This document shows positions 1-64,000 of a stretch of 64,000 nt of DNA, piece after piece. Source of the stretch: Candidatus Cloacimonadota bacterium (lineage in GTDB: Bacteria; Cloacimonadota; Cloacimonadia; G963667145); assembly GCA_963667255.1 (NCBI GenBank), contig OY762940.1, forward strand, positions 736,001 through 800,000, given 5' to 3'. The first letter of the stretch is position 1. Every line of letters begins with the position of its first letter. A model generated the notes under the pieces. The model saw nothing but the letters and a program-made list of their open reading frames with translations. It made no database searches and had not been told where the DNA came from. The translations under genes and the position numbers were made by a program.

Positions 1-260
1 GTAACAAAAAAATTGAGCCTTTGGACAAAATTTTTGACCAAGTGAAAATCAGAGTGGTGGCTATGGTGAGAGAGAAATTGGTTATGGAGTATCTAAACTC
101 CATGAAAAAAGATATCACTATTTACGAGGGTGCTATCAACGATTTTGTGTATCAACATGTAAATGACGAGGTGAAGGCACAAATTGATAGTGAGAAGAAG
201 AATGCCGAAAAAGAGGAAGTGGTTGAGAGCGAGGAAGAGACTAAAACTGAATCTGAATAG
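1..260 (+). CDS. 3' end of a gene entering the window, possibly a PrsA/SurA-like foldase C-terminus
   Basis: The frame is open from the window edge. [10 protein letters not shown]...[18 protein letters not shown] resembles parvulin-chaperone C-terminal helices, followed by an acidic tail. Confidence 0.35.
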
Positions 261-268
261 TCTTTGAT

Positions 269-688
269 ATGGAGAAAGTTGTCTTTACAAACGGTTGTTT
301 CGATATTTTGCATTTCGGGCATGTGGCTTATTTGCAAGAGGCGGCTTCTTTGGGCGACAGATTGGTGGTCGGACTGAATAGCGATGCATCTGTCAAAAGG
401 CTAAAAGGCGACAATCGACCGATTAATTCCCAAGACGAGAGAAAGGCTGTCCTTGAGGCTCTGTCTTGCGTGGATGAGGTTGTTGTTTTTGATGAAGATA
501 CCCCTATCGAGCTTATTAAAAAGGTGAAGCCTGATGTTTTGGTTAAAGGTGGTGATTGGTCGCCGGAGCAAATTGTTGGCAGCGATTTTGTGTTGGCACG
601 AGGTGGAGAGGTCAGAAGCCTTAAATTTGTTGATGGGTTTTCCTCTACCGGAGTGATTGAGAAAATTTTGGAAGTGTATGGAAGATAA
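269..688 (+). CDS. rfaE2: D-glycero-beta-D-manno-heptose 1-phosphate adenylyltransferase (stand-alone HldE domain II)
   Basis: Motifs [30 protein letters not shown] and KGGDW. Confidence 0.93.
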
Positions 689-1067
689 TCAAGAATTTGG
701 TGTTGTTAAGTCTCGTGAAGGTAAGGTATATACTTTGGAGTTGGGCAATAATAGCGGTTGCCATGGTTGTCTTTTGGCGGGTGTTTGTAATCGTCAGGGG
801 AAGATTGTAAAGGTCAATTCCGATTTGGAAATGGAGATTGGCGAAAAAGTTTCCTTGGAAGTCAAAGCAAGTGACAGGATTCTTTCCTCTTTCGTCGTTT
901 TTGTCGTTCCCATTATTTTGATGATATGTTTCTATTTTTTGGGTGGTCTGTTTCTTGATGGGCAAACTAAACCAACTTTCTTCTCCTTCTTGGGACTTAT
1001 TCTCGGGGCTTTGGTTATCAGATTTGTTGATAAGAGAGCTAAAATTGAAGTGGAGATAACGAAATGA
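678..1067 (+). CDS. RseC/MucC family (SoxR-reducing system) membrane protein
   Basis: CxxCxxxxxC motif ([10 protein letters not shown]) followed by two TM helices; ATG at 678 preferred as start. Confidence 0.75.
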
Positions 1068-1789
1068 TTGCCAGTATTATTTTGGCAGCAGGCAAGGGAA
1101 CTCGCATGAATTCCACTCTTCCTAAGGTTGCTATCGATTTTGCGGGTAAACCGATGATTAACAGAGTCATTGAAGTTGCCGAGAGTTTTGGCAGTGAGCG
1201 GATTTGTGTGGTGGTTGGTTACAAAAAAGATATTGTTAAGTCGGTAATAACCGCTCCAAATATTGAGTTTGTTGAGCAAAAACAGCAGTTGGGAACGGGA
1301 GATGCTGTTGGGGTTTGCAGAGACGCTTTGTCGGATTTTGACGGAACTTTGGTTGTTTTGTGTGGAGATACTCCCGTCTTGCAGGCGGAAACGATTACGG
1401 AGCTTATCGATTACCATCAAAGCAGAAAATATAAGTGCACGGTGTTGACGACGAAAATGGATAATCCTGCCAGTTATGGACGAATTGTTCGTGATGTAAA
1501 TGGCGATTTGCAAGAGATAGTGGAGTTCAAGGACGCTTCCGAGCGAGTAAGAAATATAGATGAAATTAATAGCGGGATTTACTGTTTTGATGCTCGGGCA
1601 CTTTTTTCGGCTTTGCAATTGGTGAGGAGCGATAACGCTCAAGGCGAATATTATTTGACGGACACTATAGCCATTTTGAAATCACAAGGTCACAAGGTCG
1701 GAGCTTTTATTTGCAAAAATTCCATAGAGATTACGGGAATTAATTCCATGGATGAGCTGCAAGAGTTGGAGAAATCTTTTCCCGACTAA
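1064..1789 (+). CDS. GlmU-like N-acetylglucosamine-1-phosphate uridylyltransferase, N-terminal domain only
   Basis: ILAAGKGTRMNS.LPK, QLGTGDAV, YGRIVRD, EINSGIYCF and NAQGEYYLTD; no hexapeptide acetyltransferase domain. Confidence 0.88.
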   Translation: MIASIILAAGKGTRMNSTLPKVAIDFAGKPMINRVIEVAESFGSERICVVVGYKKDIVKSVITAPNIEFVEQKQQLGTGDAVGVCRDALSDFDGTLVVLCGDTPVLQAETITELIDYHQSRKYKCTVLTTKMDNPASYGRIVRDVNGDLQEIVEFKDASERVRNIDEINSGIYCFDARALFSALQLVRSDNAQGEYYLTDTIAILKSQGHKVGAFICKNSIEITGINSMDELQELEKSFPD

Positions 1790-3759
1790 TTTTGCGGTGT
1801 AATTCTTTTTTCTTTATATAAACTGTAAGCACTTTGCTCTATCGCATAAACCTTTTTGAGTAAAGTTTCCTTTAATTTAGGTTTGTTTTCTATCTCTTCA
1901 TTTTCCCAAAGGCTGTAAAGTTTGGTTTCTTTGTCCCCAAATTCTCCGGTAAGATAGTATCTGCCTTGCAAATACCCGAATTTTGAGTTTCGGACAATCA
2001 CAGCATAATCTTTGGTTTTAGATTTTTCTAATAAATTTTTTCCCCAAAAACTGGCACTATAATTCATATTCAATATTCCCAAAATGGTAGGAGCAATGTC
2101 CATTTGGTTGGCTATGTGTGTGATTTTCTTGGGAGATAAATACTTTGGAGCGTAGAAGAGTGCAGGGACAAAAGATTTTCTATAATCAAAAGGGAAATCA
2201 TGATGAAGAGTCTGCGAGTGGTCCCCGACAAAGACAAAGAGAGTGTTATCAAAATAAGGTTTTGTCTTCATCTTTTTTATAAATTTACCGATGCACCAAT
2301 CGACATATTTAAAAGTGTTGTAGTTGTCGTTTAGCTCGCCTCCGTCCAACACTTGCCCGAAAGCGTAATGAGGGACTGTGTATGGAGGATGGTTTGTCAG
2401 GCTCATCATGGTAAGCAAGAAAGGCTTTTTATCCGAATATGCTTTATCAGCTTTTTCTATGAGTTTATCAAAAACAAATTCGTCGGGAACGCCCCACTTG
2501 GAGATAAAATCTCCTCTATCAAAATCGCTTTGGTCAACAAAATTATCGAATCCCTTGGAGATAAAAAATCCTTTCATATTGTCATATTGCACATCTCCTC
2601 CGTAGCAGAACCAAGTTTGATAACCTTTGTCTTTCAAAACGGAAGCCAAAGTGCTCATCGTTTGTTGCCCTTCAGTTTGATGCATTATGGACTTTCCTAC
2701 AAGCGGTGGCCAAGAGCAAAGAATGGCAGACAGCCCTTTGTTTGTTCTTTGTCCGCAGGAGAAGAATTGCGTGCATAATACGCCATTTTTTGATAGAGCA
2801 TCAAAGTATGGGGTTAGCTTTTTGTCATATCCAGTAGCCCCTGTAAGTTCTGCCGAGAAAGTCTCCAAGATAATTAAGACGACATTTAGTTTTCTCGCTT
2901 TTTTTGATGAAGTAATTCGTTTGTAAAAAGGGAAATTTTCATCGAGATAACCACCTTGGGTTATGTTGTTCTTTACAAAGGAAATAGCGTCTTTATTTGA
3001 GTCGAAGAGTGAAATTTTTTCTTGGAAGTTCTCTTTTGCGGTTTTTTCGGCATAATAGATATTTCGGTAGAGGTTGTAAACAGGGTTGAGTGTCAGTTGG
3101 TTGAGCATATTATTGGTGGAAAAAAAAGCTCCTCCCCAGTTCAGTTGATTGGTGCCGATAGAGCCTCGTGCTGCCACAAAAAGCCCTCCTGCAAAAACCA
3201 AAAAAAACACAAATCTTTTGAGAAGATTCTTGAAAGAAAATTTTGTTTTAATGGGCATGCTTTTTATAACTAAGTGAATGATAAACAAATAGATAAGGGC
3301 AACAATTAAAAAGCCTCCCAAATATTTTAGGATAGGATATTTAGACCAAATCATATCCCACAGCACATCCAAATTACTGTTCAAATATTCGATAGCGGTC
3401 AGATTTAGGTGGGAATTGTATTCGGCAAAAAATTCAACATCGATTAGCGTAAGAGCCAGCACTATCACGAAGATAAGCGAAGGCAAATAGCCCAAAATGA
3501 AGCGGGAAATTTTGGAAAACTCCACACCGAGAAAGGGGATTATGCCGATTAGAAAGAAAGGAGCTATGAGATATGCCAGCAAACTGCAATCCATTTTTGC
3601 ACCGATTAAGAAGGCTTTCAAAAGCTCTTGCCAAGGGATTTCGGGGAAACTGTATTGAAATTTGTAATAGAATAAGCCTCTTGCGAGTGCCAAAAAAATC
3701 AAATCAATTATAAAAAGTTTCAGGAAAAATCTGTAGTTGTAGGGAATTAAATTTCTCAT
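1786..3759 (-). CDS. LTA synthase / phosphoglycerol transferase family (alkaline phosphatase superfamily) membrane protein
   Basis: Five N-terminal TM helices, NVVLIILETFS, catalytic Thr in GQRT, LTNHPPY and FVGDH. Confidence 0.88.
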   Translation of the reverse strand: MRNLIPYNYRFFLKLFIIDLIFLALARGLFYYKFQYSFPEIPWQELLKAFLIGAKMDCSLLAYLIAPFFLIGIIPFLGVEFSKISRFILGYLPSLIFVIVLALTLIDVEFFAEYNSHLNLTAIEYLNSNLDVLWDMIWSKYPILKYLGGFLIVALIYLFIIHLVIKSMPIKTKFSFKNLLKRFVFFLVFAGGLFVAARGSIGTNQLNWGGAFFSTNNMLNQLTLNPVYNLYRNIYYAEKTAKENFQEKISLFDSNKDAISFVKNNITQGGYLDENFPFYKRITSSKKARKLNVVLIILETFSAELTGATGYDKKLTPYFDALSKNGVLCTQFFSCGQRTNKGLSAILCSWPPLVGKSIMHQTEGQQTMSTLASVLKDKGYQTWFCYGGDVQYDNMKGFFISKGFDNFVDQSDFDRGDFISKWGVPDEFVFDKLIEKADKAYSDKKPFLLTMMSLTNHPPYTVPHYAFGQVLDGGELNDNYNTFKYVDWCIGKFIKKMKTKPYFDNTLFVFVGDHSQTLHHDFPFDYRKSFVPALFYAPKYLSPKKITHIANQMDIAPTILGILNMNYSASFWGKNLLEKSKTKDYAVIVRNSKFGYLQGRYYLTGEFGDKETKLYSLWENEEIENKPKLKETLLKKVYAIEQSAYSLYKEKRITPQN

Positions 3760-4238
3760 AAAATGTTGTCCTTATTAATGAAATTTGTTATTTCTTCTAT
3801 TTCTGTGTTGGCGTTGTAAACAGGCAAAGAGTTGTATTTTAGGAAGCAGTTTGAGTATATTCCGCTCAAAAAATCAACGCCTCGTAAGTCGGCATTGTTC
3901 AGCTCTTTTTCGTCAACTGCACAAAAAATTTTGTAATCGTATTTTTTTTCGAGATTCTCTCCGATTAAAAAATCGGTATCAAGTTTGGATAAAATCTCGC
4001 TAAAGTTCGTTTTTTCGTTCAAGTAAAAAAAAGTATTTTCCGCATCTTGAGCGATGATAGAATCTGCTCCGGCTTGTTTTGCTCTGCCTGTATCGGAGTT
4101 TTTCCTGTCCAACGAGATAGTCGGGGAAAACTTCAGATAGGCGACTTTGCAGTTTTGTTTTTTAAAAAAGTTTATTAATTTCACCGCTGTGGTGGTTTTG
4201 CCGGATTTTTTGGTGCCACAAATAGAAACGATTTTCAT
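3756..4238 (-). CDS. MobB-like P-loop protein (molybdopterin-guanine dinucleotide biosynthesis protein B family)
   Basis: GTKKSGKTT Walker A motif and D+KNSDT.R..AGA motif. Confidence 0.7.
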   Translation of the reverse strand: MKIVSICGTKKSGKTTTAVKLINFFKKQNCKVAYLKFSPTISLDRKNSDTGRAKQAGADSIIAQDAENTFFYLNEKTNFSEILSKLDTDFLIGENLEKKYDYKIFCAVDEKELNNADLRGVDFLSGIYSNCFLKYNSLPVYNANTEIEEITNFINKDNIL

Positions 4239-5302
4239 TTTTTCTGTAGAAGCTCTTTTATTTTAGCGGTTACTCGTTGAGAAGATTTGTCATCGCAATA
4301 ATCGTAAATCATCCTCTTGTCATCCTCAATAAGTGCCAAGCGTTCATCGTCGGGCTCGCAAACTTTTCCCAAAGCATCGGTTAGTTCTTGCGGAGAGTTT
4401 ATGTGGACAAAACTTTTCAGCCACGAATTGATATCCTCTTGCAATACTGGTTGCCCATCGGAGTGCTTGTCGTTCGTATTGTAAATGATGCCAGACTTAT
4501 TCATCGCCAAAAATTCGTTCATTACGCTCGAACCCTCCGTGATAATCGCATCGGAAGCCACCATATAAGGCATTATGTTTACTTCGGCTTCAGGAACCAA
4601 AATCAAATGCGGATTGTGTTTGGCGATTTTTTCCACAAAGCGATGTTGCTTGTGGCTGGCATATTTCCCTGCCCACGAATACGGATGGAGTTTGATAATT
4701 ACATTGTAATCTTGGCAATTCGCCAGTTCGGGAGTCAGGTCGAAAATGGAAGTCGGCTTGTATGACGGAGCGTAAAGCACTATCTTTTTTTGCGGGTCGA
4801 GCCCCAGTTTTTTTACCACTTCATCGCGACTGTATTTCCCGTTGAACAATTGGTCGAGTTTTGGCAACCCGAGAGCAAAAATGTCGTTGGGGTCTAAATA
4901 CTTCTCCAAAAGCTTTTTGCGATATTGCCCTTCCACGAAGCGAATGTAGCGGACTTTGCCGGCTTGTTCGGCGAGTTTTCTGTATCTTTGAGTTTTGATG
5001 CTGACCGCATGCTCTATATTGCAAAGCAGAGCGTTAGTAAACTCTTGCGGATTTTTCAGAGTGTCGCCACAAATTATGGCATCAAATCCGTGAGTTTGTG
5101 AAGTTATGGGGAAGTCTTTGAAACTTTTGGCAATTTTTTTAGTCTGTGAAAGCAAAAATACACCCCAAAAGCGTTTTTGCATTTTGCCAATTCTCAAGTG
5201 TAACTCAAACTGTGGGTCTTTGCTCATCTCTTCCCAGAGGGGAGCGAAACTCATCCAGTAATACTCTTGGACTAAATCGAAAAGAATTTTGAATTTTTGC
5301 AT
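4235..5302 (-). CDS. CDP-glycerol glycerophosphotransferase (TagB/TagF-like) family protein
   Basis: GLPKLD, LYAPSY, IIKLHP and SDAIITEGSSVMNEF. Confidence 0.8.
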   Translation of the reverse strand: MQKFKILFDLVQEYYWMSFAPLWEEMSKDPQFELHLRIGKMQKRFWGVFLLSQTKKIAKSFKDFPITSQTHGFDAIICGDTLKNPQEFTNALLCNIEHAVSIKTQRYRKLAEQAGKVRYIRFVEGQYRKKLLEKYLDPNDIFALGLPKLDQLFNGKYSRDEVVKKLGLDPQKKIVLYAPSYKPTSIFDLTPELANCQDYNVIIKLHPYSWAGKYASHKQHRFVEKIAKHNPHLILVPEAEVNIMPYMVASDAIITEGSSVMNEFLAMNKSGIIYNTNDKHSDGQPVLQEDINSWLKSFVHINSPQELTDALGKVCEPDDERLALIEDDKRMIYDYCDDKSSQRVTAKIKELLQKK

Positions 5303-5304
5303 AA

Positions 5305-6480
5305 TTACTTGCTATTGAGTGCGTTATCCAAAGCTATTATCAAATCGTCGCAATCTTCCAAGCCGATAGACAGGCGAATCATGGAGGGTGTCAGCCCAAA
5401 TTTTGCCAACTCTTCTTGCGGATAGCAGAAGTGTGTCATGGCGGCAGGCACCTCTATCAGCGATTCGCAATCTCCCAAAGAGACGGCTAAGCTGAAGATA
5501 TCCAATTCGTTAGCAAATTTTACGGCTCGGTCTAATCCGCCTTTTATCTCAAAACTGATGATAGCTCCGAACTTTCCCGACATCTGTTTGTCGGCGATTT
5601 CGTGATTTTTGAAATTAGTCAGTCCCGGGTAAGAGACATTTTGCACGGTAGGGTGATTGTTCAGAAACTCCGCAATTTTTTTGGCTGACTCACAGTGTCT
5701 CTCCATTCGTAGTCCCAGAGTTTTTATCCCTCGCAGAGTGAGGAAGGCGTTGAATGGGCTCATCACTCCGCCGAGTTCGCACATATAGTCGAACTTCAGT
5801 TTGTTAATGTATTCCAAATCTTTGGAAATAGCAACTCCGCCCAAAGCATCGCCGTGTCCGCAGAGATATTTGCTGCTACTATGCACCACGACATCGCATC
5901 CCAAGTCCAAAGGATTGGTCAGACAAGGAGTGGCAAAAGTGTTGTCGATTACAACTTTCAGCTTGTTTTTATGGGCGATTTTGCAAATTTCGGCGATGTC
6001 GATTATGTCCAAAGTCGGATTTGCGGGAGTCTCAAAATAAACAACTTTAGTGTTTGGAGTTATTGCATTTTGCAGGTTGAGAGCATCTGTTAAATCGGCG
6101 AATTTGGAAGAAACTTTGTATCTTGGCAAGAGATTGGAAATAACGCTATAAGATGAGCCGTAGATGGTTTTGTGGGCGATTACTTCATCTTGAGGATTGA
6201 GCAGAGAGAGCAGTGTTGATGAGATGGCAGCCATTCCTGAGGCGAAAGCTACCGCCCCTGCTCCGTTTTCCAGTTGAGTCATTTTCTCTTCAAACTCTCG
6301 TAATGTTGGGTTGTTGCCTCTGGTGTAAACAAAGTCGTTGCTCTGAAAATTCATCACCTTTTGCACATCTTCTACAGAGTCGAAGCAAAAAGTGGAACTC
6401 ATTGCTATTGGAGAGTTTAGAGCGTTATACGGATTTTTTCGGTGTTTTGCAAAATGAATGGCTTTGGTATCGAATTTCAT
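5305..6480 (-). CDS. PLP-dependent methionine gamma-lyase / cystathionine gamma-synthase family enzyme
   Basis: YTRGNNPT, FASGMAAI, DNTFATP, HSSSKYLCGHGD (PLP Lys) and LAVSLGD. Confidence 0.92.
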   Translation of the reverse strand: MKFDTKAIHFAKHRKNPYNALNSPIAMSSTFCFDSVEDVQKVMNFQSNDFVYTRGNNPTLREFEEKMTQLENGAGAVAFASGMAAISSTLLSLLNPQDEVIAHKTIYGSSYSVISNLLPRYKVSSKFADLTDALNLQNAITPNTKVVYFETPANPTLDIIDIAEICKIAHKNKLKVVIDNTFATPCLTNPLDLGCDVVVHSSSKYLCGHGDALGGVAISKDLEYINKLKFDYMCELGGVMSPFNAFLTLRGIKTLGLRMERHCESAKKIAEFLNNHPTVQNVSYPGLTNFKNHEIADKQMSGKFGAIISFEIKGGLDRAVKFANELDIFSLAVSLGDCESLIEVPAAMTHFCYPQEELAKFGLTPSMIRLSIGLEDCDDLIIALDNALNSK

Positions 6481-6610
6481 TCAAGTTCCCTCGTAAATTT
6501 TGTTGTAAACAAGTTTTCGGGATATTAGGTGTCAAGACAAATTATGTTGACAATTAACTTTCAATCTGATGAGTAGGAGAGGACGGGAATGTAAATGGTA
6601 GGAGATAATT

Positions 6611-7864
6611 TTGCAAGAGATAAGAAACAAAATGATGAAAGCGGGTTTGCCCGCGAGAGTTATAGAGGATTTCCTTTTTTATCGGCAATCGGTGTTGAAT
6701 GGCGAGAGCAGTTATTTGCGGGAAAGTGATATTGCCCCTCTAACAGACGATGATTTGGTAAGATACGAGCAATTGGAGTCGTCTGATTATGCACAAGAGA
6801 TAGCGATAATTAAACTGAACGGCGGACTTGGAACTTCGATGGGGTTGACCAAAGCCAAGAGCCTTATCAATGTGAAAGAAGATTTGTCGTTTTTGGATAT
6901 AATCGCCAAGCAAATCCAGTGTGCGGATTGTGACATTCCGCTCATTTTGATGAACAGCTTTGCTACGGAAGAGGACAGTTTGCAATTTTTGAGCAAATAC
7001 GATTTTCTGGCAAAACAGGATTTTCCCCTTAGTTTTTTGCAAAACAAATATCCGCGACTTCTCAGGCAAGATTTGTCTCTGTGCGATTTTGCTGAGGAGC
7101 AGTTGAATTGGTCTCCGCCCGGGCATGGCGATATTTACACTGCGTTGGCTACAAGTGGGTTGTTGGACAGATTGTTGGACAGAGGTGTGAAGTTCGTTTT
7201 CATCTCCAATGTTGACAATTTGGGTGCGTGTTTTGACCCGAAAATCTTGCACTATTTCGTTCAGAGCAAGTTGGATTTGCTGATGGAGGTTTGCACAAGA
7301 ACTCCGATGGACAAAAAAGGTGGTCATCTGGCACGGAAAAACGGGAAATTGATTTTGCGGGAAGTGGCTCAAACCAAAGAAGAAGATTTACCGCATTTTC
7401 AAAATATCGACAAATATAAGTATTTTAACACCAATAGCTTGTGGTTAAATTTGCAATCGCTGAGCAAGATGAAAACGCTTAGATTGCCGTTGATAGTAAA
7501 TCCGAAAACTGTAGAGGGAAAAGAGATTGTTCAACTGGAAACCGCAATGGGTTCTGCTATCTCCGTTTTCGGCAAAACAAAAGCTTTGTTGGTGCCTCGC
7601 ACGCGATTTATGCCTGTGAAAAAGACTAACGATTTGCTACTGATGCGGTCAGATTTTTTTTCGCTTGATAGCAAGTTTAAATTGTTGCCTTACAACGAGA
7701 TTTTGCCGACAATAGAGTTGAATTCCGATTATTACGGGACTTTGGAACAGATGGAAGAGAAATTCAAAATTGTTCCTTCTCTGAAAAAATGTGAAAGCCT
7801 AATTTTAAAAAACGAATATCTGTTTGACAAACCGCAGGAGTTTATTGGTAATTGCATTCTATAA
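6611..7864 (+). CDS. UTP--glucose-1-phosphate uridylyltransferase, eukaryote-like UDPGP family
   Basis: KLNGGLGTSMG, PPGHGDIY, SNVDNLGA, KKGGHL, QLETAMG and RFMPVK; AGGAG SD before the TTG start. Confidence 0.9.
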   Translation: MQEIRNKMMKAGLPARVIEDFLFYRQSVLNGESSYLRESDIAPLTDDDLVRYEQLESSDYAQEIAIIKLNGGLGTSMGLTKAKSLINVKEDLSFLDIIAKQIQCADCDIPLILMNSFATEEDSLQFLSKYDFLAKQDFPLSFLQNKYPRLLRQDLSLCDFAEEQLNWSPPGHGDIYTALATSGLLDRLLDRGVKFVFISNVDNLGACFDPKILHYFVQSKLDLLMEVCTRTPMDKKGGHLARKNGKLILREVAQTKEEDLPHFQNIDKYKYFNTNSLWLNLQSLSKMKTLRLPLIVNPKTVEGKEIVQLETAMGSAISVFGKTKALLVPRTRFMPVKKTNDLLLMRSDFFSLDSKFKLLPYNEILPTIELNSDYYGTLEQMEEKFKIVPSLKKCESLILKNEYLFDKPQEFIGNCIL

Positions 7865-7899
7865 TGGATAGAAATATAAACGATTTCAAGGAGAGGGAA

Positions 7900-9075
7900 A
7901 TGTTAAGTAAAAGAGCAACCGATATTAAGTCTTCACCGACCATGGCTGTGGCTGCCAAAGCTAAGCAGATGGTTTCACAAGGTATTGATGTGGTAAATTT
8001 TGGAGTTGGTGAGCCGGATTTCAATACCCCTGATTATATAAAAGAAGCAGGTAAAAAAGCGATTGATGATAATTTCACAAGATATACGCCTGCACCCGGT
8101 ATGCCAGAGTTGAAAAAAGCTATTGCCAAAAAGTTCAAAGAGCAAAACGGTTTGGACTTTGAGCCTGACCAAATAATTGTTTCGCCAGGGGGCAAAGCCA
8201 GCCTGTTTTATTTGATGTTTACCATTTGTGATGAGGGGGAGAAAATAATTGTTCCTGCTCCTTATTGGGTGACATATCCTGCTCAAATCGAGCTTTCACA
8301 AGGGATACCTGTGATTCTTGAGACCAAACAGAAAAATGATTTCAAAATCGATATAAACGAGCTTAAATCTTTGGTAGCCAAAGAGGGTAAGATAAAAGCG
8401 ATTATCATTAACTCTCCGTCCAATCCTACCGGTGCTGTATATACCAAAGAGGAGTTGAAAGCTATTGGCGATTTTTGTGTTGAGAAAAATATTTTGATTA
8501 TTTCCGATGAGATATATGAAGAGCTTGTTTACGAAGGCAAACATGTATCGATTGCCGAGTGTTCGGACGAAATCAAAAAATTGACTGTAGTTGTGAACGG
8601 AGCTTCCAAAGCGTATGCGATGACAGGCTGGCGTTTGGGATATACAGCCGGTCCAAAAGAGATTATCACCAAGATGGGTAGTATCCAGTCGCAAGTTTCT
8701 TCCAATGTCAACTCTATCAGCCAAAAAGCTTTCATCACAGCTTTGGAAGTGAAAACTGACGATATTGACAAGATGCGAACAGAGTTTGCAACTCGAAGAA
8801 AGTTTATGATATCCGAGTTCAACAAAATCGACGGAATCAAATGCTCTATGCCTACAGGGGCTTTTTATGCTTTCCCCGATATTTCCGCTTATCTCGGCAC
8901 TAAAGTGAAAGATGACTTGGAGTTTTGTAATTATATGCTGGAGAATTTTCACATTGCCATCGTTCCGGGTTCTGCATTCGGTGCTCTGGGGTGCGTGAGA
9001 TTCTCTTATGCCAATTCCATGGAAAACTTGGTTGAAGGTATCAAGAGGTTTAAAGAAGGATTAAAAAGCCTATAA
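7900..9075 (+). CDS. aspC: Aspartate aminotransferase (class I/II PLP-dependent)
   Basis: GEPDFNTP, NSPSNPTG, SDEIYE and SKAYAMTGWRLGY; ATG at 7900 after AAGGAGAG. Confidence 0.9.
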   Translation: MLSKRATDIKSSPTMAVAAKAKQMVSQGIDVVNFGVGEPDFNTPDYIKEAGKKAIDDNFTRYTPAPGMPELKKAIAKKFKEQNGLDFEPDQIIVSPGGKASLFYLMFTICDEGEKIIVPAPYWVTYPAQIELSQGIPVILETKQKNDFKIDINELKSLVAKEGKIKAIIINSPSNPTGAVYTKEELKAIGDFCVEKNILIISDEIYEELVYEGKHVSIAECSDEIKKLTVVVNGASKAYAMTGWRLGYTAGPKEIITKMGSIQSQVSSNVNSISQKAFITALEVKTDDIDKMRTEFATRRKFMISEFNKIDGIKCSMPTGAFYAFPDISAYLGTKVKDDLEFCNYMLENFHIAIVPGSAFGALGCVRFSYANSMENLVEGIKRFKEGLKSL

Positions 9076-11228
9076 TGAAAAAAGTATTTATCCTCATCTT
9101 TTTGCTTTTAAGTTCACTTGCTTTTGCCCAATTGCCAGATGCTTTGCAGGGGCGATATAAGTTTGTGTTTCCGATGGGAGACGACTTTTATAAAGTCTGT
9201 AATGGCAAATATTGGGGAGTGGTGAATGCAGAGAATGAGTTAGTTATATCTATTGAATTTCAACAGGTAGGTAATTTTTCCGACAACTTGATAGCTGTTA
9301 GGAAGGATAATCGCTGGGGATATCTTGATAGAGACGATAAAGTTGTAATAGATTTCATGTATCAGGAAGCTGATGAATTTGAAGACGGAATTGCTAGAGT
9401 TCGTGCTGATTGGAAGTATGGATATATTAACAAAGAAAATAAAGTAGTTATTCCCATGATATATGATTTGCTGAGTCGTCCGGGGGAAGGTATAATTACT
9501 TACAAAAAGGGTCTTGAATTTGGTATTTTAAATACAGAAGGGAAAAGGCTTACTTCTAAGGAATACTTTCCCAAAGGTCTTCGCAGGATATATTTAAAAG
9601 GTTATTACGGATTTGTAAATACAAAGGGACAAGCGATTATTCCACTACAATACAAGAAACTAGAGCATCTTGTAAAAGATTTTTACAGTTTTTTACTAAA
9701 TGGCAAGGAAGGGATTTTGAATCCCTATACTTTGAAAATTTTGGTGCCTAACGATAAATATGATGAAATTTTGGGATACAAAGATGGATTTTTTTATGTT
9801 GTGAGAGATGGGAAGTATGGCTTAATTGATGATGTTGGGAAGGTAGTAATCGAGCCTAAAGATTATGATTCTATTTGCTATTTTAGAGGGAGAATCGCTA
9901 CGGTGCGTTCTGGTGAAAACTATGGTGTAATTAATCGTGCAGGTGATTTGATAGTCCCAGTCAGATACAAGGAAATTTCCGTGATGGATGATGGCTATAT
10001 TAGGGCATCTAACGAAGGAGACTATTTTCCTATAGGAAGAGGGACAAATGTATATTTCAGTCACAAATTTATAGCAGATACTTTGAGTGATATGTGTGTT
10101 GTTGTTAGTGATGGGATGAGTAAAATCTTGAGTGCGAAAACAGGCAAGTTGCTGACAAAAAAAAGTTATGACTATGTTGATACTACTTTGTATAGAAATT
10201 CTTTGATTTCTATTACGGACAATAAGACTCCCAAGCATTATGGGATGCTGGATATTCGCACAGGGAAAGAGATTGTCCCTATTAAATTTGAATCTTTGAC
10301 AAGAACTCTTTTTGATGATATTTTTATTATAATGGAGGATGGGAAGAAAGGTATAATTTATATTGATAAGGCGAGCTATCATTATATTGTTAAGCCTCAA
10401 TACCAAAAGTTAATTTTGGTGAAGGTTGCTCCCAACCTTCTTAGGATTAGCACGGAAGAGGGATATGGATTGATTTCCGAAGACGGCAAATTTCTTTTGC
10501 CTATGAAATATGATAAAATAACTCCTTTTAATCGGATTGGTCTCAAAGTTGAATTGAACAAAAAGTTTGGGGCTGTTAATGCCGAAGGGAAGATTTATGT
10601 TCCGGTTGAATATATTAGCTTGTCTTCATACGATAATTCCGGCTATTTAATTGCTAAAAAAGTTGATAAATTCGGAGTTTTGGATAATACAGGTCGGGTA
10701 GCTGTGCCATTTAGTTATGATAAAATTTTGCCTCTTTATAATGATGTGGGCATTTGTATGCTTAATGGTGGTTATGGATTTTTGGGACCTAAGGGGAAAA
10801 TACGCATCCCTACCGATTATCAATCTGTTGTGGGGCTGAGTGGCGATTTTGTTCAAGTTCAATTTGCTTATAAGTTTGGAATTATGACCAAAAAAGGGAA
10901 ACTATTAATCAAACCAAGCTTGGATGCAATAATTGACAGGAATGATGGGTTTTTTGCTTTGTCCAAAGATGGCAAATTAGGATTGATGAATAGTGCAGGC
11001 AAGGTAATTACTCCCTTTATCTATAAAAGCATAGGTTCTTTTGCTGAAGGTTATGCGATTGTAAAAAATGAAGGTCGTTGTGGATTTATTGACGAAAGTG
11101 GGCGTGTTCGAATTCCGATTATTTATAATGGAGCGGTCAATTTTAAAGATGGAACAACTTTTGTTGTTTTGAACGGGCAACAATTGAAGATTAATAAAAA
11201 AGGGGAAATTTTACCTTACGTTTATTAA
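9075..11228 (+). CDS. Secreted WG-repeat (WG_beta_rep) protein
   Basis: Signal peptide plus many K(W/Y/F)G(Y/F/L)I(N/D)..G..VIP..YD repeats. Confidence 0.85.
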   Translation: MKKVFILIFLLLSSLAFAQLPDALQGRYKFVFPMGDDFYKVCNGKYWGVVNAENELVISIEFQQVGNFSDNLIAVRKDNRWGYLDRDDKVVIDFMYQEADEFEDGIARVRADWKYGYINKENKVVIPMIYDLLSRPGEGIITYKKGLEFGILNTEGKRLTSKEYFPKGLRRIYLKGYYGFVNTKGQAIIPLQYKKLEHLVKDFYSFLLNGKEGILNPYTLKILVPNDKYDEILGYKDGFFYVVRDGKYGLIDDVGKVVIEPKDYDSICYFRGRIATVRSGENYGVINRAGDLIVPVRYKEISVMDDGYIRASNEGDYFPIGRGTNVYFSHKFIADTLSDMCVVVSDGMSKILSAKTGKLLTKKSYDYVDTTLYRNSLISITDNKTPKHYGMLDIRTGKEIVPIKFESLTRTLFDDIFIIMEDGKKGIIYIDKASYHYIVKPQYQKLILVKVAPNLLRISTEEGYGLISEDGKFLLPMKYDKITPFNRIGLKVELNKKFGAVNAEGKIYVPVEYISLSSYDNSGYLIAKKVDKFGVLDNTGRVAVPFSYDKILPLYNDVGICMLNGGYGFLGPKGKIRIPTDYQSVVGLSGDFVQVQFAYKFGIMTKKGKLLIKPSLDAIIDRNDGFFALSKDGKLGLMNSAGKVITPFIYKSIGSFAEGYAIVKNEGRCGFIDESGRVRIPIIYNGAVNFKDGTTFVVLNGQQLKINKKGEILPYVY

Positions 11229-11230
11229 AG

Positions 11231-11330
11231 TTTTGTTTTTTGGGGTGCTTTTTTCTAAATTGTAGAATAAAGGCTGAGATGATACTCATATTACCTGATG
11301 CAGATAATGCTGCCGTAGGAATTGATAGAA
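11231..11330 (+). promoter_or_regulatory. TPP (thiamine pyrophosphate) riboswitch aptamer
   Basis: GGGGTGC...GGCTGAGA..ATACTCA..ACCTGAT-GCAG-ATAATG-CTGC-CGTAGGAA reproduces the THI-box consensus. P2 is TGGG/CTCA, P3 is TTCTA/TAGAA and P5 is GCAG/CTGC. Confidence 0.88.
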
Positions 11331-11375
11331 CTCTTGGTTTTTATTTTGAAAAATGGAAGCCGAGAGTTTTTTATT
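11328..11375 (+). terminator. Intrinsic terminator-like expression platform of the TPP riboswitch
   Basis: AACTCTTGGTTT pairs with AAGCCGAGAGTT and is followed by TTTTATT. Confidence 0.7.
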
Positions 11376-11388
11376 GCGAAGGGAAAAG

Positions 11389-11991
11389 ATGGAAAGATGT
11401 CGTTGGGTTGATTTGAATAGCAAAGAGTATATCGATTATCACGATAAATTTTGGGGTGTTCCTGTTGTCGATGACAGATTGTTGTTTGAAATGTTGTGCT
11501 TGGAGAGTGCTCAAGCCGGTTTGTCATGGCTAACCATATTGAAGAAGCAGCCCAATTATAAATTGGCATTTGATGATTTTGACTCGCAACTTGTTGCAAA
11601 TTATGATCAAACAAAAATAGAAGAACTTTTGGGTAACAAAGGAATTATTAGAAATAAGAGAAAAGTTTTGTCCTGCATACGAAATGCAAAAGTGTTTTTG
11701 GAAATTCAAAAGGAGTTTTCGAGTTTTGCTTATTACTTATGGAGATTTGTAGATTTTACCCCTTTTGATAGTAAAATAGAGAATAGTCAGCAGTTACCGA
11801 TTTGGACGCCCCTTGCCAAGGAGGTATCTGCTGATCTAATAAAGAGAGGAATGAATTTTGTCGGTCCAACGATTATTTACTCTTTCTTGCAGGCTGTAGG
11901 CGTGGTTAACGACCATATAGTGTCTTGCTTCCGTTACGAAGAAGTTAAGGGGTTAGAGCACATTGTAAGAGAAAAATTGATTGAGAACTAA
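11389..11991 (+). CDS. tag: DNA-3-methyladenine glycosylase I
   Basis: RCRW...YHD..WGVPV.DDR.LFEMLCLESAQAGLSW, IIRNKRK, FVGPTIIYSFLQAVG and NDH...CF Zn ligands; ATG 11389 lies downstream of the terminator. Confidence 0.93.
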   Translation: MERCRWVDLNSKEYIDYHDKFWGVPVVDDRLLFEMLCLESAQAGLSWLTILKKQPNYKLAFDDFDSQLVANYDQTKIEELLGNKGIIRNKRKVLSCIRNAKVFLEIQKEFSSFAYYLWRFVDFTPFDSKIENSQQLPIWTPLAKEVSADLIKRGMNFVGPTIIYSFLQAVGVVNDHIVSCFRYEEVKGLEHIVREKLIEN

Positions 11992-12006
11992 AAGAGGATT
12001 TTTTTC

Positions 12007-12043
12007 TTGACATTATTTAGTCATTTAGCTAAATAATTAAAAT
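12007..12043 (+). promoter_or_regulatory. Sigma70-type promoter overlapped by an inverted repeat (candidate ArsR operator)
   Basis: TTGACA at 12007-12012; ATTATTTAG-N8-CTAAATAAT inverted repeat at 12012-12037. Confidence 0.65.
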
Positions 12044-12072
12044 GCAAAAGTAAACATTTAGGAGGAAATGAT

Positions 12073-13428
12073 ATGAAAAATTATGATGTGGTAATTATCG
12101 GAAGCAGTGCAGCCGGCTTGGCTACGGCTTTGACGGGGAAAAATGCTCATCCTGAGAAAAGTTTTGTGGTGATAACGAGAAATGAGCAGACTTTGGTTCC
12201 CTGTGGGATTCCCTACATTTTTGGCTCTTTGCCCTCATCTGATAAGGACATTATGCCTGTAAAAGCTAAGTTTGATGCTGCAGGAATTGAGATGATTGTT
12301 GACGAGGTTGTTTCTATTGAGCGAGAAAAAAAAGATTGTTCTTTGCTTTCGGGAGAAAAAATCGGCTACGATAAGTTGGTAATTGCCACTGGCTCAAATC
12401 CGGTAGTGCCTAAATGGCTTTCCGGTGCAAATTTGCCTGGAGTTTTTGCTGTTCCTAAAGATAAAAAATATTTGGATATAATGAACGAAGCCTTGCAAAA
12501 ATGTGATAAAATTGTGGTTTTGGGAGCTGGCTTTATCGGTCTTGAAATTTCAGATGAGTTGAATAAAAAAGGAAAATCTGTTACTTTGGTTGAAAAGTTG
12601 GACACAGTTTTGCCTTTGGCTTTTGACAAAGATATTGCCAGTAAGGTTGAAGAGTTGTTGATCTCGCGAGGAGTGAAAGTTGCTACGGGCAAATCCGTAG
12701 AAAGCATTGTGGAGAAAGACGGAAAAGTGGTTGGTGTGTCTCTGGAAGACGGAAGTGTTTTGGATGCCGATGCGGTAATTCTTGCCGTCGGCTACAAACC
12801 TGATATCAGCTTGGGCGAGACCGCAAAACTTGGAATGAGCGAGTTGGGATTTATTCAAGTTGATGAATATATGCGGACTTCCGACAAGAGCATTTTTGCT
12901 GTCGGAGATTGTGCGGCGAAACACAATTTTGTTACTCGCAAGGCTATCGGCACGATGTTGGCTTCAATCGCTGCTTCGGAGGGTAGAACCGCCGGTTTGA
13001 ACCTCTTCGGTTTGACTTCGCTCAAAACTTTCAATGGAGCAATTTCCATTTTTTCTTCAGCCTTGGGAGATTATGGTTTTGGAGTTGCAGGAGTTACCGA
13101 AAAGTTTGCCGAAGAAGAAGGGATAGCTTTTGTTGTCGGTAGTTTCGAGGGCTTGGACAAACATCCGGGGACTTTGCCCGATACCAAAAAGCAATATGTC
13201 AAACTCGTGGTTGCCAAAGATTCCGGCTTGATTTTGGGCGGTGCAGTTTACGGCGGAATTTCCAGTGGCGAGTTTACCAATGTTTTAGGGTTCATCGTTC
13301 AAAACAAAATGACGGTTTACTCGCTAATGATTTCGCAAATCGGAACTCATCCGCTATTGACAGATTCTCCAATAGGTTATGCTTTGATAAAATCTGCTGC
13401 TGTAGCAATGGGAAAATTGCGAAAATAG
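12073..13428 (+). CDS. FAD-dependent pyridine nucleotide-disulfide oxidoreductase (NADH oxidase/CoA-disulfide reductase-like)
   Basis: IIGSSAAG, PCGIPY single redox Cys, LVIATGS, GAGFIGLE and IFAVGDC. Confidence 0.88.
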   Translation: MKNYDVVIIGSSAAGLATALTGKNAHPEKSFVVITRNEQTLVPCGIPYIFGSLPSSDKDIMPVKAKFDAAGIEMIVDEVVSIEREKKDCSLLSGEKIGYDKLVIATGSNPVVPKWLSGANLPGVFAVPKDKKYLDIMNEALQKCDKIVVLGAGFIGLEISDELNKKGKSVTLVEKLDTVLPLAFDKDIASKVEELLISRGVKVATGKSVESIVEKDGKVVGVSLEDGSVLDADAVILAVGYKPDISLGETAKLGMSELGFIQVDEYMRTSDKSIFAVGDCAAKHNFVTRKAIGTMLASIAASEGRTAGLNLFGLTSLKTFNGAISIFSSALGDYGFGVAGVTEKFAEEEGIAFVVGSFEGLDKHPGTLPDTKKQYVKLVVAKDSGLILGGAVYGGISSGEFTNVLGFIVQNKMTVYSLMISQIGTHPLLTDSPIGYALIKSAAVAMGKLRK

Positions 13429-13454
13429 TTTAGGAAGGAATTTGGGAAAAAAGA

Positions 13455-14408
13455 ATGGATTTGAACAAAGAGATTGAAATGAGCAGATTGCAAAATTTCC
13501 CCATATCCTTTTTGGCAATTTGTTTAGGATTGATAGGCTTTACTCTTGCTTGGCAAAAAGCAGAACATATTCTTCATTTACCTTTTGTCATAAGTGATTG
13601 CCTTCTATACTTTTCGCTATCAATTATAATGATTGTTGTCTTGATATATTTATTGAAAACCATAAAATATCCTATGGAAGTTAAAAAGGAATTTAATCAT
13701 CCCATCAAACTGAATTTCTATCCGATAACTGCTAAAATCCTTCTTATTATAAGTTTGATTTATCTTGGGATAGATGTGGCGATTTCCAAATATTTTTGGT
13801 GGGCAGGAGTTGTGGTGCAATTTGTTTTGACCATCATCATAATGTCTGTTTGGATTAGGCATGAAAAGTTTAAAATTGAACATATCAATCCTTCGTGGTT
13901 TATTCCGATTGCAGGAATTAAGTATTTTAATCCTGAATTGTCATGGTTCTTTTTTGCAATTGGCTTGTTTTGGTGGCTCATTTTGACAACGATTGTTTTC
14001 AATAGAATTATTTTTCATCAACCGATTGCCGAAAAATTGATACCAACTATGTTTATTTTGTTTGCTCCGCCAATGATAGGATTTATTGCCTTGACAAAAT
14101 TATTGGGAGGCTTAACTCCTTTGGGGAATTTACTTTACTATTTCGGATTATTTTTGTTTATCTTGATTTTGTTTCAAGCAAAAATGTTTGCAAAATTGAA
14201 GTTCAATTTGCCTTGGTGGGCTTATTCTTTTCCCTTAGATGCTTTGGCGATAGCCACTTTATTGATGTATGAAGAAACAAAATTTGGATTTTTTTATGGA
14301 TTGTCATGGGCAGTTTTTGGGTTTTTGAATTTAATGATTTTGTTGTTGATTGGTAAAACGATATTTGCAATAAAAGGAAAAAAATTTTGTGTTGCAGAAA
14401 ATGAGTAA
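13455..14408 (+). CDS. SLAC1/TehA family anion channel (tellurite resistance / C4-dicarboxylate type)
   Basis: Multiple TM helices; EFNHPIKLNF, NPSWFIP, PTMFILFAPP and WWAYSFP. Confidence 0.88.
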   Translation: MDLNKEIEMSRLQNFPISFLAICLGLIGFTLAWQKAEHILHLPFVISDCLLYFSLSIIMIVVLIYLLKTIKYPMEVKKEFNHPIKLNFYPITAKILLIISLIYLGIDVAISKYFWWAGVVVQFVLTIIIMSVWIRHEKFKIEHINPSWFIPIAGIKYFNPELSWFFFAIGLFWWLILTTIVFNRIIFHQPIAEKLIPTMFILFAPPMIGFIALTKLLGGLTPLGNLLYYFGLFLFILILFQAKMFAKLKFNLPWWAYSFPLDALAIATLLMYEETKFGFFYGLSWAVFGFLNLMILLLIGKTIFAIKGKKFCVAENE

Positions 14409-14438
14409 AATTAATATAGAGAAAATTAGGAGAAAAAA

Positions 14439-14741
14439 ATGAATTTGAACAAAGATAATTTTAAGGAAGTAACCGCCAAAGGAGTGGTTTTGATAGATTT
14501 TTGGGCTCCTTGGTGTGGACCTTGCAGAATGCTCTCACCAGTGATTGACGAATTGGAGCAAGAGGTTTCGGGAGTAACTTTTGCCAAAGTGAATGTAGAT
14601 GAAAATCCGGAACTTTCTCAAGAGTTTGGAGTGATGAGTATTCCTGCGGTTTTCATTTTGAAAGATGGCAAAAAAGTTGATGAATTTGTGGGAGTTAAGC
14701 CAAAAAATGCAATTATTGAAAAATTGAATGCTGTAAAATAG
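14439..14741 (+). CDS. trxA: Thioredoxin
   Basis: [10 protein letters not shown] active site, 100 aa. Confidence 0.95.
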
Positions 14742-14749
14742 GTAATTCT

Positions 14750-15109
14750 GTGAACGATTATTTGTTGATTTTTAAAGCTCTATCACACAAAACAAGGCTT
14801 CAGATTGTTTTAATGCTCCGAAAAAAAAGTTTGTGTGTTCATCAAATCACGGAATTGGTAGGTTGTTCTATGGCAACGATTTCCACTCATCTAAAGATTT
14901 TGAAAGATGCCAATTTGATAATTTCCGAGAAAGTCGATCAGCATGTTTACTACAAAACTAATTGTGTGAATTGCGGAGAAAATTGTTATCTTTGCAAGAT
15001 TTTCGATGAGATGTTGGTTGATGAGGGAACTTCCCGTTTATTGGACGAAGTGAAGAAAAAATATTCGGGAGAAATTCATAATTGCCCTAAAAAAAGAACA
15101 AGTTCATAG
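14750..15109 (+). CDS. ArsR/SmtB family transcriptional regulator, Cys-rich
   Basis: FKALSHKTRLQI...LCV..I...S.ATISTHLKILK.A.L, then CVNCGENCYLC. Confidence 0.88.
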   Translation: MNDYLLIFKALSHKTRLQIVLMLRKKSLCVHQITELVGCSMATISTHLKILKDANLIISEKVDQHVYYKTNCVNCGENCYLCKIFDEMLVDEGTSRLLDEVKKKYSGEIHNCPKKRTSS

Positions 15110-15153
15110 TTTTGTAATTGGCTTAATTTATTGAGGTTATTAGTTTTAAAAGT

Positions 15154-15197
15154 TCAGCGGGCAAGTATTTTATTTTCTTGTCCGTTGATTTTATTTT
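15154..15197 (+). terminator. Rho-independent terminator
   Basis: TCAGCGGGCAAG / CTTGTCCGTTGA stem followed by a T-rich tail. Confidence 0.7.
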
Positions 15198-15226
15198 GGA
15201 TAATTTTGGAAAGTTTGGGATAAAAA

Positions 15227-15547
15227 ATGGCAGTAAATAAGGTTGATAAAGCGGTGGAAAATTTTCGCTCGGGGCTAAATTGTGCTCAGGCGATAGTGAA
15301 AAATTATGACGAAAACAAGGTTGAACAATTTTCGGATTTTGGTAGCGGAGATGCTCCCGAAGGAATGTGTGGAGCCTTATTTGGCGGGCTAACTATCTTG
15401 GAAGACAAAGAGTTACAAGATAAATTGAGAAATGAATTTGAAGATGCTGCTGGAAGTGACAAATGCATCAGGTTTACCAAAGACCGCAGATTGTCTTGCA
15501 CAAAAAGAGTTGTGTTGGTGCAAAAAATTTTGGACGAGTTGTTTTAA
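15227..15547 (+). CDS. C-GCAxxG-C-C family putative redox protein
   Basis: NCAQA, GMCGALFGG and two further Cys (KC, SC). Confidence 0.8.
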   Translation: MAVNKVDKAVENFRSGLNCAQAIVKNYDENKVEQFSDFGSGDAPEGMCGALFGGLTILEDKELQDKLRNEFEDAAGSDKCIRFTKDRRLSCTKRVVLVQKILDELF

Positions 15548-15551
15548 TAAG

Positions 15552-15911
15552 ATGAAAGTTTTAATTTTAGGGGCTTCCCAAAAGCCTGAAAGGTATTCGC
15601 ATCAAGCTATGAATCTCTTGTTGGAGAAAGGTCATGAGGTGGTGCTTGTGCATCCCAAGTTGCAAGAGATAGACGGGAGAAAAGTTTATAATGCCGTAGA
15701 AGAGGTAAAATTTGCTGTGGATACTGTTACAATGTATATCAATCCGAGATTTTTGGACAAAATGAAAGAGGCTATTGTCAAGCTTGCTCCCCGCAGAATT
15801 ATTTTTAATCCCGGTTCTGAAGATGAAGATTTGATTTGTTTTTTCAAGGATAAGGGCATAATTGTTGTAGAGGCTTGCACTTTGGTTATGCTAAAAACAA
15901 ATATTTTTTAG
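15552..15911 (+). CDS. CoA-binding protein (YccU-like)
   Basis: VLILGASQKPERYS, VDTVTMY, IIFNPG and EACTLVML; ATG 15552 preferred as start. Confidence 0.88.
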   Translation: MKVLILGASQKPERYSHQAMNLLLEKGHEVVLVHPKLQEIDGRKVYNAVEEVKFAVDTVTMYINPRFLDKMKEAIVKLAPRRIIFNPGSEDEDLICFFKDKGIIVVEACTLVMLKTNIF

Positions 15912-15995
15912 GGGAAATTAGTGAAGAGTAGATTGGCTTTTTTATTTATTAAAAAAATACTGAATTAATACAATAAATTTTAATGAGATAAAAAA

Positions 15996-17210
15996 ATGAT
16001 TTTATTAAATTTTTTTCAAAACTTTTGGCAATTTTATACAGAAGTGGCTTTTTATTTGGTTTTGGGCTTTTTGATAGCGGGAGTTTTGCATTTCTTTTTT
16101 CCTGAAAAAATTGTTAGAGAGCAATTGGGGAAAGGCAATATTTGGTCAGTGCTAAAGGCGACGATTTTTGGGATTCCCGTTCCAATTTGTTCATGCGGAG
16201 TGATTCCCGTTGCTCAAGGAATGAGGCGAAGCGGGGCTTCCAAAGGTGCGAGTTTGTCTTTTATGATTACCACTCCGCAAAATGGTGCAGACAGTTTTTT
16301 GATTTCTTACTCACTTTTGGGACCGATTTTTGCTGTGGCAAGGATTGTGGCTTCTTTTTTTACAGGTGTGATTACTGGAGTTTTGACCAATTTTTTGGTG
16401 AAAGATGACCAAGAAATAGAGACTTCTAAGCAAACTTGCAATGTGGAAAATAAAAGAAATTTGCTCTCGTTTTTTGCCTATATTCAAAATGAGCTTTTCG
16501 GCTCTATCGCCAATTCTTTGGTAGTTGGGCTTGTTTTGGCAGGTTTGATTTCGTGGCTTGTTCCTCCCAATTTTTTTCAAGAATATTTGAGCGACAACTT
16601 CCTTTCCATGTTGATAATGGTGGTAGTCGGCATTCCGCTGTATGTTTGCTCGGCATCGTCCACTCCCATAGCAGCCAGTTTGGTTTTCAAGGGAATTAGC
16701 CCCGGAGCAGCTTTGGTTTTTTTGCTCACCGGACCTGCCACAAATATGGTGACCATCAGTTCTGTTTTGAAGTCTTACGGAAAAAAGGCTTTGCTCATTT
16801 ATCTCGGTTCGATTGCCGTTGTCAGTATAATTTTTGGCTATCTTTTGAATTTGCTACTTGTCGATGTGAGTTTTGTCAAAATTGCTGCTCATCACAAAGG
16901 GCTGACATCTTGGCTGGTTTATTTGGGGATAATTGCCTTGAGCTTGATGTTTGCTATCCATTATGGGAAAAAATTGCAGGAGAAATTTCATAAAGACAAA
17001 AATAGTTCCGATAAGATGAAACTTTACATTTCCAATATGAAGTGTGAGCATTGCAAGAGCGGAGTTTTGCAAGCTTTAGAAAATGTGTCGGGAATTAGCG
17101 ATATTCAAGTTGATTTGAGAAGCAAAACAGCAAGTTTCACCTGCTCGGGAAATTCTCACCAAGAAAAAGTTAGAAAAGCGATTACCGATGCAGGATTTGA
17201 TTTGGGGTAA
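15996..17210 (+). CDS. SO_0444/DUF318 family permease fused to a C-terminal HMA metal-binding domain
   Basis: PICSCGVIP, PLYVCSASSTP, GPATN and C-terminal MKCEHC. Confidence 0.85.
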   Translation: MILLNFFQNFWQFYTEVAFYLVLGFLIAGVLHFFFPEKIVREQLGKGNIWSVLKATIFGIPVPICSCGVIPVAQGMRRSGASKGASLSFMITTPQNGADSFLISYSLLGPIFAVARIVASFFTGVITGVLTNFLVKDDQEIETSKQTCNVENKRNLLSFFAYIQNELFGSIANSLVVGLVLAGLISWLVPPNFFQEYLSDNFLSMLIMVVVGIPLYVCSASSTPIAASLVFKGISPGAALVFLLTGPATNMVTISSVLKSYGKKALLIYLGSIAVVSIIFGYLLNLLLVDVSFVKIAAHHKGLTSWLVYLGIIALSLMFAIHYGKKLQEKFHKDKNSSDKMKLYISNMKCEHCKSGVLQALENVSGISDIQVDLRSKTASFTCSGNSHQEKVRKAITDAGFDLG

Positions 17211-17738
17211 AATTTCTTTTCAGTTGATTTATGATAGTTTCGGTTAGCAGGCGGACAGACATTCCCTCTTTTTTCGGAGATTGGTTTATAGATAAAGTTC
17301 GGAAAGGTTTTGCTTTGGTGCAGTCGCTGTATGATAGCAATCTCTTGTCTAAGGTGTTACTCACTACCGAAGTTGTTGATTGCTTTGTGTTTATGAGCAA
17401 AAATCCCGCTCCCTTTTTATCGCATTTGGATTTTTTGGATTTGCGTGGATACCGATATTTCTTTCATTTTACGCTCAATCCTTACGATAAATCTATCGAG
17501 AAAAATTTGCCCGACAAAGAATTTTTGGTTGAGACTTTCAAGACTTTTAGCAAGAAGATTGGGAAAGAGAGGATGCTTTGGCGTTACGACCCGATAATTT
17601 TCGGAGAAGAGATGGGCGTTGATTTTCATCTTTTGCAGTTTGAGAAATTTTGTAACGCACTGACCAGTTACACGGGAAAGTGCTTTGTCAGTTTTCTTGA
17701 TTTTTATTCTAAGGTTTCCAAGATTTTGCTAAAAAATA

Positions 17739-18849
17739 GGGAGTGTGCAAATAACTGGGTCTGAAATAAGACCTAATTATGTTTGACAGAATAAGTTATG
17801 AACATTTATTAAAATGCCATGAGTATAATCAAAAAAAACGCTGTCCAAATTGTGATAGCTTAAACACAAAAAAGAAGGGATATATTTTCTCTGAAAGAAC
17901 AACTAATCGTGGGAAAATTAAAGTCAAAACTCAACGATTTTATTGTAAAGATTGCCAAATAAGTTTTACCAATTTTGGATATAATAAGAGAACTCATTTT
18001 GCACCAAAATTCAAAGATAAGGTTGTTACTGACTATATTTCAACCAAAAGTTCTCTTTCTGAAGTTGCTAAAAGACATGGGATTTGTAAAAATAGTACTC
18101 TTAATTGGATACCTCAGCGAGCTAATTTATATCAGGATAATGTGTTACACAGCAATATAGATGAGACAACAATTTATATTGATGGCAAGGAAATTAAGAT
18201 AAACGGTAAGCGAAAAGTTGTCTTAGTCGCCAGTAGCAAACTACTTGATAAACCAATATATTACAAGATTTATGATAGAGAACATAGTAGTTCATCTGAA
18301 GACTTTTTGAATAGACTAAAAAAAATGTATGACAACAAAATAATTGGGATTGTGTCAGATTTTGGGCGAGGGAAGTGCTTTGTTAAGCCAGTTAACCAAC
18401 TTTTTGAAGATGTTCCACATCAAATTTGCTTGGTTCATTATTTAAGAAGCGTTAATATCAATGTTCCTAAAACAAAAAAGAGTAAGTTTTTTAGACGAAA
18501 TATTTTCTTTAAGAACTTGATTAAGAGCATTTTAAATGCTGAAACTTTACAAGAAGCTGAAAATAATTTAAGTTCGCTTAATCACTATGAAAAATTTTTT
18601 CGCCTAAAAATTCATAAGCGTTTTATTAAATCAATTAATCGAAACTTTGGTTTATTAACTGCTCATTTTCATTACGATTTTTTGGATAAAACAACAAATA
18701 AAATTGAAAATATTAATCGACAATTGAATAGGAAATTAAAAAATTTAGACGGATTTAAATCTGAAAAAAATATGAATCATTTTTTGAAAATTTGGTTCAA
18801 TAATTATTCAAAAGGAGTGGAAATTAGACCCAATTAAATGCACGCTCCC
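17739..18849 (+). mobile_element. IS256-family (Zn-ribbon variant) insertion sequence, copy 1, 1111 bp
   Basis: 24-bp imperfect TIRs GGGAGTGTGCAAATAACTGGGTCT / AGACCCAATTAAATGCACGCTCCC; 8-bp TSD AAAAAATA at 17731-17738 and 18850-18857. Confidence 0.93.
17779..18837 (+). CDS. Transposase (N-terminal Zn ribbon + HTH + Mutator/IS256-type DDE)
   Basis: CPNC...QRFYCKDC; IYIDG, IVSDFG, HQICLVH and TTNKIENINRQL. Confidence 0.9.
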   Translation: MFDRISYEHLLKCHEYNQKKRCPNCDSLNTKKKGYIFSERTTNRGKIKVKTQRFYCKDCQISFTNFGYNKRTHFAPKFKDKVVTDYISTKSSLSEVAKRHGICKNSTLNWIPQRANLYQDNVLHSNIDETTIYIDGKEIKINGKRKVVLVASSKLLDKPIYYKIYDREHSSSSEDFLNRLKKMYDNKIIGIVSDFGRGKCFVKPVNQLFEDVPHQICLVHYLRSVNINVPKTKKSKFFRRNIFFKNLIKSILNAETLQEAENNLSSLNHYEKFFRLKIHKRFIKSINRNFGLLTAHFHYDFLDKTTNKIENINRQLNRKLKNLDGFKSEKNMNHFLKIWFNNYSKGVEIRPN

Positions 18850-19287
18850 AAAAAATAAGTTTTATCCTCCAACTGAAGAAGCGAAAATTGAGCTCTTGGA
18901 GAAGATGAAAATCGTTGCGGACAAATATGGGATTGAGCTTAATGTGTGCGGTTGTGAGGGAGATTATTCCCATTTGGGTGTGAAAAATAATGGTTGTATC
19001 AGTCTCGGATATTTGCAAAATCTTATAGGCGAAGAGTTGAAAATTGGCGATGACAATAGTGGTCGTTCGGGCTGTAAATGCGTTGAAGTTGTGGATATCG
19101 GCACTTACAATGTTTGCTCCCACAATTGCCTCTATTGCTATGCGAACGGGACGAAAGCGGAGATGGATTACAAATTGGCGGATTACAATCCCGAGTCGCC
19201 AGCCTTGTGTGGTAGAGTGAAATCGTCCCAAACCATAAAATTGTTCTCTAAAAGTTATTCAAATATTACGGGGCAACGGCAGATTTT

Positions 19288-19938
19288 CTAATAAAGCAGA
19301 TAGCCACCTTTTTCTCGTAGCCATTTTTTTGCCTCTTTGTAATCGGGGTAAAACGCCTCTAGATTGTTCCAAAAAGATTTGCCGTGGTGCGGATAAGTAA
19401 GATGTGTAAGCTCGTGAGCCACAACATAGCTAATAATTTTTTCGGGAGCTTTTACCAGATTCCAGTTCAGATTGATATTGCCGAGCGAAGAGCAGGAGCC
19501 CCAGCGAGTTCTGGCGGAGGACAGCTTGAGATTTTTGTAGGAGATGCTCATTTTTTGACAGCACAAATCGGTTAGTTGAGCAAAAATTTTTCGGGCATTG
19601 TTCTGATACCATTTATTCAGAAGTGACTTGGGATTTTGGGTTTCTTTGTGAAAAATGGTGATGGTATTTTCGCTTTTTGTGATGTCGTTCTTATCGGCAA
19701 TTTTAGTCTCCAAGATGTAAACTTTCCCCAAAAATAAGATTTTGTTGAGAGCGAAAAAATTTTGGCGGTTTTTCACAAGAGCGTTCTGTTTATCTACCCA
19801 ATTTTGTCTTTTATTCACAAATTTGAGAATTTGCGATTCCGGCAAAAACAATGGAGCTTTGACGATGAGCTTGTCGGGGGACACTATTTGCAAAGAGAGA
19901 CTTTTCCGTTTTTCTCTTTGGATTTCGATTTTTAGCAT
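19288..19938 (-). CDS. M48/YgjP (DUF45) family metallo-hydrolase
   Basis: KRKSLSL, TRWGSCS..G.INLN and YVVAHELTHL...HGKSFW; ATG 19938 preferred as start. Confidence 0.88.
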   Translation of the reverse strand: MLKIEIQREKRKSLSLQIVSPDKLIVKAPLFLPESQILKFVNKRQNWVDKQNALVKNRQNFFALNKILFLGKVYILETKIADKNDITKSENTITIFHKETQNPKSLLNKWYQNNARKIFAQLTDLCCQKMSISYKNLKLSSARTRWGSCSSLGNINLNWNLVKAPEKIISYVVAHELTHLTYPHHGKSFWNNLEAFYPDYKEAKKWLREKGGYLLY

Positions 19939-20687
19939 TTTATTTGGAAAAAATTGCAGGCATTTTGATAAGTTAGTTTGGCAATTTTTTCGGCAGATTC
20001 TCCTCTGATGGAAGCGATTTTTTGGATAACATAGGGCAAATTTAGCGGAGAGTTTCTTTTGCCTCTGTTCGGGTGCGGAGTAAGGAAAGGGCAATCGGTT
20101 TCCACCATAAACTTGTTGGCTGGCATCTGCCGTATCAACTCTTCTTGGACATCTTTGTTGAAGGTGATAGCACCTCCGAGAGCTATCGACCAATCGTTGT
20201 CAAAAATCAAGTTTGCATATTCATAATTCCCGCTGTAGCAATGGAATAGCACATTTTTTGGGGAGTATTTTTTCAAGAGGCGATAGCAATCTTTGTAGGC
20301 ATCGCGGCAGTGGACGATGATGGGTTTGTCCAATTCGACGGCTAACTCCACTTGTGCGGAAAATGCCATTTCTTGTTCTTCGCGGGGGCAGTAATTTTTA
20401 AAATAGTCCAGCCCGATTTCGCCGATAGCCACCACTTTTTTGTTGTCAGCCAATTCGCGAAGCAAATCCAAATCCATGGTTTGAGCATCGTGTGGATGGT
20501 AGCCGACAGAGGCATAAATGAATGGGTATTTTTCCGCCAAATCTATGGAAGCCAAACAGCTTTTGCTGTCTGTCCCGACATTGACCATTTTGCTTACGCC
20601 CAGTTTTTGTGCAGACTCTATTATCTCTTCACGGTCTTGGTCAAAATCTGCAAAGTCAAGATGCATATGGGTTTCAAAAATTTTCAT
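19932..20687 (-). CDS. tatD: TatD family hydrolase (DNase)
   Basis: ETHMHL, GYHPH, GEIGLDY, VHCRDA and ETDCPFLTP. Confidence 0.93.
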   Translation of the reverse strand: MKIFETHMHLDFADFDQDREEIIESAQKLGVSKMVNVGTDSKSCLASIDLAEKYPFIYASVGYHPHDAQTMDLDLLRELADNKKVVAIGEIGLDYFKNYCPREEQEMAFSAQVELAVELDKPIIVHCRDAYKDCYRLLKKYSPKNVLFHCYSGNYEYANLIFDNDWSIALGGAITFNKDVQEELIRQMPANKFMVETDCPFLTPHPNRGKRNSPLNLPYVIQKIASIRGESAEKIAKLTYQNACNFFQIKC

Positions 20688-21490
20688 CTCAGAGCGTCTT
20701 CCAAAGTTACAGATTTGTCGGATTTACTGTCACGATATTTGATGATGATAGGGCAGTAGAGACTGAAATCGTGATTGCTTTTCAGAGTCCGCGAACCACC
20801 GACAACCACAGCTCTTTCTGGAATAACGGGAGCTTTGTCCGGTTCGGTCTTCAGAAATTCGTTTTTGGTGGCATCAAACACGGGAGTTCCCTTGGTGATA
20901 ATCACTCCGGGAGCGATGATGCTCTCTTTTTTGATTAGAACACCTTCGTAGATACCGCTATTGCCACCGATGAAAACATCGTCCTCAATGATAACAGGAT
21001 TTGCTCCTATCGGCTCTAACACGCCTCCGATTTGAGCGGCAGCGGACAGATGCACTCTTTTGCCGATTTGGGCACACGAACCCACGAGAGCATGAGAATC
21101 TATCATGGAATCTTCGTCCACATACGCCCCCACATTCACATAGGCGGGAGGCATCATGGTAACTCCGGGAGCCAAATAAGCTCCGTTTCGCACAGAAGAA
21201 CCTCCGGGAACAATTCTGACTTTGTTGCTTAAACTGAATTTTTGCTCGGGGTAAGTCGATTTATCCAAAAAGTGATGGTGACCATATTTGGCAAATTCCG
21301 TTATTTTCCCGAGACGAAATCCGACGAGGATACCTTTTTTTACCCATCCGTTGACAGCCCAAGAGCCGTTTTCATAGTTAGCGGCACGAATTTCCCCTTT
21401 GTTCAGAGCGATAATAAATTCGTGAAAAATCTCCAACGACTCTCTGGAATATTCGGTCTTATCGTAAAGTGCTTCGATACTTTTTTTCAT
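20684..21490 (-). CDS. dapD: 2,3,4,5-tetrahydropyridine-2,6-dicarboxylate N-succinyltransferase
   Basis: WVKKGIL, RIVPGGS, YVNVGAYV, VGSCAQIG and IGGVLEP. Confidence 0.92.
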   Translation of the reverse strand: MKKSIEALYDKTEYSRESLEIFHEFIIALNKGEIRAANYENGSWAVNGWVKKGILVGFRLGKITEFAKYGHHHFLDKSTYPEQKFSLSNKVRIVPGGSSVRNGAYLAPGVTMMPPAYVNVGAYVDEDSMIDSHALVGSCAQIGKRVHLSAAAQIGGVLEPIGANPVIIEDDVFIGGNSGIYEGVLIKKESIIAPGVIITKGTPVFDATKNEFLKTEPDKAPVIPERAVVVGGSRTLKSNHDFSLYCPIIIKYRDSKSDKSVTLEDALR

Positions 21491-21494
21491 CTTA

Positions 21495-21920
21495 TCATCC
21501 TTCGTTATAAAACAATTCATTGAGTTGCATTTGGGCAACCATTTTTTGATATAGTTCTTTGTCTATTCTCGCAGCTTTACCGTTTTTGGCAAACACTCCG
21601 ATGATATCAGCCGTGGCACACAGTGTTTTGTCGGCATTGTATATCTCCTGATACCAATTACATCTAAGGCGACTTTGTTTTTTCACAAAACTTTTAATCA
21701 CAATGTCTTCCGCAAAATTAATCTGTTTCAGATATTTGATGTGAATATCCGTAACAAAAATAGCCACATTTTGCTGGAGCAAATATTGCAAGGATACCCC
21801 GATTTTGCTCAAAGATATAGACCGTGCTTCCTCCAAAATCCGCAGATAGTTGGAGTTGTTCAGATGTCCGTAAAAATCACATTCATAACCAAAAATGTGT
21901 CGATAATACTCAATTGCCAT
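21495..21920 (-). CDS. Acyl-CoA thioesterase (YbgC/FadM hot-dog family)
   Basis: ECDFYGHLNNSNYL..LEEAR. Confidence 0.88.
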   Translation of the reverse strand: MAIEYYRHIFGYECDFYGHLNNSNYLRILEEARSISLSKIGVSLQYLLQQNVAIFVTDIHIKYLKQINFAEDIVIKSFVKKQSRLRCNWYQEIYNADKTLCATADIIGVFAKNGKAARIDKELYQKMVAQMQLNELFYNEG

Positions 21921-22061
21921 AATAAAAATCCTAATCAAATTTTATAGATTGTAACTGAAAATTTATTCGCATGAGGTCAACGATTTTATAAAAATTTGTT
22001 GACAAAGTTTCACAAACTAAACTTTTGCACAAAATGAAATATTTAATATGATGAAAAGTTT

Positions 22062-22661
22062 ATGGGATTGAGAGAAAAGAAAAAAGAGAAGAGAAGAGAA
22101 TTAATCTTGAAAGAGTTTGATGCTCTTTTGTCGGAACATGGGCTTGATGGGTTCACGCTGAAAGATATATCCGACAATCTCGAGATTTCTCTTCGAACCT
22201 TGTATAATTATTACCAAAACAAAGAGGATTTGATTTCTGACTATTTGGGGAATAAGGTGAAGTCTCATTTGGAAGAAGTGGAAAAATTGGGGATGCTGGT
22301 TGGAGAAGATTTTTGTGAGGACATGCATATTTTGATTTCATGGTTTTTGAAAATATTTTTTTCCGACAAAAATTTGAAGAAAGCTTGGATACGAGATTTT
22401 TTAGCAAAAATGAAATCAGGCTCTATAGAAAGAGCCAATGAGCATGAAAAAATAGCTAACGGGTTTATTACTCTGATTTATCGGGTGGTATGTATGCACA
22501 ATGATAAGTTGAAACACTCTTCTTTTTTGATTGCGGAAATTTTCATAGCTATTTTCAAAGATATTTTTATCAAGATTGCTAAAGGGAGTTTAGATTTTGA
22601 GCAGGCACTTGAGGAGTTAGAAAAGAAGATTGTTATTGTTTATGAAGGAGTTGGTAAATAA
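22062..22661 (+). CDS. TetR/AcrR family transcriptional regulator
   Basis: GLREKKKEKRR N-terminus and TLYNYY.NKEDL HTH; lies upstream of an efflux operon. Confidence 0.9.
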   Translation: MGLREKKKEKRRELILKEFDALLSEHGLDGFTLKDISDNLEISLRTLYNYYQNKEDLISDYLGNKVKSHLEEVEKLGMLVGEDFCEDMHILISWFLKIFFSDKNLKKAWIRDFLAKMKSGSIERANEHEKIANGFITLIYRVVCMHNDKLKHSSFLIAEIFIAIFKDIFIKIAKGSLDFEQALEELEKKIVIVYEGVGK

Positions 22662-23422
22662 TGAAAATTTATTATTTTTCTGGAACAGGCAATTCGTTGT
22701 ATATTGCCAAAGAAGTCGCCAAACGACTTGAGGGTGTGGAATTGGTAAGCATTACATCTTGTATGGATAAGCATCTGGTTTTGGAGGGCGAAGTGGGAAT
22801 AGCTTTTCCGCTGTATGCATTCGGTTTACCCAAAATGGTGAAGAGATTTTTGCAAAAGACAGATTTTAGCAAGGTCGTTTATTTCTTCGGTTTGCAAACC
22901 AGAGGAGGTTCTCCGGGGCATGCTTTTGCCGATGCACAGAGACTTGCAGGACGCAAGTTTGATGCCTCTTTCAAAGTGAATATGCCTAACGCTTATTTGC
23001 CACTTGGCGATGTGTATCCAGAGGAAAAGACACAAACTGTTTTGCAAAAAGCCGAAGGGAAGATTGACAAAATCGTGGAGGTGCTATCTGCGAGGAGAAA
23101 GCACAACGAAGGAGATTTTTTCTTGTTAAAGTTGGTTTCAGTTCCTGCATATTGGGTTTGGGCGAAATTTTCCGATTTAGGCAAGAAATATTTTGTTGAC
23201 GATAGTTGTAACGGATGTGGTTTGTGCAATGAAATTTGTCCGTCGGGATGTATTCAGATGAAAGAGGGGAAGCCGATTTGGCAGTCGGGCAAATGTGAGA
23301 GTTGTATGGCGTGCATCAACTACTGTCCTGTGCAATCTATCCAATTGAATGAGAAAACGAGAAAATTTGGTAGATATCATCATCCTGACATCAAATGGGA
23401 ACTGATTGCCGATAAAAGTTGA
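22661..23422 (+). CDS. EFR1 family flavodoxin-ferredoxin fusion
   Basis: YYFSGTGNS plus two CxxCxxCxxxCP motifs and RYHHP. Confidence 0.88.
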   Translation: MKIYYFSGTGNSLYIAKEVAKRLEGVELVSITSCMDKHLVLEGEVGIAFPLYAFGLPKMVKRFLQKTDFSKVVYFFGLQTRGGSPGHAFADAQRLAGRKFDASFKVNMPNAYLPLGDVYPEEKTQTVLQKAEGKIDKIVEVLSARRKHNEGDFFLLKLVSVPAYWVWAKFSDLGKKYFVDDSCNGCGLCNEICPSGCIQMKEGKPIWQSGKCESCMACINYCPVQSIQLNEKTRKFGRYHHPDIKWELIADKS

Positions 23423-23485
23423 GGGAATTCGGGATTGTAATTGTCTAAGATTAGTTGTTATTAAAATGGAAGAGGTTTATAATAA

Positions 23486-24799
23486 ATGAGAAAATTCGTT
23501 TTTGTTGTCTTACTTTTGGGATTTGTGGGTTTGTTTGCCGAAGAGATGAATTTGGAGCAAGCTAAAAAGTTGGCTTTGGAAAATAGTAGCAGTTATAAGG
23601 CGGCTAAGGCTGAATATAAATCGGCTGTTTATGCTACTTGGGGTAGTTTCGTGGATTTATTTGGAACTGCTACGGCTTCTTTTGGTTATACTCAACTTTC
23701 CGACAAAGGAGCTTATAAGGAAGATAATAGCAAATCTTATGGAGTCAATTTCTCTCAGCCGCTTTTTAATAAAGGGGTTAACTGGCTGAGTTACAGGATA
23801 AAAGCTAACACCGAAGAGATGAAAAAACTGGCTTGCGAAGAGGAAGAGTTCGTGGCGACTGCCGATGCGGAGACGAAATATTTTAATTTGCTGATGGCAC
23901 AGAGACAGCTGGAGATTGCCGAGAATGACTTGAAGAGTAGTCAGCAATCTCTGGAGCAAGCGAAAATCAAAAGCAAAACCGGTTCACTATCCAAAGTGGA
24001 TGTCCTGACCATGGAAGCCGAAGTGAAGAGCAAAGAGGTTGATTTGTTGTCCAAGCAAAACAGATATTTGCAAAGCAAGAACGAGTTTTGTGATTTTCTG
24101 CATATTGATGACCAAGATGTAACGCTGGCACCGATAAACTTGAGCGAATATCAAGAGTTGTTTGATAGGGTTAAGCAGTTGGATATTAGTAGATTGAACA
24201 ATGTGATAGAGAAGATTGTTAAACTTGGAGAACAAAGAAACTTGTCGCTTAAGAGTTTGGAAGAGCAAAAAGAGATTGCCGAAAAAGGTAAGTTAATTGC
24301 CGCTTTGTCGCCTCTGCCTACTGTTTCTGCGGCTTATTCGTATTCCAAAAGTGAAAATTATACAGGGAGTTATCAAGCTGCGAGTAAGACGCTTTCTTTG
24401 AGCGTTTCTATGCCGATTTCGTTTTTGCCTTTCTGTGATAAATATTTTGATTATCAAGAGGCGAGATACGAATTGCGTCGTGTAGAGGCGGAAAACTATA
24501 ACACGGAAACAAAATTGAAATTGCAGATAAAGACGGCTGTTTACACCTTTGTAAGTTCTGCCAAGCAAATGGTTTCTGCGGAATTTGGAGTTGATGCTGC
24601 TGCGGGAGTTTTTGAGCAAAATCAGGCGAAATACAAAAATGGTTTGTTGTCTACGGCAGACTTTTTGGACGCTCTTAATACTTATCAATCCGCCCAATTG
24701 GCTTTGGTGCAAGCGAAGAACGACTTCTTTACTGCTCGTTCCGATTTGAAGCGATTGTTGGTGATAAAAGAAGATAGTGAATTAGAGAAATTATTTTAA
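23486..24799 (+). CDS. TolC family outer membrane efflux protein
   Basis: Signal peptide, duplicated OEP helical repeats and position in an RND operon. Confidence 0.85.
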   Translation: MRKFVFVVLLLGFVGLFAEEMNLEQAKKLALENSSSYKAAKAEYKSAVYATWGSFVDLFGTATASFGYTQLSDKGAYKEDNSKSYGVNFSQPLFNKGVNWLSYRIKANTEEMKKLACEEEEFVATADAETKYFNLLMAQRQLEIAENDLKSSQQSLEQAKIKSKTGSLSKVDVLTMEAEVKSKEVDLLSKQNRYLQSKNEFCDFLHIDDQDVTLAPINLSEYQELFDRVKQLDISRLNNVIEKIVKLGEQRNLSLKSLEEQKEIAEKGKLIAALSPLPTVSAAYSYSKSENYTGSYQAASKTLSLSVSMPISFLPFCDKYFDYQEARYELRRVEAENYNTETKLKLQIKTAVYTFVSSAKQMVSAEFGVDAAAGVFEQNQAKYKNGLLSTADFLDALNTYQSAQLALVQAKNDFFTARSDLKRLLVIKEDSELEKLF

Positions 24800-24823
24800 T
24801 TAAAGAAATTACGGAGACTGATA

Positions 24824-25942
24824 ATGAAATTTTTTACGAAGAAGAAAATTATAATTTATGTGGCAGTTTTGGTTGTGATAATTGTTGCCTTGGTAATTGG
24901 ATTGAGTTCTGGTGGGAGTAGCGAAAGTGAAAGCACGGGGAAACAAAAGTCAAGTTCCAAAGAATCTGCTGTAATGGTGTTGGTGCAGGAGTTCAAAAAG
25001 CAAGATGTGCCGGAATATGTGCAAGTCAGCGGAACTCTGCAAGGTAAAGACCAAGTGGAGATGGTTGCCGGCGTTTCTGGGCAACTGAGGAAACTGAACA
25101 AGGGTCTTGGAGAGTGGGTGGAAAAGGGCGAAAGCATCGGAGACATTGAGGCTGACCTAAAGAAAGCCCAATACGAGAATGCAAAAGCTTTGTTTGCTGT
25201 TGCTAAGAGTAACCTCAAAGCTGGCGAACAACTGTATGCTGCCAAACAAATTTCCGAGTCCGAATATCAAGGGATGGTCGCTAATTTTGCAAGTTGTAAG
25301 GCAAATTTGATTTCGGCAAAAAACGCTTATGACTATTCACGAATGGCAGCTCCTGTCAGCGGATACATTACCGATTTGCCTGTGGAAGCGGGGGAGAGCC
25401 TCAGCCCCACGACTTTTGTTTGTAAGATTGTGAATTACAAGAAATTGCAGATAAATACCGGAGTTGGTGAGGCGAGCATTGTGAAGTTGGCGAAAGACCA
25501 AAAAGTGGCCGTAAGCCCAGATGGATTGGAAACTTTGCTGTCCGGTAAAGTAATTGGCGTTGGTAAAGCTCCAGCCTACAATAGTGCTGTTTATCCTGTG
25601 AAAATAGAGTTTGATGGTGTGGACAATCTTTTGCCCGGAATGACTGTTACCGCTCAAGTTGCCGTAGGTGTTTTCGAGAATGTGCAAGCTGTTTCTTACG
25701 ATGCTCTTGTGCAAGTTTATGACGATTACTATGTGTATAAATTGATGAAAGACGATACTGTGAAGAAGACTAAGGTCAAGGTTATCAGAATGGTTGGCAA
25801 TATTGTTATCATTGAGTCTTCGCTTATGGATGGAGATTTTGTCGTTATTGATGGAGTTGATGAGATAGAGGATGGTCAAAAAGTAAGCCCGAATTATTAC
25901 AAGACAACCATCGAAGAAATTGAAGTTCAAGAAGGGGTTTAG
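24824..25942 (+). CDS. RND efflux periplasmic adaptor (MFP) subunit
   Basis: N-terminal TM anchor, lipoyl-like APVSGYI and LLPGMTV. Confidence 0.88.
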   Translation: MKFFTKKKIIIYVAVLVVIIVALVIGLSSGGSSESESTGKQKSSSKESAVMVLVQEFKKQDVPEYVQVSGTLQGKDQVEMVAGVSGQLRKLNKGLGEWVEKGESIGDIEADLKKAQYENAKALFAVAKSNLKAGEQLYAAKQISESEYQGMVANFASCKANLISAKNAYDYSRMAAPVSGYITDLPVEAGESLSPTTFVCKIVNYKKLQINTGVGEASIVKLAKDQKVAVSPDGLETLLSGKVIGVGKAPAYNSAVYPVKIEFDGVDNLLPGMTVTAQVAVGVFENVQAVSYDALVQVYDDYYVYKLMKDDTVKKTKVKVIRMVGNIVIIESSLMDGDFVVIDGVDEIEDGQKVSPNYYKTTIEEIEVQEGV

Positions 25943-25944
25943 TA

Positions 25945-28900
25945 ATGTCGATAGCTAAATTTTCGGTAAAAAATTCGGTTTTAATCAATCTCTTGATGCT
26001 TTTGGTTTTTATAGCCGGAATATTTGCCATGCTCGTAATCCCCAAAGAGGATGCTCCGGCTGTCGATTTCGGTAGAGCCTATATTTGGGTGACTTATCCT
26101 GGTGTGTCTCCAGAAGATATGGAGACTCTGGTAGCTGACAAGATTGAAGACAAGATAGTGGATGTGGATGGCGTTGATTATGTGACTACCACCATTCAGA
26201 CTGGAATGGTAATCTGTATGGTAACCTTTGAGACTGATGTTGATCCAGATGATGCTTGGAACGATGTGAACGATGCTTTTAACAAAATAACTGGTTTACC
26301 TTCTGAGGCTGACGACCCTGTTATTATCAGACTCAATATGCGAGAGGTTAATTCGATTTGCGATATTTCTATGTCCGCTCCTTACAAGGATAAGACAGTC
26401 AATGCGTTGGCGGAAGAGCTATTGGATAAACTCAAAAAAATTAGCAATGTTTCCAAAGCAGAACAATATGGCGATAGGGAAGAGAAAATTTTTGTTGATG
26501 TGGACCCCGACAAGTTAGCAGCTTATGGTTTGACTATGAATTCTATTGCTTCTGCCATCTCTAATAGCAATGTGAATTATCCTGGTGGAGATATAGATTT
26601 CGGTAGTTCGGAGAGGACTGTGCGGACTACTGGTGAATATGGTAATGTTAGAGAAATCCAAGAACAAATAATTACCACCGATGCCAATGGTAGGACTGTT
26701 AAATTGGGTGATATCGCTAATGTCTATTATGGGCATGACGATTTGGAAGTGATCACCAGGCTGGACGGCGAGAAGTCGATACTCTTTGAAGTGTATAAAA
26801 AGGCTTCTGGTAATATTATCGAGGTAATGAAGGATGTCCGCGAAGTTGCCAAGCAATTTGAAGAAGAACATGAGGGCGTGAAGGTCAGCATCAGAAGTGA
26901 TGACTCCAAAGATGTGAAAGACAGTATTTACACACTGGGAACCTCTATGTCTATGGGAATAATTTTGGTTTTCTTTGCAATGTTATTCTTCTTGGGCAAA
27001 AAGAACGCTTTATTCGCCAGCTTGGGAATCCCCTTTTCGTTCTTAATGTGCTTTTTCATTATGTACACCATAGATTATACTATTAATAATTTGTCTCTTT
27101 TTGCTCTTATTTTGGTGCTTGGTATGATAGTGGACGATGCTATCGTGGTGATAGAGAATGTTCACAGGCATATGGAGATGGGCAAAACTCCTGAAGAAGC
27201 TGCTATAGTCGGCACGGAAGAGGTTACTTATCCTGTTATTGCCGCTGTCGCCACGACTGCTGCCGCTTTCTTGCCGATGCTACTGATGAAGGGTATGATG
27301 GGCAAATTTTTGAGTGTGTTTCCTGTTGTGGTGTCTATTGCTCTGTTCTGTTCTTTGCTAGAGAGTTTGGTAATTTTGCCCAGTCACTTAGCAGACTTTA
27401 GTAAGCAAATTACCGTGAAAAAGCCACATAAAATTCATCAGAAGATGTTGGAAATATACCAAAAATTTGCTATCTATTTTTTGAGGCATCGCCTATTGAC
27501 TATCCTCGGTGTTGTCTTACTTCTTCTTGGTAGTTTCGGGATGATGCTTGGTGGCTTGGTCAAGTTTGAGTTTTTCCCGAGTAGTCCAGGTACGAGTATG
27601 TCGCTCGAAATAAAAACGCCTGTTGGTACTTCTTTGGAAAAAACGGAGGAGATAAGTAGCAAAATCGAGAAGTATATAGGCAAAGAGATGCCTCAGAAAG
27701 ATGATGTGACAGCGGTTGTAAGCTATGTGGGGATGATGTCGGAAAATCATAGACCTACTGTGCGAACCAATTATATTACAATTAATATCGATTTGGTTGA
27801 CCCAGATGATGCCTCTTTTGAGCAAAGCGAGATTAAAACATCTATCAGGAGTTTCTTGAAAAAAATCCCTGAAGTGGTTTACATAGAGTTCGCTGAAGGC
27901 ACGGATGGTCCTCCTGTTGATGATGATATCTCTTTGCGTATATCTGGGGACGATTTGGACAAATTGGCGATAATCTCGGATAATGTGCAGAGTATGCTGA
28001 AAACTATTCCTGGAGTGGAAGATTTGAAGGACAATTTGGATTTCACCAAAAAGCAAGTGGAGATTGTTCCCAATCGTAAGAAGTTGGCTGAATACGGCTT
28101 TAGCGTGCAGGATCTCGGTGTTGCTGTTTGGACTGCAGTCAACGGGAGAACAATAGGTCAATATAGAGGGCAAGGAGTGGATGAGTGTGACATCACGCTG
28201 CGTTTGGACAAAGACAAAGTTGGCGACTTGGAGCAGTTGAAAGACTTCAAAATTCTCTCTCCTTCTGGCGACCTTGTGCCTTTGAGGTCTCTTGCTGATT
28301 TTAAGGTTAATTTGGGAATAGGTACAATCAGTCATCGCAATGGAGATCGAATAGTGATTATCAAGGGTAGCTGTGGAATGTATGAAAAAGATGGTAAGAT
28401 GGTTAAGAGGACACCTTCCGAGGTAACGACTTTGCTTATGGGGAATAAGATAACTGGAGAAAAGGGGTTATTGGCAGATTTCAACAGTAAATATTCAGGA
28501 TATCAGTTGGAATTTGGCGGTCAAGCCGAGCAACAAAGGGAATCATATAATTCTCTTATTCTCGCTTGTATAGTGGCAGTGATAATTATCTATACTATTT
28601 TGGCGTGGCAGTTCAAAAGTTATGTGCAACCGTTCATCGTTTTGCTCTCGTTACCCTTTGCTTTCATTGGAGTTATTTTCGGCTTGGCTGTTACGAGATT
28701 GCCATTTTCTTTGCCGACATTTATCGGAGTGGTCGGACTTGTTGGTGTGGTGGTGAACGACTCATTGGTGCTGGTGGATTTTGTTAACAGGCTACGAGAA
28801 GAGGGGCACGACCGCTGGAGCTCGCTGATAGAGGCAGGCAAGATTCGTTTGCGTCCAATTTTTCTCACTACTTTCACGACGATAGCTGGATTTTCGCCGA

Positions 28901-29106
28901 TGATTTTATCCACTAGCAGTGCCTCCCAAGACTGGAAGCCCATTGCAGTGGCTATGGCGTTCGGTTTGGCATTTGCAACTTTGCTGACTCTTTTGGTGTT
29001 GCCGTGTATGTATTCGATAGTTGATTCCGTTTTTGGCAAATTTGGTATGACCCGTTTCAAACAACACATCAGTCTTGATGAAGCTTTGCGAAGAATGGGT
29101 GAATAA
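25945..29106 (+). CDS. RND efflux permease (AcrB/AcrD/AcrF family)
   Basis: 1053 aa; GMIVDDAIVVIENV, GVVVNDSLVLVD and RLRPIFLTT. Confidence 0.93.
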   Translation: MSIAKFSVKNSVLINLLMLLVFIAGIFAMLVIPKEDAPAVDFGRAYIWVTYPGVSPEDMETLVADKIEDKIVDVDGVDYVTTTIQTGMVICMVTFETDVDPDDAWNDVNDAFNKITGLPSEADDPVIIRLNMREVNSICDISMSAPYKDKTVNALAEELLDKLKKISNVSKAEQYGDREEKIFVDVDPDKLAAYGLTMNSIASAISNSNVNYPGGDIDFGSSERTVRTTGEYGNVREIQEQIITTDANGRTVKLGDIANVYYGHDDLEVITRLDGEKSILFEVYKKASGNIIEVMKDVREVAKQFEEEHEGVKVSIRSDDSKDVKDSIYTLGTSMSMGIILVFFAMLFFLGKKNALFASLGIPFSFLMCFFIMYTIDYTINNLSLFALILVLGMIVDDAIVVIENVHRHMEMGKTPEEAAIVGTEEVTYPVIAAVATTAAAFLPMLLMKGMMGKFLSVFPVVVSIALFCSLLESLVILPSHLADFSKQITVKKPHKIHQKMLEIYQKFAIYFLRHRLLTILGVVLLLLGSFGMMLGGLVKFEFFPSSPGTSMSLEIKTPVGTSLEKTEEISSKIEKYIGKEMPQKDDVTAVVSYVGMMSENHRPTVRTNYITINIDLVDPDDASFEQSEIKTSIRSFLKKIPEVVYIEFAEGTDGPPVDDDISLRISGDDLDKLAIISDNVQSMLKTIPGVEDLKDNLDFTKKQVEIVPNRKKLAEYGFSVQDLGVAVWTAVNGRTIGQYRGQGVDECDITLRLDKDKVGDLEQLKDFKILSPSGDLVPLRSLADFKVNLGIGTISHRNGDRIVIIKGSCGMYEKDGKMVKRTPSEVTTLLMGNKITGEKGLLADFNSKYSGYQLEFGGQAEQQRESYNSLILACIVAVIIIYTILAWQFKSYVQPFIVLLSLPFAFIGVIFGLAVTRLPFSLPTFIGVVGLVGVVVNDSLVLVDFVNRLREEGHDRWSSLIEAGKIRLRPIFLTTFTTIAGFSPMILSTSSASQDWKPIAVAMAFGLAFATLLTLLVLPCMYSIVDSVFGKFGMTRFKQHISLDEALRRMGE

Positions 29107-29122
29107 TTTTAAATAAAATATG

Positions 29123-29154
29123 AAGGGCATTTTAAACTTAATGCCCTTTTTTTT
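29123..29154 (+). terminator. Rho-independent terminator of the RND operon
   Basis: AAGGGCATT / AATGCCCTT stem followed by a T-run. Confidence 0.75.
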
Positions 29155-29167
29155 GTTAGGAGAAAAG

Positions 29168-30040
29168 ATTAAATCGATTTATTTTGTTTTGGTTCTAATT
29201 TTATTTGGTTGCAATTTATTTGCTGATGAATCCATAATTTCCGAAGAAACAACTCCGCCACGATTGGTGGTAGATGAGCAAAAAAAAAAGATAGTGCAAG
29301 GGAAGAAAAAAGTCAAAAGAGAAAATGGCTGGGATTTTTCTCTCGGAGTTTTGTATTTTCAAAGTTCCAAAGATTCTGATGAAAGCAGATTTTTCGGTTT
29401 GTCCTATATGATTCTGCCTTTCTTTGGTTTATCTTACAAATATAATGCTTTCGATGCTCGCTTTACCGGAATGGGAATTGAAGGAACATACAGTTTTTTT
29501 GATAAACCACTGGGAATTTCTTCGGGAATTTCTTATGGGCAAAAAGTGGAAGAGAAAAAATATTCGGACGGATATAGAGCTAAGCTTAACAATCTTGCAA
29601 ATTATAGTGTAGGAGCTTTTGCTTATTTCCTCTCTGCCAACTATACTTACTATCCTGTTAAGATTACTCCTCCCTCAAAAAATAGCAGCTCACTTGATGC
29701 TCATTTTTTTAATATGAATTTGGATTTGCCCGGGTTTCCCATTTTGCTCAAGCCATTTCTTTGGTTTATGAAGAGCAGTTTGCGACTTAATCTGATGGAC
29801 GATAATTATGCGAAAGCCTATTACAACTACTATTCCGCAGACGGACAAACTAAATATAGTGCCGGTGGTGGTTTGAATAGCTTTTCATATTCGCTTACTT
29901 CCAATATCATCTTTAGCGAAAAGTGGATGTTTATGTTTAGTTTTAGCAGGGAGTTTTTCTTAGAAGATGCCAAAAATTCCCCGCTTACGGAAGATTCTGC
30001 GGAAAATGCATTTTTTACAATGTTGATGTATTATTTCTAA
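29168..30040 (+). CDS. MipA/OmpV-like outer membrane beta-barrel protein (start uncertain: ATT 29168 or ATG 29120)
   Basis: Signal peptide, D.NYAKAYY...Y.AGGGL..., A.NSPL and C-terminal YYF. Confidence 0.65.
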   Translation: MKSIYFVLVLILFGCNLFADESIISEETTPPRLVVDEQKKKIVQGKKKVKRENGWDFSLGVLYFQSSKDSDESRFFGLSYMILPFFGLSYKYNAFDARFTGMGIEGTYSFFDKPLGISSGISYGQKVEEKKYSDGYRAKLNNLANYSVGAFAYFLSANYTYYPVKITPPSKNSSSLDAHFFNMNLDLPGFPILLKPFLWFMKSSLRLNLMDDNYAKAYYNYYSADGQTKYSAGGGLNSFSYSLTSNIIFSEKWMFMFSFSREFFLEDAKNSPLTEDSAENAFFTMLMYYF

Positions 30041-30055
30041 TTTGTAATATACTTC

Positions 30056-31166
30056 GGGAGTGTGCAAATAACTGGGTCTGAAATAAGACCTAATTATGTT
30101 TGACAGAATAAGTTATGAACATTTATTAAAATGCCATGAGTATAATCAAAAAAAACACTGTCCAAATTGTGATAGCTTAAACACAAAAAAGAAGGGATAT
30201 ATTTTCTCTGAAAGAACAACTAATCGTGGGAAAATTAAAGTCAAAACGCAACGATTTTATTGTAAAGATTGCCAAATAAGTTTTACCAATTTTGGATATA
30301 ATAAGAGAACTCATTTTGCACCAAAATTCAAAGATAAGGTTGTTACTGACTATATTTCAACCAAAAGTTCTCTTTCTGAAGTTGCTAAAAGACATGGGAT
30401 TTGTAAAAATAGTATTCTTAATTGGATACCTCAGCGAGCTAATTTATATCAGGATAATGTGTTACACAGCAATATAGATGAGACAACAATTTATATTGAT
30501 GGCAAGGAAATTAAGATAAACGGTAAGCGAAAAGTTGTCTTAGTCGCCAGTAGCAAACTACTTGATAAACCAATATATTACAAGATTTATGATAGAGAAC
30601 ATAGTAGTTCATCTGAAGACTTTTTGAATAGACTAAAAAAAATGTATGACAACAAAATAATTGGGATTGTGTCAGATTTTGGGCGAGGGAAGTGCTTTGT
30701 TAAGCCAGTTAACCAACTTTTTGAAGATGTTCCACATCAAATTTGCTTGGTTCATTATTTAAGAAGCGTTAATATCAATGTTCCTAAAACAAAAAAGAGT
30801 AAGTTTTTTAGACGAAATATTTTCTTTAAGAACTTGATTAAGAGCATTTTAAATGCTGAAACTTTACAAGAAGCTGAAAATAATTTAAGTTCGCTTAATC
30901 ACTATGAAAAATTTTTTCGCCTAAAAATTCATAAGCGTTTTATTAAATCAATTAATCGAAACTTTGGTTTATTAACTGCTCATTTTCATTACGATTTTTT
31001 GGATAAAACAACAAATAAAATTGAAAATATTAATCGACAATTGAATAGGAAATTAAAAAATTTAGACGGATTTAAATCTGAAAAAAATATGAATCATTTT
31101 TTAAAAATTTGGTTCAATAATTATTCAAAAGGAGTGGAAATTAGACCCAATTAAATGCACGCTCCC
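30056..31166 (+). mobile_element. IS256-family (Zn-ribbon variant) insertion sequence, copy 2, 1111 bp
   Basis: Same TIRs as copy 1; 8-bp TSD TATACTTC at 30048-30055 and 31167-31174. Confidence 0.93.
30096..31154 (+). CDS. Transposase, near-identical to 17779-18837
   Basis: 352 aa with two amino-acid differences from copy 1 (KKRCP/KKHCP and KNSTL/KNSIL). Confidence 0.9.
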   Translation: MFDRISYEHLLKCHEYNQKKHCPNCDSLNTKKKGYIFSERTTNRGKIKVKTQRFYCKDCQISFTNFGYNKRTHFAPKFKDKVVTDYISTKSSLSEVAKRHGICKNSILNWIPQRANLYQDNVLHSNIDETTIYIDGKEIKINGKRKVVLVASSKLLDKPIYYKIYDREHSSSSEDFLNRLKKMYDNKIIGIVSDFGRGKCFVKPVNQLFEDVPHQICLVHYLRSVNINVPKTKKSKFFRRNIFFKNLIKSILNAETLQEAENNLSSLNHYEKFFRLKIHKRFIKSINRNFGLLTAHFHYDFLDKTTNKIENINRQLNRKLKNLDGFKSEKNMNHFLKIWFNNYSKGVEIRPN

Positions 31167-31249
31167 TATACTTCCATTCTTTGCACAAACAATGCTTGAC
31201 AATTTGGCAACTTTCCTTTTTCTTAGATGAATGATTATTTTAGGAAGGA

Positions 31250-33412
31250 ATGATTTTAATGCTTAATGAAAGACAAAAAGAGGTAGTTAATACTTTAGAC
31301 CAAAATCTTTTGGTGATAGCGGGAGCGGGTAGTGGCAAGACTAGGTGTATTACCGCCAGAGCAGCCGAGATAGCTAAGTCGGGGATAGACCCCAAGAATG
31401 TTCTGATAGTTACTTTTACGAATAAGGCTGCGTCCGAACTGAAGGAAAGGTTGAAGAAAGACAATGGAGAGTTGTCATGGTCTTGGGTAGGGACTTTTCA
31501 CTCCGTTTGTGCCAGAATTTTGCGGGTGGACGGAGCTAAAATAGGCATTGAAAGCAACTTTACCATAACTGATTGCAGAGACCAAAAAGGGATAGTGAAA
31601 GGGATTTTGAAAGATTTGAATATCGACCCTCGCCGTTTCTCCTATCTGAAAATGCTGTCTTCCATCTCTGTCCATAAAAACAAATTAATTGGTCCGGATA
31701 ATTATGCCAAACACAACGAAGATTCCCCATACACTCGGGCTACGGGCTCTCTATACAAGCGATACCAAGCTTTTCTCGAAGACAACAACGCTCTTGATTT
31801 TGACGATTTGCTGATGAAAACTGTGTTGCTGTTGAAAGATAATAAAACCATTTTGGAGAGATACCGTCGTAAGTTTCGTTTTGTGATGGTGGATGAATTT
31901 CAAGATACCAATTTTGCTCAATATGAGTTGCTGAAGATGCTTTGTGGCAGTGAGCAAAACATTTGTGTGGTTGGTGATGACGACCAATCGATTTATTCGT
32001 GGCGTGGTGCTGATTTTACCAATCTTTTTAATTTTGAGAAAGATTTCCCCAACACAAAAACTGTGAAACTTGAGCAAAATTATCGGTCAACTCAGCAAGT
32101 ATTGAATTTGGCGAATTGCTTGATAAAAAACAATACGAAGCGACACGCGAAGGTTTTGTTTGCTCGCGAAGGTTTTACCGGAGAGTTGCCGGGAGTCAGA
32201 GTGCTTGCCGATGAGTATATGGAAGCAAAATTCATCGTCAAAGAGATAAAGAAAATTTCCGATTATCAAAATACCGCAATCTTGTATCGGGTGAACTCTC
32301 AATCCCGAATTTTGGAAAATGTCTTGATAGAAAAAGGCATTCCTTATGTTGTCCGAGGTGGAACGGAGTTTTTTGCCAGAGCGGAGATAAAGGATATAAT
32401 CGCATATTTGAGATTTCTATACAATTCTCACGATTTTTACAGTTTGCAAAGGATTATCAATGTTCCCGTCAGAGGTATCGGAGATGTCAGCGTAAAGAAG
32501 TTGATAGATTATTTACACGAAAAGGGCAAATCTTTCTTGGATTTGTCAGATGGAGATTCCATCAATATTTCCGGCACTACTTGGAATGCTATTTTGGAGT
32601 TGTCAGCCAAGATGCGTGGTTGGAAAGCCGATTCGGAGATTATTACACCTTTGGCGTTGGTCGAGGAAATCGTCAGCGATACCAAATTGATGAGTTTTTA
32701 CGAGAGGAAAGAGACTGACACCAGTATGTCCAAGGGCGAGAATATCAACGAGTTTTTGTTGATGACGGAGTCTTTTTGCGAGAATTTTTACAAGATGCAC
32801 GGCACTTATCCGCTCCTTAGTGATTTCTTGGAGAGCATCAGTCTTCAGTCTTCCGTGGAGGATGACCACAACGAAAAAGGTCGTGTGCAGTTGATGACTA
32901 TCCACAATGCGAAGGGCTTGGAGTTCGATAATGTTTTTGTGCTTGGTTTGGAGGAAGGGATTTTGCCTCATCAGCTCTCGATGTCGGAGCAATATGGATT
33001 GCAAGAGGAGCGAAGGCTCTTGTATGTGGCGATTACCCGTGCTAAAAAGAAATTGACTTTGAGCTATTGTCGTGAACGCAGGAAATTTTCTACTAGTGGG
33101 TTTAAAACGGAGATTACGACCAAAAGCAGATTTTTGGATGAGTTGGACGAAAAGTTGTGTAAGAGCAATGCCAAAAAGCAATCGTTTGTTTTTGGGAAGA
33201 AATACGAAGACAAGGTGCAGAAAGACATTCAGCAGATAGTGGAGGTCGGTGGCGAGAGCTATTTCAAGAATAAAGAGGCTGTTTTTCATAAGAAGTTTGG
33301 TCAAGGTCTTATCTTGGATGTCAACGGTTCGGGCAAAGATGCCAAGCTGACTATCTCGTTCAGTTCCGGAGAGCTCAAAAAAATTATCGGAACATTCGTT
33401 CAGAAGATGTAG
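31250..33412 (+). CDS. uvrD: ATP-dependent DNA helicase UvrD/PcrA
   Basis: AGAGSGKT, TFTNKAA, VDEFQDTN, GDDDQSIY, LEQNYRS, TIHNAKGLEF, EERRLLYVAITRA and a C-terminal Tudor-like HKKFGQG. Confidence 0.95.
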   Translation: MILMLNERQKEVVNTLDQNLLVIAGAGSGKTRCITARAAEIAKSGIDPKNVLIVTFTNKAASELKERLKKDNGELSWSWVGTFHSVCARILRVDGAKIGIESNFTITDCRDQKGIVKGILKDLNIDPRRFSYLKMLSSISVHKNKLIGPDNYAKHNEDSPYTRATGSLYKRYQAFLEDNNALDFDDLLMKTVLLLKDNKTILERYRRKFRFVMVDEFQDTNFAQYELLKMLCGSEQNICVVGDDDQSIYSWRGADFTNLFNFEKDFPNTKTVKLEQNYRSTQQVLNLANCLIKNNTKRHAKVLFAREGFTGELPGVRVLADEYMEAKFIVKEIKKISDYQNTAILYRVNSQSRILENVLIEKGIPYVVRGGTEFFARAEIKDIIAYLRFLYNSHDFYSLQRIINVPVRGIGDVSVKKLIDYLHEKGKSFLDLSDGDSINISGTTWNAILELSAKMRGWKADSEIITPLALVEEIVSDTKLMSFYERKETDTSMSKGENINEFLLMTESFCENFYKMHGTYPLLSDFLESISLQSSVEDDHNEKGRVQLMTIHNAKGLEFDNVFVLGLEEGILPHQLSMSEQYGLQEERRLLYVAITRAKKKLTLSYCRERRKFSTSGFKTEITTKSRFLDELDEKLCKSNAKKQSFVFGKKYEDKVQKDIQQIVEVGGESYFKNKEAVFHKKFGQGLILDVNGSGKDAKLTISFSSGELKKIIGTFVQKM

Positions 33413-33461
33413 GGGAGTGGGTAAACTTTTATGGGGTATCATATAGTAAATATTATTGAAG

Positions 33462-33908
33462 ATGAAATTGATTCATTCGTATGTGGAAAGTGAAGTAGAA
33501 TTGGTTAAGTTAGATATAAAAAATGATACTATTATTTATCAAGGAGAAAGTCATTGGGTTCCAGAGAAAGTAGGAAGTTCTAAGAAATACAAATTGTTAG
33601 CTGAAGGATGGTATAGAGCAGGAATAAAGGCTCAAGAACTTTTCAAGGTTCAGGCGAAAAAAGAAAATTTAATTCTTGAAGAACTTTTTCAGGACCAAAA
33701 AAGCTTTAAATCGTATACAAATACTGCTAAATCTGTTTCAATAAAAAGAGGAGATTTCTTAATTAGAAATATTCGTAATCTTGAAATAGAATGGATGGAG
33801 AAAAATCATTTGGAAATGATTAGTGTAAAAGGTGTAGGGAAATGTTTTCAAGTACCTGTTAGCAAAATAGATAAAGGCTTTGAATTGCTAAATAAATTTA
33901 AAGTATAA
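33462..33908 (+). CDS. Hypothetical protein, AT-rich, possibly a degenerate PD-(D/E)XK nuclease-like gene
   Basis: Open ORF of about 148 aa between convergent uvrD and uvrB; KRGDFLIRN..NLEIE. Confidence 0.45.
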   Translation: MKLIHSYVESEVELVKLDIKNDTIIYQGESHWVPEKVGSSKKYKLLAEGWYRAGIKAQELFKVQAKKENLILEELFQDQKSFKSYTNTAKSVSIKRGDFLIRNIRNLEIEWMEKNHLEMISVKGVGKCFQVPVSKIDKGFELLNKFKV

Positions 33909-33972
33909 TATTAGTAGTAAGTTGTAAAACACAATAGAATTTGTAAACTTCCGAATTATTTTTCGTCATTCT

Positions 33973-35942
<1,970 letters not shown>

Positions 35943-35967
<25 letters not shown>

Positions 35968-36611
35968 TGCAGTCCTTTTGCCAGTTCGCCTAATTCATCT
36001 TGAGAAAAGCTCCACATTTTTTGTTCGGTGTCGGTATCGATTGGGCGGTAGTTTTGCAAAAAATATGGGGCATCCCCCAATTGATTCTCTTCAACAATTT
36101 TGCGAATGTCGCTTGTTTCCAAAAGTGGATGAACAAGCGTGGTGCGGAACTCTTTTTCTCCCGAAAAATTTTTGATGATACTTACACTTTCGTCAATTTT
36201 CCTTGTGTCCAACTCTATACCTGCCAAGAGGTTGTATTTGTCTTTTGGTGCTTTCAAATCCATGGCGATGTAGTCCAAATAAGGCAACACTTTTTCTAAA
36301 TTTTCCGGTGAGTATCCGTTGGTGTCCAATTTTACGAGAAAATTTATCTCTTTTATTTTTTGTAAAAATTGTTCAATGTCGCTTTGCAATAAGGGCTCGC
36401 CTCCGGTCACGGTTACGGCATCGAGCATCCCTTGTCGGGAAGAGAGAAACTCCAAGATTTCATCTTCGGTGTAATCGGTTTCGTCCTTGGATAGCAGCGT
36501 TTTATTATGGCAGAAAGGGCACAAAAAATTGCACCCTTTCGTAAATATAATCGCCGAGAGTTTCCTCGGGTAATCTATCATTGAGACTTTTTGCAATCCA
36601 CCGATTAGCAT
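35943..36611 (-). CDS. nrdG: Anaerobic ribonucleoside-triphosphate reductase activating protein (radical SAM)
   Basis: IDYP, GCNFLCPFCHN, TGGEP and KLDTNG; adjacent to nrdD. Confidence 0.92.
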
Positions 36612-38689
36612 TGATATTTAACCATTTTTCTTTCTTCGTATTCCGTCTTTTTGCCGTCGTTCCACTGGCTGATGGGTCGCAGGTAGCCGACAATACGGGA
36701 ATAGACTTCGCACTCGTTCCCGCACTTTGGACAAACTTGTTTTTCGCCCGCTAAGTATCCGTGATTTTTGCAAATGCTGAAAGTCGGAGTGAGAGTGAAG
36801 TATGGTAGTTTATATTTTCCGCTGATTTTTCTAATCAAATTTTTTACCACTGCATAATCCGTAATTTGTTCGCCACCGAAGAGATGGACAACAGTGCCAC
36901 CAGTGTATTTTGCTTGGATGTCGTCTTGTTTACTCAAAACTTCAAAAATATCGTCGGAGTAGTTTACCGGCAATTGAGTAGAGTTGGTGTAATATGGCTC
37001 TTTGCCGACGGAGTTTCCGGCTGTGACGATGTCTCTGTAGAGCTGATTGTCCAGTTTTGCCAAACGATAGCTTGTGCCTTCGGCTGGTGTTGCCTCCAAG
37101 TTGTAATTGTTGCCAGAGCTATTTTGGTAATCTATCAGCTTATTCCGCATAAAATCCATAACTCTTTCGGTAAATGCTTGTCCTTCCTTAGTGCCGATGT
37201 TTTTGCCGAAGAGATTTAGGCAGGCTTCGTTCATTCCCACAAGTCCGATGGTGGAGAAGTGATTTACCCAAAATTTACCGCTTTTCTCTTTCATTCTTCT
37301 CAAATAAAATTTGGAGTATGGATAAAGATTTTTGTCGGTGTATTGTTCCAAGATTTTTCTCTTTATCTCCAAGCTGTCATAGGCAATGTCCATCAGCGAG
37401 GCTAATCTCTCTTTGAACTCGTTTTCATCGTTGGAGAGGTAGCCGAGTCGTGGCATATTGATGGTCACTACGCCGATAGAGCCTGTAAGAGGGTATGAGC
37501 CGAAGAGCCCGCCACCACGGACTTGCAACTTGGATGTGTCGATATTTAGTCGGCAGCACATAGAGCGGATATCTTCAGGGTTCATATTGGAGTTCACGAA
37601 GTTAGCAAAATAGGGGATGCCGTATTTTCCGGTCGCTTTCCATAGGTGTTCCAAAACGGGATTTTCCCAGTCGAAGTCCTTGGTGATGTTGTAAGTGGGA
37701 ATTGGGAAAGTGAAAACTCTGCCGTTCGCATCGCCTTCGCCCATTACTTCCAAGAAAGCTCTATTAATCATATCCATCTCATTTTGAAACTCGCCGTAGG
37801 TCTTGTCTTGGAGTTTTCCGCCAATGATGACAGCTTCGTCTTTGTAGGTTGAGGGCATCGTCAAATCCATGGTGATGTTGGTAAACGGAGTTTGGAAGCC
37901 CACTCTGGTAGGCACATTCAGATTATAAATGAAAGATTGCATCGCCTGACGAACTTTTGGATAGGTCAATTTGTCGTAATAAACGAAAGGTGCCAAAAGG
38001 GTGTCGAAGCTGGCAAACGCTTGAGCACCACTGGCTTCGCCTTGCAGAGTGTAAAAGAAATTGACGATTTGTCCCAAAGCGGAGTTGAAATGGCTTGGCG
38101 GATTGCAGGCTACTTTGCCCTCAACACCTTGGAAACCAGTCATTAGCAAATCTTTTAAATCCCAACCGACGCAATAGACTGAGAGTTGACTCAAATCGTG
38201 GATGTGCAAATCGCCCTTTGAATGAGCGTCTTTGATTTCGGTAGGATAGATTTCGTTGAGCCAATAAGTTTTGCTGACTTGAGAAGCGATGTAGTTGTTC
38301 AGCCCTTGCAAAGAGTAACGCATATTGCTGTTTTCTTTGACTTGCCAGTCCAGTTGCTTCAAATAACTATCTATCATCTTCACGCCGGAGGCAGAGGCGA
38401 TTTCTCTTATCTTTGAGTGTTGGTCACGATAGATGATGTAGGCTTTGGCGGTCTTTTTGTATGGAGATGCCAACAGCACCTCTTCCACTATGTCTTGGAT
38501 GTTTTCCACTGTGGGAGTTTTATCTTTGATGATAGATTGTGCCAAAGAGAGAACTCTCAGAGTGAGTTTTTCCGCCATACTTTGGTCAAATTCTCCGGTT
38601 GCTTTTCCGGCTTTTACCAAAGCAGATGTTATCTTTTCAGGGTCAAAGGCAACTTCGATTCCTTTCCTTTTGTAAATCTTTTTGAACAT
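36605..38689 (-). CDS. nrdD: Anaerobic (class III) ribonucleoside-triphosphate reductase with N-terminal ATP cone
   Basis: ATP cone, HIHDL, SMCCRL, EATPAEG, YTGGTV and glycyl-radical YSRIVGYLRP. Confidence 0.95.
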   Translation of the reverse strand: MFKKIYKRKGIEVAFDPEKITSALVKAGKATGEFDQSMAEKLTLRVLSLAQSIIKDKTPTVENIQDIVEEVLLASPYKKTAKAYIIYRDQHSKIREIASASGVKMIDSYLKQLDWQVKENSNMRYSLQGLNNYIASQVSKTYWLNEIYPTEIKDAHSKGDLHIHDLSQLSVYCVGWDLKDLLMTGFQGVEGKVACNPPSHFNSALGQIVNFFYTLQGEASGAQAFASFDTLLAPFVYYDKLTYPKVRQAMQSFIYNLNVPTRVGFQTPFTNITMDLTMPSTYKDEAVIIGGKLQDKTYGEFQNEMDMINRAFLEVMGEGDANGRVFTFPIPTYNITKDFDWENPVLEHLWKATGKYGIPYFANFVNSNMNPEDIRSMCCRLNIDTSKLQVRGGGLFGSYPLTGSIGVVTINMPRLGYLSNDENEFKERLASLMDIAYDSLEIKRKILEQYTDKNLYPYSKFYLRRMKEKSGKFWVNHFSTIGLVGMNEACLNLFGKNIGTKEGQAFTERVMDFMRNKLIDYQNSSGNNYNLEATPAEGTSYRLAKLDNQLYRDIVTAGNSVGKEPYYTNSTQLPVNYSDDIFEVLSKQDDIQAKYTGGTVVHLFGGEQITDYAVVKNLIRKISGKYKLPYFTLTPTFSICKNHGYLAGEKQVCPKCGNECEVYSRIVGYLRPISQWNDGKKTEYEERKMVKYQC

Positions 38690-38847
38690 TTCCAACTCTC
38701 CTTAAAAATCTTGATTTTGATTTTGAATTTTGCTGACTCATTTGTGGATGGAAGAGTTATAAAGTCAAGCACAAATAGCCTTTGAACTTTTTGGCACGCA
38801 ATTAACATTAAAGAAGAAATGTTGAATTGAAAGGGGGAGTTAAATTT

Positions 38848-41361
38848 CTACTTTTTTTTCGAAGGAGTGGAATAAATTCCGGTGTTGAAATTTTGGAAAT
38901 ATTTTTGAGCAATACTTTGGATTTCGGAGCGGGTTGTTTGCTCGATTCTTTTTTCTCTATTCAGATAATGTTCATAGCCGAGCCCGAAAAGTTCCAAGTG
39001 TGATAGGCTACAGGCGATGTTTAGCGGGTCTTCTTCCGCAAACAGCTTTGAGTTTTTCAGGTAATTTTTGCTCATTGCCAACTCTTCTTCGGTTACGCCA
39101 TAGCGAGCAATGCTATTCAGGATTTCCTTGGTAACATCCAAAACCTCTCTGCCCGAGTCTTTCTGCACGAGAGAGGCAGCCCTGAAATATCCGAAATCGT
39201 CATAGCAATTGTGGGCAAATCCGCACGAGTAGGCGATGCCCATTTGTTCCCGCAAGGTGTTGAACATTCGAGAGCTGATGCTGCCACCTATTATTTGGCT
39301 CAAGAGAGAAAATGCGGTCGTCTCTTTGATGTTTTTCGCACTGTCCGTAGAGCCGATGATATAGACGATGTCTTGGGTTGAGTCTTCCAAAGGTAAGCAA
39401 ATTTCTCTATTCTCGGGCAAAACAAATCTCGCTTTCCCGTCAAAACTGACAGGGGGAACACAAAAGCTGGCAAAGATTTTTTTACAGGCGGAGATTATCT
39501 TTTCTGCATCAACTGCACCGACAATGCTCAAAACGAAATTTTGTGATAAGAAGTAATCTTGATGCCATTTTTTTAGCTGTTTCAAGTTGATTTGCTTCAG
39601 GCTTTCCGCCGTTCCTCTTTTGTGGACATAGGGGTTTGTCAGCCCAAAAATCTCCTTTTTGAAAAGTTCGTTGGCAAGAGAAACAGGATAGTCGTGTATC
39701 CTTTGCAAATGAGAGAGATACCTGCTTTTTAGCTGGCAAAACTCCTTTTTGTCAAATCTGGGGGAGAGAAATACCAAACTCAAAAGTTCCAACGCCTCAA
39801 TGATAGAGTGGGAAAAACATTTCAGCTCCAAAGAAGTAATATCTATGTTATTGTTGGAGCAGATTTTAAGACCGTTCTCTTGGCAATAATCGACAAATTG
39901 ATTGTAATCTTGCTTTTTGTTCCCAAACATCAGCATATCCGTGCAAAGATTGTGAATCCCCAACTGCTCCGAAGTCTCGTATTTTTGCGAAGAGGGAGTG
40001 GACAAGCAAATACCGCAGGTTTTTTTTTCGGGTTCGTTTTTTATGACTATTTTGAAATTCTCAAAAAGTTCGTAGGAAAAAATATTGGACTGCGGGATTT
40101 CAAGTTTTGATTTCGTTGCATTGTTTTGATTTTCCACGGAGGAGCGACCCATGTGATAGATTTGGTAATCACTGAAATACTTTTTTATTGTTTCTTGCAG
40201 AGACTCAAACGAAACTTGCTTTACTCGCTGGGAGTATTCGTAAGTAAATTTGTAGTCGCTGGCGATGTGGGACAAGCCCAATTGCACTCCCAAATCTTCG
40301 CACGATTCGAAACTAAACTCGTGGGAATTACAAAGGATTTTTTGAGCTTGCAAAAATTGTCCGTAAGAACTGCCATGCGAACAAAAATCTTCGATACATT
40401 TGACCGCTTCTTGCAAAACTTTTTGAGGATTTTTTTGGGGAAAAATCTGCAAAACAAAAGAGCCCGGAGTCGCTTGTCCTATCTCACATGAGCCAATATG
40501 GTCGGCAATCCCCAAATCTTGTTTAAGCTTCTTTTGCAAGATGGAGTTGGGATGTTCCGCCAAGATCGTGGTTGCCAGCATAAACGGAATATAATCGTCC
40601 TCACTTTGAGCCGGAGAGTTGAAGAGGATGTTGATTTGAGGCTTCTCTACCGATTTTTTGAAAAATTTGTATCTCTTTTTGTGTTGGTTCAGAGGCTCGG
40701 TAGCTTGAGTAGATTTTGTGACTTCGTGAGGTAGCCAAGAACCAAAATTTTCTTGAACAGCAGTTTCAAAGATTTTTGGCAAATTTCCGACTGCGACCAT
40801 AAAACAGTTTTTTGGAGAGTATTTTTCACTATAAAAATTCCGCAACTGATTTGGTGTGGAATTTCTCAAATTTGCTTCGTTCCCGATGATGGGATATTGG
40901 TAATTGGCGTGCTTGAAAAAATGTCCGAGAGAGTTCTCGAAAAACCATTCGTCAGGGTCGTTTTGATATTGGTATAGTTCCTCTATCACGACTCCTTTTT
41001 CCGTGGCAAACTCCTCATCGTCGAAGTTGGCAAAGCGGACAAGTTCGGACAAAATCTTGATCCCCTCTTGCGTGTGATGACTCGGTAGCATCAGATAAAA
41101 ACAGGTTGAGTTGTATTCGGTAAAGGCATTGATAGAGCCACCCAGATGCGAGACGGTGTCCATTATGGAGTTTTTGGGGAAATTCTTTGTCGATTTGAAC
41201 ACCAAATGTTCCGTGAAATGAGCAAATCCTCTTTCCGCTTCGGCTTCCTGATTGGAACCGGTTCGCACAAAAACAGCCAAATATATGATTTCTTTGTCGC
41301 TTTGCGGACAGGAGATTATCTCAAATCCGTTTTCCAATATTGTCAGAGTATGGTTTAACAT
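38848..41361 (-). CDS. M16 family zinc peptidase (pitrilysin-like, fused two-domain)
   Basis: GFAHFTEH (HxxEH), NAFT and YPIIG; second half has SRMFNTLRE..G.AY. Confidence 0.9.
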   Translation of the reverse strand: MLNHTLTILENGFEIISCPQSDKEIIYLAVFVRTGSNQEAEAERGFAHFTEHLVFKSTKNFPKNSIMDTVSHLGGSINAFTEYNSTCFYLMLPSHHTQEGIKILSELVRFANFDDEEFATEKGVVIEELYQYQNDPDEWFFENSLGHFFKHANYQYPIIGNEANLRNSTPNQLRNFYSEKYSPKNCFMVAVGNLPKIFETAVQENFGSWLPHEVTKSTQATEPLNQHKKRYKFFKKSVEKPQINILFNSPAQSEDDYIPFMLATTILAEHPNSILQKKLKQDLGIADHIGSCEIGQATPGSFVLQIFPQKNPQKVLQEAVKCIEDFCSHGSSYGQFLQAQKILCNSHEFSFESCEDLGVQLGLSHIASDYKFTYEYSQRVKQVSFESLQETIKKYFSDYQIYHMGRSSVENQNNATKSKLEIPQSNIFSYELFENFKIVIKNEPEKKTCGICLSTPSSQKYETSEQLGIHNLCTDMLMFGNKKQDYNQFVDYCQENGLKICSNNNIDITSLELKCFSHSIIEALELLSLVFLSPRFDKKEFCQLKSRYLSHLQRIHDYPVSLANELFKKEIFGLTNPYVHKRGTAESLKQINLKQLKKWHQDYFLSQNFVLSIVGAVDAEKIISACKKIFASFCVPPVSFDGKARFVLPENREICLPLEDSTQDIVYIIGSTDSAKNIKETTAFSLLSQIIGGSISSRMFNTLREQMGIAYSCGFAHNCYDDFGYFRAASLVQKDSGREVLDVTKEILNSIARYGVTEEELAMSKNYLKNSKLFAEEDPLNIACSLSHLELFGLGYEHYLNREKRIEQTTRSEIQSIAQKYFQNFNTGIYSTPSKKK

Positions 41362-41406
41362 TGTTTACGCCTTTAAACTTATGTGGTTGGTTATTATCCA
41401 AAAAAA

Positions 41407-41501
41407 GCAGACAAACATAAATACGAATCTAAATCGGGTTAATGCTGCTTCCTCTCGGACCTGACATGGTTTGCCGAATAGACACTATCTAAGTTGCCTG
41501 C
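41407..41501 (-). ncRNA. ffs: Signal recognition particle RNA (small, 4.5S type)
   Basis: The minus strand reads ...AACCATGTCAGGTCC-GAGA-GGAAGCAGCAT..., the domain IV consensus with a GNRA loop. The ends GCAGGCAAC / GTTTGTCTGC pair and a U-run follows. Confidence 0.9.
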
Positions 41502-41617
41502 ATTGGTTAATCGTCAACAATTACAGTGTGTAGAGAATGTCAATTTTTTTGTTGTTTGTTATGGACAATCGAGCCGTAGGTAAAAAACTGGAAAATAATT
41601 GGATAAAAGAAGATTTG

Positions 41618-41797
41618 ATGAAAAATATTAAATTCAAAAATTGCGTAACCTTGGAAGAGATAACCAAAGGGTTTTTACTGTATAGGCAACTTTGCAGTTG
41701 GGGTAAAAAGCCTGAGGGGAACTTCGAGTTCTTGGGCGAGACTTTTGAATTGAAAATGAATCGGACGGAAATAATAATAAAAAGGATTAATTTGTGA
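41618..41797 (+). CDS. Small hypothetical protein
   Basis: 59-aa ORF whose stop overlaps the next start (GTGA); no recognisable motif. Confidence 0.35.
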   Translation: MKNIKFKNCVTLEEITKGFLLYRQLCSWGKKPEGNFEFLGETFELKMNRTEIIIKRINL

Positions 41798-43905
41798 CTT
41801 ATCTGTGGCAAGACATTAAACTGGAAATTAAGAACAACCTTTGGCAGGTGTTATCACTGATTTTCTTGTCGTTTGCGTTCGTTTATTCTCTGAGAATTTT
41901 TGGAGTGGATTGTATTTCGTTTGCCAAAAATCAAGAATTGTTATTCGCCAAAAGCTCTGCCGGCAGTTTGTATAAAAGCAATTTCTTTTCGGGAATACCT
42001 GCTTTATTTAGTCCTCCGATTATAGATAATTTGTTCTTCGATTCCATTTTGGTTTTTCCTTTTGTTTCTTTGGCGGCAGGCTCTGTGGGCGTTTATTTTT
42101 TCTTGCACTATGGCAAAGGTGTATCAAGCTGGATTGCCGTGATAGCTTCGTCAGTTTGGTTGGTGTTGCCCTTTTGGCAATATCTGGACGCCTCACAAGA
42201 TTTTGCTTTGCTCAGATATTTTGCGATTTTGCCATGGGTAATTTTTGCAGTGCGTTATTTGCGGGAAAAGCAGTCGTTGTGGGCATTTTCTTGCGTGAGT
42301 TTTTCTTTTGTGTTGTTGTTTAGGGTTTGCGACCCTCAAGCATTTTGGTTCTTTTTGGTTTTTTTCTTTTTGGCACTAATACTGTTTTTCTTGGAAAATC
42401 TTTTGCAAAGGAAAGCGTTGGATTATTCCAAATTTTTGCTTCTGATTGTTACCGCTTTTTTGTTTGCCGTTTTTGCAGCATCACAGCCGCTGTTCAGCTT
42501 TTTTAAGCTCTTTGGGAATTTTATTTACTCCAACGACTTCACTGTCTCTTTCGATGTGTTTACCGGCTTTTTTGATGCAAACTCTTTTTTGATGATGGGA
42601 GTTATCTTTTTGGTGATAGCAGGTTTTGGGTTTAGGGGGAACATATTGCTTGTAATCTCTTTTTTGTCGCTTCTCATTTTGCCGTTTTGCACAGATTTTT
42701 TCCCTGGGGCTTGGATAGTAAAAAATCCTTTTCTGTTGTTTGGATTTAGCCTTACTTTTGCAGTGGTTTTGTTCGGCATAGGTTTGGACAGAATATTGAA
42801 AATGAAGTTGAGCCTATTGGAAAAAGGACGACACTATTTTGTTTTTCTGCTTCTTTCGGTTTTTTTACTTTCGATTTTCATAGTGTGGAGTGGGAATTTT
42901 AGCTTCCGCTCATTTTTCTTGTTGTTGCAAATCTTGTCATTGTTTCTATTTGTCTTGGTTTTGTCCTTCCGCCGTAGATTTGATAATCATTTTGCTTTTC
43001 TCTTTCTGATTTTTCTTTTGATTTTCCCGATGTTCGCCATCAGCGGATTTCGTCATAGGTTGCATTATGCTCCGGTCAATAACGACTATTACAATTCGTT
43101 GGATAGACTGGTGGCTGACAATGCTGGTGATTACAGGATTTACCCGCTGGAGAGATTGTTTACCGACAATCGTCTTGGGCAAAAATTTGAGGTAATAGGT
43201 GGTTCTGCCCGCATCATTCAGCGGAATTTCAGACAGCTTTTGCAAAATTGCTTGGAGTTTAAGCTTAGCAGTGATTTGCCGATAAATTGGAATGTTATCG
43301 ATATGTTGGCTGTGAAGTATGTTTTGCGGGAAAACGCTTCGCTCAAGGTCGATGAACTTGCTTATTTGGACTATGATGTGAAGACGAAAATCTCCGTGTA
43401 TGAGAACAAAAATTATCGGGGGAAATTGTGGTTTGTGGACAAGGTTGTCTCATTGCAAAATCCCGAATATGTATTCAAGGCGATTAATTCGGCGGATTTT
43501 GACCCTTTTCAAGAAGCGATAGTTGACAGGGATTTTTCTTTTGATGTTGCCATACCCGAAAAATACAGTGCCAAAATTATCGAGAATGCAAACGACAAAA
43601 TCCAATTGAGAATATTCACGGATGTGCCGTCTTTCTTAGTTTTTAGCAACAATTTTTCTGATGATTGGTATGCATTTGATGATACGGGAGGAATTAAGAT
43701 TTTTAGGGTAAACTATTTTCTGCAAGGGTTTTACCTCACTCCCGGGTTGCATAATATCTCCTTGGAATACATACCGGTTTTGGAGCGAGTTACGCAGGTG
43801 ATTTCTTTTATTTTCTTGGTGTTGCAGATTGTGCTGTTGATTGCCGGCTACTACTTGTATGTAAAAAATAATTATGCCAATAAAACAATTTATATCTTGA
43901 AATGA
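41794..43905 (+). CDS. YfhO-like multi-pass membrane protein (putative GT-C glycosyltransferase)
   Basis: FSGIP near the N-terminus, many TM helices, DMLAVKYV, LVFS......W.A...G..I.RVNY.LQG..L.PG.H.I.LEY.P and a C-terminal TM. Confidence 0.7.
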   Translation: MTYLWQDIKLEIKNNLWQVLSLIFLSFAFVYSLRIFGVDCISFAKNQELLFAKSSAGSLYKSNFFSGIPALFSPPIIDNLFFDSILVFPFVSLAAGSVGVYFFLHYGKGVSSWIAVIASSVWLVLPFWQYLDASQDFALLRYFAILPWVIFAVRYLREKQSLWAFSCVSFSFVLLFRVCDPQAFWFFLVFFFLALILFFLENLLQRKALDYSKFLLLIVTAFLFAVFAASQPLFSFFKLFGNFIYSNDFTVSFDVFTGFFDANSFLMMGVIFLVIAGFGFRGNILLVISFLSLLILPFCTDFFPGAWIVKNPFLLFGFSLTFAVVLFGIGLDRILKMKLSLLEKGRHYFVFLLLSVFLLSIFIVWSGNFSFRSFFLLLQILSLFLFVLVLSFRRRFDNHFAFLFLIFLLIFPMFAISGFRHRLHYAPVNNDYYNSLDRLVADNAGDYRIYPLERLFTDNRLGQKFEVIGGSARIIQRNFRQLLQNCLEFKLSSDLPINWNVIDMLAVKYVLRENASLKVDELAYLDYDVKTKISVYENKNYRGKLWFVDKVVSLQNPEYVFKAINSADFDPFQEAIVDRDFSFDVAIPEKYSAKIIENANDKIQLRIFTDVPSFLVFSNNFSDDWYAFDDTGGIKIFRVNYFLQGFYLTPGLHNISLEYIPVLERVTQVISFIFLVLQIVLLIAGYYLYVKNNYANKTIYILK

Positions 43906-44768
43906 GCGAATACAAAAGCGGGTTTGTGGCGATAGTTGGTAAGCCAAATGTCGGGAAATCTACTCTAATGAATAAAATATTGGGGTCGAAGATTTCCATA
44001 ACCTCGGCAAAGCCACAGACCACGAGGCAGAGCGTGAAAGGCGTTTACAGCGATAACTCAACTCAGATAGTTTTCTTGGACACTCCGGGGTTTGTAGAGC
44101 CTCGCTATGAGTTGCACAACAAGCTGCTGGAATACATCGATTCGGGAATGAAAAGAGCTGATATGATAGCTTTCGTCTCTTGTTTTGCGGGATTTCCATC
44201 GGAGTTTGATAAATTGGTGATGTCGTCGATAGCGAAGTTCAATGTTCCCAAAATATTGCTGTTTAACAAAAGCGACTTGCATCAGGGGAATATCGCCGAT
44301 TTGGAATTGCCGAACGGATTGTTTGACGAGATAAAATTTGTCAGTGCCCTGAAGGACGATAGGGAAGATTTGGTAAATTTGTTTAGAAAATATTTGCCTC
44401 ACTCCGTGCAGCTTTATGACCCGCAATATTTGACCGATATGCCTATGAGATTTATAGTTGCGGAGTTTATTAGGGAGCAGATTTTCAGAAATTATGGAGC
44501 GGAACTGCCTTATTCTGTGGCGGTGACCATCGAGAACTATTTGGAGTATGAGAAGAAGGTGGAGATTTTTGTCAATATTTGGGTCGAGCGGAGGTCGCAA
44601 AAGATAATCATTATTGGTTCTGGAGGCAGTGGTTTAGCCAAGATTAGACAGGAGGCTCAAAAAGAGATTTATCGTCTGGATGGCAGAAGAGTGAAGTTGA
44701 ATTTGTGGGTAAAAATTAAGCCAGATTGGAAGAAAAAGAAAAATGCTTTGTCCGAGTTTGGATACTAA
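43902..44768 (+). CDS. era: GTPase Era
   Basis: GKPNVGKSTL, KPQTTR, DTPG, NKSD and KH domain IIIGSGG. Confidence 0.95.
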   Translation: MSEYKSGFVAIVGKPNVGKSTLMNKILGSKISITSAKPQTTRQSVKGVYSDNSTQIVFLDTPGFVEPRYELHNKLLEYIDSGMKRADMIAFVSCFAGFPSEFDKLVMSSIAKFNVPKILLFNKSDLHQGNIADLELPNGLFDEIKFVSALKDDREDLVNLFRKYLPHSVQLYDPQYLTDMPMRFIVAEFIREQIFRNYGAELPYSVAVTIENYLEYEKKVEIFVNIWVERRSQKIIIIGSGGSGLAKIRQEAQKEIYRLDGRRVKLNLWVKIKPDWKKKKNALSEFGY

Positions 44769-44912
44769 CTGGAAAAATTCAAAAAAACTCTTGACTAACT
44801 ACCTTTGGACAGGAGATTTATTTTATCATATTCTATTTTGGGAATTTATGAAGTTTTTTTAGATTTTAACAAAAATTAAAATATACTGTAATTTATTGAA
44901 TTATAAGGAGAA

Positions 44913-45152
44913 ATGATGTCAAAAAATAATAGAGGAACAGGGCTTAGAGAGTTACCGAAAAGAGGAAGAGGAGAGTGTCCTTTGTGTGGGAGAACTGCGA
45001 TTAAGCTTGTGTATGAAGTGAAAAAAGGTGATGAGACTTTGAAGGTTTGCAAAAACTGTCGTCACAAAAAATTTGTAGAGCCTAAAAAAGAGGAAAAAGC
45101 GGTTGAGCCGAAAGTAAAAGCGGAAGCTGATACCGAAGCTACAGAAGCTTAA
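44913..45152 (+). CDS. Small basic Zn-ribbon protein of unknown function
   Basis: Strong TAAGGAG SD; RGRGECPLCGR...VCKNCR; E/K/A-rich tail. Confidence 0.7.
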   Translation: MMSKNNRGTGLRELPKRGRGECPLCGRTAIKLVYEVKKGDETLKVCKNCRHKKFVEPKKEEKAVEPKVKAEADTEATEA

Positions 45153-45168
45153 ATAGTTTTGGGAGTGT

Positions 45169-47067
45169 GTGAAAATGCTGATAACTTTTCCCGATGGAAA
45201 CAAAAGGGAGTATGAAAAAGATACTTCCGCTTTGCAGATAGCCGAATCGATTTCTTCGGGTTTGGCTCGGACAGTCGTGGCTGCCAAAGTAAATGGCAAG
45301 ATTTTGGATGTTCGAGAGCCTTTGAACGAGGATTGTAATTTGGAACTTATCAAATTTGAATCCAAAGAGGGCAAAGATGTTTATTGGCATTCTACCGCAC
45401 ACTTATTGGCTCAAGCTGTTCAGGAGCTTTATCCTGAAGTCAAGGTGGCTATTGGTCCGTCCATAGAGGACGGCTTTTACTACGATTTTGATAGAGAAAC
45501 CGCTTTTACCGATGAGGAGCTGGAAGAGATAACTCAGAAGATGAAGGAATTGGCGAAGAATAAGTTTGTTTATGAGCGAAGAGTTGTTTCCCGAGACGAA
45601 GCTCTGTCTTTTTTTCAAAAGAAAAACGAAGATTACAAGGTGGAACTTTTGGAAGCGATAGGCGACGACCAAGTCATTTCTATGTACACACAGGGCGGTT
45701 TTACTGACTTGTGTCGCGGACCGCATCTTCCTGACACGGGTATGATTAAGGCGATTAAGTTGCTCAAAACTTCTGGAGCGTATTGGCGTGGCGATGAAAA
45801 GAACAAGATGCTCAAGCGGATTTATGGTATCAGTTTCCCATCCACCAAAGAGTTGAGCCAATATTTGGCGAACTTGGAAGAGGCAAAAAAAAGAGACCAT
45901 CGCATTTTGGGCAAAGATTTGGATTTGTTTTCATTTTCCAGCAAAATCGGTGCAGGACTTGTTCTTTGGCATCCAAAAGGTGCATTAATTCGCCACTTGA
46001 TTGAGAGTTTTTGGAAAGTGCAACACCTCAAAAACGGCTACAATTTGGTCAACACGCCCCATATGGGCAAGGCTGAACTTTGGGAAACTTCCGGTCATTT
46101 GGGATTTTACAACGAGAGTATGTATGCCCCGATGTCTATTGACGAGCAAGATTATTACATCAAGCCGATGAATTGTCCGTTCCAAATCGAGATTTATAAC
46201 GATAGCAAGAAAAGTTATCGGCAATTGCCTGTTCGCTATGCGGAGATGGGAACGGTGTATCGCTACGAGAGAGCTGGCACTCTGCACGGACTTATGCGGG
46301 TTCGTGGCTTTACCCAAGACGATGCACACATTATTTGCACCAAAGAGCAGATGTCTGCCGAAGTGAAGCGAACGGTTGAGTTTTCCATTTTTATGCTCAA
46401 GTCTTTCGGTTTTGAAGATTTTGAAATCTATCTGTCCACCAAGCCTACCGAAAAATTTGTGGGAGACGCTGAAGATTGGACAAAGGCGGAAACCGCTTTG
46501 CAAGATGCTTTGGAAGAGCTAAATATTGAGTTCCAAGTTGACGAAGGTGGCGGAGCTTTTTACGGACCGAAAATTGACATCAAAATCAAGGATGCTCTAG
46601 GCAGAGCTTGGCAATGCAGCACTATTCAATTCGACTTTAATCTTCCGACTAGATTTAATATGGAGTATGTTGGTGCGGACAACTCAACACATCGTCCGTA
46701 TATGATACACAGGGCTTTGCTTGGTTCTTTGGAAAGATTTTTTGCTACGCTGTTGGAATTTCATGGTGGCAATTTACCGATGTGGCTGGCTCCCGAGCAG
46801 GTGAGGATTCTTCCTGTTTCCGATTTGTATATCGATTATTCTCAAAAGGTTTGTGACGAGTTGACCAAACAAGGTTTTAGGGTTAGCATTAGCAACGAAG
46901 ACCAAGGTGTGAGCTATAAGATTAGAGCTGCGGAAAAGCAAAAAATCCCTTATATGTTGATTTGTGGAGAGAAGGAAGAGAAGTCGGGAACGGTTTCTAT
47001 CCGTCAACACACTAAGGGAGATATAGGTAGTTTTAAATTAAACGAATTGAGTGATATTTTAAAATAA
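45169..47067 (+). CDS. thrS: Threonine--tRNA ligase
   Basis: TGS domain, WHSTAHLLA, DLCRGPH, KPMNCP, RVRGFTQDDAH and FYGPKID. Confidence 0.97.
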   Translation: MKMLITFPDGNKREYEKDTSALQIAESISSGLARTVVAAKVNGKILDVREPLNEDCNLELIKFESKEGKDVYWHSTAHLLAQAVQELYPEVKVAIGPSIEDGFYYDFDRETAFTDEELEEITQKMKELAKNKFVYERRVVSRDEALSFFQKKNEDYKVELLEAIGDDQVISMYTQGGFTDLCRGPHLPDTGMIKAIKLLKTSGAYWRGDEKNKMLKRIYGISFPSTKELSQYLANLEEAKKRDHRILGKDLDLFSFSSKIGAGLVLWHPKGALIRHLIESFWKVQHLKNGYNLVNTPHMGKAELWETSGHLGFYNESMYAPMSIDEQDYYIKPMNCPFQIEIYNDSKKSYRQLPVRYAEMGTVYRYERAGTLHGLMRVRGFTQDDAHIICTKEQMSAEVKRTVEFSIFMLKSFGFEDFEIYLSTKPTEKFVGDAEDWTKAETALQDALEELNIEFQVDEGGGAFYGPKIDIKIKDALGRAWQCSTIQFDFNLPTRFNMEYVGADNSTHRPYMIHRALLGSLERFFATLLEFHGGNLPMWLAPEQVRILPVSDLYIDYSQKVCDELTKQGFRVSISNEDQGVSYKIRAAEKQKIPYMLICGEKEEKSGTVSIRQHTKGDIGSFKLNELSDILK

Positions 47068-47068
47068 G

Positions 47069-48334
47069 ATGAGACTCGGTTTTTGTCTGTTGTTTGTGGG
47101 GATTTTTTTATCCTCTGTCGTAATGGCACAGGAGCAGATAAATAAAGAAGAACTTTTGGAGATTGTAGAGCAGGTGAATTGGAAAGGGAACTCGAATAGA
47201 GATAATGTGCAGGGTGCTAATCCTTTTGACCCTATGCAAGTTATGTATCCCTTAGATTCGCAAAATCTTATTAAAGAGAAGAAAAAGGAGGAACGGCTGA
47301 ATATCGTAAATACTTACGAAAGCGGAGTTCCCGCTGATTTTTCTTTTGACAATCCGGCTTCTGTAATAGACAGTTTGCACAAGGGTTACGATTTTTTGTG
47401 GGGGGATTTGATTTACAAATCTCGTGATGGGAACAGTAGCGACAAAAATTTTGAGTTTTTCTACAAACAGGGAATTATTAAATATTCCAAAAAATCTTGG
47501 GAAATTAGTTCTCAAGTGATTTTTGACAATCGGGTTTCCAACTTTGATGAGAAATTATACGATTTTGTGAATTCTAGAAATTCGAGTGAAAAGGAAATTA
47601 ATAACTCTAACTTTGGAATTGGGAGCAAAAATTTTTCTTATAACAAGACGAGTTTTTCCTACGCTTTTTTGTCCAAGATGAGGGAATATCCTGTGAAATT
47701 TGGGTTGAAGGTTAATTTGCTGACTCCGATTTCTTGTATGGTAGCTGACAAAAAAAACGAAACTTTGGGGACAGCAGATTATTATATAGCTAATATTTTT
47801 AGTGATTTTCAGCCGAGTTTCGGACTGGGATTTGGATTTGGTGCACAAGTGTCCGAATTGCCGGGGAAATGGATTTTTGAAAATGGCAGATTTGATTTGA
47901 GTGTTGACGATTTGAATAGCAAAATAGAGTATAAATCTCCGCAGAAGTCTATGCTTTATTGTAACGATTCTTTGAAAAAAGTTTATGTTGTTGAAGTGGA
48001 TAACGACGGCAAAACGATAGAGTATGATTTGGAGCCAACTTGCAAAGCGATGGTCGCTTATGCGATGCCTTCGTTGGGCAGAATGAGTGCCGCCATTAAG
48101 TTTGTGGAAGACGAGACAGCTTTTGATGAAGGCGTTTCGCTTGGTTACGATTATGGCTTGAATGGGAACAAAGATATAGCTGTATGGTTGGGTAAAGGTG
48201 AGGACTATTTTGCTTATGGTTCGTATTCCATATTGGGCAGAAGATTTATAAAGGCTCAAGGTGGAGTTTATTGGGATGGTGACGGTTTTGACGGGTTTCA
48301 GTTGAGTTTGCAATTTTTTAGATTTTTGGACTGA
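47069..48334 (+). CDS. Putative outer-membrane beta-barrel protein (DUF5723-like), paralog A
   Basis: Signal peptide; GLGFGFG, LSVDDL and GVSLGYDY motifs shared with 50451 and 55164. Confidence 0.55.
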   Translation: MRLGFCLLFVGIFLSSVVMAQEQINKEELLEIVEQVNWKGNSNRDNVQGANPFDPMQVMYPLDSQNLIKEKKKEERLNIVNTYESGVPADFSFDNPASVIDSLHKGYDFLWGDLIYKSRDGNSSDKNFEFFYKQGIIKYSKKSWEISSQVIFDNRVSNFDEKLYDFVNSRNSSEKEINNSNFGIGSKNFSYNKTSFSYAFLSKMREYPVKFGLKVNLLTPISCMVADKKNETLGTADYYIANIFSDFQPSFGLGFGFGAQVSELPGKWIFENGRFDLSVDDLNSKIEYKSPQKSMLYCNDSLKKVYVVEVDNDGKTIEYDLEPTCKAMVAYAMPSLGRMSAAIKFVEDETAFDEGVSLGYDYGLNGNKDIAVWLGKGEDYFAYGSYSILGRRFIKAQGGVYWDGDGFDGFQLSLQFFRFLD

Positions 48335-48352
48335 TACAAAAAGGGGAAAATT

Positions 48353-50458
48353 ATGAGAAGAGAGAATAAGGCGAACGAGATGTTGAAATTTTGCAAGTAT
48401 TTTTTAGCGAGTATTGCAAAATGGAAATGCCTTCTTCTGCCTTTATTACTTCTCTTGGGTTGTGAAGCGTATAAGATGCCGACCGACCTCGGTATGCCTA
48501 CATGGACAACCTCTTTGTATCTCAAAATAGCAGATAAATGTTACGATATTGCCAAAGAGATTTCTGGTAAAGATTCCATTTTTGTTTTGGAAGAGGGCAA
48601 GGTTACGCTTAAAAAAAACTTGGATGCCAAAGAAATTGCTTTCAACTCTCCTAAAATTGAACAGACGAATAGTTCTAAACAAGAGATAGGGTATTTTTCT
48701 GTAAGTAATTTGGGGAACTGCAATATAGGTTTCGCATCTTCTATTGTATTAGAGAGTGGGGAAACTAGATCCTTACCTCAGAGTATTCAGCTCAATTTAA
48801 ATACGACGGGGTTTACAAAGGCGGAGTTAGCAGATGCTGTTGTTTCACTACAGTGCAAAAATTCTTCTGGAGAAGTTGTTTCTGGTATTGATTATAGAGA
48901 TCTTAAGCTGAATGTGTGCGATTGGGACGGAAATAGTAAAAGTTTAAATTTTATCCTTGAAGGCAAGGTAAGTGCTTCTGTATCAGATACAACAACTTGG
49001 TTTACCCTTAAGAGTAGTGGAGCTTCTTTGAGTGGAAATTTTGTTGCAACAGCCAATGTAACATTTGATACTCTTGTTTTAAAAATAATCCCAAATAGTA
49101 AGAATTGCATTTTGGCCTCTAAGGTGGAATTACCTGCCAATAGCAATAGCTTTTCTGGGAGCAAATTTTCTGGCAATGTTAAGGTTGGCTTGGGAGAAGA
49201 TTACGAGCTTTATCAGGCGGAGATTGCCACCGGCAAACTTATATTTTCTAAAAAAAATGATATTTCCGGAATAGATTTGACCAAAATAGTTATCTCATGT
49301 AACGGATTGATAAAGGGCAACGACACTCTTAGTGATTCCGTTTTTTATAGTTCCAATCCGACTGACTCTATAATAGACTTGGATGGATATCTTTTGGGAA
49401 CTGGGGAGAAACTTGATAGTTTGGAGTTTACTTATGAAATTGGTTATGCTGCCAAATCTAGCTCAGAAATTTCTGTTAAAAATACTGATGCCGTTGAGAT
49501 TGGTGCAAAAATTCAGGCTTCGTTCGCATGGGTAAAGGCTAAGGTAAAGAATGCTTCGGCTTTTGCAATGGACAGCACTAACGAGAAAATTGATTTTGGA
49601 GATGACTTGCCTGCGTTCAAAACTGCAAAAGGTGCTGATACTACCTTGTCTTTAGCGAAAAATACAAAACTTACTTTGGGTATTTCTTTGCCTGCTACGG
49701 TGGAAAGTGGTGATGCTAATCTGATGCAATGCAATTTGACTTTGATTGCTTATAAGGGCGGAGTAGCTAAAGAGACTATAGATACAACTAAAGATATTTC
49801 TGTGGGAACTACCAAGGGCTCTGAAAGCACTATTGTTGTTGATTTGCTGGAGGAGTTGATTAATTGTTCTCCTGATTCTATCACTGTTAAGATTGTTCCC
49901 AAGATTGCTACTAATAATGGAGGAATTTTCAAATTTTATTGTGGCGACTCTATAAAAACCAATATAAAACTCACAAGTAACCTTATTTTTGGAGAAGTGT
50001 CGCAAATTGTATATTATCAAGTAGAAGATAATCCTCAAGAGCAAGATTGTCCTTTGACTAAAGCACAGGCTGAGTCGGCTAAGGAGATAGTTGCTTACTT
50101 AGAATATAAGAATAACACAAATACTTCGCTTGGAGCGGAACTGCTAATCAGTAAAGATTCTGCATATTTAAGGCAAAATATTTACACCAATATTAGTGAT
50201 GAGAAGCTACGAAGAATTGATTTAAAAGATTTGGAATATAACGAAACCGACACTTCTCAAATCAAGCCCAGTGAAATTTCTATGGATACTCAGGATTTGT
50301 TGGTGCTTGCGGGTAAGGATAAGGAGAAAGTTTACACTTTCCTCAAAGTAAAAGTGATAGGAACAGGAAAGGAATTAAAAGGCAAATTTGATGTGAAAGT
50401 CTATGTGGGGATGAAAGTTACGGTAGATGAAAAATTGACGGAGGGTAACAATGATTAA
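48353..50458 (+). CDS. Large beta-rich lipoprotein, paralog 1 (start may be 48380)
   Basis: Lipobox LLG-C; DLGMP.....LKI.D..YDIA.E shared with 52954. Confidence 0.65.
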   Translation: MRRENKANEMLKFCKYFLASIAKWKCLLLPLLLLLGCEAYKMPTDLGMPTWTTSLYLKIADKCYDIAKEISGKDSIFVLEEGKVTLKKNLDAKEIAFNSPKIEQTNSSKQEIGYFSVSNLGNCNIGFASSIVLESGETRSLPQSIQLNLNTTGFTKAELADAVVSLQCKNSSGEVVSGIDYRDLKLNVCDWDGNSKSLNFILEGKVSASVSDTTTWFTLKSSGASLSGNFVATANVTFDTLVLKIIPNSKNCILASKVELPANSNSFSGSKFSGNVKVGLGEDYELYQAEIATGKLIFSKKNDISGIDLTKIVISCNGLIKGNDTLSDSVFYSSNPTDSIIDLDGYLLGTGEKLDSLEFTYEIGYAAKSSSEISVKNTDAVEIGAKIQASFAWVKAKVKNASAFAMDSTNEKIDFGDDLPAFKTAKGADTTLSLAKNTKLTLGISLPATVESGDANLMQCNLTLIAYKGGVAKETIDTTKDISVGTTKGSESTIVVDLLEELINCSPDSITVKIVPKIATNNGGIFKFYCGDSIKTNIKLTSNLIFGEVSQIVYYQVEDNPQEQDCPLTKAQAESAKEIVAYLEYKNNTNTSLGAELLISKDSAYLRQNIYTNISDEKLRRIDLKDLEYNETDTSQIKPSEISMDTQDLLVLAGKDKEKVYTFLKVKVIGTGKELKGKFDVKVYVGMKVTVDEKLTEGNND

Positions 50459-52007
50459 GAAAATTTTATTTTTGCTTTTGCTTGCTCCTTCAATTTTGTT
50501 TGCTGTGGATGATTTGCCATTATTGGATTTTGCTGAGGCGGAAAACACTGTAGAACCTAAAGCCATTGAGCAACCTCTTGAGAATGAGGTAGAACCGTTG
50601 CCCTTGCTTGATTTTCCTGAAGATAAGAATGACACGGCAGAGCAGTCTGATGAGCAAAATTCAAAGGAGTTAGATTCTTTGCCATTATTGGACTTTGTTG
50701 AACCTCCAGATTCCGTTACTCTTGATACGATTGAGGACTTCCCACTTTTAGTTTTTGATACGATAGCAGATTCTGTTGATAATGAGAGATTTCTCAAAAA
50801 AGTGGAGGATTTCAAAAACGACCCGTCTGCTTCGTCTGAGCAGAAGACAAGATTGCTGGAGTATAAAGCCTACGGTTCTTTCAACGAGAACCCCGCAACT
50901 ATTGCTTGTAGGGATATTTTCTATTTGGACATACCGATAGGATTTGCGATTTCTTTCAGAAATTCCAACCTCAGTTGGAACGAATTTGTAACGATGTTCC
51001 AAAAAAATACCGTTCTCTCTGCATCTGATAAAGGGAAGATTTACGGAGATGATTGGGATGTTTCCTTGGGAATGACCAAGTCTGTGTTCGGGATTGGCTA
51101 CGACAATTACCAGTTTGCTTCCAATATCTTCCTCAATGCCAAGATTAAGAATTTGGGAACTCAGTGGCTCAAGTTTGTTTTGGAAGGTAATAGCAAAGAC
51201 AAAATGGTAATTGAGGGGAGTTCCGGAGAGGGTTCGGAAGTAATCGGTTATGTGAAAAATTCTCTATCCTATTCTATCCCTTCTGCGTTCACTTTCTTTG
51301 AAAGAGATTTTTATTTTGGTTTGAATTTGAATATCTATAATGCGGTTGGATATGCTAAAGTGGAAAATTCAAAGCAGACGGCGGATTTGGAAAATGGCAC
51401 GGCAGTTGTGTCATACGATTACCTATATTCCAAATTTAATGATTTCAAAGTGAACAGCTCTATGGGGTTTGGATTTGGTGTTGTTGTGGATGCGTTGCCC
51501 GATATATATTTCCTCAGAGAAGGACACGCTTACCTCAGTGTTGATGACCTTTTTGCCAAGTTGAAATTTTCCGATTTGGAGAAAACCTCTTACAGCAAAA
51601 AGATTACTTATTCTTATAGTGATAGTAAAAGTAATGACACTGTGACGACTGACACAACTTATGCTTTGGATAATTATACCGTAAAATTAGACCCCGAATA
51701 CAGTATCGGTGTGAGTTACAGCCTTTTTGATGAGACTAAGTTCGGGTCAATGCGTTTTGTGACCAAATATCGCAAAGCTGAGTTTGCTTACGACAGAGGG
51801 TTTAGTCTTGGATTTGATTATTATCCGTTCAAATACTTACCGTTCAACTTCAGATACGGGATAGATAGCGACTCATATTTTTCCTTCGTAATTGGCTTGG
51901 ATTGGTATATGGATTTTGCTCTTCGCTTTGTCAATTACGGGCATACATTCGGTGGTGGAGCCAAAGGTTTCACTATTGGACTGGATTTGTTGAGGATAAA
52001 ATTTTGA
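50451..52007 (+). CDS. Putative outer-membrane beta-barrel protein (DUF5723-like), paralog B, with N-terminal acidic repeats
   Basis: Signal peptide, NPA motif, LEGN, GFGFG, LSVDDLF and C-terminal IKF. Confidence 0.6.
   Translation: MIKKILFLLLLAPSILFAVDDLPLLDFAEAENTVEPKAIEQPLENEVEPLPLLDFPEDKNDTAEQSDEQNSKELDSLPLLDFVEPPDSVTLDTIEDFPLLVFDTIADSVDNERFLKKVEDFKNDPSASSEQKTRLLEYKAYGSFNENPATIACRDIFYLDIPIGFAISFRNSNLSWNEFVTMFQKNTVLSASDKGKIYGDDWDVSLGMTKSVFGIGYDNYQFASNIFLNAKIKNLGTQWLKFVLEGNSKDKMVIEGSSGEGSEVIGYVKNSLSYSIPSAFTFFERDFYFGLNLNIYNAVGYAKVENSKQTADLENGTAVVSYDYLYSKFNDFKVNSSMGFGFGVVVDALPDIYFLREGHAYLSVDDLFAKLKFSDLEKTSYSKKITYSYSDSKSNDTVTTDTTYALDNYTVKLDPEYSIGVSYSLFDETKFGSMRFVTKYRKAEFAYDRGFSLGFDYYPFKYLPFNFRYGIDSDSYFSFVIGLDWYMDFALRFVNYGHTFGGGAKGFTIGLDLLRIKF
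50511..50760 (+). repeat. Four degenerate (L/F)PLL(D/V)F peptide repeats in an acidic linker
   Basis: DDLPLLDFAE, EPLPLLDFPE, DSLPLLDFVE and EDFPLLVFDT. Confidence 0.8.
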
Positions 52008-52957
52008 AAGATTTTATTAAGCAAGAGCTAAAAAAAGAGGCTGATTCCATTTTGCAAGTTGCAGAGCGGATAGATGACAAAATCGAAAAAGTTATTGATG
52101 TTTTGTTCGCTTGCAAAGGGAAAGTCGTTTTGGTGGGAATAGGCAAGACTGGACACATCGCACGCAAGATTTCCGCTACTTTTGCCTCAACCGGCACTTC
52201 TTCCGTGTTTTTGCATGCAGCCGAGGGGTTGCACGGAGATTTGGGGATTGTGGACAAAAAAGATGTTGTAATTGCCATCTCTTACAGCGGGGGAAGTAGC
52301 GAGCTTTTGTCTGTGTTGCCGTATTTTAAGTTTATGGGTGTGCCGATTATCGCTTTTACGGGGAAACTGGATTCCGCCTTGGCAAAGGCGGCCGATTTTG
52401 TGGTTGATTGCGGAGTTGATGAGAGCACCGAGCAATTTGGGTTAGTCCCGACTGCTAGCACTACAGTTTGTTTGGCGATGGGCGATGCCATAGCTGTGGC
52501 TTTGCTCAAGAGGAAAAATTTTTCTGTGGATGATTTTGCCAAGTTTCACCCGGGAGGAACCATTGGAAAGAGGATTTTCCTCAAAGTGGAAGACTTGATG
52601 TGCAAAAATTCTCCAGTAGTTAGAGTTGGCACGGATTTGCAAGAGGCTGTTTTGACAATGAGTTCTGGCAAACTTGGATGTGTAGTTGTATTGGATAGCG
52701 ACGAAAATTTGGCAGGCATCTTTACGGATGGAGATTTGCGACGAGAATTACAGAGAAGAGATTTTAAGGATTGTTATCATCTAAAAATAGAAGACTTAAT
52801 GACCAGTGATTTCAGGAAATGCGAGCCGAATTGGTTGGCGGTGGATGCTTTGAGGCTGATGGAAAACAGCAAAATAATGATGTTACCCGTGGTGACAGGC
52901 GGAAAATTAAGAGGGATTTTGCATATGCACGCCCTTTTGGAGGCAGGAGTAGTATGA
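52004..52957 (+). CDS. kdsD: Arabinose-5-phosphate isomerase (KpsF/GutQ family, SIS + CBS)
   Basis: GIGKTGHIARK, EGLHGDLG, PTASTT...MGDA, FHPGG and FTDGDLRR; TTG 52004 overlaps the upstream stop. Confidence 0.93.
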   Translation: MKDFIKQELKKEADSILQVAERIDDKIEKVIDVLFACKGKVVLVGIGKTGHIARKISATFASTGTSSVFLHAAEGLHGDLGIVDKKDVVIAISYSGGSSELLSVLPYFKFMGVPIIAFTGKLDSALAKAADFVVDCGVDESTEQFGLVPTASTTVCLAMGDAIAVALLKRKNFSVDDFAKFHPGGTIGKRIFLKVEDLMCKNSPVVRVGTDLQEAVLTMSSGKLGCVVVLDSDENLAGIFTDGDLRRELQRRDFKDCYHLKIEDLMTSDFRKCEPNWLAVDALRLMENSKIMMLPVVTGGKLRGILHMHALLEAGVV

Positions 52958-55161
52958 GAAAATTAAAAATATTTTCAATAGTAGTTACTATATTTTTATT
53001 TGCTTGCGATGTCAATTTCAGCGACCTCGGAGTCCCGAATAACACAGCTTCTTATACACTCAAGATTGTTGATGAGCAATACGATATTGCTACGGAGATG
53101 CTGAAGTATGCGAATGGAATATCCAAAAACGATTCGGGGGCACTTTGCATAGATACGACCATCGTTTACAGCAAAACCAGTGGTATTGCTTTTAATAAGA
53201 CCTCTTTTGGTTCTGTGACTCTCTGGAGAAAACCTCCATACTATCTCACAGGCATTGCTGCTAAGAGTTTTAGTTTTTCTCCCAATGAGCTTTCCGGTAA
53301 TTTTTCTACACTTCCTACAACAGGTTCGGGGACATTCTCTTTTGGTGCTTTTACCTTTTCTCAAAGCAAAAATAATAATACAAATTCTTGGAATCCTTAT
53401 ACTGAGTTTAAATATGCCATTGTAACAGATGCTAAATTAACGGTTACTGCTACCAATAATTTAGGATTCAAGGTAACCGGCTTAAAGGTAACTGTTAGTG
53501 ACTCTTCCGGCACTGCTTTAAAAACTTTTTCTCTTGATAGTGTCTCCAATGGTTCTTCTGCTTCTGCTTCAGAAACTATTTCTTCTTTGACATATACTCA
53601 ATTTATCAATGTCAAGGTGGAAGGCTCGGTCGGTGAATATAATAAATTGCTAGTGACCACCAGCAACAAACTGACAGTGGATATTTCGTTTGCTACATTG
53701 ACCGATGCGACAACTGGGAAGGCGTATCAAATAAAATCCAGCGATTATTATGGTCCTCCCCAGGCTGATACTGTTATAGCTAATTGGAAACAAGTTCTTA
53801 CCATTGATAAAGATAAGGATGGCAGTAGCGATTTTGATATTTACAATTTTAATTCTACTCCTAGTATTATAAATAATCTTAAGATAGGTTTTGTAACTTA
53901 TTGTAGTGACAATGTATATTCGTCTTTTGCTTTTCCCGAGATTCATACTTCGTCCACAAGGAATGATACGCTAACCAGCAGTTATCAAATTTCTAAGATA
54001 ACAGGAAGTAGCAGTAGTGCTACTTATAGCAACTCTCTTCCGCTTGCAGGCAGATATTTTGGTGATACCTATTCTGCAAATGCCAATTTATTTGATACAG
54101 TTAATGTTAACGCTACATTTATTTTTCCACAATCGAGCGAATTTGTTCGTGTTTTAGACCAAAAAATTGTTGTTAGTCTCACTTTGGATAGTTTGGCTGC
54201 CGAGCAGATGATTTGTAAAGTCAAAGAAGATGTTGTCTATGGAGGGATTAGCGGGACTATTCCTGTGAGTCTTAGTCGCTTTTATGTAACTGATAGAAAT
54301 GGAAACGAAGTTTCGGAGATTAATTTATTGGATTCTTCCACAATCTCTTACTCTATGAATAGAATTATTAAAACTCAAAACAGTAATACTGTTAACAATT
54401 TTATCCGATTAAAAACAACTATGAGTAGTAGCAGAAATTCAAATAGTCGCACATATAATGACAGTGCATCATTTGGGATTACACCGTCTTTGTTGATAAA
54501 TTATGCAGGCTCTTTGCCAAACGATAATCTATTTTTAAATTTGCTGAAAATTTTGCCTGAAAATTTTTCTTATTCAGTTAGTCCGACTCTAAAGGCTTCT
54601 GATACCGTTATTGTTATAAATGCTTCTACTAATTTAGCGGTAAATCTTGCAATCAAAGCTCCAATTAGGTTTACTACAAGTGGCGATACGCTCATTTTTG
54701 TATTACGCAATGATTACGGAAATGGATTTAGAGGAATGTATAAACAATTTACTTCAGCACAATTGAACAATAGTGTTTATAAAAATTATATTAGTGGTAA
54801 TTTGGTTTTGAATTATAAAAATACATCTAATATGACACTTGGAGCAAAAATTATTATTTCCACGGATTCCAGTGTGTTATACAACAATAATATTTTGACT
54901 ACGGCAAATACTACTACAGTTGGCAACAGCGGATATCCTTCATATATAGCTCGTGTAATTAGTCTTGGCAATCTTTCACCCAATACTCCTTCTGGGACAG
55001 TTTCCGCCAGTTTGAGCAAAAATGATTTGGTTCCATTTTTGAAAGATACCTGTTATGTAGGAGTAAAAATACCTATTAATAGTTCTTCTGCCAGTTTTTC
55101 CGGTGAGTTGGACTTGGTTGGCAAAATTGAATTTGATTATAATAATTTTGGAGACCTTTAG
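52954..55161 (+). CDS. Large Ser/Thr/Asn-rich lipoprotein, paralog 2
   Basis: ATG 52954 overlaps the kdsD stop; MRKLK + hydrophobic core + lipobox LFA-C. Confidence 0.7.
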   Translation: MRKLKIFSIVVTIFLFACDVNFSDLGVPNNTASYTLKIVDEQYDIATEMLKYANGISKNDSGALCIDTTIVYSKTSGIAFNKTSFGSVTLWRKPPYYLTGIAAKSFSFSPNELSGNFSTLPTTGSGTFSFGAFTFSQSKNNNTNSWNPYTEFKYAIVTDAKLTVTATNNLGFKVTGLKVTVSDSSGTALKTFSLDSVSNGSSASASETISSLTYTQFINVKVEGSVGEYNKLLVTTSNKLTVDISFATLTDATTGKAYQIKSSDYYGPPQADTVIANWKQVLTIDKDKDGSSDFDIYNFNSTPSIINNLKIGFVTYCSDNVYSSFAFPEIHTSSTRNDTLTSSYQISKITGSSSSATYSNSLPLAGRYFGDTYSANANLFDTVNVNATFIFPQSSEFVRVLDQKIVVSLTLDSLAAEQMICKVKEDVVYGGISGTIPVSLSRFYVTDRNGNEVSEINLLDSSTISYSMNRIIKTQNSNTVNNFIRLKTTMSSSRNSNSRTYNDSASFGITPSLLINYAGSLPNDNLFLNLLKILPENFSYSVSPTLKASDTVIVINASTNLAVNLAIKAPIRFTTSGDTLIFVLRNDYGNGFRGMYKQFTSAQLNNSVYKNYISGNLVLNYKNTSNMTLGAKIIISTDSSVLYNNNILTTANTTTVGNSGYPSYIARVISLGNLSPNTPSGTVSASLSKNDLVPFLKDTCYVGVKIPINSSSASFSGELDLVGKIEFDYNNFGDL

Positions 55162-55163
55162 CG

Positions 55164-56372
55164 GTGAATTCTAAAAGATATTTTTTCTTTTTTTGTTTTC
55201 TATTTATAATTTCAAATTTATCTGCGACTTTGTTGTTCTTCCCTGAAAATCAAGCTAATTATGCTGAAAGGGAGTATTCGGAGGTTAGATTTCCCGGACT
55301 AACTTTTAACCTTGGCTATGAAAATTCAGCTTTCGATTACGATGGATTTGTAAGAATCTTGAAAATGTGCAAAAACGATTACACCTTGACTCAGAGCGAT
55401 AAAGATTTTTTGAAAAAAAACGATTTCAGCATTAAATCTTATAACTCTATTAATGTCTTAAATTTTGGCAGATGGAACTGGAATTTTCGCTCCGATATTT
55501 TAGCTTACGGGAATTTATCAAACATGAGTTCCGAATTTTTGATTTTTATGCTTGAGGGAAATAGGGACTCTACTTCTATGGAAAGATTGAAAAATCTAAA
55601 TCCCGGAAGTGGTTCAGAATCAACTATTTTTATGAAAAGCACTTTTACATATTCTAAACAAGAGCCAATTTACATCGATAATCTATTTGACTTTGATTTT
55701 CTGGATTTTGCCTTTTCTGTTGGTTTTAATGTCAATGTCTATAATCCAATTCAATATGCTAGATTAGAAACGGAAAAATTTGCAATTACTGATTCCAGTG
55801 TTGATATCTCTTTCACCAAATACTATTCTGATGGTGATGAATTTTTTACGGGATTTGGTCTTGGGTTGGGAGTGGGTTTCAAGATGGATATTGAGGATGG
55901 ATGGCTTTATTTTTCTGTTGATGACCTCTTTGGGTCTATGAGTTATCAAAAAGTTGTGGAGCAAGGTGTAAGAATAAATCAAAAAACTACAAGTAGTATT
56001 GATATAGATAGTTTTGTTAACAATGGAGATAAGGTTTATAATTACGATTATACCATTAAATTTGACCCTACTGTCGTTTTTGGTATAGAAAGATATTTGA
56101 CAAGTGACTTTAGTGTTATGGTTAAATTGAAAAGTTGTGATTATGAACTTGATGACGGAGTTTCCGTAGGATTTAACTATATGCCGAGCAAGCATTGGCC
56201 TATGCAGTTTGTGTTGGGCAATGGTATAGAGAAAGAGATGTTTTACAAGGTAAAGGCAGGGATGATTTTCAGTCGTTTTGAGGCTGATATTTCTTTATAT
56301 TTGTTTGATGGATTTTTTACTTCCGCCAAGGGATATGGCATAGAAGCGGATTTGTTTAAGATTAAATTTTAA
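55164..56372 (+). CDS. Putative outer-membrane beta-barrel protein (DUF5723-like), paralog C
   Basis: Signal peptide, LEGN, GFGLGLG, FSVDDLF and C-terminal AKGYGIEADLFKIKF. Confidence 0.6.
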   Translation: MNSKRYFFFFCFLFIISNLSATLLFFPENQANYAEREYSEVRFPGLTFNLGYENSAFDYDGFVRILKMCKNDYTLTQSDKDFLKKNDFSIKSYNSINVLNFGRWNWNFRSDILAYGNLSNMSSEFLIFMLEGNRDSTSMERLKNLNPGSGSESTIFMKSTFTYSKQEPIYIDNLFDFDFLDFAFSVGFNVNVYNPIQYARLETEKFAITDSSVDISFTKYYSDGDEFFTGFGLGLGVGFKMDIEDGWLYFSVDDLFGSMSYQKVVEQGVRINQKTTSSIDIDSFVNNGDKVYNYDYTIKFDPTVVFGIERYLTSDFSVMVKLKSCDYELDDGVSVGFNYMPSKHWPMQFVLGNGIEKEMFYKVKAGMIFSRFEADISLYLFDGFFTSAKGYGIEADLFKIKF

Positions 56373-56382
56373 GAGATAGTAA

Positions 56383-56964
56383 ATGGATAATGTTTTAAAA
56401 TCGTATAAAGACAGTTTAGGATTTTTGCAAAATTTTATAGAGGATGAGAGGAATTTGCAGAAGACCAAACTTGTTGCGGAGAGCTTGGCAAAAACTTTGT
56501 CTTTAGGTGGCAAAGCTATCTCTTGTGGCAACGGTGGAAGTATGTGTGATGCTATGCATTTTGCCGAAGAGTTTACCGGTAGATTTCACAAAGACCGTCT
56601 TGCTTTACCGGCGATAGCTCTTTCCGACCCGTCTTATCTCACTTGTGTCGGCAACGATTACGGGTTCGAGCAGATTTTTGCCAGAGGAGTAGCTGCTTAC
56701 GGACAAAAAGGTGATGTCTTAATAGCGATTTCCACCAGTGGCAATTCCGCAAATGTTCTGGAAGCGGTGAAGGAAGCCAAAAAGAGAGAGATTTATTGCG
56801 TAGGATTTTTGGGCAAAGACGGTGGCAAACTTTTGCAAGAGTGCGATGAATATTTTCTTGTTCCCGCATCAACTTCCGATAGAGTGCAGGAAGTTCACAT
56901 GATAATTTTGCACATAATCATCCAAGAAGTGGAGAGAATTTTATTTCCTCAAAATTATGTTTAA
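56383..56964 (+). CDS. gmhA: D-sedoheptulose 7-phosphate isomerase
   Basis: CGNGGSMCDAMHFAEE, NDYG, ISTSGNS.N and DRVQEVH. Confidence 0.95.
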   Translation: MDNVLKSYKDSLGFLQNFIEDERNLQKTKLVAESLAKTLSLGGKAISCGNGGSMCDAMHFAEEFTGRFHKDRLALPAIALSDPSYLTCVGNDYGFEQIFARGVAAYGQKGDVLIAISTSGNSANVLEAVKEAKKREIYCVGFLGKDGGKLLQECDEYFLVPASTSDRVQEVHMIILHIIIQEVERILFPQNYV

Positions 56965-58069
56965 TACGGTCAAGGGGCAGAAAAGAGCCAATCTCATATT
57001 AGACAATGTGTTATCCACCGGCAGAGCGAAGGGGAGTTACCTATTTTACGGTCCATCAGGAGTGGGTAAATTTAGCAAGGCTTTGGAATTTGCGATGTCT
57101 CTCAATTGCACTTCCGACGGTAATAAACCTTGTAGGCAATGCAACTCGTGCAAGAAATTTTTGGCTCTGTCACATCCTGATTTAGTCTATGTTTTCCCGA
57201 CTCCCAATCTCAAACTTCAGCCTGACGGTTTCGTAAAAGAGAGCAAGTTTTTAAAAGAGTATGAAGCTTATCTGAAAAACAAAATTGAATCTCCGTATAA
57301 GCCGTTCTTTTTCTCAGTCGGGACTCAGATTAGGATAGATGCCGTTCATATGCTTTCTCATCGACTGAGTATGAGCATCAGCGAGGGCAAATACAAGGTT
57401 TGCATCATAGAGGATGTTCATTTGATGAACCAGAATGCAGCGAACGCTTTCTTGAAAATATTGGAAGAGCCACCTGAAAATTGCGTTATCATTTTGCTTA
57501 CCGAACAAAAAGAAAGCCTTTTGCCCACGATAATTTCTCGTTGCAAAGGTGTGCCTTTTGTCAAACTGTCGTGGAAAATCATAGCTGAGATTCTTGAGAA
57601 AAATTATGTTTCAGAAATTTCGGAAGCGGAACTGTATGCGAAAATCGCTGACGGAGATATAGCCAAAGCGATAAGGTTGGCAAAGGGTTATGGACTGGAA
57701 CGGAGAGAGGAAGCCAAAGAGCTACTACTGGCAATGGCAAACAGGGACGACATCTCCGTGAGTCAGCTGGCGACCAATCTGGGCAAGGTTTCCGTGAAAA
57801 ACGAAGTGCAGGTTGTTTTGCATTATCTGTCCTCTTTTTTTATGGATATCTATAAACTTGGCAACGGATTGCCGACTATTACCAACCTTGATTATCGGGA
57901 AATTCTGGAGAACATCGCTCTCAAGAACGCTGGTTTTAACCAATATTTACCTCCTTTGGTGCAAGAGATAGATGCTATGGTGAAAATAAATAATTTGAAT
58001 TTTAGCATTTTGATAATGGCTCTTTATTCGCAATTTTGTGGAAATAGAATTAGTTACGAAGGGGTATAG
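56957..58069 (+). CDS. holB: DNA polymerase III subunit delta'
   Basis: GPSGVGK, C...PCRQCNSC, HPD, NAANAFLKILEEPP and LPTIISRC. Confidence 0.9.
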   Translation: MFNTVKGQKRANLILDNVLSTGRAKGSYLFYGPSGVGKFSKALEFAMSLNCTSDGNKPCRQCNSCKKFLALSHPDLVYVFPTPNLKLQPDGFVKESKFLKEYEAYLKNKIESPYKPFFFSVGTQIRIDAVHMLSHRLSMSISEGKYKVCIIEDVHLMNQNAANAFLKILEEPPENCVIILLTEQKESLLPTIISRCKGVPFVKLSWKIIAEILEKNYVSEISEAELYAKIADGDIAKAIRLAKGYGLERREEAKELLLAMANRDDISVSQLATNLGKVSVKNEVQVVLHYLSSFFMDIYKLGNGLPTITNLDYREILENIALKNAGFNQYLPPLVQEIDAMVKINNLNFSILIMALYSQFCGNRISYEGV

Positions 58070-58154
58070 AAAAAAAGTTGTGAAATAGCAAAAAGAACTT
58101 GACCATAAATCCTTGGTTTTTTTTGTGGGTGTACTTGGATAATGGTTTACAGTT

Positions 58155-58232
58155 CGGGGTGTAGCGCAGTCCGGTTAGCGCACTGGTTTTGGGAACCAGG
58201 GGTCGAAGGTTCAAATCCTTCTACCCCGACCA
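58155..58232 (+). tRNA. tRNA-Pro(TGG)
   Basis: Cloverleaf, anticodon arm CTGGT-TT-TGG-GA-ACCAG, encoded CCA. Confidence 0.96.
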
Positions 58233-58240
58233 TTTATAGA

Positions 58241-58316
58241 GGGTGTTTAGCTCAGTTGGGAGAGCACCTGCCTTACAAGCAGGCTGTCGGGGGTTCAAGT
58301 CCCTCAACACCCACCA
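58241..58316 (+). tRNA. tRNA-Val(TAC)
   Basis: Cloverleaf, anticodon arm CCTGC-CT-TAC-AA-GCAGG, encoded CCA. Confidence 0.96.
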
Positions 58317-58334
58317 TTTTTTTTAGATTTTCCC

Positions 58335-58411
58335 GGGGGCGTAGTTCAGTCGGTTAGAACGTCTGCCTGTCACGCAGAAGGTCGCGAGTTCGAGTCCCGT
58401 CGCTCCCGCCA
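58335..58411 (+). tRNA. tRNA-Asp(GTC)
   Basis: Cloverleaf, anticodon arm TCTGC-CT-GTC-AC-GCAGA, encoded CCA. Confidence 0.95.
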
Positions 58412-58415
58412 TTTT

Positions 58416-58451
58416 GGCTACTCAGCTTTTGTTGAGTAGCTTTTGTTTTTT
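58416..58451 (+). terminator. Rho-independent terminator of the tRNA operon
   Basis: GCTACTCAGC-TTTT-GTTGAGTAGC followed by a T-run. Confidence 0.85.
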
Positions 58452-58466
58452 AGGAGACAAACATTT

Positions 58467-58925
58467 ATGAAAGAAAGATTCAGGTTCAATCCCTTTTTGA
58501 GATTTTTTACTTTATTCATCGGACTCGTTGCCATTTCATATTGTGTCTATATTATTATCGTAGTCAATCCCGCATCCGCAAATCTCAGTAAGATGAAGAT
58601 GATTTTGCCTTATTTGGTGATAGTGTTGGCTCTCAATTCTGTTTTCCGCAACTTCTTTACCCTCAATTCAATCTCTCTCGATGACACTGTCATCGTTTTT
58701 AACAAGTTGGCTTTTGGCTCTTGTCGGATTGAGATTTCGGATATTAAGCAAATCAAATTTATGGATAAGAGAATGCGATTATTGCAATTAACCTACTCGA
58801 GTGGGGACAAGCTACAGAAGTATTCTTTCAATTTAGGATTTCCCGCAGTTTTGACTGCGCTTACCAAGTTAAAAGAGAAAAATCCCGAAATTGAGTTCGT
58901 GGGCGATTTGGACAAAATGGTGTAA
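58467..58925 (+). CDS. Hypothetical membrane protein (2 TM + soluble PH-like tail)
   Basis: AGGAG SD, ATG 58467 and two hydrophobic segments. Confidence 0.6.
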   Translation: MKERFRFNPFLRFFTLFIGLVAISYCVYIIIVVNPASANLSKMKMILPYLVIVLALNSVFRNFFTLNSISLDDTVIVFNKLAFGSCRIEISDIKQIKFMDKRMRLLQLTYSSGDKLQKYSFNLGFPAVLTALTKLKEKNPEIEFVGDLDKMV

Positions 58926-58927
58926 TA

Positions 58928-59689
58928 ATGGTCACAAAAGCTATAATCGGCGGAACTGGTGTCTATGAAGGTGGCGGAAATTTTGAAGAGGTCAAAGTTA
59001 GCACAGGGTATGGCGAAGTTGCGGTAACTATTGGAGAGTTTTCCGGGGAGAAGATAGCTTTTCTGGCACGGCATGGCAGTGGTCACAGTGTGCCACCTCA
59101 CAAGATAAACTATTTGGCTAATATGAAAGCGTTGTCGGAGCTGGGAGTGAAGTTTGTTTACACCACTGCGGCTGTCGGTTCTTGTTCGTCTGATTTTCAA
59201 GTTGGCGATTTGGTGATGATTAGCGATTTCATCGATTTTACTTCGGGTAGAGTCAGCACCTATTATGAGAATGGGGAACAGGTCGCTCATGTGAAGATGG
59301 ATACTCCCTATTGTCCGTATTTGCAGAAAAAGTTTTTAGAGAATGCGGATTCTTTGCAAATAAAGGGGAATGCGATTTACGGTTGCACGCAAGGACCGCG
59401 ATTTGAGACGGCAGCGGAGATTAGAGCGTTCGCTCATTTGGGTGCTACTGTGATAGGGATGACGAGCGTTCCCGAGGTTTGTCTTGCCAAGGAGTTGGGG
59501 ATGTGCTACGCTACAATCGGCGTGATAACAAATATGTGCACCGGTTTCAGCTCGGAGATTACCACGCATGACATCGCTACGAGTATGCACAAAAACAAAG
59601 CTAAACTCATCGAGGTTTTCTTAAAAGTGTTCTCTGCCGACCTCACGCAAAATGAGTGCAGTTGCAAAGATTCTCTGTTGTTTCTGTAA
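58928..59689 (+). CDS. mtnP: S-methyl-5'-thioadenosine/thioinosine phosphorylase (MTAP family)
   Basis: IIGGTG, RHG.GH..PPH.INY.AN, GPRFETAAE and GMTSVPE. Confidence 0.9.
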   Translation: MVTKAIIGGTGVYEGGGNFEEVKVSTGYGEVAVTIGEFSGEKIAFLARHGSGHSVPPHKINYLANMKALSELGVKFVYTTAAVGSCSSDFQVGDLVMISDFIDFTSGRVSTYYENGEQVAHVKMDTPYCPYLQKKFLENADSLQIKGNAIYGCTQGPRFETAAEIRAFAHLGATVIGMTSVPEVCLAKELGMCYATIGVITNMCTGFSSEITTHDIATSMHKNKAKLIEVFLKVFSADLTQNECSCKDSLLFL

Positions 59690-60142
59690 ATGATAAAAAT
59701 TTTCTGGATTGGCAAAACGAAGAACAAAGATGTTGGCAATTTGCTTGACTACTATCTGAAACTTTCGTCCAAATTTCAGCCTGTGAAAGTTTGTGATTTG
59801 CCTAAGGTCAGAAAAAATTTGCCCAAAGATGAGATAAAAAAGTTGGAAGGCGAAACGATTTTGGCAAAATTTGAGCCAGATGCTGTAAATATTTTGTTGG
59901 ATGAAAATGGCGAGCAACAAACTTCGGTTCAGTTTTCCAAATTTTTACAAACAAATTCCAACCGTAACATCAATTTTTTCATCGGAGGAGCGTTTGGTTT
60001 CTCCGAAAATATCAAGCAAAAAGCCGACTTGCTACTTAGTTTTTCCAATTTCACTTTTACTCACGATATGATTAGAGCCTTGTTGTGCGAGCAGATTTAT
60101 CGGGCGTTCACGATTTCAGCAGGAAAGGAGTATCACTATTAA
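59690..60142 (+). CDS. rlmH: 23S rRNA (pseudouridine1915-N3)-methyltransferase
   Basis: IGKTK, LDENG, FFIGGAFG, TFTHDM.R..L.EQIYRA and YH. Confidence 0.93.
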   Translation: MIKIFWIGKTKNKDVGNLLDYYLKLSSKFQPVKVCDLPKVRKNLPKDEIKKLEGETILAKFEPDAVNILLDENGEQQTSVQFSKFLQTNSNRNINFFIGGAFGFSENIKQKADLLLSFSNFTFTHDMIRALLCEQIYRAFTISAGKEYHY

Positions 60143-60143
60143 A

Positions 60144-61169
60144 ATGCATATATTCGATTTTAAATCCGAAAAGGAGTTTGCCGATTTTATCACTTCTTTC
60201 GGGTTTCCCAAGTTTCGAGCGAAACAGGTTTTCGATTGGGTTTATGATAAATTTGTTTTGGATTTGGACAAGATGAAAAATCTTCCCAAAGATTTGTGTG
60301 AATTTCTTGAAAACAATGTGAATTGGGAATTGCCAAGATGTGTGAAGGAGTCTGTTGCCACAGATAAAACGAGCAAGGTTTTGTTTGATTATGGCAACGG
60401 GAATTTTATTGAGAGCGTTTTAATCCCCTCTGATAGCAGGATGACTTTGTGTGTTTCCACTCAAGTTGGATGCAAGATGGGCTGTCTTTTTTGTGCGACA
60501 GGCAAGATGGGATTTGTTCGCAATCTCTTTTCTTGGGAGATAATTGCTCAGATTTTTTGGGCAGCCGAGTTTTGCAAAGCCAACGGAAAGAGGCTCAGCA
60601 ATTTGGTTTATATGGGTATGGGCGAACCTCTGGACAACTACGAATCTGTGTTGCAAAGTGTGCGAAGTGCCAAAGATTTTTTCGGACTTGGAGCGAAGAG
60701 AGTTGTGATTTCCACTTGTGGTTTGCCACGGGGGATTGAGCAATTGTCCGTTGATGAGCCGAATTTGAAGTTGGCAGTCTCGTTGCACAGTGCGGTGGAG
60801 ATTGTGCGAAATCAGTTGATGCCGATTTCCAAAAGTCATTCTTTGGCGGAATTAAAAAACTCTTTGCTCAATTTTTCCAAGAAGTCGCCTTTCAAAATCA
60901 CATTTGAATACATTTTGCTTCCGGAAATCAATATGGACAGGAAGTCCGTCAAGGCACTGTTTTCTTACCTTGGCGATTTGCCGGCGAAGGTAAATTTCAT
61001 TCCTTACAATAGCGTTGAGGGTGTTGGTTTTGCCAGTCCGACGAAACGAGAGATAGAGAGTTTTTGTCGATATTTTGAGCATGCTCCTTTTCCATATACC
61101 ATTCGCAATTCGATGGGAAACAAGGTGCAGGCAGCTTGTGGGCAACTTGCCGGCAAGAGAAATAAGTAG
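60144..61169 (+). CDS. rlmN: 23S rRNA (adenine2503-C2)-methyltransferase (radical SAM)
   Basis: CVSTQVGCKMGCLFCATG, MGMGEP, SLH and AACGQL. Confidence 0.95.
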   Translation: MHIFDFKSEKEFADFITSFGFPKFRAKQVFDWVYDKFVLDLDKMKNLPKDLCEFLENNVNWELPRCVKESVATDKTSKVLFDYGNGNFIESVLIPSDSRMTLCVSTQVGCKMGCLFCATGKMGFVRNLFSWEIIAQIFWAAEFCKANGKRLSNLVYMGMGEPLDNYESVLQSVRSAKDFFGLGAKRVVISTCGLPRGIEQLSVDEPNLKLAVSLHSAVEIVRNQLMPISKSHSLAELKNSLLNFSKKSPFKITFEYILLPEINMDRKSVKALFSYLGDLPAKVNFIPYNSVEGVGFASPTKREIESFCRYFEHAPFPYTIRNSMGNKVQAACGQLAGKRNK

Positions 61170-61184
61170 CTTACCCACAAAACA

Positions 61185-61227
61185 AAAAGACACCTAATCC
61201 CGTGAATCAGATGTCTTTTCAAAAAAA
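61185..61227. terminator. Bidirectional terminator between rlmN and tRNA-Asn
   Basis: AAAAGACA.CT ... AG.TGTCTTTT stem flanked by A and T runs. Confidence 0.6.
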
Positions 61228-61302
61228 TGGCTCTGGAAGAGGGATTCGAACCCCCGACCTAGTGGTTAACAGCCACCCGCTCTACCGCTGAGCTATTCCA
61301 GA
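61228..61302 (-). tRNA. tRNA-Asn(GTT)
   Basis: The minus strand reads TCTGGAATAGCTCAGCGGTAGAGCGGGTGGCT-GTT-AACCAC...TTCCAGAGCCA. Confidence 0.95.
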
Positions 61303-61384
61303 ACGAATGGATACATACAAAATTTAGGCGTTTTGGTGTCAACAAATTTTTGATGTTACTTTTTTTTGAGAAGAGAAGAAAGAA

Positions 61385-61794
61385 TGGGTCCCCGTTTTCA
61401 CAAGAACGAGGATTAGAAGAGCAAGAAGCAAATGCAAATAAGAGATAAAAAATAAAAATGAAAAATTGCGGAGCACTGTCGAGTTGGGAACTCGCCAGTG
61501 TTTTTTGTTCCGACACCGCCCTCATTCCCATACCACCACCTACATTCTTGCACCACCGTTCTCATTCCCGCTGTCTATCAAGCACAACTCTAATTTAGTT
61601 GCAATGTTGTTCTTGTGCTTGGAACGCGGGAATCCAGTCGGGATAGGTTGGGACACCAGCGGTTGCTTTTTCCCGTATGCATTCCCCTGACCACATAAAT
61701 GTAGTCTCAATTGATTAGCCGTATTTATGTGGTCAGGGGAACGAGTGCCAAAGGAACGGGCTTTTATAGTTAGTCTTTTCGACCTCCGAAAAGA
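61385..61794. repeat. Cluster of palindromic REP-like hairpins
   Basis: Hairpins at 61471-61503, 61564-61633, 61682-61741 (19-bp perfect stem) and 61774-61794, plus a half element at 61385-61401. Confidence 0.7.
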
Positions 61795-61869
61795 TGAACA
61801 AAATATTTTCCTTGACTTAAAATCCCCCGAATTTTGTATGCACTCACTCAAAGTTTTTGAGAGTTATAT

Positions 61870-61956
61870 GCCGAAGTGGTGAAATTGGTAGACGCAGTGG
61901 ACTCAAAATCCTCCGAGCATTTGCTCGTGCCGGTTCGATTCCGGCCTTCGGCACCA
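61870..61956 (+). tRNA. tRNA-Leu(CAA)
   Basis: GCCGAAG acceptor, anticodon loop CT-CAA-AA, long variable arm, CCA. Confidence 0.95.
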
Positions 61957-61965
61957 TTTTTTATT

Positions 61966-61992
61966 GCCTTCTTAGATGGAGGCTTTTTTTTT
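61966..61992 (+). terminator. Rho-independent terminator
   Basis: GCCTTC / GGAGGC stem followed by a T-run. Confidence 0.7.
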
Positions 61993-62037
61993 GGTCACAA
62001 AAAATTGGATTTAATTTAAAAATTTAGGAGCAGTGTT

Positions 62038-62607
62038 ATGGCATCTACTTCTGATATCCGTAATGGATTAATTATCAGATACAAAGACAAGTTGTGGGAA
62101 ATCGTTGAGTTTTTGCATGTGAAACCTGGAAAAGGTGGAGCTTTTGTGAGGACTAAACTGAAAAATGTGCAAACAGGACAAGTTGTGGAGAACACTTTTA
62201 GAGCGGGGGAGAAGCTTGACCCCGTAAGAGTAGAAGCACACAAATTGGACTATTTGTATAGCGATGAGGAGTTTTGCCATTTTATGAATAGCGAAACCTT
62301 CGAGCAGTTGGCTGTTCCCATCGAAACAATTGGCGATAACAAATATTATTTGTTGGAAGGGACGCAGGTCAAGATTAAGTTTGGTGAGAACGATATGAGT
62401 CTTGTTTTGGGCTTGGATTTGCCTACGAGTGTAAATCTCAAGATTGCTGAGTGTGAGCCGAATGTCAAAGGCAATTCCGCTTCCACGAGTTACAAAACCG
62501 GTAAGACTGAGACTGGGATGCCGATTTCTATTCCGTTCTTTATCGAAGAGGGCGACTTGGTTAAGGTTGATACTCGCACGGGTAAATACTTGGAAAGAAT
62601 CAAATAG
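62038..62607 (+). CDS. efp: Elongation factor P
   Basis: HVKPGKGGAFVRTKLKN, FRAGEK and VKVDTRTGKY. Confidence 0.96.
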   Translation: MASTSDIRNGLIIRYKDKLWEIVEFLHVKPGKGGAFVRTKLKNVQTGQVVENTFRAGEKLDPVRVEAHKLDYLYSDEEFCHFMNSETFEQLAVPIETIGDNKYYLLEGTQVKIKFGENDMSLVLGLDLPTSVNLKIAECEPNVKGNSASTSYKTGKTETGMPISIPFFIEEGDLVKVDTRTGKYLERIK

Positions 62608-62624
62608 AGTTATTGAAAATTTTC

Positions 62625-62659
62625 AGAGCCTTCTGCTTTGATGCGGGAGGCTTTTTTTG
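62625..62659 (+). terminator. Rho-independent terminator of efp
   Basis: AGAGCCTTCTGC / GCGGGAGGCTTT stem followed by a T-run. Confidence 0.8.
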
Positions 62660-62677
62660 TGGAGTTACCAAGGAAAA

Positions 62678-62754
62678 TGGTCGGGATGACAGGATTTGAA
62701 CCTGCGACCACATGAACCCCATTCATGTACGCTACCGGACTGCGCTACATCCCG
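62678..62754 (-). tRNA. tRNA-Pro(GGG)
   Basis: The minus strand reads CGGGATG...CATGA-AT-GGG-GT-TCATG...CATCCCGACCA. Confidence 0.95.
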
Positions 62755-62810
62755 ACTGTTAAAAATATGCTTTCGGGTTACGGAAATTTGGTCAAGATTT
62801 TTTTTCGATT

Positions 62811-64000
62811 TCAGGAAGGCAGATTTTGTAGCTTCTGGTTGAGCAGTATTTTCCCTTGCTTTATCCCTCTCTTGATTTGTCCCTCAATTTTTACGGGAGA
62901 GCCGTTGATTATTACCAAATCTAAATTCTTAACCTCTTTACCTTCATAGTCGATTTTGTCACTAAAGCTGACAAGGTCTGCGTAATATTTTTCTTTTATC
63001 AGTCCTCTTTTTTCTAAGCCGAAAATTTTTGCAGGGTATTCGCTCATTTTGTAGATTGCAGTTTCTAAAGGCAGTATTTTTTTCTGGAATACGGCTTGTT
63101 TCAGTATTCTGGGGAAAGTAACAAATCCGCGAGGGTGCGTGCTCAGAGGCAATGAGTCCGTAGAAAAAACACCCTTTGGGTGAACCAAAATTTTTTCGGC
63201 AACTTCTTCCGTGGAGAAGTAGTCTTTCATCAAAATGTGACCTTTCTCTTCAGCGAGGAGCAAGAGCATTGCCTCCAGAGGATTTTTGCCAAGGGGAATT
63301 TCGGTCAGATTTTTCCCGATGAGGTGTTTGTTTATTTCCAGAGAATCTATCAGAATATTTTTCGCTCCCAAAAATTTGTAGAGGTTGTCCCACGGCAAAG
63401 TGGAACTGTTTTTCTCGACGGTTTTTTGCACAAGTTCCCTGAAATCTTTGTCTTTCAATCTTTCGCAAGTTACTTCCAAGCCTCGTGCGTCCATTAGCTC
63501 GGGCGGAATCAGCGATGCCAAGAGTGTGCACCCGTTGTTGTAAAAGTAGGTGTCGAATGTTAGATTGTGCTTTTCGATGAGGGCAAAGATTTCGGGCAAA
63601 AATTTAGCGTGTTCATTGCCGATGATTTTTAGGTGAGAGATGTGCAATTGACAATGGGCTTGATTTGCCAACGATGCGATTTCGGTAAGAGCTTTCACGA
63701 TTTTGTCGCTTTCGCTTTTCATATGCACGCTGACGATGACATCATATTTTGCGGCGACTTCGAGCAGAGCTTTGACTTCGTTTTTGCGATAATATAGAGC
63801 CGGTAGGTAGATGAAGCCGAACGACAAAATTTTTATTCCTGCTCGAAATCCTACTTCTGCCAGTTCGCAAATATTTTTGATTTGTTCGTCAGTCAATGGC
63901 AGATTTTGGTCCCGGGTTTGCGTGTAGCGGAGAACGCCATGAGCTATGGACGGCACATTATTTATGGCAAGCCTATTTTTTTGCAGTGCCGACAAATATT
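62811..64000 (-). CDS. N-acyl-D-amino-acid deacylase / amidohydrolase family (5' end outside the window)
   Basis: HGVLR, IYLP, VHMKSE, HISHLK, HPRG..TFPR, K.S..PAK.FGL..RG.I....ADLV and NG. Confidence 0.85.
   Translation of the reverse strand, partial: YLSALQKNRLAINNVPSIAHGVLRYTQTRDQNLPLTDEQIKNICELAEVGFRAGIKILSFGFIYLPALYYRKNEVKALLEVAAKYDVIVSVHMKSESDKIVKALTEIASLANQAHCQLHISHLKIIGNEHAKFLPEIFALIEKHNLTFDTYFYNNGCTLLASLIPPELMDARGLEVTCERLKDKDFRELVQKTVEKNSSTLPWDNLYKFLGAKNILIDSLEINKHLIGKNLTEIPLGKNPLEAMLLLLAEEKGHILMKDYFSTEEVAEKILVHPKGVFSTDSLPLSTHPRGFVTFPRILKQAVFQKKILPLETAIYKMSEYPAKIFGLEKRGLIKEKYYADLVSFSDKIDYEGKEVKNLDLVIINGSPVKIEGQIKRGIKQGKILLNQKLQNLPS

Follow-up and report, generated by a model that had tools for sequence, protein, structure and literature searches.

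We propose that a TPP riboswitch in a Cloacimonadota genome probably controls a thiamine salvage operon in trans. Under this proposal, which draws on sequence comparisons and predicted folds, low TPP would permit read-through of the riboswitch terminator, and a hairpin in the read-through RNA would pair with the 5′ end of the distant thi operon and activate it. The riboswitch lies in the window, by which we mean the whole 64,000-nucleotide stretch of DNA that was analyzed. The window genome (G000) is a single contig of 1.59 Mb, and it was compared with five sister genomes (G001 to G005) from the same Cloacimonadota genus. The features of the window on which the argument draws are as follows.

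9075 to 11228, plus strand: gene for a WG-repeat protein (PF14903, by Pfam), the last of a UDPGP-aspC-WG run; in six of six genomes the same gene stands before this site
11231 to 11339, plus strand: aptamer of a TPP riboswitch (RF00059) whose P3 is extended, from a covariance-model match, with pairs kept in five genomes
11263 to 11279, plus strand: strand predicted to form the antiterminator (GCUGAGA together with the P3 3′ side), pairing with 11332 to 11348 when the aptamer is unfolded
11328 to 11375, plus strand: intrinsic terminator (hairpin and U-run), from folding; the terminator alone is kept in G002
11389 to 11991, plus strand: tag, a gene of the DNA-3-methyladenine glycosylase I family (PF03352), 200 aa, host of the hairpin
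11785 to 11837, plus strand: RNA hairpin in tag codons 133 to 150, a candidate trans-acting regulator, from a synonymous freeze and folding
11808 to 11815, plus strand: the seed, GCCCCUUG, in the loop of this hairpin; it is exactly complementary to CAAGGGGC at the thi operon
12007 to 12034, plus strand: promoter-like TTGACA plus palindrome before oxidoreductase-thioredoxin-arsR genes, from the sequence and a nearby arsR

The TPP riboswitch and its genomic setting

An earlier note on this DNA, made from the sequence alone, described a complete TPP aptamer ahead of tag. A search with Infernal and RF00059 confirmed this assignment, yielding a match over the full model length (58.6 bits, E 6.5e-9, gathering score 54.3), and all of the aptamer motifs that the note had named are present in the sequence. 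This is the only TPP riboswitch found with RF00059 in the G000 genome. The aptamer is present in five of the six genus genomes, each time after the same WG-repeat gene, and is missing from G002; the four sister-genome aptamers score 61 to 63 bits. A second aptamer was not found, either with Rfam around the thi leaders of G000 and G001 or with an nhmmer profile at eight loci and across the whole genome, and a pattern scan of metagenome contigs for the genus aptamer gave 0 matches.

Sequence comparison indicates that the aptamer is maintained rather than decaying, contrary to a possibility raised in the earlier note. The core in the sister genomes is 87 to 95% identical to that of G000, compared with 37 to 56% at aspC four-fold sites, and 53 of 63 core positions are invariant across the five genomes versus 11 of 103 four-fold sites. 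All 79 cells are paired over 16 named pairs, covering the GCUGAGA and CCUGA/AAU/GUAGG core and helices P2 to P5. Note that the pair changes comprise one two-sided and two one-sided events and that 43 of 500 shuffles do as well for these five closely related genomes, and therefore aptamer covariation alone is not significant. The P1 helix is indeed weak, with two non-standard pairs, as had been pointed out. However, on inspection by eye, riboswitches of the class that are linked to thi genes seem to have a P1 of similar weakness, and so this feature need not signal decay. The RNA would presumably bind TPP.

The aptamer is followed by a terminator hairpin of 19 pairs (11328 to 11369, −21.1 kcal/mol) with a U-run at 11367 to 11372. 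A terminator before tag had been recognized previously, although its stem was then given as 12 bp. The 176-nt region folds with a z score of −3.66, and 0 of 200 shuffles are equally stable; a simple terminator scan did not pick up the hairpin at 11328 to 11375. We also considered whether the terminator is a genome-wide repeat and rejected this idea, as the hairpin form is intergenic only at this site. When the transcript is folded as if cut at the terminator loop, a 17-bp antiterminator helix forms between 11263 to 11279 and 11332 to 11348. Before the 3′ arm is made, the 5′ arm of the terminator is predicted to be paired to the aptamer with a probability of 0.56 to 0.63 in five of five genomes, and the same pairing is predicted at 0.51 to 0.88 in the 14 scorable thi-linked terminator switches of family f3 (this comparison comprised 23 rows, one of them without a terminator call). 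Because the antiterminator helix uses the GCUGAGA strand, it excludes the folded aptamer, and the expression platform is predicted to be exclusive with the folded aptamer in all five genomes. The switch is therefore predicted to be of the OFF type, with TPP favoring termination. Terminator strength is 6.7 to 10.5 kcal/mol in the genus versus 1.3 to 8.9 kcal/mol in thi-linked switches, and since these terminators are stronger than most thi-linked ones, read-through may be low.

Transcription into the riboswitch likely originates from the WG-repeat gene, whose stop codon lies 2 nt ahead of the Rfam match, either by read-through or from a candidate promoter in its last codons. No clear promoter was found before the aptamer, where a directly upstream TTGACA is absent, unlike in most riboswitches of the class. 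A hexamer starting with TTG is located in the last WG codons (window 11170 to 11230), 49 to 59 nt ahead of the aptamer G-run. All five switch-bearing genomes carry TTG in this hexamer and G002 has ATG, a one-letter difference on the basis of which an internal promoter is possible.

The gene after the switch is tag in G000 and G001, an oxidoreductase gene in G003 and G004, and a thioredoxin gene in G005. With tag next in only two of the five switch-bearing genomes, the earlier view of tag as the target of the riboswitch is probably wrong. In G002, the aptamer is cleanly gone and a plain terminator is retained. Where a separate promoter had been assigned to the gene following tag, the sequence is promoter-like: at 12007 to 12034, TTGACA is overlapped by the palindrome ATTTAGCTAAAT. 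A similar element precedes trx or nox in G002, G004, and G005, and the element moves across the genus with a shuffled oxidoreductase/thioredoxin/arsR/SLAC1/permease cluster. The palindrome resembles an ArsR-type operator motif and likely marks an ArsR-type regulon. This element is outside the switch.

A conserved hairpin in the predicted read-through RNA

In all five aptamer-bearing genomes, a hairpin whose loop carries GCCCCUUG is located 3′ of the terminator; it is free-standing in three genomes and inside the tag frame in two. The free-standing form (G003 to G005) is a second hairpin with a U-run, 25 to 30 nt past the terminator. An alignment-free comparison of the five read-through regions (158 to 697 nt) recovered GCCCCTTG as the only 8-mer that they share, and no seed word occurs within 2.5 kb in G002.

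Several measurements argue that the embedded hairpin is under nucleotide-level constraint as judged from its sequence. Synonymous changes between G000 and G001 number 0 of 16 within 11785 to 11837 versus 60 of 136 elsewhere in tag (Fisher p = 2e-4). The longest unchanged synonymous run in tag is 19 codons (permutation p = 0.002), and the corresponding runs in four neighboring genes are 9 to 16, with aspC also reaching 16. The embedded hairpin has a minimum free energy of −23.7, compared with −10.1 ± 3.3 for synonymous recodings, of which 2 of 3000 are as stable and 0.4% contain the seed word. Over codons 133 to 150, the G000 and G001 genes are the two most stable of 83 Tags, and the seed word is absent from the Tag reading frame at 85 other loci. 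The hairpin segment aligns to other Tags without gaps and is therefore true coding sequence.

Homology between the embedded and free-standing hairpins was not significant by covariance model: a model built from the free-standing forms ranked the embedded hairpin third in the window (E 2.1), and another search returned none. The flanks of the embedded hairpin are nevertheless the most similar to the free-standing forms among 21 seed sites (p about 0.02), which hints at common descent. The tree gives no order for the two forms.

Hfq was not found in five of five genomes searched, and RNase J was likewise not found, whereas RNase E/G and Rho were found in all five. No RNA sequencing runs holding the stretch are listed. 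The stretch occurs unbroken and without variants in three contig sets, but these may be the source of the window itself and therefore were not counted as support.

The distant thiamine operon and its leader

Thiamine families were not found among the 50 open reading frames of the window scanned with Pfam (15 in one scan and 35 in another, with one frame in both; several gave no family), in agreement with the earlier note, which had seen no thiamine synthesis or transport gene in the 64 kb. The genus instead carries a thi operon elsewhere, in the order methyltransferase-thiM-thiE-thiL-thiD-tenA, with the TenA match below cut-off. This operon has no aptamer of its own and is located 82 to 750 kb from the switch in five genomes, the distance in G000 being about 750 kb. 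Of 41 genomes, 30 have RF00059, and these are exactly the genomes with a thiE match, which in one case scores below cut-off. Outside the genus, thiE lies at most 1.5 kb downstream of the riboswitch in 24 of 25 cases, and the 25th has a ThiD-like open reading frame. Within the genus, G002 lacks thiE, the methyltransferase gene, the aptamer, and the hairpin, and has pnuC-thiN instead. Because G002 nests with G003 to G005 in a UvrB tree (97/97), this loss represents one event. The switch thus tracks thiamine salvage. That thi genes had simply been deleted, leaving a plain orphan, was another suggestion of the earlier note; it is not supported, given the presence of a thi salvage operon elsewhere in the genome and the loss of the aptamer exactly where thiE is lost.

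Relatives carry the same cassette under a cis TPP aptamer in three of three family f6 genomes and at five of eight metagenome loci; of the other three loci, one has only 49 nt of upstream sequence and two gave partial matches. In the eight genomes of family f12, the cassette has a short leader without a riboswitch, and the riboswitch precedes thi4-thiE, which indicates that control of the cassette is not required. A second trans system in family f12 was considered and rejected, given that the riboswitch there heads thi4-thiE and no shared complementary word was found.

Some further observations concern the thiamine genes themselves. The thi set is salvage-only (thiM, thiE, thiL, thiD, and tenA-like; loci L050 and L052 to L055), and thiC of the de novo route was found in 0 of the 5 genomes searched (all except G004). 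Searches of the same five genomes gave only short or weak partial matches for thi4 and NMT1 and found pnuC and thiN only in G002, where they form a pair (L056:9493-10711) and where no TPP riboswitch was found anywhere in the genome. With regard to a precursor transporter, neither pnuC nor a clear NMT1 was seen in the four thi-bearing genomes searched. The first gene of the G000 operon (G000:C1:1586682-1587383, minus strand, locus L138) encodes a 234-aa class I methyltransferase-like protein that passed no NCBIfam cut-off. Such genes head thiM or tenA cassettes in Cloacimonadota and at metagenome loci (L183 to L201), often directly under a TPP riboswitch, and this placement makes the protein a candidate thiamine-pathway enzyme.

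The seed matches the predicted start of the thi transcript. The sequence CAAGGGGC is at G000:C1:1587449-1587456 on the minus strand, outside the window, and is invariant in the five genomes. It is the complement of GCCCCTTG, and the five thi leaders have it and four other 8-mers in common. The chance of such shared-word complementarity is about 1e-4 under a uniform model, and the choice of this operon as target, made on the basis of the ligand, preceded the discovery of the match. Note that the hairpin element is complementary to the target site and is not a copy of it. TTGC(A/T)A stands 35 to 36 nt ahead of CAAGGGGC, and an invariant TG at +27 coincides with a peak among the 256 intergenic TTGACA sites of G000. 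On account of this promoter-like spacing, CAAGGGGC is predicted to form the first nucleotides of the thi mRNA, and the putative start site is placed there. There are 21 CAAGGGGC sites in G000, two of which are intergenic, and the other intergenic one lies 1 nt after TTGACA. The thi leader ranks 2 of 891 predicted 5′ ends, and by energy alone ranks 49 of 1377 gene 5′ regions. The duplex comprises 8 bp, and only in G003 is it extended, on both partners, to 11 bp, where the additional pairs may fall ahead of the transcription start. Since the 8-bp duplex is invariant, there is no partner covariation apart from that in G003.

Folding of the thi leader predicts that its 5′ end pairs with a 3′ arm. 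A 13-codon upstream open reading frame (uORF) would thereby have its ribosome site and first codons enclosed, and in all five genomes its stop codon overlaps the start of the methyltransferase gene. Opening the seed is predicted to cost 6.9 to 9.2 kcal/mol in the folded leader versus 0.4 to 3.7 kcal/mol in the regulator loop, and the net pairing energies are −2 to −7 kcal/mol with the folded leader and −9 to −12 kcal/mol with the nascent one, in which the seed is predicted to be open. Blocking the seed is predicted to alter the energy needed to open the uORF ribosome site by −1.2 to +2.7 kcal/mol, or by 0.5 to 1.9 kcal/mol with the first codons included, with no predicted gain at the methyltransferase ribosome site.

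Two other features of this neighborhood were recorded. An exonuclease III-like gene, named by eye, lies upstream of the thi promoter at the contig ends (C1:1-400 and 1587500-1587896) and looks split only through a duplication of about 15 nt where the circle was joined; G001 seemingly has only a 3′ remnant of it there. CRISPR-Cas genes occur near the thi operon at differing positions (L052:rev 500-5965, L055, L054), with Cas9-like types in G001 and G005 and a type I-E-like set in G004, as judged by eye.

Proposed mechanism and alternative explanations

At high TPP, transcription would end at the terminator and the thi operon would stay quiet. At low TPP, antitermination would allow read-through into the hairpin, which in G000 is within the tag frame, and the C-rich loop would anneal to the complementary sequence at the 5′ end of the riboswitch-less thi operon and turn it on. 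Pairing in the cell is predicted, and the positive sign is deduced from feedback logic. In one route, the loop would imitate the 3′ arm of the leader itself and bind the nascent 5′ end, such that the outer helix stays open. The freed 13-codon uORF would then be translated, coupled to the methyltransferase gene and on through thiM-thiE-thiL-thiD-tenA. We regard this as the most likely activation route and give it about half of the remaining weight. Alternatively, pairing might shield the 5′ end from RNase E/G or prevent Rho- or hairpin-dependent termination. Tag itself probably does ordinary DNA repair and is produced as a passenger. As to origin, we tentatively entertain, while holding it somewhat doubtful, a split riboswitch, in which the sensor was separated from its operon, trans control was rebuilt by an activator inside a repair gene, and in the sister genomes that gene was deleted down to the hairpin.

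The same pairing could instead repress the thi operon or tune its stability, or the main partner of the hairpin could be another mRNA or a protein. The ribosome sites are predicted to change little and in either direction, 48 other gene 5′ regions offer pairing energies at least as favorable, and C-rich loops often repress through G-rich ribosome sites (PMC4691137). Nevertheless, the sign would be wrong for an OFF-type TPP switch whose product at low TPP repressed salvage, and an exact complement at a predicted 5′ end is present only in the thi leader, and we consider this explanation unlikely. Also decidedly unlikely is that the switch became an orphan after the thi cassette moved, and now serves mainly as the terminator of the UDPGP-aspC-WG run, with the hairpin and its complementarity being chance or a scar. 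Such a history would fit the cis riboswitch of the cassette in relatives, the varying downstream genes among sister genomes, the retention of the terminator alone in G002, and the unswitched cassette of family f12. It leaves unexplained, however, the constraint on the aptamer core with its compensatory changes (53 of 63 positions invariant, set against 11 of 103 four-fold sites), an antiterminator kept in five of five genomes, the synonymous freeze over the hairpin, and a sole shared 8-mer that complements the start of the thi leader.

We give very little credence to a riboswitch that acts in cis, either on the genes that follow it (tag, redox genes) or on the upstream mRNA at its 3′ end, and so links them to TPP. 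In G000 we see no terminator separating tag from the oxidoreductase gene, and G003 seems to have no second promoter, and thus read-through should express these genes somewhat. However, the downstream gene differs among genomes (tag in two, oxidoreductase in two, thioredoxin in one), the hairpin of G003 to G005 ends in a U-run ahead of the downstream genes, those of G004 and G005 have a separate promoter-like element, and cis action would leave the seed unexplained. Recruitment of the Tag homolog to thiamine or pyrimidine salvage, as the earlier note had entertained, is highly improbable. The start codon at 11389 stands, and the product is by sequence a Tag-family protein (243.2 bits to PF03352 against a cut-off of 25; E 7e-52 to the solved TAG in the PDB), although it falls below the NCBIfam cut-offs (TIGR00624, 191.1 < 232.5; PRK10353, 193.7 < 349) and is not filed under those families. 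It also deviates at 17 of 105 conserved columns, including the otherwise invariant Arg54, and sits on a long branch (0.69) apart from the Tags of G002 to G005 in a quick tree of 83 rows, with 3 loci left out. Against recruitment, the Zn ligands (C4, H18, H176, and C180) match the consensus of 81 other Tags, as do the pocket residues W6, Y14, Y17, W22, E39, Q42, and W47, which agree with the solved TAG as well; their retention had been claimed before, and we presume their roles from the E. coli and Salmonella TAG. Moreover, no other Tag was found in G000 or G001, whereas G002 to G005 have a different tag elsewhere that is about 50% identical. A TPP aptamer occurs at 0 of 79 other close Tag loci (a few with short upstream flanks), and three sister genomes keep the switch without that tag behind it.

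Among known systems, the proposed control in trans resembles EutX (Enterococcus faecalis) and Rli55 (Listeria monocytogenes), in which a B12 riboswitch gives a read-through RNA that sequesters EutV and inhibits (PMC7602753). There, as proposed here, a cofactor riboswitch terminates with its ligand, a conserved noncoding element lies downstream of the riboswitch terminator, and the read-through RNA controls in trans a separate locus of the same pathway. Unlike EutX and Rli55, our case involves predicted mRNA pairing and activation instead of EutV sequestration, the ligand is TPP, and the RNA is inside a protein-coding gene in two genomes. Because the aptamer is TPP-type and not B12-type, the system would work like EutX/Rli55 in outline without being a member of that group. 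SreA/SreB (SAM, Listeria), DseA (Desulfovibrio), and rnTrpL are riboswitch or attenuator loci that pair in trans with distant leaders (PMC4691137, PMC13501541, and bioRxiv 10.1101/803072). In these cases the riboswitch or attenuator RNA itself acts, in its terminated form (PMC13501541, figure legend). Here, by contrast, the seed is located beyond the terminator in all five genomes, outside the terminated RNA, so that only the ligand-free read-through form could act and the system does not belong to the SreA/SreB group; the target is also the ligand's own pathway, unlike in that group.

The closest parallels at the target are FasX of Streptococcus pyogenes, whose C-rich stretch UCAAUCCCC pairs with the 5′ end of ska mRNA and stabilizes it (PMC4691137), and PhrS of Pseudomonas aeruginosa, which opens a leader such that uof and the coupled pqsR are translated (PMC8395346). 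The thi leader combines both arrangements, a C-rich seed facing a predicted 5′ end and a coupled upstream open reading frame. The available parts of those sources do not describe FasX or PhrS as riboswitch-made or as inside the frame of another gene. With canonical cis RF00059 switches of the class, our riboswitch shares its aptamer and its terminator/antiterminator logic. Those relatives stand directly before thi4, thiE, thiD, or the same methyltransferase-thiM cassette, whereas no thiamine gene follows here and the cassette is 82 to 750 kb off behind a new structured leader. A 2026 review (PMC13501541) lists riboswitch-derived and CDS-internal sRNAs, among which, in the part available, we met no TPP case, and the corresponding parts of PMC9111926 and PMC9481103 hold nothing further on such a system. 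We found no such system in the open literature at the level of titles and abstract openings. If the trans reading is correct, a TPP riboswitch would control its own pathway by base pairing without Hfq, in mRNA-embedded and free-standing forms within one genus.

A riboswitch ahead of an unrelated gene is usually dismissed as an orphan or taken as a clue to a new function of that gene. Our findings suggest a third reading, in which the gene is the carrier of an RNA that passes the switch signal to a target elsewhere. If the riboswitch was indeed split, the birth of a small RNA from protein-coding DNA would have been caught in the act. A search recipe for other misplaced riboswitches follows, namely the comparison of words shared by read-through regions with leaders of the ligand's pathway. 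The parts are short, and the claim is therefore testable in vitro and in a reporter.

Two observations elsewhere in the window are unrelated to the switch. A run of long open reading frames (402 to 780 aa) at 41794 to 56372 gave no Pfam match at 1e-8, and several of them have signal-peptide-like starts. Two copies of a Mutator-family insertion sequence transposase lie at 17779 to 18837 and 30096 to 31154. The 1.59-Mb genome holds 17 full-length copies of this element at >99.6% identity, indicating a recent burst in a small genome.

Follow-up and report, generated by a model that had tools for sequence, protein, structure and literature searches.

Organization of the locus

The locus occupies part of a 64,000-nucleotide stretch of a Candidatus Cloacimonadota contig (OY762940.1), hereafter the window, and contains three barrel genes, two lipoprotein genes and two sugar-phosphate isomerase genes, with the following features (positions in the window).

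47069-48334, + strand: barA, FadL/DUF5723-like barrel, 421 aa; divergent and partnerless, with loop L1 largely missing and no GN motif in L2
48353-50458, + strand: lip1, 701-aa lipoprotein with the lipobox Cys encoded at 48461; in the size class with four domains, and paired with barB
50451-52007, + strand: barB, barrel, 518 aa; acidic N-terminal extension of ~125 aa with four LPLLDF-like repeats ahead of NPA
52004-52957, + strand: kdsD-like arabinose-5-phosphate isomerase; SIS and CBS; TTG start; adjoins the pair in this genus only
52954-55161, + strand: lip2, lipoprotein, 735 aa; Cys18 at 53005; four predicted nested beta-sandwich domains, with a base like BDI_1231 (4H3W)
53254-53697, + strand: innermost inserted domain of lip2 (mature residues 84-231); putative tip and most variable part
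55164-56372, + strand: barC, barrel, 402 aa; predicted FadL fold of 14 strands; NQA in place of NPA; shortened plug; Phe at the C-terminus
55323-55424, + strand: loop L1 of barC (mature 33-66); helical, putatively extracellular; candidate docking surface
55527-55613, + strand: loop L2 of barC (mature 101-129); conserved GN; candidate docking surface
56383-56964, + strand: gmhA-like sedoheptulose-7-phosphate isomerase; adjoins the pair in this genus only

An earlier sequence-only reading had described seven co-directional genes joined by overlaps or small gaps, and this is confirmed: all lie on the + strand, with gaps of 18 nt between barA and lip1 and 10 nt between barC and gmhA. The pairing of barrel and lipoprotein genes that it proposed is seen in two lipoprotein-then-barrel pairs, lip1-barB and lip2-barC, and not for barA, which has no upstream lipoprotein. 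The locus consists of extra copies of a widespread gene pair, a lineage-specific expansion to three barrels from the usual one. Its genes belong to a long co-directional run also containing thrS and holB, and scans for promoters (43 vs 35.1 +/- 5.0) and terminators (14 vs 10.3 +/- 2.9) stayed near shuffle level. None of the five envelope proteins (three barrels, two lipoproteins) matches a Pfam or NCBIfam model over cut-off, and a PDB sequence search gave no significant match, the best being weak TbuX/TodX/CymD rows (E 0.01-0.16). The two sugar genes match SIS/CBS and KdsD/GmhA models, slightly under the equivalog cut-offs.

Predicted fold and relatives of the barrels

The three barrels are paralogous (blastp within the seven-protein set, B-C E 4e-30, A-B 8e-20, A-C 1e-10), and the motifs first named for them are present and align. 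A tree of 89 barrels (FastTree) places them with family f6 in a single clade of support 1.0, in which branches are long and the order is unresolved (supports 0.80, 0.63 and 0.20); the longest branch of the tree is that of barA. The C-terminal Phe highlighted as a BAM signature is present in barC and absent from barA, whose terminus is FFRFLD.

The guess that these genes encode FadL/DUF5723-like beta-barrels agrees with both the structural model and the relatives. The model of barC, the one barrel of the three that was folded, has a pLDDT of 90.6 and 14 strands counted from DSSP. Its top structural matches (VIA) are FadL (Z 21.2, rmsd 4.8, 293 aligned), TodX (20.5) and 9n2d_B (19.8), a BAM chain that we take to be BamG; the best seven VIA rows are all FadL-family chains, and the FadL-like chains of BAM and the T9SS score Z 17.9-19.8. 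Although none of the window barrels reaches the PF18990 (DUF5723) gathering score, 17 of 32 barrel-profile relatives scanned pass its cut-off and 13 of 51 members of the barrel alignment match it at E<=0.05, a profile linkage that establishes homology of the window barrels to DUF5723.

Ahead of strand 1, barA and barB carry the motif NPA and barC carries NQA; the three positions are conserved in 99% (N), 93% (P) and 94% (A) of 151 paired barrels. The plug of barC is shortened by ~20 residues, as in a sister family: the signal h-region lies 9-15 residues from NPA in five genus barC proteins and 20 sister-family barrels, against 24-35 in 37 other class barrels. A full FadL-like N-terminal plug is absent from barC, and barA and barB bear unrelated extensions instead.

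Predicted nested architecture of the lipoproteins

The motifs said to be shared by lip1 and lip2 are indeed present in both, at a low pairwise significance (E about 1e-4), and a family profile of 68 relatives, which includes genus orthologues, matches lip1 at E 4e-93 and lip2 at 2e-76. The lip2 model (pLDDT 85) is a nested beta-sandwich stack whose best match is 4H3W (BDI_1231), with Z 13.2, rmsd 5.1 and 288/312 residues aligned over model positions 15-713; the next row stands at 9.3. Foldseek gives the same comparison a probability of 1.0 and a TM of 0.43 by target, and on this model lip2 would adopt the two-domain fold of 4H3W. The latter is presumably a DUF4621 member, and DUF4621 is the named Atlas cluster nearest to lip2 (0.92, 14% of members). 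Neither lipoprotein matches PF15414 (DUF4621) over its gathering score, a narrow model that finds 0/401 Bacteroidota-phylum genomes over cut-off. A match of the lip2 base to 8wab, a module of the chondroitin-sulfate-binding CBM kind described for BamH, is weak and within background (Z 6.7, rmsd 3.7, 129 aligned).

Across relatives the lipoproteins form a length ladder of about 180-1280 aa, or one to about eight domains. The 180-aa homologue group maps to the lip2 base at 589-714 (probability 62%, E 8e-5) and the 380-aa group to 1-38 plus 395-717 (97.8%); such confinement of short homologues to the base argues for a stalk made of a base with nested domains. In 5/5 lip2 orthologues identity declines towards the tip, from 55-81% in the base to 33-48% in the innermost domain.

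Conservation of the pair and decay after partner loss

Adjacency of lipoprotein and barrel, for which a synteny check had been suggested, is very strongly conserved in other genomes. The lipoprotein-then-barrel order is found for 60/61 barrels elsewhere in the class, 57/62 in other phyla and 33/38 Bacteroidota DUF5723 loci, and one-to-one pairing is kept even in tandem duplicates (L122, L133). The barrel is present in 172/177 class genomes, and PF18990 matches occur in 137/201 sampled Bacteroidota genomes. Within the genus, barC is kept in 6/6 genomes, barA is found in G001 and G002 only, and lip1 was not found in G003-G005.

This patchy retention of lip1 bears on loops L1 and L2, which the general rule for barrels places outside the cell. 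In the sister genomes G003 and G004, which lack lip1, the orphaned barB has lost 22/34 invariant L1/L2 positions versus 50/169 elsewhere (Fisher p 0.0002), while the paired barC of the same genomes, taken as a control, has lost 8/38 versus 28/181 (p 0.47). In the two relatives, then, barB lost its partner first and conserved loop residues afterwards. Of 6 family loop residues, barA retains 1-2, against 5 in the six paired genus barrels compared; barA is also more diverged as a whole, with 13-16 of 31 non-loop residues kept versus 17-18. The comparison comprises two lineage events (barA, and barB in the sisters) with non-independent alignment positions; two or fewer of the 6 residues also remain in 10/151 paired barrels, and the five Bacteroidota hits that have no partner vary (2, 3, 5, 5 and 3 of 6). 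The persistence of barB without lip1 implies that the barrel can serve alone or share lip2.

A proposed barrel-docked surface stalk

On balance, each predicted 14-stranded FadL-fold barrel probably acts as an outer-membrane dock for a lipoprotein stalk, itself of predicted fold and likely outside the cell. The base, made up of the N-terminal strand and the last 125 aa, would bind L1, L2 and the barrel's long strands 2-7, much as BamH sits on BamG; extra nested domains would set the reach of the stalk, and the variable tip may bind an outside ligand or surface, in adhesion or capture. A near-core gene fits housekeeping better than a typical adhesin.

Physical partnership of cognate barrel and lipoprotein is indirectly and weakly supported by the barA loop residues, the loop decay of barB and complex prediction. 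For an orthologous pair from G144 the prediction scored 0.52 versus 0.00 for the best control, weak support from a score without an interface; the runs share at least 95% of contacts, and the partner pLDDT is at least 84. The mark applied is reached by 116/157 solved complexes and 2/215 mismatches, and at <=0.60 by 18/157 solved complexes and both mismatches. The G144 score may reflect likeness to BamG-BamH.

Alternative explanations

An unlikely alternative is that the barrel is a lidded or receptor-assisted channel, moving a hydrophobic compound, either a fatty acid or a lipid, through a lateral opening as FadL does, with the lipoprotein to capture or cap it. The leading structural matches and the conserved NPA would suit such a channel, as would the ~20-residue shortening of the plug in barC and the sister family and the position of the pair after fabF, rnc and radical SAM genes in 14/20 class loci, where the fab and rnc labels are our presumption from the sequences. 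However, fatty-acid genes do not neighbour the pair in this genus and were not seen among the flanking genes listed for other phyla; a separate PF03349 FadL-family gene lies beside plsX in the same genome; and a partner of one to ~eight domains with a variable tip would make a poor lid. Non-transporting FadL folds are also known, BamG and PorV being described as such in the consulted part of PMC12578637.

Quite improbably, the barrel could instead be a dedicated exporter that flips the cognate lipoprotein outward and afterwards keeps hold of it, a Slam/type XI-like logic built on a FadL fold. Near-invariant one-to-one pairing and loop decay after partner loss suit client-specific use, and how Bacteroidota export their surface lipoproteins is left unresolved in the portions of the literature consulted. 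Against this, no match to a Slam TPR periplasmic domain is seen in the window barrels, and a 14-stranded lumen could pass an unfolded chain only. A bolder and still rather improbable version holds that DUF5723 barrels and their nested-domain lipoproteins form an undescribed FCB-wide system, in which each barrel flips its own lipoprotein without the T9SS or BamG/H and anchors it as a telescoping stalk, and which this genus expanded in replacement of a lost T9SS. Were such export and display real, stalk reach would be tuned in ~150-aa steps from one to eight domains.

It is very doubtful that the barrels belong to BAM as BamG or to the T9SS as PorV/PorP-like shuttle proteins, for all the structural similarity of such chains to barC and the proteins with T9SS-like tails upstream in some families. 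The window barrels do not match NF053685 (BamG), and the best BamG match in the genome is another gene (C1:1326640-1327782, E 2e-18, under the NF053685 cut-off). The lipoproteins match none of the BamH profiles (NF053686/7, PF14092); hhalign of five lipoprotein size groups against 12 DUF4270 proteins gave reversed-control level only; and BamH is not among the best 50 VIA matches listed for lip2, where a shared fold may nonetheless exist. In G194 and G204 the pair coexists with a DUF4270/BamH gene. PF19572, used for the T9SS shuttle, has no match in the genome, and the SprA translocon was found in 0/6 genus genomes (97-99% complete) versus 20/20 relatives serving as control, although the pair is kept and expanded in the genus.

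An LPS-assembly or envelope system tied functionally to Kdo/heptose synthesis, as the sequence-only reading had proposed, is highly implausible: kdsD and gmhA flank lip2-barC with translational overlaps in 6/6 genus genomes, but such genes adjoin the barrel pair at five genus loci and at 0/121 loci of other genera and phyla, so the link fails, the top matches to kdsA and rfaE are hundreds of kb distant, and thrS and holB overlap or abut equally tightly. Both genes are probably accidental neighbours, brought in by rearrangement in a streamlined lineage with a genome of 1.59 Mb.

Significance

The barrel-docked stalk would belong to a two-gene outer-membrane module that is near-core in the class and widespread in Bacteroidota. 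Complexes of barrels and surface lipoproteins define the FCB envelope; the locus offers candidate docking loops from natural partner loss and a base-to-tip domain map, and the minimal 180-aa lipoprotein version in Bacteroidota may be open to genetics. Searches of the main texts of open-access papers returned no functional study of the pair, incidental mentions only of DUF5723, nothing relevant by title on BDI_1231/DUF4621/4H3W, no occurrence of PF18990, PF15414, BDI1230 or BDI1232, no 14-stranded FadL-like barrel with a cognate surface lipoprotein in the Bacteroid papers, and, among the papers listed for envelope terms, none that names Cloacimonadota.

Comparison with known systems

DUF5723 (PF18990) barrels share the NPA and loop motifs and, in Bacteroidota, the same upstream-lipoprotein arrangement, whereas the window barrels lack a PF18990 match, the barC plug is ~20 residues shorter and three copies replace the usual one. 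A lead to the P. gingivalis genes PG2105/PG2106 could not be tied to DUF5723 and was dropped. In structure, lip2 most resembles DUF4621/BDI_1231 (4H3W), the match extending over its N-terminal and C-terminal portions; PF15414 gives no sequence match, and lip1 and lip2 have two nested domains more. FadL/TodX/TbuX channels have the same fold and NPA motif; in contrast to them (8-10% identity), the window barrels have a near-obligate lipoprotein neighbour, a truncated plug and helical loops L1/L2. Slam/type XI systems are defined by an N-terminal TPR domain joined to a barrel and export a cognate lipoprotein; no TPR domain was matched in the window barrels. Separately, TPR-like repeats are joined to the barrel of one relative (L090:3585-7079).

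The BT1926-BT1927 S-layer pair also joins a barrel to a surface lipoprotein, and the PopA superfamily has a FadL-like plug; both were ruled out by strand number, barC modelling with 14 strands where BT1926 has 8 and PopA 16 (PMC12228718, consulted in part). BamG-BamH, as presented in the consulted parts of PMC12611786 and PMC12578637, is likewise a long-stranded barrel of the FadL family, with 14 strands, on which a surface lipoprotein sits, although BamG has an extended N-terminal tail where that of barC is shortened. According to the same part of PMC12611786, strands 3-7 of BamG form a pillar onto which BamH docks, and the end of BamH nearest the barrel has a CBM fold that binds chondroitin sulfate. 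By this comparison, the best reading of the locus is a putative barrel-docked surface stalk, built like BamG-BamH but belonging to neither family.

Gene content of the locus

All seven open reading frames that the sequence-only reading had described, with their overlaps and motifs, were found in the window sequence, and the two LPS sugar genes named there, kdsD and gmhA, both match their families. The five envelope proteins (the barrels barA, barB and barC and the lipoproteins lip1 and lip2) have no Pfam or NCBIfam match above the cut-off, and the proposed paralogy of the barrels is borne out by blastp (E 1e-10 to 4e-30 among the three). Across the whole 1.59-Mb genome, profiles give these three barrels and two lipoproteins only, all within the window stretch. 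The idea of a cognate lipoprotein for every barrel fails at barA, which is preceded by thrS and has no lipoprotein upstream; the C-terminal Phe, taken as a BAM signature and present in the barB and barC end motif, is absent from the end of barA.

The N-terminal extension of barB (window 50500-50850) is acidic with four LPLLDF-like repeats, and similar acidic repeats stand at the barB start in G001-G004, four other genomes of the genus. A 703-aa multi-pass membrane protein (window 41794-43905, + strand), kept in all genus genomes, has no Pfam or NCBIfam match above cut-off and presumably resembles YfhO-type glycosyltransferases.

Conservation of the lipoprotein-barrel pair

The barrel profile, which drew partly on these genomes and whose weak second matches may be other FadL-like genes, matches 172 of the 177 class genomes that are at least 85% complete. 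Outside the genus, a family lipoprotein lies immediately upstream of 60/61 class barrels (61 loci in 59 genomes, chosen by score and spread over families), the sole miss being a contig start. The same holds for 57 of 62 barrels at 60 loci in other phyla, the misses being four contig ends and one lipobox ORF below threshold; the adjacency is very strongly conserved. PF18990 (DUF5723) matches 137/201 Bacteroidota genomes, with an upstream lipoprotein at 33 of 38 distinct loci (top 30 plus eight lower-scoring), the call in ten 180-aa forms being a lipobox plus a weak or no single-sequence score. Two loci outside the class (L122 and L133) hold independent tandem lipoprotein-barrel-lipoprotein-barrel arrays. 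A family barrel and ~740 aa of TPR-like repeats form a single 1165-aa reading frame at L090:3585-7079 (-), with an 821-aa lipoprotein still upstream, a layout reminiscent of Slam that may be an assembly artefact.

Predicted folds

The barC model (pLDDT 90.6, pTM 0.88, alignment of 93 rows) is predicted to have 14 strands by our count, of which strands 2-7 are long, with a helical loop following each of strands 1 and 3. Its best structural matches (Foldseek, VIA) are FadL, TodX and FadL-like BAM and T9SS chains (Z 21.2-17.9, next row 14.8), in line with the suggested FadL/DUF5723 type. The 15-row barrel profile recovered 58 representatives, named relatives coming from Marinimicrobia, WOR-3, Calditrichota and Gemmatimonadota; 17 of 32 representatives scanned pass the DUF5723 cut-off, below which the window barrels themselves fall. 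The plug of barC and its sister family is ~20 residues shorter than in the rest of the class (9-15 vs 24-35 residues), a short plug score being found also in 4/54 barrels of other phyla. A Brachyspira preprint puts the strand number of a protein that UniProt labels DUF5723 at 16, in contrast to the 14 of the barC model. On strand number, as given in the passages of PMC12228718, membership of PopA and BT1926 is ruled out, and single passages from PMC12937337, bioRxiv 2025.01.03.631275, PMC12336276 and PMC6994654 give no function.

The lip2 model is predicted to be all-beta (pLDDT 85, pTM 0.64, 37-row alignment), and its best structural match is BDI_1231 (4H3W; Z 13.2, 288/312 residues aligned between positions 15 and 713 of the model). 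Beta-sandwich folds also match, at background level (Z 6.6-9.3), in the ranges 60-401 and 84-231, which indicates domains inserted within domains; the domain limits derive from match ranges together with secondary structure rather than coordinates. Family lengths form a ladder (~180, 370-390, 500-560, 660-760, 820, 960-1016, 1156 and 1280 aa), in which the 180-aa group aligns to lip2 589-714 only and that of 380 aa to 1-38 plus 395-717. At the base, lip2 shares 81, 65, 59, 55 and 60% identity with five orthologues, dropping to 48, 33, 34, 34 and 34% at the tip. In G142, the lipoprotein gene is broken into 418-aa and 106-aa ORFs (L050:4374-5984, +; frameshift or sequencing error).

Loop decay after partner loss

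Within the genus, G001 and G002 keep the full gene order of the window locus, G005 has lip2-barC only, and G003 and G004 lack barA and lip1 and retain barB; genome-wide, lip1 was not found in G003-G005. The two orphan barB proteins lost 22/34 positions in barrel loops L1 and L2 vs 50/169 elsewhere (p 0.0002), scored at positions invariant in the three paired barB proteins. In the control, the paired barC of the same genomes, losses were 8/38 in loops and 28/181 elsewhere (p 0.47). barA retains 1-2 of six family-wide loop residues, and with the barB of G003/G004 it makes up only two lineage events; a low loop-residue score also occurs in 10/151 paired barrels, and five partnerless Bacteroidota barrel matches have mixed scores.

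A docking model and its rivals

We consider it somewhat probable, taking the three steps jointly, that the basal domain of the lipoprotein docks on the outer loops of the barrel, that the lipoprotein is exposed at the cell surface and that its tip binds a ligand. Complex prediction on the pair of a relative, G144 (388 + 524 residues, 68-row alignments), gave weak support (0.52 vs 0.00 for the best control), with contact agreement between runs of at least 95% and partner pLDDT of at least 84. The mark was attained by 116/157 solved complexes and 2/215 mismatches, with just 18 of the 157 and both mismatches at 0.60 or below, and the score may reflect likeness to BamG-BamH.

A barrel serving as a lidded hydrophobic channel is unlikely, and one exporting its cognate lipoprotein, as the sequence-only reading had also allowed, slightly more so. 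That the barrels are part of BAM or the T9SS has a slim chance: BamG and BamH profiles do not match the pair, and SprA, present in 20/20 other class genomes, was not found in 6/6 genus genomes (G000-G005, 1.5-1.6 Mb), so a T9SS role of the pair is unlikely in this genus, from which the T9SS seems to have been lost.

Genomic context

Since kdsD and gmhA stand beside the pair at five genus loci vs 0/121 others (flanks of ~6 kb, many ending at contig ends), the supposed functional tie to Kdo/heptose synthesis falls, and an LPS system is the most improbable reading. The pair locus, at 0.79 Mb, is far from the positions on C1 (1.27 Mb and 1.56 Mb) where kdsA and rfaE have their best matches. Co-transcription of the pair with kdsD and gmhA is likely, equally so with thrS and holB; the strongest terminator-like hairpin (window 58416-58441, +; 11 pairs, 3' of holB; a consensus match only) is consistent with a single long thrS-to-holB transcript.

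The usual class context, fabG-fabF-rnc-radical SAM (14/20 loci), carries gene labels that we partly assume, and beyond the class the neighbours differ again. Most relatives carry the pair at the distal end of a plsX-fabD-fabG-fabF-rnc block; in the window's own genome, that block is immediately preceded by a PF03349 FadL-family barrel (G000:C1:108686-109966, -; L088). At most class loci, a ~665-aa conserved membrane protein with an RRRWGLL-like end flanks the barrel (e.g. L049:3952-5943), with weak Pfam matches only (DUF4350, GATase1-like). In family f3, large proteins, with C-termini that we take from their motif to be T9SS-like, end 3-13 nt upstream of 990-1280-aa lipoproteins:

L074:1-1713, large protein before an f3 lipoprotein
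L079:42-2669, large protein before an f3 lipoprotein
L084:149-2794, large protein before an f3 lipoprotein
L092:1-522, large protein before an f3 lipoprotein

Comparison with BamG-BamH

The genome's best BamG-like gene (G000:C1:1326559-1327911, -; L089, L220; E 2e-18, below cut-off) is separate from the window barrels, which argues against their being BamG, and a 561-aa lipoprotein-like ORF with TPT repeats lies upstream of it. Membership of the pair in BamG/BamH also fails for want of a profile match to either and because two relatives (G194 and G204) hold a DUF4270/BamH gene together with the pair. In PMC12611786 and PMC12578637, BamG is described as a FadL-family barrel of 14 strands, with strands 3-7 serving as the pillar that carries BamH, a surface lipoprotein. 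BamG-BamH is the best working model for the barrel-lipoprotein pair. The window locus is particular in its expansion, its orphan-barrel test, its short plug and its independence from the T9SS.
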